Shown: one piece after another, positions 1 to 32,000 of the stretch
How the letters are laid out: the number at the start of each line of letters is the position of its first letter
How positions within the stretch are numbered: position 1 is the first letter of the stretch
Assembly (NCBI GenBank): GCA_022646745.1
Contig: CP060262.1
Span: 3,450,001-3,482,000 of the forward strand
Direction of reading: 5' to 3'
DNA: 32,000 nucleotides
DNA from: Planctomycetales bacterium
Lineage (GTDB): Bacteria; 4484-113; JAFGCY01
Program-made: the position numbers and the translations under genes
Notes under the pieces: generated by a model
Databases searched by the model: none
Told to the model about the DNA's origin: nothing
The model's input: the letters and a program-made list of their open reading frames with translations, nothing else

Positions 1-32
1 CGCACAATGCCAAGTAGCCATCATGGAAGTAT

Positions 33-76
33 GGAGGCGGTAACACCGCCTCCGGGATGGGGTGTTACCCCATCCC
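33..76. repeat. Two adjacent perfect hairpins: GGAGGCGG-TAACA-CCGCCTCC (33-53) and GGGATGGGGT-GTT-ACCCCATCCC (54-76)
   Basis: Read directly from the sequence. They lie in the 585-bp non-coding stretch downstream of uvrA. Confidence 0.7.
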
Positions 77-100
77 TACGTCCAACTTGCGGTTCCGCAC

Positions 101-176
101 CTCCACTCCAAACTCCCCATTCCAAACTCCTCACTCCAACCTCCAACCTTCTTGCCAAGCTTACAGCTTGGCCTCC
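101..176. repeat. Repeat family C, copy 1: pyrimidine-rich module (CTCCAAACTCC units) plus the hairpin CCAAGCT-TAC-AGCTTGG
   Basis: Positions 152-176 (TTGCCAAGCTTACAGCTTGGCCTCC) are the exact reverse complement of 24382-24406. The module at 101-151 is the reverse complement of a close variant of 24354-24381. Confidence 0.8.
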
Positions 177-585
177 CAGCCGCCGGACATCCAGGGCGGG
201 GAGCAACTGGCTACTGGGTGCAGGTTGCTGGTTGCAGTCATCCAGACAGCTTCGCTGTCAAGACATCAAACAAGCGCGCGCAGCGCGACAAACTCCCACT
301 GTTCCCAGATCCCGGTTCCCTGTTCCCTCGTCAGGGGATGGCAATCCGGCCGGCGGCGTGTTCGGAAAAGCAATAAGGGATGTTGCCAAGCCAGCCTGTC
401 ATGCGCACTTCGCCTCAATCCCTCACTGGCGCACGAAGCGTGCGCCGCTACAGTTAACTGTTCACTGAGCACTGATTTCTGTTTACGGGATTGTGCGCAA
501 GTCACGCCATGGCGTGACGCACATCCGTTTGCGGAAACCCGAAACCGGATCCCCGAAACCCGTTGTGCGGCTTGCGCCGCACCTC

Positions 586-3474
<2,889 letters not shown>

Positions 3475-3799
3475 TGCTTCCTCTCTGCTCTGCCGGAAAC
3501 TGCGGATATTATACTACACATCCGTATATGTCGCTGAATATCCATGCAAAGCAGCATTCCGGCAGGGTGAAAGGTATACCAGCAGAGTGTGGGTTTTCTG
3601 ATGTGCGTGACTGGATCAGCTGGTACACGTGGAATGTCCTGTCTTCATTGGGAATGTGTATGAGATCGGTAATTATTCCGTTTGAATGATTGAATTTTTC
3701 AGTAAATGAAGATATCCTCTCCCTGTTGAACCCGGATTTAACCTTTATGGTCTCACTGGGTGATGACCAGACCAGGAATGCTTACGCCGGAGGACGGCC

Positions 3800-4465
3800 A
3801 TGAGTAAGGATGTGAAGATAAGGGATCTGGTGGTTCTGGGCCTGCTGTCCGACAACCCCCGCTACGGCTACGAGATCAAGATGATCATCGACAACGTGAT
3901 GAGCCACATTGTCGACATCAGCAGCGGCTCGCTCTACTACAGCCTTAAGAAACTGGAGAACAACGGCTTCGTGCGCGAGACCGGCACCGAGCGTGTCGGC
4001 AACCGCCCGGAGCGCAGCGTATACGAGATCACCGACGAGGGCCGCCGCATGCTGCGCCGTGAGCTGCCGAAGGTGATCTTCCCCCAGAGCCGGCCGATCT
4101 TCCCCGTCAACCTCGGCCTGTACTTCTTCGATGCCATCTCCGAGAAGGAGCAGTGCCGCCGCTTCCTGATCAAGGAAGCCTACCTGAAGCGCATCCTCGA
4201 ATACCACCGCGAGATTGACGAGCAGACCCGTGAGAACACCCCGCTGCGCCACCAGTTCATCATGCGCCACACCATCATGCTGATCGAGATGGAGATCGCC
4301 TTCTGCGAGGATGTGCTGTCCAGCCTGGTGGACCGCAAGCTCTACGAACTGGACGAGCGCGACCTTGAGGAGATCGACGACGAGTACGAGAACCTCAAGA
4401 AGACCATCCATGCCGACCAGGCCATCATCGAAAGCGAGCGCGACCGGGCCGCCAGCCAGAACTAA
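3800..4465 (+). CDS. PadR-family transcriptional regulator with a long acidic helical C-terminal domain
   Basis: 221-aa ORF. The N-terminal winged-helix pattern is typical of PadR: LVVLGLLSDNPRYGYEI, GSLYYSLKKLENNGFV, RSVYEITDEGR. GGAGGA lies 5 nt upstream of the ATG. Confidence 0.85.
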   Translation: MSKDVKIRDLVVLGLLSDNPRYGYEIKMIIDNVMSHIVDISSGSLYYSLKKLENNGFVRETGTERVGNRPERSVYEITDEGRRMLRRELPKVIFPQSRPIFPVNLGLYFFDAISEKEQCRRFLIKEAYLKRILEYHREIDEQTRENTPLRHQFIMRHTIMLIEMEIAFCEDVLSSLVDRKLYELDERDLEEIDDEYENLKKTIHADQAIIESERDRAASQN

Positions 4466-4471
4466 AAGCCG

Positions 4472-5155
4472 ATGATCAACTGGCGTGAACTGGATGCGGA
4501 GGAAGTACGCAGCTGTGTGCAGCTTGGCCTGCAAGGCGATGAGCGCTACATGCCGACAGGCTTCCTCGACACCCACCAGTGGCTGGCCCTCACCGGCATC
4601 CGCGGCATCTGCCTCGATGGCGGCTTCGAGCGGGCACAGTACCGCCTGGCCCATCCGGAGGACTCCCCCGCCCCGTTGCACTTCGCCAGCATCGACCCGG
4701 CCAGCCTGCCGGGCAATGCGCGCACCGTGAATGGCCTGCGCACCATGCTGCGCAGCAGCTCCCTGCCGGATTCAGCCATTGGCGACATCTACCTGGACGA
4801 CCGCTTCAGCCTCGCGCTCAGCTCGCAGGTCTTCCTTGACGACGCAGGCATTGAAGCGGACTATGCTGCCACCCCGCCAGCCCTGTCCCTGCCGGAGGAA
4901 CGGTTGACCGCCGCCTCACTGCGTGCGGACGCCGTTGTCAGTGCGGCATTCAGGGTCAGTCGCGCTGAGGCGCAGAAGGCGATCCAGTATGGCTTCGTGT
5001 TCAGTGATTACGTGGTGATCGGCAAGCGCACCACCGATTTGCAGGCCGGCCAGCGCCTGGTCTACCGCACGAAGGGCAGCCTGGACATCGTTGACAGCGG
5101 CTTCAACCCGCGCAGCGGGCGCAGCTGGCTCCTGATCCGCCGCCTGACGGCCTGA
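4472..5155 (+). CDS. S4-domain RNA-binding protein, YlmH-like
   Basis: 227-aa ORF starting 6 nt after the PadR stop. The C-terminal S4 pattern is LRADAVVSAAFRVSRAEAQKAIQYGFVFSDYVVIGKRTTDLQAGQRLVYRTKG. The N-terminal FLD motif resembles YlmH. Confidence 0.7.
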   Translation: MINWRELDAEEVRSCVQLGLQGDERYMPTGFLDTHQWLALTGIRGICLDGGFERAQYRLAHPEDSPAPLHFASIDPASLPGNARTVNGLRTMLRSSSLPDSAIGDIYLDDRFSLALSSQVFLDDAGIEADYAATPPALSLPEERLTAASLRADAVVSAAFRVSRAEAQKAIQYGFVFSDYVVIGKRTTDLQAGQRLVYRTKGSLDIVDSGFNPRSGRSWLLIRRLTA

Positions 5156-6166
5156 TTACAGGAAGCCAAATGGCCTGGCAACGGCCTCGGTCGCTTCCAG
5201 CTCACGGGGCACGACCCGGTTGCGTCCGCCTTCCTTGGCTTCGTACAGCGCCTCATCCGCCAGCTTCATCAGCTCATCCGCCGTTGTCACCGCCTGCGCT
5301 GGCACCGACAGCATGCCGATCGAGATCGTGACCGGAATGCGTTTGCCGACCCAGTTGATGTCCGTCTCCTCTATGGTGGCACGGACACGCTCGGCGATCA
5401 TCACGCCATCCTCATATCCGGCGTCCGGCAGCAGGATCACGAACTCCTCACCACCGATCCGGCCGAACACGTCACTCTTGCGCTTGGTCTGGTCCACCAG
5501 CTGCGCGAAGGAGCGCAGGATGAAGTCCCCGGCGAGGTGGCCATGGGTGTCATTGATCGACTTGAAGTGGTCGATGTCCATGTACAGCATGCAGTAGGGC
5601 GATTCGTTACGGCGGGCGCGCGCCATTTCCTCGGCGACACGGATGAAGAACATGCGGCGGTTGTAGATCCCGGTCAGCACATCCGTACTCGCCAGGTGGT
5701 CCAGCTCCTGCATGCGTTCCTTCAGCTCATCCTGCAGCATCTTCACCCGCACCATCGAGGACAGCGTCGCCAGCAGCTCCACGTCGTCATAGGGCTTGCG
5801 GTGCAGGAACATCCCGCCGTAGTACTGCGCCTCCATCAGGGTCGGGTAGTCGAAGTCATCCGAGGTCGTGAAGGCCAGCGGCAGGTCCTTGTACTTCTCC
5901 ATCGACTTGATGTGCTGGGCGATCTGGAAGCCGTTGAGCGGATCGTCGATTGTGATCACCGCGGCGTCGATGCCCTTCTCCTCGAGCAGGCGCACGGCCT
6001 CTTCCTGGGTGGTGGCACAGAAGGTCTCATAGTTGAACAGGCTGACCAGCTCCGCCAGCAGGCAGTTGTGGTCCATATTGTCATCTACAACCAGTATCTG
6101 AGCCGCGCCTTCGGTCATCAGGGGGATTATCGGCAGGGTTATGTTAGAATTCAGCCGTGCTGACAC
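5156..6166 (-). CDS. Response-regulator diguanylate cyclase (REC + GGDEF)
   Basis: The REC domain shows the VVDDN acidic pair, ITIDDP, TTS and KP. The GGDEF domain has a GGEEF active site and an RKSD I-site five residues upstream. The track start at 6166 is GTG; ATG at 6118 (MTEGAAQILVVDD) is an alternative start. Confidence 0.92.
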   Translation of the reverse strand: MSARLNSNITLPIIPLMTEGAAQILVVDDNMDHNCLLAELVSLFNYETFCATTQEEAVRLLEEKGIDAAVITIDDPLNGFQIAQHIKSMEKYKDLPLAFTTSDDFDYPTLMEAQYYGGMFLHRKPYDDVELLATLSSMVRVKMLQDELKERMQELDHLASTDVLTGIYNRRMFFIRVAEEMARARRNESPYCMLYMDIDHFKSINDTHGHLAGDFILRSFAQLVDQTKRKSDVFGRIGGEEFVILLPDAGYEDGVMIAERVRATIEETDINWVGKRIPVTISIGMLSVPAQAVTTADELMKLADEALYEAKEGGRNRVVPRELEATEAVARPFGFL

Positions 6167-7728
6167 CCAAGGCGGGCATTGACCCAGAATTCTTCCAATG
6201 CCTCAGGAAGCATGACCCGCTTGATCCACAGGTCAGCCTTGCAATCATCTTCTCCCGCATCACCCTCGACCTCTGCAACCGCATCCTCACCGCGCGCAGT
6301 GCCGCCCGGCGTGAGATCCCGCAGCAGCTGGACGGATTGCAGCTGGCCTTCTTCAATGAATACGCCCAGCACGGTGCCGAGGCCTTTGCCTCCGGTGCAT
6401 CCGCCCTGTCCGCCGCAGCACTCGACAGCGAAATGGCCACGATGCTGGCCGACACCGCCCACTGGCTGGCAGGCCTGCTGAACCTTAACGCGCTTGAGGA
6501 CAGCTCCTACCAGGTCTGGCTCAGCGATGACCCGCAGGCCCGTATCAGCCTCTACGGCAAACCGGCCCCCGTCGCCCCGCCGGACTTCATCCGGCTGGAA
6601 AAGCGGCATCCGGCACTCGACTGGATCGAGGCCAATGCCCACCGCCCGGCCCAGGTGATGGGGCATTACGACGTACACGGCATCTCGATGCTGGCCCTCA
6701 CCCGCCGCTTCCTTACGTCACACGGCATGCCACAGGTGGACTGTACATTCAACTTCGAATCCACCGGCGACATCAGCAAGCTGTGGAAGCGTGTCGTGCC
6801 GCGCGCGATTGCCAGCGAAGAGGACTACGGCACGGTTGTGATGGTGGACTGCAGTGTGCACTCCCGCCGCCCGGAGTACACCCAGAAGGCGATCAGCCGG
6901 CTGGACTCCAGCGAGGACAGCATGATGTTCCTCGTGGACCACCACTCCGACACCCTGCTGCAGGCCCCGGACCTCTTCCATCCCCGCCTGCGCGTCGTGC
7001 TGACTGACATCCTCTCCTGCGGCCTGACGGACCGCTGGGGCCGGCATGAGCTGGACCTGATGTACCTCGGCGCTCTCGGCGACAAGGTTCCCGAGGTGTC
7101 GGTCTCCCGCCCGCCGGCTGAGCATCCCGAGCTGTACAGCGCCAATGAACAGTTCCACGCCTGGATGATCAACTACAGCCCGACCCCGAAGGAAATGAAG
7201 GACCGCCATATCCAGCCCCTGCAGAAGCTGTGGGAGGCGCTGGCGGATGGCGCGGCGGTCAGCCCGGACTCCAGCACGAAGATCCTCGGGCAGAGCCTTG
7301 ATACCGCCGCAGAGTTCGAGCCTGAGTGCAGCCCGGTGGGCGAGATCCTGCTGATGACCACGAAGCTGCCCAGTGTCGGGCGCACCTGGTACGGCCTGCT
7401 GGAGCAGCTGATGCAGCGCCATGAGCGCAGCTATGCGCTTGCCCTGCGCGTGCTCGGTGACAACCGTGCCAACCTGCTGCTCCTGACCCACTGGACGGCG
7501 ATCCACCGCGCCCCGGTGCGCATGTTCATCCCGGAGCGCTACCAGGGCAACTGCATCGGCCATCCGGGAGCGGTCTGGGTGGACCTTGAGCGCCAGCAGG
7601 CAACGGACTTCATCCGCTCCACGGTGGACGCACTCAACCAGTTCTATGGCGTGGAAGCTGACATCGGCAAAGCGCTTTCCGAACTGCAGGGCAATGTGCT
7701 GTACCCGCAGGAGGAGTGTCGGTCTTAG
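6157..7728 (+). CDS. DHH/DHHA1-like phosphoesterase-family protein with an uncharacterised ~150-aa N-terminal region
   Basis: 523-aa ORF. Motif-like strings occur in the canonical DHH order: GHYDVHGISMLAL (motif I with DVH instead of DxD), VVMVDCS (II), FLVDHHSD (III), GALGDKVPEV (IV, RecJ-like), and IGHPGAV (possible DHHA1 GGGH-like). The start is uncertain: 6157 is GTG and overlaps the divergent GGDEF ORF. Confidence 0.55.
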   Translation: MLTPKAGIDPEFFQCLRKHDPLDPQVSLAIIFSRITLDLCNRILTARSAARREIPQQLDGLQLAFFNEYAQHGAEAFASGASALSAAALDSEMATMLADTAHWLAGLLNLNALEDSSYQVWLSDDPQARISLYGKPAPVAPPDFIRLEKRHPALDWIEANAHRPAQVMGHYDVHGISMLALTRRFLTSHGMPQVDCTFNFESTGDISKLWKRVVPRAIASEEDYGTVVMVDCSVHSRRPEYTQKAISRLDSSEDSMMFLVDHHSDTLLQAPDLFHPRLRVVLTDILSCGLTDRWGRHELDLMYLGALGDKVPEVSVSRPPAEHPELYSANEQFHAWMINYSPTPKEMKDRHIQPLQKLWEALADGAAVSPDSSTKILGQSLDTAAEFEPECSPVGEILLMTTKLPSVGRTWYGLLEQLMQRHERSYALALRVLGDNRANLLLLTHWTAIHRAPVRMFIPERYQGNCIGHPGAVWVDLERQQATDFIRSTVDALNQFYGVEADIGKALSELQGNVLYPQEECRS

Positions 7729-7764
7729 ACCGACAAGGCCCTGTAACTCTAAGAGCTACACTCC
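7713..7764. repeat. Repeat family B, copy 1: outer stem GGAGTG/CACTCC enclosing two hairpins
   Basis: GTCGGTC-TTA-GACCGAC (7718-7734) and GTAACTCT..AGAGCTAC (7743-7759). By hand alignment, 45/52 positions match the reverse complement of 25739-25790. The stop codon TAG (7726-7728) of the preceding CDS spans loop and stem of the first hairpin. Confidence 0.85.
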
Positions 7765-7860
7765 CCATTTGCCGCTTCCCCCGTTGCGGGATATCATCAC
7801 CATGTCATATCGGGGCAAGTTCCGGGAACATATCCGGGGGCCCCGCCGTCTTGGTGCACT

Positions 7861-9285
7861 ATGCATGACCGGCTGAGACCGGTCCGCCAACAGATGCAGT
7901 TTGGAGGAAGAGCATTGAAACATATCGCGGCCCTTGGGCTGACCCTATTGTTACTGGCAACACAATCCGCTTTCGCCGGCAGCGCCGGTGATGTGGAGGA
8001 TGTCTACCTCACCGTCTACAACGGCAACCTCTCGCTGATCCGCGAGCTGCGCAGCTTCGAGCTGTCACAGGGCAGCCAGGCGCTGGTGCTTGACGACGTC
8101 TCCGGCCAGCTCAACCCGGCCACCGTGCACCTCTCCTTTCCCGAGGGCGTGGACTTCGAGTTGCTGGAGCAGAACTTCGACTACGACCTGGTGAACACCG
8201 CGAAGATGCTTGAGCGCTTCATCGGGCGCGAGATCACGCTGCACAATGACTACGACGGCACGCGCATGCTGGTCACGCTGTTGTCAACCAGCGGCGGCAC
8301 CGTGGTGCGCGATTCCGCCGGCCAGATCCTGCTCAACCCGCCGGGCCGCATCATCCTGCCGGCCGGCAGCGCTGATGAACTGCTGCTCAGGCCGACCCTG
8401 TCCTGGCTGCTCTGGAGCCAGCAGGCCGGCCGCCAGCGCGGCGAGATCAGCTACCTCTCCGGCGGGCTGGACTGGAACGCTGACTACGTGCTTATGCTCA
8501 ATGCCGACGATACTGCAAGCGACCTGGAGGGCTGGGTCACGCTGACCAACAACAGCGGCACGACCTACAAGGACGCCCACCTGAAACTGGTGGCCGGAGA
8601 TGTCAACCGCGTGCGCGAAGAGCTTGGATATGCACTAAATGATTTGGCTGGCACGGTAGCACAAAATGGAATGGGTGGCGGCGGCGGTTTCCAGGAGGAA
8701 TCCTTCTTCGAGTACCACCTCTACGACCTCGATCGCCCCACCACCATCAGGAACAGCCAACAGAAGCAGATCGGCCTGCTGACCGCCAATGATTTCCCTG
8801 TCAACAAGAAGTTCCTGTTCAACGGGCAGTACGGTGGCGACGTGCGTGTCGCCGTCGAATTCACCAACAGTGAGGAGGAGGGGCTCGGCATGCCACTGCC
8901 GGCCGGCGTCGTGCGCGTGTTCAAGGCTGACAGCAAGGGCCAGGCCCAGTTCGTCGGTGAGGACCGGATTGACCATACCCCGCGCGATGAGGACCTCTCA
9001 ATCTACATCGGCAACGCCTTCGACATCGTCGGCGAGGCCACCCAGCTGGACTACACCGACATCGGCCAGGGCTATACCCAGAGCTATAAGGTCGTGCTGA
9101 AGAACCACAAGGAAGGCGAGGACGTGGTCGTCACCGTGCGGGCGGACATCGGCGGCGACTGGCAGATGGACAGGAGCAGCCTGCCCTGGCAGAAGAAGGA
9201 TGCGACCACCGCGGAATGGGAAGTGCCCGTTCCCGCGGATGGTGAAACTGAACTGACCTACACCTACCGTGTGGTCTGGAGGTAA
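7861..9285 (+). CDS. Secreted DUF4139/DUF4140-like (TIGR02231, MuiA-like) protein, paralog 1
   Basis: 474-aa ORF. The likely real start is TTG 7915 (GGAGGA 6 nt upstream, giving KHIAALGLTLLLLATQSAFA as signal peptide) or ATG 7894. The family-like N-terminal pattern is VYLTVYNGNLSLIRELRSF..LDDVSGQLNPATVHLSF..LEQNFDYDLV. It aligns along its whole length with the next two ORFs. Confidence 0.8.
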   Translation: MHDRLRPVRQQMQFGGRALKHIAALGLTLLLLATQSAFAGSAGDVEDVYLTVYNGNLSLIRELRSFELSQGSQALVLDDVSGQLNPATVHLSFPEGVDFELLEQNFDYDLVNTAKMLERFIGREITLHNDYDGTRMLVTLLSTSGGTVVRDSAGQILLNPPGRIILPAGSADELLLRPTLSWLLWSQQAGRQRGEISYLSGGLDWNADYVLMLNADDTASDLEGWVTLTNNSGTTYKDAHLKLVAGDVNRVREELGYALNDLAGTVAQNGMGGGGGFQEESFFEYHLYDLDRPTTIRNSQQKQIGLLTANDFPVNKKFLFNGQYGGDVRVAVEFTNSEEEGLGMPLPAGVVRVFKADSKGQAQFVGEDRIDHTPRDEDLSIYIGNAFDIVGEATQLDYTDIGQGYTQSYKVVLKNHKEGEDVVVTVRADIGGDWQMDRSSLPWQKKDATTAEWEVPVPADGETELTYTYRVVWR

Positions 9286-9287
9286 GA

Positions 9288-10682
9288 ATGGCGATCAGGT
9301 TACTGGCAATCACGCTGCTGGCATCATGCATGCTGGCGATTTCCGCGAACTGGAGCACCGCGATGGCTAAGGACGCAGGCAAGGTCGAGGACCTCTACAT
9401 CACGATCTACAACGGGGACCTCGCGCTCGTCAAGGAGAAGCGCAGCTTCAGCCTGCGCGAGGGACGGCAGGGCTTCACGCTTGACAACGTCAGCGGACGG
9501 CTCAACCCCTCCACCGTGCACCTCTCCTTCCCGGAGGGCGTGGATTTCGAGCTGCTGGAGCAGAACTTCGACTACGACCTCGTCAGCATGGACAAGATGC
9601 TGGAGAAGTTCATCGGCCGCCCGATTTCACTCGTGACAACGAACGATGACGGCACGGAAAGTTCGCAGCAGGTGACCCTGCTGTCAACCTCCGGCGGCCG
9701 CGTGATGAAGGACTCCGAGGGTCAGATCCTGCTCAACCCGCCGGGCCGCGTCGTGCTGCCTGCCGGCTCAGCCGATGAGCTGCTGCTGCGCCCTACCCTG
9801 TCCTGGGACCTCTGGAGCGGCCAGTCCGGCAGCCAGACCGGTGAGATCAGCTACCTCTCCGGCGGGCTGGACTGGAAGGCTGACTACGTCGTGATGCTCA
9901 ACGCTGACGACACCGCCGCTGACATCGAGGGCTGGGTCACTCTCACCAACAACAGCGGCACCACCTTCGAGAATGCCACTCTCAAGCTCGTGGCCGGCGA
10001 TGTCAACCGCGTGCGGGACGAACTGCGCCGCAACATGCCGATGCCGGCCGCGGCCCCGATGATGAGTGAAGCCAAGCCCGGCGGTTTCCAGGAGGAAAGC
10101 TTCTTCGAGTACCACCTCTACGACCTGCAGCGCCCGACCACCGTACGCAACAACCAGCAGAAGCAGATCGGCCTGCTGACCGCCACGAGCGTCGGCACGA
10201 AGAAGCTGTTCATCTTCGACGGCCACTACGGCGGTGATGTCAGCGTCAAGGTGCAGTTCGAGAACAGCGAGGAGAACAACATGGGCATGCCGCTGCCGAA
10301 GGGCGTGGTCCGTGTGTTCAAGGCCGACAGCAAGGGCCAGGCCCAGTTCGTCGGCGAGGACCGCATCGACCATACCCCCAAGGATGAGGACGTGCGCCTG
10401 ACGATTGGCAACGCCTTCGACATCAAGGGCGAGACGGTGCGCAAGGACTACCAGGACATCGGCAAGGGCTTCACCGAAAGCTGGGAGATCACGCTCAAGA
10501 ACCACAAGGAAAGCGAGGACGTGGTCGTCACGGTGCCCTTCCGCATCGGCGGCGACTGGAGCATCATGCAGTCTTCGATCGACTACGTGAAGAAGGATGC
10601 CAACACGGCGGAATTCAGCGTGCCCGTCCCGGCGGATGGCGAGACCAAGTTCACATTCCAGTACCGTGTGGTGTGGAGGTAG
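9288..10682 (+). CDS. Secreted DUF4139/DUF4140-like protein, paralog 2
   Basis: 464-aa ORF starting 2 nt after the paralog 1 stop. GGAGG lies inside the last codons of paralog 1 (TGG AGG TAA). The signal peptide is MAIRLLAITLLASCMLAISANWSTAMA. It is very similar to paralog 3. Confidence 0.85.
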   Translation: MAIRLLAITLLASCMLAISANWSTAMAKDAGKVEDLYITIYNGDLALVKEKRSFSLREGRQGFTLDNVSGRLNPSTVHLSFPEGVDFELLEQNFDYDLVSMDKMLEKFIGRPISLVTTNDDGTESSQQVTLLSTSGGRVMKDSEGQILLNPPGRVVLPAGSADELLLRPTLSWDLWSGQSGSQTGEISYLSGGLDWKADYVVMLNADDTAADIEGWVTLTNNSGTTFENATLKLVAGDVNRVRDELRRNMPMPAAAPMMSEAKPGGFQEESFFEYHLYDLQRPTTVRNNQQKQIGLLTATSVGTKKLFIFDGHYGGDVSVKVQFENSEENNMGMPLPKGVVRVFKADSKGQAQFVGEDRIDHTPKDEDVRLTIGNAFDIKGETVRKDYQDIGKGFTESWEITLKNHKESEDVVVTVPFRIGGDWSIMQSSIDYVKKDANTAEFSVPVPADGETKFTFQYRVVWR

Positions 10683-10685
10683 GCA

Positions 10686-12071
10686 ATGAAGCGAAGCATG
10701 GCAACACTGCTGCTGGCCTGCTGCATGCTGGCATTTTGCGCGGCACCGCGTCCGGCAATAGCAAAAGAGGCAGGCGATGTGTCCGAGCTGTACATCACGA
10801 TCTACAACGGCGACCTGGCGCTCGTGAAGGAGAAGCGCAGCTTCAACCTTGCCAGCGGCCGCCAGCAGTTCATCCTTGACAATGTCAGCGGGCGGCTTAA
10901 CCCCTCCACCGTGCATCTCTCCTTCCCGGAAGGTGTCGACTTCGAGCTGCTGGAACAGAATTTCGACTACGACCTCGTCAACATGGACAAGATGCTCGAG
11001 AAGTTCATCGGCCGCGAGCTGACGCTCGTTGACGACTACCAGAAGACCGAACAGCGTGTCACCCTGCTGTCAACCTCCGGCGGCCGTGTGGTGAAGGACT
11101 CGCGCGGACAGATCCTGCTCAACCCGCCGGGCCGCATCGTGCTGCCCTCCGGCAGTGCTGACGAGCTGCTGCTGCGCCCGACCCTGTCATGGGACCTGTG
11201 GGCTGGCAAAGCCGGTACGCATACCGGCGAGATCAGCTACCTCTCCGGCGGGCTGGACTGGAAGGCGGACTACGTGGTGATGCTGGCTGCTGACGACGCC
11301 TCCGCAGACATTGAAGGCTGGGTCACGCTCACCAACAACTCCGGCACCACCTTCGAGAATGCCAACCTGAAGCTCGTGGCCGGGGATGTCAACCGCGCAC
11401 CGGAATACGATGGCTACGCAGATGACATGTACATGATGGCCGACGCAGAAATGGCGCAGGAGGCTCCGGGTGGCTTCGCCGAGGAATCCTTCTTCGAGTA
11501 CCACCTCTACGACCTGCAGCGTCCGACCACCGTGCGCAACAACCAGCAGAAGCAGATCGGCCTGCTGACCGCCAGCAGCATCAGCACGAAGAAGCTGTTC
11601 GTGTTCGACGGACGCAACGGCGGGGATGTCAGCGTGAAGGTGCAGTTCGAGAACAGCGAGGAGAACAACATGGGCATGCCGCTGCCGAAGGGCGTCGTCC
11701 GGGTGTTCAAGGCTGACAGCCGCGGCCAGGCCCAGTTCGTCGGCGAGGACCGCATCGACCACACCCCGCGCGATGAGGATGTGCGCCTGACGATCGGCAA
11801 CGCCTTCGACATCAAGGGCGAGACCGTCAGGAAGGACTACAAGGACATCGGCCGCGGCTATACCGAGACCTGGGAGATTACGCTGAAGAACCACAAGGAG
11901 AGCGAGGACGTGACGGTGACCGTCCCATTCAACATCTGGGGCGACTGGAGCATCTTCTCCTCCACCACCGATTACGTGAAGAAGGACGCCAACACCGCCG
12001 AGTTCAAGGTGGATGTGCCCGCTGACGGTGAGACCAGCTTCACCTTCCAGTACCGCGTGGACTGGCGCTAG
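10686..12071 (+). CDS. Secreted DUF4139/DUF4140-like protein, paralog 3
   Basis: 461-aa ORF starting 3 nt after the paralog 2 stop, again preceded by TGG AGG TAG. The signal peptide is MKRSMATLLLACCMLAFCAAPRPAIA. Confidence 0.85.
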   Translation: MKRSMATLLLACCMLAFCAAPRPAIAKEAGDVSELYITIYNGDLALVKEKRSFNLASGRQQFILDNVSGRLNPSTVHLSFPEGVDFELLEQNFDYDLVNMDKMLEKFIGRELTLVDDYQKTEQRVTLLSTSGGRVVKDSRGQILLNPPGRIVLPSGSADELLLRPTLSWDLWAGKAGTHTGEISYLSGGLDWKADYVVMLAADDASADIEGWVTLTNNSGTTFENANLKLVAGDVNRAPEYDGYADDMYMMADAEMAQEAPGGFAEESFFEYHLYDLQRPTTVRNNQQKQIGLLTASSISTKKLFVFDGRNGGDVSVKVQFENSEENNMGMPLPKGVVRVFKADSRGQAQFVGEDRIDHTPRDEDVRLTIGNAFDIKGETVRKDYKDIGRGYTETWEITLKNHKESEDVTVTVPFNIWGDWSIFSSTTDYVKKDANTAEFKVDVPADGETSFTFQYRVDWR

Positions 12072-12073
12072 GC

Positions 12074-12502
12074 ATGGCTGGCCAGACTGCCTTCGTTGAT
12101 AACGACTTCTGCTTCGCCTGCGGGGCGCTCAACCCCGCCGGCCTGCAGCTGGTGTTCGAGCGCGACGGCGATGTGCTCTTCACCCGCTTCCGCCCCAGCC
12201 AGCTCCACCAGGGCTGGCGCGATGTGCTGCACGGCGGGGTGCAGGCCACGGTGTTCGACGACCTGATGAGCAACTGCATGTTCCGTATCCACGGCCTCGG
12301 CGTGGTGACCGCGGAACTGACCACCCGCTTCCGCTCACCGGTGCCACTGGACCGGGAACTGGAGTTCCGCGCCTGGCTGAGCGGCGGCAAGCGTCCGCTG
12401 TGGGAGCTTAGCGCGGAGTGCCGGATCCACGGAGAAAGCGGCGGCCGGCCGCTGTCCACGGCGAAGGGGCGCTTCATGGAGACGCCGACGGAGGGGCGCT
12501 GA
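12074..12502 (+). CDS. Hotdog-fold (PaaI/4HBT-type) thioesterase
   Basis: 142-aa ORF starting 2 nt after the paralog 3 stop. It has the N-terminal CFACGALNPAGLQLVF motif and LHGGVQATVFDDLM. No signal peptide. Confidence 0.75.
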   Translation: MAGQTAFVDNDFCFACGALNPAGLQLVFERDGDVLFTRFRPSQLHQGWRDVLHGGVQATVFDDLMSNCMFRIHGLGVVTAELTTRFRSPVPLDRELEFRAWLSGGKRPLWELSAECRIHGESGGRPLSTAKGRFMETPTEGR

Positions 12503-12571
12503 GCAAGTTGCGGGTTTTTAATTATGGGGCGGCCCGCCGATTAGGTATGTGACCAAAGCCAGGAGTTTCCG

Positions 12572-13522
12572 ATGTACAGACTTGCTCTGCCGGTCCTGCT
12601 GCTGATCCTTGCACTGGCCGGCTGTGGTTCCGGGGATTCCGAGATCATCTCGGACAACCTCGTTGAGAAGGTGTTCAACAACGGCGAGGCCGCGCGCCTC
12701 GAACTGGCCAGTGGCGCGTACGTGGACTTCCCGAGCGGCACCTTCGCCGACCGCCAGGTGGTGAGCATCTCCGACCTGCTCAGCGGTTCGGACAACGTGG
12801 CCACCACCTTCCCGACCACCACGAAATCCATCAATGACCGGATCGGCGCGCTGATCATCAACAGCCCGGTGGATGCCCTGTTCGAGCGGGACATCACCGT
12901 GCGCATGAAGCTGGACAGCGCCCAGACCCCCGGCACCGAGTTCGTGCTTTACATCCACGACTCCGACCTGGGCAGCCGCACCGAGACCTACGACAACAAC
13001 TACGTCACCTGGTACCGCTACGGCAGCTACATCGCCACCGTGGACAGCACCGGGATCTACGCCACCTTCACGCTGGACACCGACGGCAACCGTGGCTTCA
13101 TCGGCACGCTGGCCGTGTTCCGCAACCACACGCTCTCAGACATGGGCAGCGCAGCCACCACCACTGTCAGCGGCCGCGTGCTGGACAAGAACGGATCCGG
13201 CGTCAGTACCGATGTGGAGCTGAGCTACCTCGTGGGCGAGGAGCGCTACCCGGTACGCCTGCTGAACGGAACTATCCCGAGCGGCGGCAGTGTGGCCAGC
13301 GTGGTTTTCAGCGACGCCAGCGGAAACTTCAGCATGCAGGTGCCGGACTTCTACATCAGCCAGATCTTCAACGTGAGCTTTGCGGTGCATGACAGCAACC
13401 GCAGCGAGCAGGATGAGTTCGTGGTGAACCTGCCCTATCCGATCCGTGAGGATGAGGTGAACAACCTCGTTATCCGCTACGGTGAAAACAACATTGTTTC
13501 TGAGCCTGTCGGAACGATCTGA
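12572..13522 (+). CDS. Lipoprotein with a carboxypeptidase-regulatory-like (CarboxypepD_reg) C-terminal domain
   Basis: 316-aa ORF with AGGAG 7 nt upstream of the ATG. The lipobox is LLILALAGC. The VSGRVLDKNGSGVSTDVEL...SDASGNFSMQVP pattern is present. Confidence 0.7.
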   Translation: MYRLALPVLLLILALAGCGSGDSEIISDNLVEKVFNNGEAARLELASGAYVDFPSGTFADRQVVSISDLLSGSDNVATTFPTTTKSINDRIGALIINSPVDALFERDITVRMKLDSAQTPGTEFVLYIHDSDLGSRTETYDNNYVTWYRYGSYIATVDSTGIYATFTLDTDGNRGFIGTLAVFRNHTLSDMGSAATTTVSGRVLDKNGSGVSTDVELSYLVGEERYPVRLLNGTIPSGGSVASVVFSDASGNFSMQVPDFYISQIFNVSFAVHDSNRSEQDEFVVNLPYPIREDEVNNLVIRYGENNIVSEPVGTI

Positions 13523-13552
13523 TCACTCAGGCGTTAACAGGGTTTAAGTCCG

Positions 13553-13583
13553 AGGCGGGGTCTGCTCAGGCCCCGCCTTTTTA
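13553..13583 (+). terminator. Intrinsic terminator closing the DUF4139-thioesterase-lipoprotein operon
   Basis: GGCGGGG (13554-13560) pairs with CCCCGCC (13571-13577) and is followed by TTTTT (13578-13582). It lies 30 nt after the stop at 13522. Confidence 0.8.
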
Positions 13584-13643
13584 GTTAACAGTGGACAGTG
13601 GTCAGAAGTCAGACCTTGAATTTGCCTTTCTGACCACTGACTA

Positions 13644-13673
13644 CTGACCACTGAGTACTGATTCATGTATAAT
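13644..13673 (+). promoter_or_regulatory. Candidate sigma70 promoter for tRNA-Leu
   Basis: CTGACC (13644-13649), an 18-nt spacer, then perfect TATAAT (13668-13673), 17 nt before the tRNA 5' end. It overlaps a 12-bp inverted repeat, CAGTGGTCAGAA (13597-13608) / TTCTGACCACTG (13627-13638), and tandem CTGACCACTGA units. Confidence 0.45.
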
Positions 13674-13690
13674 CTCAGTCCCCTTTGCCT

Positions 13691-13773
13691 GCGGGAGTGG
13701 TGGAATGGCAGACACGCAAGATTAAGGATCTTGTGAGCGAGAGCTCGTGGGGGTTCGAGTCCCCCCTTCCGCA
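13691..13773 (+). tRNA. Class II tRNA, hand-folded anticodon AAG (Leu); no encoded CCA
   Basis: Acceptor GCGGGAG/CTTCCGC with one G-T pair. Anticodon stem CAAGA/TCTTG with loop TTAAGGA. Long variable arm GAGC-GAGA-GCTC. T arm GGGGG-TTCGAGT-CCCCC. Discriminator A. Confidence 0.85.
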
Positions 13774-13969
13774 GATTTCAGATTTCCCTCATTCATGTCT
13801 GCCATCCGTTGCTGCAGCTCCAGGACGATGCAAATCCTCCAGCTCACCATCCCTTCCCGGAAACTATTCACTATTGCATATTTTCACGAATTATTTGTCA
13901 TTACCTTGACTTTGTATTTGTATTCAGGTAAACATATGTATCGTGACTCCAAGGGGAGGAAGGAAGGAT

Positions 13970-14464
13970 ATGGCAGTAATGACTGAAGTGGCCGAAATGA
14001 ACGGCCGTGATTCACAGGTCAGGCCTGAGGACTGGCTGCTCCTGTGGTGCATGGAGCACACGGATGCGGACGAGGACAGCATCCGCCGGGCCAGTGGCCG
14101 GTCCGCTGCGGAGCTGGATGAACTGCGCAGCTCCAACCCGGAAACACTCACTGAGATCCGTGGCCTGCATCGCATGGGGGCGCTGCTCAGCATCAGCATG
14201 CTGTTCGAGCTGCTGCGCCAGCGCCTGGCGGCGATGCTTGCCGTGGCAACGAAACCGGCGGAATTGCGCAGCCTGCTTGGTTCACTGCGCCAGCTGCCTG
14301 GTGCAAGGGAGCTACTCAGGCCGGCACCTTCTGCGACAGGGCAAGTGGGACCAATGGCCGCGGAGCTGGCACAGGTGGAACAGCTCATCGGCGCGGACAG
14401 CTCGCTGTCACGCCAGCAGCTGCGTGCGCTTGAGCGCCGCATGCGCAAGGCACTGGGAAAGTAG
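13970..14464 (+). CDS. Hypothetical helical protein (164 aa from ATG 13970)
   Basis: The ORF track gives 13943-14464. The ATG at 13970 follows GGAGGAAGGAAGGA. The composition is protein-like (MAVMTEVAEMNGRDSQVRPEDWLLLW...). I recognise no motif. The antisense ORF 13924-14478 has Ser/Arg/Ala-rich antisense-type composition. Confidence 0.55.
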   Translation: MAVMTEVAEMNGRDSQVRPEDWLLLWCMEHTDADEDSIRRASGRSAAELDELRSSNPETLTEIRGLHRMGALLSISMLFELLRQRLAAMLAVATKPAELRSLLGSLRQLPGARELLRPAPSATGQVGPMAAELAQVEQLIGADSSLSRQQLRALERRMRKALGK

Positions 14465-14513
14465 GGCAAGGCCACCATGCCTTGCCAAGGATGGCTAATG
14501 CCATCCGCTTATT
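14465..14513 (+). terminator. Tandem hairpins directly after the hypothetical CDS (terminator-like)
   Basis: GGCAAGG-N8-CCTTGCC (14465-14486) and GGATGGC-TAAT-GCCATCC (14489-14506), followed by GCTTATT. The T-tract is weak. Confidence 0.4.
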
Positions 14514-14591
14514 ACGGAAAGGATTCAGGGTAGCGGTGGCGCCAGCGCAGCGGCAGACCGACGAGTGCTTGCACGAGGAGGCAAATCAAAA

Positions 14592-14664
14592 TGGGTCCTG
14601 CAGGATTCGAACCCGCGACCAAGAGATTATGAGTCTCCTGCTCTAACCGCTGAGCTAAGGACCC
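14592..14664 (-). tRNA. tRNA with CAT anticodon, most like lysidine-type tRNA-Ile2 (elongator Met not excluded); no encoded CCA
   Basis: The reverse complement reads GGGTCCTTAGCTCAGCGGTTAGAGCAGGAGACTCATAATCTCTTGGTCGCGGGTTCGAATCCTGCAGGACCCA. The acceptor GGGTCCT/AGGACCC is perfect and the anticodon loop is CTCATAA. The D arm and the CTTGGTCGC variable region resemble E. coli ileX as I remember it. Confidence 0.85.
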
Positions 14665-14676
14665 GTGGGGATGAAG

Positions 14677-14705
14677 AGTTTACTGTGCAGTGCGGGAGTG
14701 GTCAA
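14677..14705 (-). promoter_or_regulatory. Candidate sigma70 promoter for the CAT tRNA
   Basis: On the minus strand: TTGACC (14705-14700), a 17-nt spacer, then TAAACT (14682-14677), 12 nt before the tRNA 5' end. The -35 lies inside the perfect 16-bp palindrome GTCAATCCGGATTGAC (14701-14716), which abuts the stop of the upstream lipoprotein gene. Confidence 0.45.
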
Positions 14706-14715
14706 TCCGGATTGA

Positions 14716-15279
14716 CTAGCCGCTGCCGGCCTCGGTTCCGCCTTCCACCTGCGTCTCACCCTCAGGCAGCACCGGAGTGTCCGTGCGGCGCTTCTCCTCA
14801 AGCACCTGGGTCGGCGCCTGCTCTAGTATCTGCGGGAAGGGGATGCTGACCGGGAAGTAGCCATACTCACCGACTTCCGCATCGCTGCCGAGGTAGAGGT
14901 ACCAGCGGCTTCCGGCCTTGACCCAGCGCAGCGGCTCCATGCTCTCGAAGGCGAAGCCGAGACTCGGCGGCACATCGGTCATCGCAAAGTTGCCTTCGAG
15001 GTTGGCCACCACATCCTCGGCCTTGACCTTCTCGATGCGGTTGTTGGAGGAGCGCGCCGGGGCATTTCCCGCGTTCAGCGCATCCAGGTTATCCTTCGTG
15101 AAACTGTTGCGGTAGGCCGGGCTGAGGAAGCTCGAATAGTCGCGCCCCTGCAGGTTACCCACGCTGAAGTTGTAGTATTCAGCCGCGGTCTTCTGCAGTC
15201 CGGCGGTTGCCCGGCTGCTGACCACCGAGCGGTTGCAGCCCGCGAGCATCAGCAGCGCGGCCAGCGCAAGCAGGGTCAT
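14716..15279 (-). CDS. Lipoprotein, function unknown
   Basis: The track ORF runs 14716-15453. The internal ATG at 15279 gives MTLLALAALLMLAGC, a perfect lipobox (LAGC). The region upstream of it has poor coding character. Confidence 0.7.
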   Translation of the reverse strand: MTLLALAALLMLAGCNRSVVSSRATAGLQKTAAEYYNFSVGNLQGRDYSSFLSPAYRNSFTKDNLDALNAGNAPARSSNNRIEKVKAEDVVANLEGNFAMTDVPPSLGFAFESMEPLRWVKAGSRWYLYLGSDAEVGEYGYFPVSIPFPQILEQAPTQVLEEKRRTDTPVLPEGETQVEGGTEAGSG

Positions 15280-15550
15280 GAACTTATGCGGCTTCACGTA
15301 TTGATTATAGCCCTGAGGGGGTAATGTAAAACGGTGATCGCAGACAGGCCCGCTGTGGATACCCCCACCCTGACCTGTCCGCGTGCTTCCGGGCCGTGGA
15401 TTGACCCGGATTTGAACCGCAGCCGACAGGACAGCAGTTATATAACTAGTCATAGCGCAGCGAGATAGCCGCTGGACAGTTATTCACATTTGCTATACTA
15501 CGGCTCGAGAGTCGTTTCGGCTCCGGGTTGAATCCGAGGGATATTGGTTG

Positions 15551-16360
15551 ATGAACAGAATTCCGGCCACGGAAAGCAGCATCCACGCTGATACGGCAAT
15601 GCTTGCACCCGTCGGCGCGTACACATATGTGAAGCGTGCGCTGGACCTGCTGGGCAGCCTGTTCTTCCTGCTGCTGTTCGCCCCTCTGTTCTGCCTGATC
15701 GCAATCATCGTCAAGCTGGAAAGCCCCGGCCCGGTGTTCTTCCTGCAGAAGCGCCTCGGCCGCCATGGCCGCCAGTTCGGCCTCTACAAGTTCCGCACGA
15801 TCCAGCGTGAGCCGACCCCCGGTGACGAGACCGGCTCGCACATGGCGATCTCCGGCAAGGATGCCGACATCACCCGCATCGGACGCTTCCTGCGCAACAG
15901 TGGCCTGAATGAGCTGCCGCAGCTGATCAACATCTTCCGCGGTGAAATGAGCTTCGTCGGCCCGCGCCCAGCCGTGCTGCACCACGAGCAGTACTACACC
16001 GACTGGCACCGCAAGCGCCTGGCCGTGCTGCCTGGCGTGACCGGCCTGGCGCAGATCTGCGGCCGCAATGTGATCCCCTGGGGCTGGCGCGTGGCGCTGG
16101 ACCGCTATTACGTGGACCACATGGGCTTCGGCAACGATGCGCTGATCTTCCTGAAGACCTTCCCCGTGGTGCTTGGCCATGTCGGCACTGAAGGCGCGGA
16201 GGACCTCTACTTCGACTTCACCCCGCCCGAAGAGTCGATGTTCGCTGAGAATCTCGAGAAGGACGGCATCTGGCGCACCTTCTTCCGCTACAGCTCTGAG
16301 GACGGCAAGTCCGAGATGGTGGAGGACAAGCTCCCCGCCGAACAGAAGCAGACAGCCTGA
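15551..16360 (+). CDS. Polyprenyl-phosphate glycosyl-1-phosphate transferase (bacterial sugar transferase family, WbaP/PglC-like small form)
   Basis: KRALDLLGSLFFLLLFAPLFCLIAIIVKLESPGPVFFLQKRLG, YKFRTI, ITRIGRFLRNSGLNELPQLINIFRGEMSFVGPRP. The track start at 15548 is TTG; the ATG is at 15551. Confidence 0.9.
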   Translation: MNRIPATESSIHADTAMLAPVGAYTYVKRALDLLGSLFFLLLFAPLFCLIAIIVKLESPGPVFFLQKRLGRHGRQFGLYKFRTIQREPTPGDETGSHMAISGKDADITRIGRFLRNSGLNELPQLINIFRGEMSFVGPRPAVLHHEQYYTDWHRKRLAVLPGVTGLAQICGRNVIPWGWRVALDRYYVDHMGFGNDALIFLKTFPVVLGHVGTEGAEDLYFDFTPPEESMFAENLEKDGIWRTFFRYSSEDGKSEMVEDKLPAEQKQTA

Positions 16361-16469
16361 CCAGCCGGATTGATTTGCGCATTTCCCTGGCTGCAATTGC
16401 GATTGCCAGTGTTGCTTGATATGCTGGATACGGACCCTGGAATAACCTGCGCCTGATAGGTGTGACCCG

Positions 16470-18593
16470 ATGCCAATAAACCCGTTGCGCTTTGCTCCTG
16501 CAGTCCTGCTGGGCCTGGCCGCATTCTTCCTTTCAGCCTGCGCTGGTTCTAGCTCCCCCCAGCAATCAACCACTGTTCCCGCGTCCGGCGGCATTTCGGA
16601 GCTTCCCGGGAATGTCAGCCTGCCCTTCCCCTCTGATGAAGGCACAGAGCGTTCAGCCAGGGCGCTTGGCCAGCAGCTGGTACTCGGCAAGGACTACTTC
16701 CGCAAGTCCGCGGATGCGCAGGTGGCGCTCAACGCAATCCAGCTCAGCCCGGCGGGAGCCGCCAACAGCTGGGCGATGTTTCGCTTCGAGGGCCTGACGG
16801 ACTCCGATGTGCTGCAGCAGCTTGATGTCAGCTTCGACATGCTGCCCAAGGACTACTACCTGGCCTTCGCCGACTTTGACAGCGGCCGCTGGCGCTGCGG
16901 ACTGCGTGGCAGTGCCAATGGCGGCAGTGCGGACACTGACATACTTACCTGGCCGAAGGCCTACCGCACCGTCTCTCCCGCTGGCAATGCTTACATAGCA
17001 GTAATCAACGGCGGGACCACGCTGGCAACGCTCAACAGCGTGATCCTGAGCATTGACTTCAGCAACATCGGCCCGCTGGCCGACCTGCAGGCCAGTAGCA
17101 TCCGTGGCAACGCCAGCCTGACGGTGGACTTCGACGCATCGGCCAGCGTCGACCAGGACGGCATGGGCCAGATCGCCCTGTTTGAATGGGACTGGGACGG
17201 CGACGGCAGCTATGACGAATCAGGCAGTGAAGCGCTGGTGCAGCATATCTTCACGGAACCGGGTGTGTACGAAGTCGGCCTGCGCGTGACCGATGACAAC
17301 GACGGCCTGACTGACACGGATGCGCAGGTGATCCGCGTGCTCGGCTGGCACCACAGCATCGGCACGGATGAAGGAGAAGTCTCCACCAGTGTTAACACTG
17401 TCGGCAACCAGGTGGTGGGCGTCGGCTACGGCATCCCCGCGCAGGGCATCCAGTTTGATGCCAACCTGTTCTGTTTCAGTGAACTTGGCGAAGCGCGCTG
17501 GTTCCGCAACTGGGGCGACCCCGACAGCCTCGACCAGTTCTACGACATTGCCGGCATGCCGGATGACGGCTTCGTGGCCGTCGGCCTGAGCTACGGCTTC
17601 AACGCACAGAACGGCGCTGTCACAATCGTGCGCTTTGACCGCAACGGTTATCCCCTCTGGCAGAAGCTGTGGGATTCCAGTGGCAATGAGTATGCCAGCG
17701 GTGTGGTGGCGGACACGAGCGGGAACATCTATGTCTCCGGTTCATCCTTCGGCTTCCGCGCTGACAGCGAGCAGGATGCGATCCTGCTGAAGCTCAGTGC
17801 GGATGGTGACCTGCTCTGGCAGTACCGCTATACCGACACTGAAACCACGAATCCGACCGGGATATGCTTCTCCGGCAATGACAGCGTCCTGCTGAGCACC
17901 TGGGCGGATTCCTACACCAAGACCCGCTCCGTCGGCCTGCTGGAAGTCAACTACGACGGGCAGCTGATAGACCAGAAAGTGATCGAAGTGGACGGCATCG
18001 CTCATTCCACGGACATCGTCGTGGACCGCACGGGGATTATCTACATCAGTGCCTACCACAACAACTTCCAGGACCTCGGCGTTTACTGCATGCTGGTCAA
18101 GCTGAATGCCAGCAAGGCCGTTACCTACGTCTCGCGCTGGGGCCATGAGGATGAGGCCCAGGCCTGGTCCCTCTATCTACGCTACCCTGCCCTGCTGGGC
18201 AGTCCCGACGTAATGGTGCTCGGGAACAGCAAGGCCGGTTCCACCTACCACCCGCTGCTGACCCGCCTGAACCCGAACGGCACCCTCGATGAGGCATTCT
18301 CCTGGTTCAGCCCGAACGGTTACTACACAGGCACAATCGGCTTCGGCCCACTCGGTGGAATCGTGCTGGCCGGTTCCGCCTACAACAACAACATCACCTA
18401 TACGGGCATTACGCCGATAATCTCCTTCATTCCCAGTACGACTCCCGCAGGAACATGCACAGGCCATGCGGTGAGTGGAATCTTCTCCGACATCAGCGGC
18501 GAACTGACGGATGTGCCGGCGGAACTCGATCAGGAACGCGATGACAACAATCAGGACTGCTTCGTGGGAGCCTACTTCCCGGATGATCTGTAA
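16470..18593 (+). CDS. Large lipoprotein with a PKD domain and beta-propeller (SBBP-like) repeats
   Basis: 707 aa. The lipobox is AAFFLSAC. PKD-like segment: LTVDFDASASVDQDG..FEWDWDGDGSYDESG..GVYEVGLRVTDDNDGLTDTD. Repeated segments resemble YASGVVADTSGNIYVSGSS. Confidence 0.8.
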   Translation: MPINPLRFAPAVLLGLAAFFLSACAGSSSPQQSTTVPASGGISELPGNVSLPFPSDEGTERSARALGQQLVLGKDYFRKSADAQVALNAIQLSPAGAANSWAMFRFEGLTDSDVLQQLDVSFDMLPKDYYLAFADFDSGRWRCGLRGSANGGSADTDILTWPKAYRTVSPAGNAYIAVINGGTTLATLNSVILSIDFSNIGPLADLQASSIRGNASLTVDFDASASVDQDGMGQIALFEWDWDGDGSYDESGSEALVQHIFTEPGVYEVGLRVTDDNDGLTDTDAQVIRVLGWHHSIGTDEGEVSTSVNTVGNQVVGVGYGIPAQGIQFDANLFCFSELGEARWFRNWGDPDSLDQFYDIAGMPDDGFVAVGLSYGFNAQNGAVTIVRFDRNGYPLWQKLWDSSGNEYASGVVADTSGNIYVSGSSFGFRADSEQDAILLKLSADGDLLWQYRYTDTETTNPTGICFSGNDSVLLSTWADSYTKTRSVGLLEVNYDGQLIDQKVIEVDGIAHSTDIVVDRTGIIYISAYHNNFQDLGVYCMLVKLNASKAVTYVSRWGHEDEAQAWSLYLRYPALLGSPDVMVLGNSKAGSTYHPLLTRLNPNGTLDEAFSWFSPNGYYTGTIGFGPLGGIVLAGSAYNNNITYTGITPIISFIPSTTPAGTCTGHAVSGIFSDISGELTDVPAELDQERDDNNQDCFVGAYFPDDL

Positions 18594-18745
18594 TCCGGAG
18601 CCGCGTTGCGTAGTCACGCAGTGACGAAGCTGCGCAGGCTCTCCTTAGCAATGAGTAGGGAGCAATGAGCAATGAGCCAAACTCAGCCTGAGGTTATCTC
18701 GCAGCCAGCCTGACTCATTGCTCACTCTTCATTGCTCATTGCTGG
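18594..18745 (+). repeat. Repeat family A, copy 1 (152 bp), left flank of the low-GC cassette
   Basis: A gapless hand alignment to 20717-20868 gives 131/152 identical positions. It contains CCGC-GTT-GCGG, GTCAC-GCA-GTGAC and self-complementary (GCAATGA)n / (TCATTGC)n arms. Confidence 0.9.
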
Positions 18746-18807
18746 CAGTCCGGGAAGGAGCTGCCCGCTTTAGCGGCAGTAGGCGCAGCGTTAGGAGTCA
18801 CACTGAA

Positions 18808-20055
18808 ATGATTAATCTGATTATGATTCTTGCAGTTCAATGGTTCATCTTCAGTCAGAGCAGCACACATATCGAAAGCAATGACCGAGTTTTTCCTGTG
18901 TCAGGAGTCGATGTAAACTCTCAGACATTGAACTTATCAAACTATCATTCTGGTATTTTCACAGAAGAGTTCACCTACTCGAATGTAAGAGTTCTTGATA
19001 GAAATATTGATGGCTTTCATGCAGTCTTGTCGGACGGAGCAAAATCCTCCAAGCTATTTTTTGTTGGAGACTCTGTTTTGAAGTTTGATATTTCACCCTA
19101 TTATTTTGAAAATTTTATAACGGCCCGCAGAACGAGTGATTATTGGGAGTTTTGGGTTATCAAACACGGAGAGTTATGCTTTGCAGATTATGATGACGAA
19201 CAGATTTCAGCAGATCCAACGATTATAATGAATGTGGATGTTTCAAATCATAACTACATAATACTTACAGATGATGACAATCTGTATATACTTGATTCTT
19301 CTGGCCTTACAAATATCGACTGTAGGAGCAAGATGATACTGTGGTCTATCAAGACACCAGAGATAGACAATATTTCAAATTCATTTCTATATTCATGGGA
19401 TGGTAATGTTTGCATTGCCTATAATGGTGGTGTGCTATGTTTCAATCCGATAAGCGGCAAGAAAACCAAATCCATAGAGTGGAGCATGCCAATTGATGAG
19501 ACTGTCAGAAGATTTGAAATAGAAGACTCTTTGGATTTGAGTGAACTACATGGTAAAAGTTCATATTTGAATATACAGAATATTGTAAACACCCGAACTA
19601 GTACTTATATCATGCTACCAATGTGTATAATCAATGATGGTTCACCTGAATGTACCTATTTTAGAATCCTTGCAAGCTATTGTTACGAGAGTGATCGCTG
19701 GCTATATGTAACAGGGACTCCAGATTTTCAAATTTACAGTAGCGCTGTTCTGGGAGATGATGCCCATGCTGTACTAGTGTATAGTGATCAAAGAATTAAA
19801 CTACAGAGAAGAGAGCACACTATATATTCAGTCGGAGATCGATTTGCAGCAATCATCGTGAATGATCTGAGCAAATCACAAATCGAAAGAAGGATCGATG
19901 TTTATGACAATCTTCATGGCACTTTTGCTACATTTGATGTAGGAGACGCAATACCAGTTTTTCTGCATTGTACTAATGATGGAACCATTGTGTTTGATCT
20001 CGAAAACAACATATATTGGATAGATGATGTCAGTGGAACTCCATCATTGCGCTAA
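18808..20055 (+). CDS. Hypothetical secreted or membrane-anchored protein encoded in low-GC DNA, possibly beta-propeller-like
   Basis: The track ORF 18718-20055 begins inside repeat A1. The ATG at 18808 has AGGAG 10 nt upstream and gives MINLIMILAVQWFIFSQS as a hydrophobic N-terminus. Segments such as NLYILDSSGLTNIDCRSKMILWS and GGVLCFNPISGKKTKSIEW resemble PQQ-type propeller blades, but only weakly. Confidence 0.65.
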   Translation: MINLIMILAVQWFIFSQSSTHIESNDRVFPVSGVDVNSQTLNLSNYHSGIFTEEFTYSNVRVLDRNIDGFHAVLSDGAKSSKLFFVGDSVLKFDISPYYFENFITARRTSDYWEFWVIKHGELCFADYDDEQISADPTIIMNVDVSNHNYIILTDDDNLYILDSSGLTNIDCRSKMILWSIKTPEIDNISNSFLYSWDGNVCIAYNGGVLCFNPISGKKTKSIEWSMPIDETVRRFEIEDSLDLSELHGKSSYLNIQNIVNTRTSTYIMLPMCIINDGSPECTYFRILASYCYESDRWLYVTGTPDFQIYSSAVLGDDAHAVLVYSDQRIKLQRREHTIYSVGDRFAAIIVNDLSKSQIERRIDVYDNLHGTFATFDVGDAIPVFLHCTNDGTIVFDLENNIYWIDDVSGTPSLR

Positions 20056-20069
20056 AGTTAGACAATATA

Positions 20070-20612
20070 ATGACTAATCAAAAGAAGTCTTCTGTAGCTA
20101 CAGTACCCTACATGCTATGCGTTATCGTAGTGTCCGTTTCTGTTGCTCTCATTTCATCATGTGATAAATCGAACAAGCATTCAACAAAATCACCAACCAT
20201 ATCCAGTACTGACGCGCAGCTACCCGCCGACTGGCCTATAAATGAGCTGAAACTTCCAGAGAATGTTAATTGGAGTGAATTACCACCTCATATTAGATTT
20301 GCCGGTAACAAATATCATTACTTCAATGACATCTCAAATGCCAGTGAAGAGAATTGGGTAGTAGGATTCAATCGTTCTGGGCTCTACTGGGAAGAAGTAT
20401 CAGAGTTGGCAAAGACTTCCTTGCTTGATTCAGGTTTCATTCTTGATCCCAACCCGACTTATCCAAATGATAAACAGATGAATGAATATATCAGCGCTGA
20501 TGGAAAAACCAGTGTACGGGTTTACTTCAGCCATTTTGAAGCTTCAAAAATGGATACCATTAACAATAGTGCTGATACGTTTATTTATTTCATTCATATT
20601 GATAAGCAATAA
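20070..20612 (+). CDS. Hypothetical lipoprotein encoded in low-GC DNA
   Basis: 180 aa with a hydrophobic segment and the lipobox-like VALISSC. I recognise no family. Confidence 0.6.
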   Translation: MTNQKKSSVATVPYMLCVIVVSVSVALISSCDKSNKHSTKSPTISSTDAQLPADWPINELKLPENVNWSELPPHIRFAGNKYHYFNDISNASEENWVVGFNRSGLYWEEVSELAKTSLLDSGFILDPNPTYPNDKQMNEYISADGKTSVRVYFSHFEASKMDTINNSADTFIYFIHIDKQ

Positions 20613-20716
20613 ATCCCGGATTTCATCTCGTAATTGAACAAGTTCTTGGAAGCATACTGAGAAGTCTCCACCGAGCAGGCTCTGTCACAGAGCTTGCGAA
20701 GCTGCGCTTCGCAGCT

Positions 20717-20868
20717 TCCGGAGCCGCGTTGCGGAGTCAGGCAGTGACGAAGCTGCGCAGGCTCTCGTAAGCAATGAGTGCAGAGTGTTGAGCAATGAGC
20801 CAAACTCAGGACGAGGTCATCTCAAATCCAGTCAGGCTCATTGCTCACTCTTTATTGCTCATTGCTGG
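20717..20868 (+). repeat. Repeat family A, copy 2 (152 bp), right flank of the low-GC cassette
   Basis: See copy 1. It is itself bracketed by two copies of AGCTT(G/A)CGAAGCTGCGCTTCGCAGCT, at about 20691-20716 and 20901-20926. Each contains the hairpin GAAGCTGCG-CTT-CGCAGCTTC; the last pairs are imperfect in the second copy. Confidence 0.9.
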
Positions 20869-21008
20869 CTGGAATGGATCTGCTTGCACACATCCAACAA
20901 AGCTTACGAAGCTGCGCTTCGCAGCTCCGATCCCCACCCCTTTAACCTGATCCGGCTCCCGATGGGATAATAGAAGCTGGCGTGGGCCCAAGCCCCGCCG
21001 GGGTATGC

Positions 21009-24000
21009 ATGTCAGTAGTTGAGAAGAAGAAAGCCGGGGTCAAGATCCCCATCCGCATCGTCACCGCCGCCGCACTGTTCGACGGCCACGATGCGTCGAT
21101 CAACATCATGCGCCGCATCCTGCAGGCCAGCGGTGTCGAGGTGATCCACCTCGGGCACAACCGCAGCGTGGAGGAGATCGTGAACGCCGCGATCCAGGAG
21201 GATGCGCAGGGCATCGCCGTCACGAGCTACCAGGGCGGGCACATGGAGTTCTTCACCTACATGCGCCAGATGTTGGATGAGCGTGGCGCTGGCCACATCC
21301 GCATCTTCGGCGGCGGCGGCGGCGTGATCGTGCCGCGTGAGATCGAGGAGCTGCACAAGGCCGGCATCGACCGCATCTTCTCCCCCGACGACGGGCGCAA
21401 GCTCGGCCTGCAGGGCATGATCGACCTCGTGATCGCCGGCTGCAACTACGACCCGCTGGAGCAGGACCTGAAGGTGAACGGCAGCTCGCTTCCGCTGGCG
21501 CGCAACATCACCATCGCCGAGCGTGGCGACGAAAGCCACAGCTTCTACGAAATTGGCGACGGCTCCGACAGGACCATCCCGGTGATCGGCCTGACGGGCA
21601 CCGGTGGTGCCGGCAAGAGCAGCCTGACCGACGAGCTGGTGCGCCGCTTCATCAACGACTTCCACGACAAGCGCATCGCCGTGATCTGCGTCGACCCGAC
21701 CAAGCGCCGCACCGGTGGTGCGCTGCTGGGCGACCGCATCCGCTTCAATACGCTGAAGAACAACCGCGTCTACCTGCGCTCGCTGGCAACGCGTGACAGC
21801 AACAGCGAAATCAGTGAGCAGGTCGGCCCCGTGATCGACACCGTCAGGCGTGCCGGATACGACTTGATCCTCGTGGAGACCGCCGGCATCGGCCAGGGCG
21901 ACAGCGAGATCACGAAGTACGTGGACCTCTCGCTGTACGTGATGACGGCGGAGTATGGCGCGCCGAGCCAGCTTGAGAAGATCGAGATGCTGGACTACGC
22001 CGACTTCGTGGTGATCAACAAGTTCAGCCGCCGCGGCAGCGAGGATGCCCTGCGTGATGTGCGCAAGCAGTACCAGCGCAACCGCGAGGCCTTCCACCTG
22101 CGTCCCGAGGAACTGCCCGTGTTCGGCACGAATGCCGCGCAGTTCAATGACGGCGGCGTGACCGCACTGTACGCCCACATGGTGGCGCAGCTAAATGAGA
22201 AGTTCCAGCTCGGCTGGCAGAGCCAGCACCAGCCTGACAAAACGCGGGCCTCGAAGATCAGCCAGTACATCATCCCGCCGGGACGCGAGCGCTACCTGTC
22301 CGAGATTGCCGATGTCAGCCGCAAGTACCGCGACTGGGCCTCAGAGCAGGCCGGGATTGCCAGTGAACTGGATTCGCTGCAGCAGGCGATCATGCTGCTG
22401 GGCGGACCTGGCAACACGGACTGGAAGGAATACGACAGCAAGACACATGGCAATGCCAGCGATGGCGTGCGCGACCTGATGGACGCCTATGACAATCGCC
22501 TCGACCGGCTGGACAACCGCTGCCGCAAGCTGCTGCGCGACTGGCAGGACTGGGATGCCAACTACAGTGGCGATGAATTCAGCTACACCGTGAGGGGCCG
22601 TGAGATCAAGGTGCGCACGCATCGTGAGAGCCTCAGTGGCAACATGATCCCGCGCGTGGCGCGGCCGAAGTACCGCGATGCCGGTGACCGCCTGCAGTGG
22701 CGCCTGCTGGAGAACGTGCCGGGTGAGTTCCCCTACACCGCCGGCACCTTCCCCTTCAAGCGTGAGGCGGAGGACCCGACCCGCATGTTCGCCGGCGAGG
22801 GCCCGGCGGAGCGCACCAATGCGCGCTTCCACTACCTCGCCGAGGGCCAGCCGGCCAAACGCCTGTCAACTGCCTTCGACTCAATCACGCTGTACGGTGA
22901 GGAGCCGCACCTGCGGCCGGACATCTACGGCAAGATCGGTGAGAGCGGCGTTGCCATTTTTACCACCGAGGAGGCGGAGCAGCTGTACGCCGGCTTCGAC
23001 CTTGTCAGCCCCAATACATCGGTATCTATGACAATCAATGGCCCGGCGCCGACCGTGCTGGCCTTCTTCATGAATGCGGCGACGCGCCAGCAGTGCCGCA
23101 GGTACCTGAAGGAAAATGGCAGGCTGGACATCAGCGATGAGCAGATCTACCAGCCGGACCGCCTGCGCGGGGCGCACTGGGACGATGTGCGCGCCCTGTT
23201 ATCAGATGAGGAGTACCTGAGGATCCGCGAGGAGACCATGGCCCAGGTGCGCGGCACGGTGCAGGCCGACATCCTCAAGGAGGACCAGGGCCAGAACACC
23301 TGCCTGTTCTCGACGGAGTTCAGCCTGAAGCTGATGGGCGACGTGCAGGAGTACTTCTCCGCCAACGGCGTGCGCAACTTCTACAGCGTCAGCATCAGCG
23401 GCTACCACATCGCCGAGGCCGGAGCAAACCCGATCCACCAGCTGGCCTTCACGCTGGCCAACGGTTTCACCTACGTGGAGTACTACCTGGCGCGCGGGAT
23501 GGACATCAATGAGTTCGCGCCGAACCTGAGCTTCTTCTTCTCCAACGGCATGGACCCGGAGTACACGGTGATCGGCCGTGTTGCCAGAAGGATCTGGTCC
23601 ACTGCTATGCGCGACAAGTACGGCGCGGACGCCCGCAGCCAGATGCTGAAGTACCACATCCAGACCAGCGGGCGCAGCCTGCATGCGATGGAGATGGAGT
23701 TCAACGACATCCGCACCACCCTGCAGGCGCTCTTGGCGATCTATGACAACGCCCAGAGCCTGCATACCAATGCCTTCGATGAGGCGATCACCACGCCGAC
23801 GCGGGAAAGTGTGCGCCGCGCGATGGCGATCCAGCTGATCATCAACCGAGAGTTCGGCAAGGTTTTCTGTGAGAACAGCACCCAGGGCAGCTTCCTCGTG
23901 GAGGAACTGACCGACCTCGTGGAAGCGGAAGTGCTGAAGGAGTTCGACCGCATCTCGGAGCGCGGCGGCGTGCTCGGCGCGATGGAGCGCCAGTACCAGC

Positions 24001-24353
24001 GCGGCGAGATCCAGGATGACAGCCTGAAGTACGAGCGCATGAAGCATGACGGCTCGCTGCCGATCGTGGGCGTGAACACCTTCATTGACAACAGCAAGGA
24101 CTACGCCAGCGAGCAGGATGTGGAACTGAGCCGCGCCAGCACTGAGGAGAAGCAGCAGTGCCTCTCGCGCCTGGCAGGCTTCCATGAACACTACGCCGAC
24201 AAGGCCCCGGCCGCCCTTGAGAAGCTGCGTCAGGTGGCGCTCGAGAATGGCAATGTATTCGCGGAACTGCTGGACTGCGTGCAGTACTGCTCACTGGGCC
24301 AGGTCACGAATGCCCTGTTCGAGGTCGGCGGGGAGTACCGGCGGAACCTGTAG
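21009..24353 (+). CDS. icmF: Fused isobutyryl-CoA mutase (B12-binding domain + MeaB-like G-protein + mutase TIM-barrel domain)
   Basis: N-terminal B12 motif FDGHDASINIM. Central P-loop GLTGTGGAGKSSL with NKF(S) (VVINKFSRRG). The long C-terminal region is methylmalonyl-CoA-mutase-like. The domain order matches IcmF. The track start is 20982; ATG 21009 (MSVVEKKKAG) is more likely. Confidence 0.9.
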   Translation: MSVVEKKKAGVKIPIRIVTAAALFDGHDASINIMRRILQASGVEVIHLGHNRSVEEIVNAAIQEDAQGIAVTSYQGGHMEFFTYMRQMLDERGAGHIRIFGGGGGVIVPREIEELHKAGIDRIFSPDDGRKLGLQGMIDLVIAGCNYDPLEQDLKVNGSSLPLARNITIAERGDESHSFYEIGDGSDRTIPVIGLTGTGGAGKSSLTDELVRRFINDFHDKRIAVICVDPTKRRTGGALLGDRIRFNTLKNNRVYLRSLATRDSNSEISEQVGPVIDTVRRAGYDLILVETAGIGQGDSEITKYVDLSLYVMTAEYGAPSQLEKIEMLDYADFVVINKFSRRGSEDALRDVRKQYQRNREAFHLRPEELPVFGTNAAQFNDGGVTALYAHMVAQLNEKFQLGWQSQHQPDKTRASKISQYIIPPGRERYLSEIADVSRKYRDWASEQAGIASELDSLQQAIMLLGGPGNTDWKEYDSKTHGNASDGVRDLMDAYDNRLDRLDNRCRKLLRDWQDWDANYSGDEFSYTVRGREIKVRTHRESLSGNMIPRVARPKYRDAGDRLQWRLLENVPGEFPYTAGTFPFKREAEDPTRMFAGEGPAERTNARFHYLAEGQPAKRLSTAFDSITLYGEEPHLRPDIYGKIGESGVAIFTTEEAEQLYAGFDLVSPNTSVSMTINGPAPTVLAFFMNAATRQQCRRYLKENGRLDISDEQIYQPDRLRGAHWDDVRALLSDEEYLRIREETMAQVRGTVQADILKEDQGQNTCLFSTEFSLKLMGDVQEYFSANGVRNFYSVSISGYHIAEAGANPIHQLAFTLANGFTYVEYYLARGMDINEFAPNLSFFFSNGMDPEYTVIGRVARRIWSTAMRDKYGADARSQMLKYHIQTSGRSLHAMEMEFNDIRTTLQALLAIYDNAQSLHTNAFDEAITTPTRESVRRAMAIQLIINREFGKVFCENSTQGSFLVEELTDLVEAEVLKEFDRISERGGVLGAMERQYQRGEIQDDSLKYERMKHDGSLPIVGVNTFIDNSKDYASEQDVELSRASTEEKQQCLSRLAGFHEHYADKAPAALEKLRQVALENGNVFAELLDCVQYCSLGQVTNALFEVGGEYRRNL

Positions 24354-24493
24354 GAAGGTTGGAGTTGGGAGGTAGGAGTTTGGAGGCCAAGCTGTAAGCT
24401 TGGCAATGCCAGGCAGAACTACCTGGCCTCCGATTTCGCGCAGTTCCGGCTACGCCTCCGCAACGCGGCTCCGCAAGCAATGAGCAATGAGCC
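24354..24493. repeat. Composite of repeat modules: family C copy 2, a hairpin, an inverted A-start module and a GCAATGA module
   Basis: Purine-rich module GAAGGTTGGAGTTGGGAGGTAGGAGTTTGG (24354-24383, overlapping the next module by 2 nt). GGAGGCCAAGCTGTAAGCTTGGCAA (24382-24406) is the exact reverse complement of 152-176. Hairpin GCCAGG-N8-CCTGGC (24408-24427). CCGCAACGCGGCTCC (24458-24472) is the reverse complement of the start of family A copy 2 (one mismatch to copy 1). GCAAGCAATGAGCAATGAGCC lies at 24473-24493. Confidence 0.8.
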
Positions 24494-24551
24494 AGTCCAC
24501 CAGCAAGGTAGTCAGGCACTTGTTTCGCTGGACCGGTTCTATAATCAGCCC

Positions 24552-25715
24552 ATGAAAACAGTGCTACAGACAATCTGCATCACCACAGTGCTGATACTGA
24601 CCTGTTCCTGCAATGAAGGTGAAACTGACAAGCAGACCCAGCAGGCTGCAAGTCCAGCCCCCATTGCAAAGCCTGAAGTGATAGAGCGCAAGGAACTCAA
24701 CCCGCGGAAACTGCACACGCTCCAGTGGCACGACGATTGGGTGGATCTGCTTGCCTTTACACCTGACAGCAGGACGCTGGCAACAATGAGCAGCAGGGAC
24801 CATACGATTCGCCTGTGGGATGTTGAGAGTGGCTCGGAGAAGCATGTGCTGCGCGGACACGAGGACTTCATCTGGCACATTGATGTCAGTCCGGACGGCA
24901 AGCACATTGCCAGTGCCAGCAAGGATGACACTGCCCGGATCTGGGACATTGACAGCGGTGAACAGGTTCATCTGCTGAAGGGACATACCGACAATGTACG
25001 CTGGGTGGATTACAGCCCGGACGGGAGCCTGCTTGTTTCGGCTGGGTCTGACGGCGACATCCGTATCTGGGACACAAGCACCGGAAAATGCAGAAAGACC
25101 CTTTCCAAGAACGAGAAGGCAGTGAACTTTGCCAATTTCAGCCCAGATGGCAGCATGCTCGTAAGTGGCGGTACGGATATGATCACGCGCATCTGGGATG
25201 TGGCAAGCGGGAAAGCCCTGCAGCAATTGTCCGGCCACCGGGATCAGGTGTTCCGCGGTGATTTCACACCTGATGGAAAGCAGGTCCTGACAATCGGACA
25301 CGACAATCGTGGTCTGCTCTGGGACGCAGTCACCGGCGAGGAAGTACAGAAGTTCCTTGGTGCAACTGACACACTCTTCAATATGGAGATAAGTCCGGAT
25401 GGAAGCCAGGCAGTGCTGATAAGCCTGGAGAATCACTGCCGCCTGTGGAATCTGAGGAAGAATCCTGGTGATCCCATACTGCTTGATCACCACGACAAAG
25501 TTAGTGATGCAGAATTCACTCCAGATGGCAATTATGTAGCTACTTGTGGCATGGATGGCTGGATCATGATCTGGAGTATTCCGGATGGCCAGTTGGTGCT
25601 AACGGTCCAGGAATTTTCCAACCTTGTTCCAAGTATCGCCATCAGTCCGGACGGCCGGTTCATTGCAGGTGGAAACTCAGACGGACAAACCAAGGTCTGG
25701 CAGCTGGCTGACTAG
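24552..25715 (+). CDS. WD40-repeat beta-propeller protein with an N-terminal hydrophobic signal sequence
   Basis: Repeated LxGHxDxVxxVxFSPDGxxLxSxSxDxTIRIWD-type units, for example LRGHEDFIWHIDVSPDGKHIASASKDDTARIWD. The track start at 24480 (MSNEP) is encoded by the GCAATGA repeat. ATG 24552 gives MKTVLQTICITTVLILTCSC. Confidence 0.9.
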   Translation: MKTVLQTICITTVLILTCSCNEGETDKQTQQAASPAPIAKPEVIERKELNPRKLHTLQWHDDWVDLLAFTPDSRTLATMSSRDHTIRLWDVESGSEKHVLRGHEDFIWHIDVSPDGKHIASASKDDTARIWDIDSGEQVHLLKGHTDNVRWVDYSPDGSLLVSAGSDGDIRIWDTSTGKCRKTLSKNEKAVNFANFSPDGSMLVSGGTDMITRIWDVASGKALQQLSGHRDQVFRGDFTPDGKQVLTIGHDNRGLLWDAVTGEEVQKFLGATDTLFNMEISPDGSQAVLISLENHCRLWNLRKNPGDPILLDHHDKVSDAEFTPDGNYVATCGMDGWIMIWSIPDGQLVLTVQEFSNLVPSIAISPDGRFIAGGNSDGQTKVWQLAD

Positions 25716-25738
25716 CAGGCATGAGCCTGCGCGGCTCC

Positions 25739-25790
25739 GGTGTGTAGCTCTAAGTGCTACAAGGCCATGTCGGTCAAAGACCGACACTCC
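25739..25790. repeat. Repeat family B, copy 2 (inverted relative to copy 1)
   Basis: GTAGCTCT-AA-GTGCTAC and GTCGGTC-AAA-GACCGAC hairpins. By hand, 45/52 positions match the reverse complement of 7713-7764. It is preceded by GCAGGC-ATGA-GCCTGC (25716-25731) and by CGCGGCTCCGG, the reverse complement of the family A start. Confidence 0.85.
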
Positions 25791-26065
25791 GCCAGAAAAG
25801 CAGAACCCCGGCCCTGCTCCACCCTCACATCGGAACAGTCGCCGGGGTCCTTGGCTTACAAGTCAGACAGGCGGGAGATTGCAGCTCCCTTCCTGCGGCC
25901 TCCCGGGTCCATACTCCCGGAAGCCTGAGTCTGACGGGGTCATCTCAGTTGTGGTCACCGTCTGCGAGCTCCGGCAACCACGACATATGAGACCAGCACC
26001 GGTAACTTTTGTTCCCGCTGATTTAAGCGGAATTTAACGAAGTGCGGACTGCGGCTTTTCGCGGA

Positions 26066-26995
26066 TCAGTAGAGCGGTTCTTCGCCCGCCGGGCGGGTCT
26101 TCCAACGCTTGTGGCCCCACAGCCACTGCGTCGGGTCCTCGATCAGCACCTGCTCGTACATCTCATTCACGCGGCGCAGCACTTCAAGCTGTGCCTCGTT
26201 GTTGTCCTCCGGCAGGTCTTCGAGGTTGACCGGGCGGAAGTACACCTTATGCCGTCCCGGCCGGATGCGGCGGCTGAACAGCAGCACCATCGGGGCTCCG
26301 GTACGCACACCGAGCGCGCCGGGCCCGGGCACGGTGCTGGCCTGGATCCCGCAGAATGGCACGAACACGCCGGTGGTGCCCCCATTGACGTCCGCCACCA
26401 AGCCGAGGATGTCACCGGCGCGTAGGGTCTTCAGGATGGAGGCGTTCGCATTCTTGCCGGCGTAGATGTTCTGGATGTCGAAGCGCGCCCGCCAGGGGAA
26501 GGCGATGTTCGTGAAGAAGGGGTCCGCCTGGCGCTTGCCCACGGCGTGCATCACGCGGATGTTCTTCGTGACCCAGGCCGCCACCAGCTCCCAGTTGCCG
26601 TAATGCATGCCGACGGCGATCAGGCCCTTGCCCTTGGCCAGGCCCTCGTGCATGTGCTCGAGGCCCTCGACTTCCTCCACCATGTCGTAGATCTGCTGCT
26701 TGCCCTTGATGCCGAACATGATGAACTCCATCACGTGGCAGCCGATGTTCCAGGCGGCGTCGCGCCCGATCCGCCAGGCTTCTTCCCGAGTCTTCTGGCC
26801 GCGGAAGGCCAGCTCGATGTTGCGCATGCTGGTGCGGCGCCAGCGGCTGAACATGTACCACAGCAGCACCCCGAGGTTGCCACCGACGCGGATCGCCACG
26901 CGCTGCGGCAGCACACGTGCAATGAACATCATCATGTAGACGAGCATGTGCGCCGGGAAATTGCGGACCTTGTAGTACCACTCAGGCTTCGACAC
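26066..26995 (-). CDS. Lysophospholipid / lipid A biosynthesis acyltransferase (LpxL/HtrB family)
   Basis: 309 aa. The family motif is GLIAVGMHYGNWEL (HxxxxE/D type). The N-terminus is hydrophobic and the overall layout matches Lip_A_acyltrans proteins. The start codon is GTG. Confidence 0.8.
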   Translation of the reverse strand: MSKPEWYYKVRNFPAHMLVYMMMFIARVLPQRVAIRVGGNLGVLLWYMFSRWRRTSMRNIELAFRGQKTREEAWRIGRDAAWNIGCHVMEFIMFGIKGKQQIYDMVEEVEGLEHMHEGLAKGKGLIAVGMHYGNWELVAAWVTKNIRVMHAVGKRQADPFFTNIAFPWRARFDIQNIYAGKNANASILKTLRAGDILGLVADVNGGTTGVFVPFCGIQASTVPGPGALGVRTGAPMVLLFSRRIRPGRHKVYFRPVNLEDLPEDNNEAQLEVLRRVNEMYEQVLIEDPTQWLWGHKRWKTRPAGEEPLY

Positions 26996-27008
26996 AGCTC
27001 AATTGTAG

Positions 27009-27776
27009 ATGCCTGCATCGCATATACTTCCCCGCGTGGCAGCGACCGCCGACGCCAAACGCCCCCCCGTGCCCAGCTGGATCGGTGTCGTGTGTGCACT
27101 GCTGGTGGTGATCCCCTACTACGGAATGGCGATCCTGTCCGGCATCGCAGTGCAGCGGGAGGGGATCGGTGAGCTGCCCACGCTGCTGCAGACCCTGCAG
27201 CAGGCCTTCCTGATCACGGGCATATTCTGCGGCCTGACCTGGGTGCTCCTGCGCTATGTCTGCCAGGAGGATGTAGCCAGCCTCAGCCGACCCGGGGGCA
27301 GCCTGCTGGTGGACTTCCTGCATGCGGTCAACATCAGCGCACTGCTGCTGGTGGCGCAGATCGCGATCGGGATGAGCATGGGAATCGAGAAGCATGCCAC
27401 GCCGGAGTTCAACCTGCTGCTTGGCAAGCAGCTGCAGAGCAGCCCGCTGGCGCTTCTGGTCTGGGCCGGTCCGGTGGCCTGGCTGCAGGCCGGGCTGACC
27501 GAGGAATTCACGCGCGCCTTCGTGCTGACGCGCCTGTGGAAGCAGTGGCAGTCCCCGGCCGCGCAGTTCACATCGCTTGTGCTGATGTCCGCCCTGTTCG
27601 GGATGGGGCATTTCTACCAGGGCTGGCCCGGGGTGATTGGCACCTTCGCAATCGGCATGGTGTTCGGCTTCCACTACATGCGCTTCCGCTCGCTGCGGGC
27701 GATCGTGCTCGGACACGGCATCTACGACACGACCGTGATGCTGCTGCTCTGGCTGGGCTCCTCGCTGGCGATGTAA
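27009..27776 (+). CDS. CPBP (CAAX) family intramembrane glutamic endopeptidase
   Basis: Polytopic membrane protein with the three family motifs in order: TEEFTRAF (EExxxR), SALFGMGHFYQG (FxxxH), LGHGIYDT (HxxxD). Confidence 0.85.
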   Translation: MPASHILPRVAATADAKRPPVPSWIGVVCALLVVIPYYGMAILSGIAVQREGIGELPTLLQTLQQAFLITGIFCGLTWVLLRYVCQEDVASLSRPGGSLLVDFLHAVNISALLLVAQIAIGMSMGIEKHATPEFNLLLGKQLQSSPLALLVWAGPVAWLQAGLTEEFTRAFVLTRLWKQWQSPAAQFTSLVLMSALFGMGHFYQGWPGVIGTFAIGMVFGFHYMRFRSLRAIVLGHGIYDTTVMLLLWLGSSLAM

Positions 27777-27848
27777 GCATGCCGGACCGGCCGCCCGCGG
27801 AATGTATAATCGGTGTGCGGCTCCCGGCCGTGAGGAAAGGCAATAGGA

Positions 27849-29474
27849 ATGAGAAACTGGGGCATCCGGCTGCTGGCGGCAGCCATGATCTCACTGACCT
27901 GCATCAGTGGCGCTTTCGCCGCACCGGACCGCTTTGACAACCAGATCCCGGATGCGGTGCCTGATCCAGAAAACACCAGCAGCATCAGCTATTCCCTCTA
28001 CAACATAGACACGGACGGCCCCGTCACCAGTGAGCGTACCTCGCACCAGATGCTGCGCTTCGGCTACCAGTTCAGCGAGAAGCTGAACGCGAGCTTCCAT
28101 GTCAACATGCACGACCTCTCAGGCGGGATCGGGCTGACCAACCCGATCTTCAGCAGCCTCGACAGCGCCAAGAGCTACGGCCTGCGGCTCGAGATGAACC
28201 TGCTCAACGAACCGGCCAAGGAGGCCGGGCCTGACAACCAGCCGCCCTGGACCCCGGGCAGCGCATTCATGATCGGCTTCATGGGCAACCTGTATGACCT
28301 CGACCGCAGCGGCGTCGGCGAAAACGAAACGGAACTGGGCGCATTCCTCGCCTACTCCACCGACCTGACTGAGGAGATGCGCGGGCATACCTATTTCAGC
28401 ACGTCGCGCCTGACCGGTGACAACGCCAGCGGCAGCCTGAACCGCGTCGGCGCCGGTCTGGACTACCTGCTGCAGGAAGGTGACCGGCCGCTGGTGCTGA
28501 TGGCCAACGGCATGATCGACATCTACAACTTCCGCCAGCCGAACTTCAACACCAGCCGCATCAGCCGCTTCGACCTCGGCCTGCGCTACACGATGTCGCG
28601 GCAGTGGGATGCCCAGCTCGGCTGGTCGACCTTTAACGACAGCGAGCAGGACAGCTCCGGCAGCGGGCTGTTCGCCGGGATCAACTGGCGCAACCTGAAG
28701 GACCCCTGCCACTGCGGCAGCTGCACGACCTGCACCAACGGCCAGCCCAAGCCGGCTGCAGAAGCAGGCGGGGAACAGCCGCCGGCCCAGGCCAGCGTTG
28801 ACAGGCAGCAGGTGGAGAACGCCGCGCGGCTCGCCTGGGACCCGCAGGACACGCCGATGATGGCGCTGTCCTATCCCGAGAACTATGACAACACGGCGGT
28901 GGAGGACGATCTGCTCGGCAAGCGCAAGCCGGCCGATGAACTGCCGCTGCGCACCACCGCTTCCGCGATGATCGAGCCGACGGAGAGCATCCTTCCTGAG
29001 CATGTGCCTGTGGCCGGCAAGGAAGTGGCCTCCGCGGATGCCGCATTGCAGGCTGACAACGCCAGTGAGGTGCAGCTTGATGGCAACGGCGGCGGCGAGG
29101 GAATCGACATCCCGGTGTTCCCGGACAGCCAGCCGCGGCTTGAGGCCCGGGCCGATCTGATGGTGCGCCCGACTTCAACGGCGCGCACCCTGCCCGAGGA
29201 TTCGATCATCAACGACATCAGTGAAGTGCGTACCGGCAGTGAGCCTGCCCCGGAAGAATTCAGCCAGTTCCCCGAGGAGCAACCTGCTGAAACCACTGAG
29301 GGACTGCAGGGCTTCGTACCCCTGGCCACTCCGCTGGATGCGGTGCTCAGCCGGGCCCCTGGCCGCGAGATCGAGGTGCAGGCCGGTGACGACGGGATTG
29401 CGGACGCCTGTTCGCGCTTCCTCTACCTGCGCCTGGCATCAGTGCCGCGCCGCCTGCTGGCCCGCGGCAACTGA
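27849..29474 (+). CDS. Secreted protein: beta-barrel-like N-terminal half, a CHCGSCTTC Cys cluster, and a long acidic/Pro-rich low-complexity C-terminal half
   Basis: The signal peptide is LLAAAMISLTCISGAFA-AP. There are many short alternating-hydrophobic strands ending in aromatics: YGLRLEMNL, AFMIGFMGNLY, LGAFLAYS, VGAGLDYLL, FDLGLRYTM, AQLGWSTF, GLFAGINW. The region after residue ~290 is low complexity. Confidence 0.6.
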   Translation: MRNWGIRLLAAAMISLTCISGAFAAPDRFDNQIPDAVPDPENTSSISYSLYNIDTDGPVTSERTSHQMLRFGYQFSEKLNASFHVNMHDLSGGIGLTNPIFSSLDSAKSYGLRLEMNLLNEPAKEAGPDNQPPWTPGSAFMIGFMGNLYDLDRSGVGENETELGAFLAYSTDLTEEMRGHTYFSTSRLTGDNASGSLNRVGAGLDYLLQEGDRPLVLMANGMIDIYNFRQPNFNTSRISRFDLGLRYTMSRQWDAQLGWSTFNDSEQDSSGSGLFAGINWRNLKDPCHCGSCTTCTNGQPKPAAEAGGEQPPAQASVDRQQVENAARLAWDPQDTPMMALSYPENYDNTAVEDDLLGKRKPADELPLRTTASAMIEPTESILPEHVPVAGKEVASADAALQADNASEVQLDGNGGGEGIDIPVFPDSQPRLEARADLMVRPTSTARTLPEDSIINDISEVRTGSEPAPEEFSQFPEEQPAETTEGLQGFVPLATPLDAVLSRAPGREIEVQAGDDGIADACSRFLYLRLASVPRRLLARGN

Positions 29475-29485
29475 GCCGGCCCCTG

Positions 29486-30316
29486 ATGCGCCCCGCGCTT
29501 GCCAGCCTCTGCCTGCTAGCCCTGTTCATAATGGCCGACAGCTGGCAACCCGGCAATGCTGATGACACCGACTGGGCTGACTGCCTGTCCTGCCATACGG
29601 AGATTGACAGCGGCCTGCCCGCGCTGTCGGCGATCCGCCCGCGCCTGAATGACAACAAGCCGAGCCAGGCCTGCGAAAGCTGCCACACGGACGGCGTACC
29701 GGACTTCTTCGCCGGTGACTGGACACATCCGGTGCGCAGCGTGGGCGAGCATATCGGTTGCGACAACTGCCACCCGCCCCTGCCCCACAGTGCGGAGTTC
29801 CCGCCGCCGGTGCCGACCGGCGACTACCGCGTTGACAACTGCCTCGAATGCCACGGCGGACTGGAGCGGCACATGGACCAGCTTGGCAGCCACCTTGGCA
29901 GCGGACTGGTGCGCTGCATCGACTGCCATGACCCGCATGATCCGCTGCGCGCCTTCCTGCCGGACAGCCTGCTGAGCCCCTCAATGCTGGAACGGCGCGG
30001 CAGCTACTACCAGTCACATAACAGCAACGACAGCTGCACCGTCTGTCACAGCAGCTTCGACCTGTATGACGACCGGGTGTCCAACTTCATCACACTCAAC
30101 ACGGAGAACTACCACCGCCTGCACGTGGAGGGACAGCGCATCGGCTGCGTGGAATGCCATGACCCGCATGGTTCCAGCCAGCAGGCGTTGATCAGGCGCA
30201 CGCTGATCACCGGGGAGCTGATGACCTACTTGCCGACGGGCCGCGGAGCCAGCTGCAGTGTGACCTGCCATGGGGCCACGCATGACTCGCTGGAGTATGT
30301 CAACCGCCTGCCCTGA
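29486..30316 (+). CDS. Periplasmic multiheme cytochrome c (7 CxxCH plus 1 CxxxCH; doubled-CXXCH type)
   Basis: Motifs: CLSCH, CESCH, CDNCH, CLECH, CIDCH, CTVCH, CVECH, plus CSVTCH. CIDCHDPHDP and CVECHDPHGS are typical of paired-CXXCH domains. An N-terminal signal sequence is present. The start is 11 nt after the upstream stop. Confidence 0.85.
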   Translation: MRPALASLCLLALFIMADSWQPGNADDTDWADCLSCHTEIDSGLPALSAIRPRLNDNKPSQACESCHTDGVPDFFAGDWTHPVRSVGEHIGCDNCHPPLPHSAEFPPPVPTGDYRVDNCLECHGGLERHMDQLGSHLGSGLVRCIDCHDPHDPLRAFLPDSLLSPSMLERRGSYYQSHNSNDSCTVCHSSFDLYDDRVSNFITLNTENYHRLHVEGQRIGCVECHDPHGSSQQALIRRTLITGELMTYLPTGRGASCSVTCHGATHDSLEYVNRLP

Positions 30317-31696
30317 TCAGGGCGTGACCGGGAAGCGGGCGCGGCGCAGGGCGATCGCGATGTCGTTGTCACTGATCGGCCGGCGCTGCAGCTCATAGCG
30401 CAGGCCATTGGCCTGGCTGACAGCTGCCTCCGGGTTGTCAATGTAGCTCATTGAGACCAGGCTCAGTCCCTGGATGTCCAGCGACTGCACGGTACCCAGC
30501 CCGACCTTGAAGCTCATGCGCTTCACACCGCTGTCATTGAGGTTCGCCATCTTGTTCTCGTAGATCACGCGATGGTCCCCCGGGGGCAGCAGCATGCACA
30601 TCACCTGCTTGGCCATGATGCGCTCCTCGGTCTCCTTGACGCGGTAGACCCGCTTCTTGAAGAGGGAGTCGGCATCGAAGTGCACGTAGACCGTGTCCGA
30701 GTCGTGCATGTCCCAGTCGTTGTCATCGGCGTCCCACAGGAACAGGCGCGATGCGCTGTACTGGCGCAGCTCGACACCGTCCACCGTGATCTCCGCATTG
30801 TGGAAGCGGTTGCCATTTATCTTGTCGTAGATCTCGCCGGTGAACACCTCGTCGCCGTAGACCGGGGCGTAGATCGGGGCGAACCACATCAGGAAGCCAC
30901 CGCTGACCGCGGTCTGGATGTCCATTGGCTGCGGGGCCGGGCCGAACACGTAGTCGAAGCTGTCGGCATCGCTGGTGGCCTTGGTGAAGATGTCCTCCCA
31001 CTTGAAGATGCCGCTGCTGATCTGCAGGCTGAGCATGTCCTCGGCGCGCAGGGCGTAGCCGCCGCCCTTGCCGTCACTGCCGATGATCAGGCCCATCACC
31101 TGGAAGTCCTCCGAGACGAGGATGCCGCCGGCGCTGCCAGGGTCGACGTAGCCACTGAAGTGGATGTAGCTGAACTCCTGGCGGATCTCGGCGGTGAACC
31201 AGTTGCCATCGAACATGCGCGGGAAGTTGATGTCCAGCACCTCCCCCTCGCTGACCGCCTGCTCCAGGTAGGAGGCATGGGCATAGATCTGCACCGGGGT
31301 GCCGGGGGTGACGGTCTTCGTATCCATGTAAGTCATGTTGTCCGACTCGGAGGCGTACAGCGGCTCGGAGTAAAGCACGGCCGTATTGCGGTCCTTAGCC
31401 AGGGTCTCGAAGCGGGTGATGTCCATGATGCCGAAATCGGCGTGCAGCAGGCGGATCCGCTCAGCATCGGCGATGGCATGGAAGGGCACCATCACGTAGC
31501 CGCGGTTGAAGCGGAAACCGGTCACGCGGCGGGTGGTGCCAAAGCGGGTATCCACGATCACCTGCACGATGGAGGACAGGGCCTTCTTCGCTCCAACGCG
31601 CGGGTTGATGGCATGGGCCGGGCTACTCGGCACGAACGCCAGCAGGCAGGCAGCCAGCATGCCGCCGAGCATGATACGCAGTACTGTCATCACCAT
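30317..31696 (-). CDS. Secreted trypsin-like (S1-type) serine peptidase-domain protein with an uncharacterised C-terminal half
   Basis: 459 aa with the signal peptide MLGGMLAACLLAFVPSSPAHA. Candidate triad in canonical order: VPFHAI (His), DRNTAVLY (Asp), DPGSAGGILV (Ser, GxSxG-like). The ATG at 31690 has GGGAG 6 nt upstream and may be the true start. Confidence 0.5.
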   Translation of the reverse strand: MVMTVLRIMLGGMLAACLLAFVPSSPAHAINPRVGAKKALSSIVQVIVDTRFGTTRRVTGFRFNRGYVMVPFHAIADAERIRLLHADFGIMDITRFETLAKDRNTAVLYSEPLYASESDNMTYMDTKTVTPGTPVQIYAHASYLEQAVSEGEVLDINFPRMFDGNWFTAEIRQEFSYIHFSGYVDPGSAGGILVSEDFQVMGLIIGSDGKGGGYALRAEDMLSLQISSGIFKWEDIFTKATSDADSFDYVFGPAPQPMDIQTAVSGGFLMWFAPIYAPVYGDEVFTGEIYDKINGNRFHNAEITVDGVELRQYSASRLFLWDADDNDWDMHDSDTVYVHFDADSLFKKRVYRVKETEERIMAKQVMCMLLPPGDHRVIYENKMANLNDSGVKRMSFKVGLGTVQSLDIQGLSLVSMSYIDNPEAAVSQANGLRYELQRRPISDNDIAIALRRARFPVTP

Positions 31697-31962
31697 CTCC
31701 CACCCAGATCCGGCTGGATGTAATCCCCCCGCCGAAGTTCGGTTGATTTATCGAGACGGAAACGCGGGGTCCAATCCGCGAAACCTGCAGTCACGATAGC
31801 ACAGTCCGGGCAAACGGGAGTGGCTGAAAACCGCCGCGGCTTGGCAGGCCGGTTGATGAAATTGTGCTGGATGTTTGGCGATTTGCCGTTTATCAAATAA
31901 TCATGCAATTCCACAGGTAGTACCGCTCAGCCCTTTGCACATGCGGCCGCGCTTGTCCATTC

Positions 31963-31992
31963 TTGACAGAAAACGGTCAAATGTGATATAAT
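31963..31992 (+). promoter_or_regulatory. Near-consensus sigma70 promoter reading out of the right edge of the window
   Basis: TTGACA (31963-31968), an 18-nt spacer ending in TGa (extended -10), then TATAAT (31987-31992). The target gene lies outside the window. Confidence 0.55.
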
Positions 31993-32000
31993 AAGTGTTC

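Follow-up and report, generated by a model that had tools for sequence, protein, structure and literature searches.

In the Sigma-E/RseA/RseB and AlgU/MucA/MucB operons, the gene for an anti-sigma factor is followed by the gene for its periplasmic partner. Envelope stress induces MuiA (PA1494) of Pseudomonas aeruginosa, an exported TIGR02231 protein and a target of the ECF sigma factor SbrI (PMC10418997). These are among the described systems closest to the locus analysed here, a five-gene operon within a 32-kb stretch of DNA from an uncultured planctomycetal bacterium (the window), whose first three genes encode predicted exported proteins that share the DUF4140 and DUF4139 domains of MuiA at the level of their family. 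With a probability of about one half, we read this locus as a set of tandemly amplified MuiA-like exported envelope-stress proteins to which a thioesterase-lipoprotein pair was added later.

Organisation of the operon

The window matches a contig of GCA_020440665.1 letter for letter. Five open reading frames follow one another on its forward strand (7861-9285, 9288-10682, 10686-12071, 12074-12502 and 12572-13522), and with the start of the first gene, D1, corrected, the five co-directional genes span 7915-13522. From D1 to the lipoprotein gene they are separated by 2, 3, 2 and 69 nt, in agreement with the gaps of 2 and 3 nt between three paralogues and of 2 nt before a thioesterase gene given in the original prediction. 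A promoter scan placed a sigma-70-like promoter at 7769-7797 of the forward strand (TTGCCG, a 17 nt spacer and TATCAT); the related lineages L008, L010 and L011 retain its -10 region GGATATCATCA and some of its -35 element. At the other end, the intrinsic terminator that had been described as clear has a stem of 12 bp, 8 of them G-C, and a T-run, at 13552-13583 (forward strand); the terminator scan called none in the 69-nt gap between the thioesterase and lipoprotein genes. Because of the gene spacing, the conserved promoter and the terminator, the predicted single transcription unit, running from the 7769-7797 promoter to the 13552-13583 terminator, is supported, and the earlier claim of a five-gene operon holds: the genes lie closely spaced on one strand, between a single promoter and a single terminator, with no internal signals. 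The terminator is followed by a tRNA-Leu gene (13690-13774) with a promoter-like site of its own. We note that in L010 the gene upstream of the promoter is a different one and the promoter elements are still kept.

Three predicted exported paralogues and their family

D1 (456 aa from a TTG start, 7915-9285), D2 (464 aa, 9288-10682) and D3 (461 aa, 10686-12071), all on the forward strand, are DUF4140/DUF4139-like paralogues. The most likely start of D1 is the TTG at 7915, which a GGAGGA box precedes by 7 nt; box and TTG are kept together in three relatives. The ATG codons at 7861 and 7894 are, unlike this TTG, not conserved in the three relatives, and were rejected as starts. The range of 461-474 aa proposed earlier for the paralogues therefore fits D2 and D3, but not D1. 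D2 and D3 are 81% identical, matching the earlier estimate by eye of four positions in five, and D1 is 66-68% identical to the other two. By inspection, each of the three begins with a signal-peptide-like segment that ends in an AxA cleavage motif and lacks a lipobox (SAFA/G in D1, TAMA/K in D2 and AIA/K in D3), as had been claimed, and such N-termini are found by inspection in all 30 aligned relatives.

Membership of DUF4139/TIGR02231 was less straightforward. D1, D2 and D3 score 23.1, 23.5 and 28.1 bits against PF13598 (DUF4139), below its cut-off of 31.8, with E-values of 7e-5 to 2e-6 and nearly the whole profile covered. TIGR02231 gave no match to any of the three at E<=0.01, and PF13600 (DUF4140) gave a weak match to D3 (residues 37-83, 14.8 bits, E 0.039). 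The three proteins have more than 8000 full-length homologues with signal peptides at 39-50% identity; the NCBI name, where there is one, is 'DUF4139 domain-containing protein', and many carry precomputed PF13598 matches. Among the 30 aligned full-length relatives, 25, at 42-81% identity, match PF13598 (best E 6.9e-14), eight match PF13600 at E<=1e-3 and ten match TIGR02231 weakly (best E 6.2e-7). Since these full-length relatives match the three models, the placement of D1-D3 in the DUF4140/DUF4139 (MuiA-like) superfamily survives by transitivity, although the proteins themselves fail the curated cut-offs. In contrast to MuiA, they have no TIGR02231 match, fall below the DUF4139 cut-off and are shorter. 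They belong to a short subfamily of about 455 aa, usually encoded by a single gene, which is very widespread in bacteria and is found in Methanosarcina too.

Genomic context of the family and the envelope-stress reading

The dominant and sole strongly recurrent context of the D family is a pair of genes for an ECF sigma factor and a zf-HC2 anti-sigma factor, identified with Pfam directly upstream of D in distant loci. An HMM survey found both in 21 of the 96 distant loci that had at least 2.5 kb of upstream sequence, in keeping with the SbrI-driven expression of MuiA. The distance from the end of the anti-sigma gene to D was 74-370 nt in 25 loci, and 24 of the 27 ECF matches were on the same strand, 1.0-2.4 kb upstream of D. 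Because this pair recurs directly upstream in the family, the D proteins would be periplasmic or cell-envelope components of an envelope-stress or envelope-homeostasis response, a role suggested by association and by the MuiA precedent. The co-oriented order of ECF sigma, membrane anti-sigma and exported D genes at distant loci resembles that of the RseB/MucB-type operons; in contrast, the D proteins have no sequence or fold similarity to RseB or MucB, and the layout is missing from the window. No ECF sigma or anti-sigma gene was found in the 32-kb window, so an envelope-stress role is carried over from relatives with 39-45% identity. Unlike muiA, the D genes of the window form a tandem triplet behind PadR, GGDEF and DHH-like genes rather than an ECF pair. 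In the preferred reading, a D gene of this lineage would have moved out of the ECF context to a position behind a conserved block, which encodes a PadR regulator, an S4-like protein, a response regulator with a GGDEF domain, and p523, which is DHH-like.

Amplification and maintenance of the D array

The suggestion of a recent tandem triplication did not hold, since L010 has one-to-one orthologues of D1, D2 and D3 at 85-86% identity (D1 86%, D2 85%). All D copies are under purifying selection, with dN/dS of 0.16-0.17 for D1 and 0.07-0.25 for D2. As each paralogue has its own orthologue in L010 and dN/dS lies at 0.07-0.25, the copies are individually maintained and not turning over. There, tandem amplification of D would have produced two or three copies, which later diverged, each under purifying selection, according to the preferred reading. 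Such divergence with selection on each copy fits sub-functionalised or perhaps co-assembling paralogues better than mere dosage.

An alternative is that the array consists of dosage or surface-variation copies of a standalone gene and that the thioesterase and lipoprotein genes are unrelated genes transcribed by read-through, their adjacency being fortuitous. This would account for the many independent tandem D arrays, about 10 among 158 distant loci (L012, L013, L172, L097 and others, with near-identical copies in L013 and three copies in L097), for a copy number that varies from 1 to 3 within the lineage, and for the lack of any fixed downstream partner at distant homologues. It would also be consistent with the comparison to L008, in which D1 and D3 show about 3-5 times more non-synonymous change than p523, D2 or either gene of the thioesterase-lipoprotein pair. 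The individual maintenance of the paralogues argues against it, as does the fact that the thioesterase-lipoprotein pair holds its position over deep divergence. We consider fortuitous adjacency unlikely, if the best placed of the alternatives.

The thioesterase-lipoprotein pair

The fourth gene (12074-12502, forward strand) encodes a 142-aa protein predicted to be a cytoplasmic hotdog (4HBT) thioesterase, which lacks a signal peptide and scores 37.2 bits against PF03061, above the cut-off of 20.6. The motifs CFACGxxNPxGL and HGGxQxTxxDD, the latter including the HGG...D active-site helix motif LHGGVQATVFDD, are kept in five orthologues. The above-threshold PF03061 match, the helix motif and the N-terminal CxxCG...NP.G motif are all features of THEM4/THEM5-like and PaaI-like acyl-CoA thioesterases. 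In contrast, similarity to the nearest solved structures, 2prx and human THEM5 (4ae7), is weak at 19-20 bits, no NCBIfam model, including those for PaaI, matched at E<=0.01, and a position 2 nt after the gene for an exported protein is unusual for such an enzyme. The original description of a signal-less PaaI-type hotdog thioesterase thus stands for the fold and the missing signal, but not for the PaaI assignment. Because the gap is 2 nt and no Shine-Dalgarno sequence precedes the gene, the thioesterase is probably translationally coupled to D3.

The fifth gene (12572-13522, forward strand) encodes a lineage-restricted lipoprotein of 316 aa with homologues in only eight clusters. Its lipobox, LAGC, lies at residues 15-18, and the cysteine is kept in all four divergent orthologues. 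The protein has no Pfam match, and CarboxypepD_reg was found neither in it, even at E<=10, nor in its orthologues from L007, L170 and L173 at E<=1; of the proposed CarboxypepD_reg lipoprotein, the lipobox is confirmed and the domain is not. The AF2 model is beta-rich and of low confidence (pLDDT 59, with most of the C-terminal third below 50), and Foldseek gave no match to this model at E<=1e-3. By eye, a pattern GRVxD..G.G..TDV...SDxxGxF...VP is conserved.

Six related genome lineages have the two genes after the D array (the group of the window, L007, L170, L173 and contigs of P0034 and P0054). They are absent from the sister lineages L171, L172, L012, L013, L174 and L175, with a TatA gene after the array in L171 and L172, and from all of about 160 distant D loci, which were analysed with tblastn, with a profile HMM and with Pfam scans of 126 ORFs downstream of D. 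Thioesterase and lipoprotein are thus co-conserved with the D family within one group of relatives, but not beyond it, and this distribution lends little support to the dedicated envelope system that the original prediction had proposed. In the preferred reading, the thioesterase and an orphan lipoprotein would have joined downstream of the array as a pair in one sub-clade, and are best regarded as accessory, with a possible functional tie to the D proteins. Yet the flanks have changed and the pair has stayed attached to the array in all six of these divergent genomes, which favours a real tie more than the word accessory implies.

In a stronger form of that proposal, the five products would make up a dedicated envelope system whose mechanism requires the thioesterase. 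The enzyme might, for example, free or edit the acyl group destined for the lipoprotein, or for a lipid ligand of the D proteins. The putative translational coupling, purifying selection (dN/dS) on all five genes, and an order of array, thioesterase and lipoprotein that persists in the six lineages, even as identity drops to 49% for the thioesterase and 29% for the lipoprotein and the downstream flanks vary, are what this explanation would lead one to expect. The loci lacking the pair speak against a required partnership, as does an NmrA/SRPBCC gene that separates the array from the thioesterase in L173, and we know of no pathway that connects a 4HBT thioesterase with exported beta-sandwich proteins. 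On balance such a system is doubtful, somewhat more so than a fortuitous arrangement.

Structure and possible activity of the D proteins

The core of the operon would be three Sec-exported all-beta paralogues, their location being predicted from the signal peptides. In the AF2 model of D3 (pLDDT 84), which is all-beta, residues 244-269 form a disordered Met/Ala-rich loop; Foldseek found only weak, low-TM matches in the PDB. In most members, methionine makes up about 10% of the loop compared with about 2.3% overall. Many polar residues are invariant in the alignment of 30 D sequences (39-81% identity): E90, Q91, N92, D96, H273, K289, R339, K342, D344, E354, H359, E364 and D375. They might form a catalytic site, and to that extent they speak against a role that is structural only. 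We nevertheless regard it as improbable that the D proteins are exported enzymes acting on an envelope polymer, or that they use the Met-rich loop to bind Cu(I)/Ag(I). In favour are the invariant acidic, His and Lys residues, the loop composition, and the location of p523 and D in L012 and L174 behind an RND efflux operon whose membrane-fusion protein has CzcB/CusB-type domains. Against it, searches of Pfam, NCBIfam and PDB sequences matched no family of enzymes or of metal-binding proteins, the loop is the least conserved segment of the family, with a single Met in D1, and the RND context is limited to those two loci. We favour D proteins that are most likely binding or structural rather than classical enzymes, with the flexible loop as a candidate interaction element.

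The conserved upstream block

Several genes upstream of the operon are more widely conserved than the thioesterase-lipoprotein pair, namely those for the PadR regulator, the GGDEF regulator and p523. The PadR-family gene (3800-4465, forward strand) is 100% identical to an L006 gene carrying PF03551, and is kept in L007, L171, L172, L173 and contigs of P0034 and P0054. It is followed by a gene for a 227-aa protein (4472-5155, forward strand) with a weak S4-like C-terminus (Pfam S4, 13.3 bits, sub-threshold), which has orthologues in L007, L170 and the P0054 contig; in L171 and L173 its position is taken by genes of equal size. The predicted response-regulator diguanylate cyclase (5156-6118, reverse strand), divergent from p523, has a GGEEF motif, read from the translation as RKSDVFGRIGGEEF, and an RxxD I-site; the identical gene in L006 matches PF00990 and, weakly, Response_reg. 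This regulator is kept in every PadR-type locus of the lineage.

Within the clade, no neighbour accompanies the D genes more consistently than p523 (6157-7728, forward strand), a putative cytoplasmic protein of DHH-like phosphoesterase fold, whose gene is found upstream of D in L007, L010, L011, L012 and L170-L174. The motifs HYDxHG, DCSxHSR, DHHxDT, GALGDK and GHxxAxW are invariant in 17 homologues, and we take the first four to be motifs I-IV of the DHH family. The D-x-H, D, DHH, D and GH columns are thus shared with DHH/DHHA1 phosphoesterases (NrnA, GdpP, PggH, RecJ), and the adjoining GGDEF cyclase gene would suit an enzyme that degrades a nucleotide signal. In contrast to these enzymes, p523 scores 17.6 bits against PF01368 (DHH), below the cut-off of 28.1, with relatives at 21-24 bits, and has an extra N-terminal region of about 160 aa. 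Its family is also tiny and lineage-restricted, with 55 representatives among 1.84 billion proteins.

Gene neighbourhoods of the D family

The best-supported reading of the operon is that its D genes, the tandem paralogues D1, D2 and D3, encode exported envelope-stress proteins, that the array was amplified, and that the thioesterase-lipoprotein pair was added later. The D genes would have been amplified in tandem behind a block of PadR, S4-like, GGDEF and p523 genes, p523 being the DHH-like protein encoded upstream of the array, and the pair would have joined the array later, in one sub-clade. The window's own lineage, taken as loci with D identity of 50-100%, shows three tiers of neighbourhood. 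In the first, PadR, S4-like, GGDEF (reverse strand) and p523 genes are followed by two or three D genes, the thioesterase and the lipoprotein; this order is seen in the window group, at loci L007, L170 (without PadR) and L173, and on the contigs of proteins P0034 and P0054, with an NmrA/SRPBCC gene interposed between the D array and the thioesterase in L173. Second-tier loci (L171 and L172) have the same upstream block, then one or two D genes and then TatA, without thioesterase and lipoprotein, and third-tier loci (L012 and L174) have a TetR/RND efflux operon followed by p523 and one or two D genes. Neither the thioesterase nor the lipoprotein is present at L013 and L175. Across these loci p523 is a better-conserved neighbour of D than is the thioesterase-lipoprotein pair.

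Of the distant loci, which have full-length D homologues of 39-50% identity, 80 came from one-genome-per-species contigs and another 80 from metagenomes; they covered Planctomycetota, Desulfobacterota, NC10, Nitrospirota, Omnitrophota, Gemmatimonadota, Acidobacteriota, Bacillota, Methanosarcina and others. The metagenome scan had been aimed at the 50-85% identity range, but none of the relatives that it gave exceeded 46%, and their loci were used as extra distant loci. With the thioesterase and the lipoprotein of the window as queries, tblastn gave no match in any of the 160 distant loci, and profile HMMs built from their orthologues found nothing there beyond two marginal hotdog matches (E about 0.004-0.006) on the opposite strand, which we regard as noise. 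A Pfam scan of the 126 ORFs immediately downstream of distant D genes gave no recurrent family, and 4HBT was not among the 25 commonest families. The original prediction had made its case depend on co-conservation of the thioesterase and lipoprotein with the D family; such co-conservation is confined to the lineage sub-clade and occurs at none of the distant loci. As the pair is found in one sub-clade only, it is best explained as a sub-clade acquisition that has since been retained in place, rather than as a general partner of the D family. The five-gene arrangement is therefore a lineage-specific elaboration and not a general module. Its composition is undescribed but of narrow distribution, each component either belonging to a catalogued family or being a lineage orphan.

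Full-length D homologues (44-45% identity) also occur in Methanosarcina and related archaea, at L014, L022, L024, L028, L029, L036, L038 and L042, with a second D copy nearby at L022 and L029. These archaeal loci have a PKD/DUF11 surface-protein gene upstream on the opposite strand, as identified by Pfam on the L038 member of the cluster.

ECF sigma and anti-sigma genes upstream of distant D genes

When all ORFs within 5 kb of distant D genes were clustered, one recurrent gene pair emerged, directly upstream of D on the same strand. By Pfam, one of the two genes encodes an ECF sigma factor and the other a zf-HC2 anti-sigma factor whose periplasmic part is DUF2275 or TPR. In a profile survey of distant loci with at least 2.5 kb of upstream sequence, both genes were present at 21 of 96. 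The ECF matches were clustered rather than scattered, 24 of 27 lying 1.0-2.4 kb upstream on the D strand, and the anti-sigma gene ended 74-370 nt upstream of D in 25 loci. Loci with this co-oriented triad come from several phyla (L015, L021, L023, L026, L035, L037, L047, L072, L083, L094, L098, L105, L113, L116, L118, L131, L139, L145, L150, L153 and L166), and the genome-derived ones are from MAGs that carry the labels delta proteobacterium, NC10/Methylomirabilales, Nitrospirae and Baltobacteraceae.

DUF4139/DUF4140 proteins are abundant, with more than 8000 clusters at 90% identity detected, and are present in at least 586 species-level genomes of many bacterial phyla and Methanosarcina; a phenotype is known only for MuiA of P. 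aeruginosa. A passage in PMC10418997 describes MuiA as transcribed by the ECF sigma factor SbrI, which is held by SbrR, its anti-sigma factor, and names osmotic shock, D-cycloserine and CtpA overexpression as inducers of MuiA. This ECF control of MuiA parallels the ECF/anti-sigma pair upstream of distant D homologues; in contrast, no such pair was found in the window, and its D genes differ from MuiA in this respect. The triad was not mentioned in full-text literature matches to DUF4139, DUF4140, TIGR02231 or PF13598, and these terms together with PA1494 gave incidental mentions only, besides a review paragraph on MuiA. The survey thus supplies the D family with a concrete, testable context, the triad occurring at about one-fifth of distant loci, and this is the main by-product of general interest.

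Family placement and structure of the D proteins

The original prediction had assigned the paralogues to DUF4139/TIGR02231. Pfam DUF4139 scores for D1, D2 and D3 were 23.1, 23.5 and 28.1 bits, below the curated cut-off of 31.8, the DUF4140 match for D3 was marginal, and NCBIfam, TIGR02231 included, gave no match for any of the three. Among the best 8000 scored candidates (90%-identity clusters) there were, however, at least 7999 significant D homologues, and the named ones carry the NCBI name 'DUF4139 domain-containing protein'. In an alignment of 30 full-length sequences, 25 relatives matched PF13598, 8 matched PF13600, and 10 weakly matched TIGR02231, the MuiA family. Judged from these sequence matches, membership of D1-D3 in the DUF4140/DUF4139 superfamily is secure by transitivity; direct placement in DUF4139 or TIGR02231 did not stand. 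The signal peptide predicted for each paralogue agrees with N-termini that are signal-peptide-like, end in AxA and are without a lipobox.

The AlphaFold2 model of D3 is all-beta (pLDDT 84) with a single disordered loop at residues 244-269. In the family alignment this loop, of about 25 aa (D3 residues about 238-265), is constant in position and length and variable in sequence, and is Met/Ala-rich, with about 10% Met versus about 2.3% overall, a roughly four-fold enrichment in most members; in D1 of the window the loop is Gly-rich instead. Many polar residues are invariant across the family, and together with the Met-rich loop they keep open possible enzymatic or metal-binding roles. A Foldseek search of the D3 model against the PDB gave no convincing solved relative, the matches being to Ost1, mu-homology domains, ERAP and integrins at TM 0.1-0.3. 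Homology to Ribophorin I/Ost1 was considered since yeast Ost1 chains headed the matches (E 7e-5). It was rejected, TM being only 0.14 and hhalign of the D-family profile against the PDB-verified yeast Ost1 sequence giving a probability of 1.3%. The mu-homology-domain, ERAP and integrin matches are generic beta-sandwich similarity. Neither the D profile nor p523 found anything significant when searched against PDB sequences. A role in anti-phage defence was dropped, as PADLOC gave no match for D, p523, the lipoprotein or the ORFs of a low-G+C insert elsewhere in the window.

Duplication history and selection

D2 and D3 are 81% identical, in line with the by-eye estimate of about four positions in five, and D1 is 66-68% identical to either. 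The triplication had been called recent. In a neighbour-joining tree, however, each window paralogue pairs with a separate L010 orthologue, to which it is 85-86% identical, so that the triplication is older than that split. The dS between D2 and D3 (0.57) is similar to that between orthologues of the window and L010 (0.46-0.55), and no identical stretch of nucleotides shared by D2 and D3 exceeds 59 nt, giving no sign of ongoing gene conversion; on these two values both recent triplication and gene conversion were rejected. Between orthologues, dN/dS is 0.05-0.30 for p523 and for each of the five genes of the operon. Against L008, a close relative, dN is 0.043-0.050 for D1 and D3 and 0.004-0.015 for D2, the thioesterase, the lipoprotein and p523, a 3-5x higher non-synonymous change in D1 and D3, and evolutionary rates are thus uneven among the paralogues. 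Tandem, individually conserved paralogues of this kind are a natural test system for hetero-oligomer action.

More than one D copy is present at about 10 of 158 distant loci, and several tandem duplications are independent, for example at L012, L013 (near-identical copies), L172 and L097 (three copies). On the L097 metagenome contig (8001-12455) D was triplicated independently, the copies being 37-42% identical to D3 and clustering together in the tree.

The thioesterase, the lipoprotein and p523

The 142-aa protein predicted as a signal-less PaaI-type thioesterase is a 4HBT hotdog protein (37.2 bits, Pfam cut-off 20.6) without a signal peptide; the PaaI label was not borne out, no curated PaaI model matching. 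Its motifs CFACGxxNPxGL and HGGxQxTxxDD are kept in five orthologues, and its nearest solved structures, 2prx and human THEM5, are both weak matches. The lipoprotein, of 316 aa, has a conserved LAGC lipobox and is lineage-restricted, with 8 homologue clusters and more distant orthologues at 29% identity. Its CarboxypepD_reg label is unsupported, as Pfam HMMs found neither that domain nor a Pfam domain of any kind in the lipoprotein or three orthologues; its structure model (pLDDT 59) had no structural match and is too poor to decide on a CarboxypepD_reg fold.

The cytoplasmic p523 (6157-7728) combines DHH-type motifs that are invariant with sub-threshold Pfam DHH scores, and its family is tiny and lineage-restricted (55 representatives in 1.84 billion proteins); it may be a nucleotide second-messenger phosphodiesterase. 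It is divergently transcribed from a GGEEF response regulator (5156-6118, reverse strand). At the PadR-type loci of the lineage these two genes are likewise divergent, about 40-100 nt apart.

A broader reading would join these observations. The short DUF4140/DUF4139 family would partner zf-HC2 anti-sigma factors in the periplasm, a role so far unrecognised, as a sensor or modulator resembling RseB/MucB whose fold has no solved relative. In the window lineage its control would have passed from ECF to a c-di-GMP circuit (GGDEF response regulator and DHH-like phosphoesterase), and it would have expanded to a three-paralogue complex working with a dedicated lipoprotein and acyl-thioesterase. We consider this whole combination improbable, at roughly one chance in eight. 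The thioesterase link, weakly supported at present, would if real tie acyl metabolism in the cytoplasm to exported proteins in an unusual way.

Operon anatomy and the start of D1

The five ORFs lie exactly where predicted, at 7861-9285, 9288-10682, 10686-12071, 12074-12502 and 12572-13522 on the forward strand, with gaps of 2, 3, 2 and 69 nt, and the unit ends, as foreseen, in an intrinsic terminator (13552-13583), a G+C-rich 12-bp hairpin with a T-run. The start of D1 needs revision. In an alignment of the D1 leaders of the window, L008, L010 and L011, a GGAGGAA Shine-Dalgarno and a TTG start are kept in all four, unlike the upstream ATGs at 7861 and 7894, which most likely places the start at TTG 7915 and the length at 456 aa; gene calls on identical contigs agree. 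A sigma-70-like promoter (TTGCCG, 17 nt, TATCAT) lies upstream of D1 at 7769-7797, and both the -10 region (GGATATCATCA) and a GGAACAT box are kept in the four leaders. In L010 two unrelated reverse-strand genes stand between p523 and D1 and the promoter region is nonetheless kept despite the different upstream gene, which argues that the D operon has its own promoter. No riboswitch or other known RNA was found in the D1 5' leader. The L010 insert upstream of D1 (5593-6897, reverse strand), in a relative with D orthologues at 85% identity, encodes a 251-aa protein and a 159-aa cysteine-rich protein, both with signal-peptide-like N-termini.

Other features of the window

A tRNA-Leu gene (13690-13774) with its own promoter-like site lies 3' of the operon terminator. 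Between the two, an imperfect inverted repeat of 24 nt pairs 13589-13612 with 13637-13660 at 83% complementarity, and a 14-nt unit, CTGACCACTGAxTA, is directly repeated in tandem (13630-13657); both repeats (13589-13660 in all) overlap the -35 of that promoter-like site. Further downstream, a segment of about 2 kb at 18718-20612 has a low G+C content (0.37-0.45 versus about 0.62 around it) and is probably a recent insertion; its ORFs of 445 and 180 aa gave no Pfam or PADLOC match. L008 is without this segment, its PKD-domain gene being directly followed by a methylmalonyl-CoA-mutase/MeaB fusion gene.

Follow-up and report, generated by a model that had tools for sequence, protein, structure and literature searches.

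Genes and composition of the locus

Between a lipoprotein gene and icmF, the window (the whole 32,000-nucleotide stretch of DNA that was analysed) carries an AT-rich block of ~1.9 kb, from ~18800 to ~20655, with two open reading frames, ORF1 and ORF2 (Table 1). The GC content of the block is 0.35-0.40 compared with ~0.62 around it. In 400-nt windows the GC content is 0.35-0.40 for positions 18801-20400, 0.445 for 20401-20800 and ~0.56-0.68 for most of the window. The left edge is sharp in 50-nt bins, with a drop from 0.66 (18750-18799) to 0.32 (18800-18849), and at the right edge the GC content rises from 0.36 (20600-20649) to 0.54 (20650-20699). ORF1 and ORF2 have GC contents of 0.37 and 0.39, and the host genes of 0.61-0.69. 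At the third codon position (GC3) the values are 0.33 for ORF1 and 0.36 for ORF2, less than half of those of 14 other genes in the window (0.77-0.90). A sequence-only reading of this stretch had described a low-GC segment between these two genes, and the windowed GC and codon usage computed here confirm that it is real.

Table 1. Features of the locus, with coordinates in the window.
Feature	Coordinates	Strand	Description and evidence
Left flanking lipoprotein gene, 707 aa	16470..18593	+	PKD domain (Pfam PKD_4, E = 1e-12) and SBBP/delta-60 beta-propeller
Left copy (L) of the two-hairpin element	18594..18746	+	repeat family D6; MFE -69.8 kcal/mol, z = -5.2 vs shuffles
GC-rich host-type spacer	18747..18807	+	GC 0.66; 61 nt between left copy L and cassette
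ORF1, 415 aa, hydrophobic N-terminus	18808..20055	+	predicted all-beta, faint PQQ/BamB-propeller-like repeats
ORF2, 180-aa lipoprotein	20070..20612	+	signal peptide and lipobox LISS↓C
AT-rich 3' tail of the block	20613..20655	+	right compositional boundary, 50-nt GC bins
Host-type hairpin modules left of R	20675..20716	+	GCAGGCTCTGT-C-ACAGAGCTTGC, then HP_b; sequence, repeat family D17
Right copy (R) of the element	20717..20869	+	MFE -73.1 kcal/mol, z = -6.05
HP_b', second copy of the 30-nt hairpin repeat	20897..20926	+	repeat family D17, 93% identity
icmF, right flanking gene	20982..24353	+	Pfam B12-binding, MeaB, MM_CoA_mutase, E = 6.5e-115
Second variable spot, 3' of icmF	24354..25793	+	hairpin modules and WD40 gene

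The left flanking lipoprotein is matched by the NCBIfam delta-60 and SBBP lipoprotein models. Its gene is conserved and syntenic, and the orthologues adjoin icmF in the three relatives L138, L143 and L144. IcmF is a fused isobutyryl-CoA mutase whose single chain unites the B12-binding, MeaB GTPase and mutase domains, and the gene callers place its start at 21009 (1114 aa). It is distinct from its namesake in type VI secretion. The nearest tRNA genes (13690-13774 and 14592-14664) lie ~4 kb upstream.

No integrase or transposase had been visible in the sequence-only reading, and the ORFs scanned across the 32-kb window include no tyrosine recombinase, RAYT, other transposase or IntI. No terminal inverted repeats and no target duplication were found at either end of the block. 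Nor was a break-repair scar identified, the sole candidate being the 6-nt sequence CGCAGC, noticed by eye at both block junctions.

The length, position and hydrophobic N-terminus of ORF1 were as read before. ORF1 has no match in Pfam (even at E <= 10), NCBIfam, PHROGs or PADLOC, its PDB sequence search was empty, and among 5.8 billion clusters it matches its own cluster alone. The single-sequence AlphaFold2 model is all-beta with a pLDDT of 36.7 and is unusable. A Smith-Waterman comparison of ORF1 with a PQQ_2 propeller of locus L132 gave z = 4.4, a weak pairwise similarity, and the control in that comparison, an unrelated SBBP propeller, scored nearly as high (53 vs 59). Of the propeller-like repeats proposed earlier, the faint PQQ/BamB resemblance stands, but no propeller model matches significantly and no propeller fold is predicted with confidence. 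ORF1 is probably a secreted or membrane-anchored beta-rich protein and may be a degenerate PQQ/BamB-type propeller.

ORF2 starts with MTNQKK, followed by a hydrophobic core and ISS↓C, in agreement with the lipobox pattern [LVI][ASTVI][GAS]C and with its earlier description as a lipobox protein. The lipobox cysteine is invariant in the alignment of the family (A2). In a search of 1.84 billion representative proteins, ORF2 had 13 matches at E <= 1e-3, namely its own cluster and 12 distant relatives. These form a rare family whose members are ~170-200 aa long and share the conserved motif LPADWPIxELxLP. The statement that neither protein has a recognisable family thus holds for ORF1 in the profile and cluster searches, but not for ORF2. 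Searches with ORF2 against PHROGs, PADLOC and NCBIfam gave no match. The structure search gave no significant PDB fold match for ORF2: its AlphaFold2 model has a pLDDT of 77.5, and the best Foldseek hit in the PDB has E = 0.02 and a TM score of 0.26. The DcrB lipoprotein resembles the model weakly (TM 0.35-0.41). No relatives of the cassette genes in phages, plasmids or viruses came to light, either by tblastn of ORF1 on phage and plasmid entries or by scanning viral contigs for members of the ORF2 family.

At locus L132 a homologue of ORF2 (P0012) follows the true PQQ_2 propeller, and the GC3 of this pair is below that of its host. Gene order and sizes there agree with those of the cassette (~380-415 aa, then ~180-196 aa); unlike that propeller, ORF1 has no propeller model match and the pairwise similarity is weak. 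A conserved two-gene module of propeller and lipoprotein is half supported, with the pairing present in 2 of 4 contexts, and two other ORF2 homologues stand alone. ORF2 itself occurs on 18 contigs, of which the 10 retrieved all carry it at this locus, with no second context seen. We infer an envelope function for both proteins.

Repeated element and spacer modules

The block lies between two direct copies of an element, L and R. The earlier description of same-orientation repeats of 152 bp with 131/152 matching positions is essentially right and is refined here to 153 nt with 132/153 ungapped matches (86% identity). BLAST gives E = 1e-46, far beyond chance, and the longest exact run common to the copies is ~26 nt. 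The left copy begins at the base right after the stop codon of the lipoprotein gene (0 nt) and comprises hairpin 1 (~18597-18642) and hairpin 2 (~18645-18745), a long inverted repeat whose stem is built of (GAGCAAT)n/(ATTGCTC)n heptamers. A single copy at the corresponding locus of L138 is 87.6% identical to the left copy and 83% to the right copy, and the consensus structure is kept in all three. The window contains two full copies and one partial set of modules. The architecture of hairpin 2 is also present in the related MAGs AC1.30 and UBP7. Among the matches listed, which come from many phyla, 84 of 118 heptamer hairpins have their start next to an ORF stop codon, at a median distance of 9-10 nt.

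Rfam has no match to the element, neither with gathering thresholds over the whole window nor in E-value mode over 18400-21100, and reports just two tRNAs. The hairpin-1 pattern had two matches in the JGI metagenomes, both by chance, and the heptamer GAGCAAT was not found in the searched literature. Among the terminators predicted on the + strand, none with a U-tract falls at either copy; the left copy folds strongly. At gene ends, the hairpins may act like terminators or insulators.

REP/BIME of enterobacteria, BOX and RUP of pneumococci, ERIC and Correia elements are modular intergenic repeats. Like these, the element is extragenic and strongly palindromic, is a mosaic of shuffled modules, is placed at gene ends and varies between close relatives. 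Unlike them, it has a stem of tandem heptamers, no sequence similarity to these repeats, no Rfam match and no RAYT or transposase seen with it. Heptameric tandem repeats over-represented in intergenic DNA, namely the cyanobacterial STRR and GGGAATC of Xanthomonas, are described in PMC4692102 and in the 2007 survey it cites. They are similar to the element in being 7-nt periodic, intergenic and sometimes inverted, in forming stem-loops and in varying in length between relatives. The element differs from them in its unit, GAGCAAT, which nearly always occurs in two opposed arrays that fold into a single long hairpin at stop codons, and in its occurrence in many phyla.

Further modules lie around the block. 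The spacer between the left copy and ORF1 contains a small hairpin, HP_a' (GGGAAGGAGCTGCCCGCTTTAGCGGCAG, ~18752-18779). Upstream of ORF1 it also has a ribosome-binding site, AGGAG (18793-18797). HP_a' has homologues in L138, where the hairpin precedes the only copy of the element, and in L144, where it follows a decayed 3' end of the element. HP_b (GAAGCTGCG-CTT-CGCAGCTTC) lies on the other side of the block, where positions 20687-20716 are one copy of a 30-nt direct repeat and HP_b' is the other. These repeats thus enclose the right copy plus 27 nt, and at 30 nt they are far longer than usual target duplications. Just the last 6 nt of HP_b' are present in L138. The left copy has the 5-nt sequence TCCGG on both sides and is an indel relative to L138. 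The combinations of modules are shuffled between loci and between relatives, and the bracketing of the right copy is a hint that the element itself may be mobile or prone to duplication.

The locus in relatives and in other assemblies

The search for an empty site in related genomes, which the sequence-only reading had proposed, found three relatives without the cassette at this locus. L138 is the closest, with flanks that are 92-94% identical, and here a spacer of 271 nt, which contains a single copy of the element, separates the lipoprotein gene from icmF. In L143, whose lipoprotein has 54% amino acid identity, icmF follows the lipoprotein gene after a spacer of 111 nt with no element at all. 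L144 (31% amino acid identity of the lipoprotein) is likewise cassette-free and has a decayed 3' end of the element followed by an HP_a-type hairpin. Together with L139/L140, these genomes have an empty-type locus, in which the lipoprotein gene is next to icmF or ends in an empty-type spacer. As the lipoprotein gene and icmF are adjacent in three relatives, the cassette is an insertion. This absence from the locus in relatives and the low GC3 of both genes bear out the earlier view of the cassette as foreign and recently acquired. That reading had named both genes at this locus in close relatives as the sign of an old, vertically inherited cassette, and the three relatives do not carry them.

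The single copy in L138 and the element/HP_a junction in L144 indicate that the 153-nt copies are resident host elements, of a kind that is placed directly after stop codons. The history of the spacer is ambiguous, because the L138 copy is preceded by the small hairpin HP_a and so matches the right copy by position, but is nearer to the left copy by sequence. A related donor could have supplied the right copy together with the cassette.

That the cassette is an artefact of assembly or binning, in which low-GC DNA of another organism was joined chimerically at the repeats, is hardly credible. Several short-read contigs (L005, L007-L009, L013-L014) do end inside the repeats, at 18676-18741, as such an artefact might produce. 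At least four independent assemblies (L001-L004, L011) span both junctions, however, and the cassette is thus no assembly artefact. These contigs come from different samples and assemblers (NCBI MAG, ENA k141, WANG18 scaffolds) and have 99.9-100% identity to the window; across the cassette they are 100% identical, save for one base in L004.

Gene content also varies on the other side of icmF. In the window, hairpin modules at 24354-24384 and 25739-25793 enclose a WD40 gene (24480-25715) with a GC3 of 0.61, and an inverted half of hairpin 1 with heptamers is found at 24459-24494. In place of the WD40 gene, the relatives carry different genes or none: L138 has a gene for a 222-aa protein (GC 0.52) and a DUF5666 gene, L143 a TPR gene (GC 0.356) and L144 nothing but a 737-nt mosaic of modules. 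Since gene content differs on both flanks of icmF, this variation points to a gene-acquisition hotspot in hairpin-rich spacers.

Possible routes of insertion

With moderate confidence, we interpret the block as a recent genomic islet, inserted by break repair into a hairpin-module spacer that is a gene-acquisition hotspot and in which the repeats belong to the host and are not the carrier. The polarity of the insertion, the foreign composition, the resident repeat, the lack of a mobility signature and the recurrent variation beside icmF are all directly observed. The AT-rich islet with ORF1 and ORF2 would have landed in the spacer between the lipoprotein gene and icmF, a mosaic of hairpin modules, at a point between modules, after the left copy with HP_a' and before HP_b with the right copy. 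Each transcription unit would then end in its own copy of the element. Integration would most likely have been illegitimate or microhomology-mediated repair at a palindrome-rich and break-prone spacer, with no recombinase encoded by the element.

The block resembles strain-specific genomic islets, small insertions acquired horizontally and free of mobility genes, in its atypical composition, in its presence or absence between close relatives at a locus that is conserved, in its variable neighbouring spacers and in having no integrase. It differs from them in that the hotspot is a mosaic of hairpin repeats and not a tRNA gene, and in that the insert lies between two 153-nt copies. By the usual marks of an islet, neither mobility genes nor an insertion adjacent to a tRNA gene were found in the window.

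Two mechanisms had been suggested before, one in which copies of the repeat recombine and one in which the repeat is itself the vehicle of the cargo, and neither is supported. The empty site already holds one copy, the insert does not abut the left copy, the informative sites show no reciprocal hybrid crossover pattern, and the element ends have no attC-type core sites. The repeats do not look like the carrier of the genes, though a non-random link between pairs of the element and foreign DNA in this genome is conceivable. Campbell-type insertion, in which a circle with the cassette and one element copy recombines by homology with the resident copy, is in our view unlikely. It would account for the single copy at the empty site of L138 and for the direct pair at the occupied one, and the right copy is the more divergent from the L138 copy, as if it had arrived with the insert; the host-type GC of the right copy and its flanking hairpins is compatible with a donor from a related genome. 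Against it, the 61-nt spacer with HP_a' separates the left copy from the cassette, and as the same junction of left copy and HP_a is present in the cassette-free L144, the crossover cannot have lain inside the left copy. The informative sites are moreover interleaved (13 with L138 equal to the left copy, 6 with L138 equal to the right copy and 11 with left and right equal), and the comparison of the three copies located no crossover point and found no reciprocal 5'/3' hybrids abutting the insert on both sides. Copies with 86% identity and so short a longest exact run are also a poor substrate for RecA-dependent recombination, and ORF2 was seen in a single context among the retrieved contigs. 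Loss of an ancestral cassette from the relatives by recombination between the direct repeats is very improbable and already contradicted. Flanking direct repeats are a classic deletion substrate and the closest relative has a single copy, but this copy is not the 5'-left/3'-right hybrid expected of a deletion and L143 lacks any element in its spacer. As the relatives without it are three, at graded distances, the cassette would have to have been lost three times independently, and the GC3 of both genes shows no drift to the host composition (genome GC3 ~0.86).

It is also improbable that the element is a site for site-specific recombination, either attC-like or as a MITE/REPIN moved in trans, with a recombinase encoded elsewhere in the genome that would capture or carry cassettes lacking a promoter. 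The locus has the look of a cassette array and resembles integron attC cassettes, including attC clusters without an integrase, in that ORFs of unknown function precede a structured, imperfect palindrome of ~100-150 nt and lie between direct copies of it. The 30-nt direct repeats around the right copy and the indel of the left copy relative to L138 suggest that modules move, as does their shuffling among loci and relatives. However, the ends of both copies lack RYYYAAC or GTTRRRY cores, i.e. the R''/R' cores of attC, and the one internal GTTGAGC is found in the right copy alone. IntI, tyrosine recombinases, RAYT and other transposases are missing from the window, as is an Rfam family for the element. 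The insertion point lies away from the element boundary and there are only two full copies, and the cassette consists of two genes with their own AT-rich tail and no terminal repeats.

A bolder and improbable view is that hairpin-module spacers act as a recombinase-independent capture platform, where breaks at long palindromes take up foreign DNA and the elements insulate the resulting units. The composite elements consist of two hairpins after a gene end, with stem heptamers that read TGA in three frames, and flanking elements could shield each captured unit from both transcription and translation of its neighbours. Such a platform would explain the repeated build-up of AT-rich genes to either side of icmF as well as the copy of the element at the end of each unit. 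In a stronger form, the 153-nt element would be duplicated or mobilised along with the captured genes.

Under the favoured interpretation of a break-repair islet, the locus is a clean, polarised case of very recent acquisition in an uncultured high-GC bacterium, which carries the NCBI label 'Planctomycetales bacterium'. Two genes for probable envelope proteins with no (ORF1) or almost no (ORF2) homologues were gained with known junctions and no mobility machinery. It would be a new mechanism of gene mobility only if the element were tied to cargo genome-wide. In this lineage, gene content changes in spacers built of palindromic modules, and the heptamer hairpins, found at gene ends in many phyla among the matches listed, may act as terminators, insulators or fragile sites.

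An acquired two-gene islet upstream of icmF

Two genes of low GC content, ORF1 and ORF2, lie between a lipoprotein gene and icmF and form a real, recent and horizontally acquired islet, which occupies an intergenic hotspot rich in repeats. The GC content is 0.35-0.40 over positions 18801-20400 and 0.445 over 20401-20800 (400-nt windows), and about 0.56-0.68 in most of the window. At a resolution of 50 nt the GC content drops sharply on the left, from 0.66 (18750-18799) to 0.32 (18800-18849), exactly at the ATG at 18808; on the right the boundary falls at about 20650. The GC3 of both ORFs is lower than the 0.77-0.90 of 14 other genes of the window, and that of the WD40 gene downstream of icmF is intermediate. 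The sequence-only reading had described a low-GC segment bracketed by direct repeats, with no integrase or transposase visible, and each of these points holds: the repeat copies L and R are identical at 132 of 153 positions without gaps (BLAST E = 1e-46), and the ORFs scanned across the window include no integrase or transposase.

The window matches the NCBI MAG GCA_020440665.1 and several independently assembled metagenome contigs. Those contigs of sufficient reach span both islet junctions with 99.9-100% identity, and a chimeric join is thus ruled out. An empty site was sought in relatives and was present in three of them, at graded distances. L138, a 671-kb scaffold of a second haplotype, matches positions 6857-24382 of the window at 92-94% identity; in it, a 271-nt spacer with one copy of the 153-nt element (E) separates the lipoprotein gene from icmF. 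In L143 (lipoprotein amino acid identity of 54%) and L144, the MAG AC1.30 (31%), the lipoprotein gene is directly upstream of icmF. Because these three relatives are free of the islet and its GC3 shows no approach to that of the host, an insertion into the haplotype of the window is the only economical reading, and the earlier proposal of a foreign, acquired cassette is supported.

Coordinates of the islet, the repeat elements and related features (positions in the window unless another locus is named)
Feature	Position	Description
Left flanking gene		lipoprotein with PKD and SBBP/delta-60 propeller
L	18594-18746	153 nt, direct; immediately follows the lipoprotein stop codon
ORF1	18808-20055	415 aa; GC3 0.33
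ORF2	20070-20612	180 aa; GC3 0.36
R	20717-20869	153 nt, direct; second copy
Right flanking gene		IcmF, fused isobutyryl-CoA mutase; B12-binding, MeaB and mutase domains
30-nt direct repeat	20687-20716, 20897-20926	hairpin-forming; 28/30 identical
Heptamer hairpins	18645-18745, 20768-20868, 24476-24492	
Partial element	24459-24494	half of hairpin 1, inverted, with heptamers
Downstream of icmF, window	24480-25715	WD40 gene, GC3 0.61; region 24354-26068
Downstream of icmF, L138	15772-18248	222-aa gene (GC 0.52), further on a DUF5666 gene
Downstream of icmF, L143	13577-15289	TPR gene, GC 0.356; starts 2 nt after icmF
Downstream of icmF, L144	13900-14635	just a 737-nt mosaic of hairpin modules
55-nt double-hairpin module	7710-7764, 25739-25793	inverted copies, 18 kb apart
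GGAGNNN module	113-151, 24354-24385	inverted copies
ORF2 homologue and partner, L132	6799-8591	
Tandem paralogues	7861-12071	three genes, weak DUF4139 match
PKD lipoprotein paralogues, L144	3475-10124	three in tandem upstream of icmF

The proteins of the islet

The ORF2 protein carries a signal peptide and a lipobox, and a search of 1.84 billion representative proteins gave 12 distant relatives (E <= 1e-3) of about 170-200 aa, which have the invariant lipobox Cys and the motif LPADWPIxELxLP in common. The AlphaFold2 model with the family alignment shows an alpha/beta domain (pLDDT 77.5) and has no significant match in the PDB. For ORF1 no homologue beyond its own cluster was found in 5.8 billion clusters, nor any family-model match or PDB sequence match, and its low-confidence model is all-beta. 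The earlier view that both proteins are without family thus stands for ORF1 and fails for ORF2. No phage, plasmid or viral relatives were found.

In a 67%-GC organism (L132), the ORF2 homologue P0012 follows a true PQQ_2/BamB-type propeller of 382 aa. Compared repeat by repeat, ORF1 resembles this propeller weakly (pairwise E = 0.004, Smith-Waterman z = 4.4), but the score of the control, an unrelated SBBP propeller, was almost as good (53 vs 59). Two other ORF2 homologues stand alone. A propeller-plus-lipoprotein envelope pair is thus plausible but putative. In L132, whose organism is unrelated, the ORF2 homologue and its PQQ_2 partner have a GC3 of 0.68-0.72 vs 0.91-0.92 in their neighbours, which suggests that the pair is mobile there too.

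The 153-nt element and the route of entry

Each copy of the element folds into two hairpins, a stem-loop of about 46 nt and then one of about 100 nt. The free energies are -69.8 kcal/mol for L and -73.1 kcal/mol for R (z = -5.2 and -6.05 against shuffles), and L, R and E all preserve the structure. The large stem consists of tandem heptamers, (GAGCAAT)n in the 5' arm and (ATTGCTC)n in the 3' arm. Whichever strand is read, the heptamer run gives TGA in all three frames in the 5' arm; this holds for L on both strands, and in R the + strand has one frame free of stops. Two related MAGs, AC1.30 and UBP7 HKST-UBA01, have the same hairpin-2 architecture, part of the apical loop included, and no Rfam family matches the element. 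A part of the element recurs downstream of icmF, and the other spacers in the window and its relatives are patchworks of additional hairpin modules. One of these, a 55-nt double hairpin (GTCGGTCTTAGACCGAC...), is also present in L144 and L092; another is the heptamer-periodic GGAGNNN module, beside a GCCAAGCTNNAGCTTGGC hairpin.

In the window, the lipoprotein stop codon is followed by L, 7 nt, the small hairpin HP_a' and a ribosome-binding site, then by ORF1, ORF2 and an AT-rich tail, and finally by hairpins of which HP_b is the last, then R, 27 nt, HP_b', the shared flank and icmF. The order in L138 is stop codon, HP_a, E and shared flank, and in L144 it is stop codon, decayed 3' end of the element, HP_a-like hairpin, further modules and shared flank. 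Since the junction of the element 3' end with an HP_a-like hairpin stands in L144, the L/HP_a junction is older than the islet.

Two roles had been proposed for the repeats, recombination between the copies and the repeat as a vehicle for cargo. A single crossover within the element would leave a reciprocal hybrid, and a deletion would leave a 5'-L/3'-R hybrid. Neither pattern was seen: 13 sites have E = L, 6 have E = R and 11 have L = R with E different, and these sites are interleaved along the element. Furthermore, the insert starts after HP_a' and not at the end of L. Repeat-mediated integration is therefore unlikely, although E occupies the position of R and is closer in sequence to L, and R with its adjacent 27 nt is flanked by the 30-nt direct repeat, which hints that modules duplicate or move. 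This repeat, of which L138 carries just the last 6 nt, resembles the outcome of a partial tandem duplication or of the duplication of a target hairpin. The same two observations would suit a site-specific system acting in trans, which is more improbable still, as the element ends have no attC core sites.

With no terminal inverted repeats or target duplication at the AT-rich block either, we favour an illegitimate or microhomology-mediated event in the palindrome-rich spacer, by which the foreign DNA would have been captured between L and R. The repeats on either side are structured elements that reside at gene ends, and a role as cargo vehicle is not indicated by the evidence.

Gene-end hairpins and variation around icmF

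We searched for heptamer hairpins with a pattern that required only 10-nt stem cores. The matches listed comprise more than 117 loci, nearly all of them extended heptamer hairpins, and L015-L131 include Acidobacteriota, Chloroflexota/Thermomicrobiales, Trueperaceae, Nitrospinota, Bacteroidota and other groups. Among these listed matches, 84 of 118 have the end of an ORF (120 aa or longer) no more than 200 nt away on one or both sides (median 9-10 nt), the hairpins often lie within about 25 nt of a stop codon, and 35 of the 118 sit between convergent ORFs. That simple heptameric repeats in themselves are over-represented has been reported before (PMC4692102). The heptamer hairpin has no Rfam match, and its sequence was not found in the literature searched. 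Because such hairpins recur near ORF ends across phyla, the 153-nt element is a lineage-specific composite of a widespread gene-end hairpin type. Its placement fits a role as terminator or insulator, though neither L nor R gave a U-tract terminator call on the + strand. The cross-phylum hairpin is a side observation that deserves follow-up.

The spacer downstream of icmF is a second hotspot, where no two of the four genomes have the same gene content. Insertion of foreign genes next to icmF, on either side, has thus occurred more than once in this clade, and some of these genes are strongly AT-rich. In its longest reading, the WD40 ORF begins at ATGAGCAATGAGCCA (24476-24494), within a heptamer module; gene callers place the start further on (387 aa). 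The window and L138 are 100% identical over 26068-29943, compared with just 92-94% over 6857-24382, and the contig L001 is identical to the window up to about 26000 and differs from it mainly at 26000-29700. Co-occurring haplotypes have recombined here into a mosaic, which switches in the variable spacer downstream of icmF.

Tandem paralogues were also seen upstream. The three window genes with a weak DUF4139 match (about 460-474 aa) have a period of about 1.39 kb and 64-91% nucleotide identity, and L143 has just two of them. The PKD lipoprotein paralogues of L144 have 625, 697 and 707 aa; the window has one such gene.
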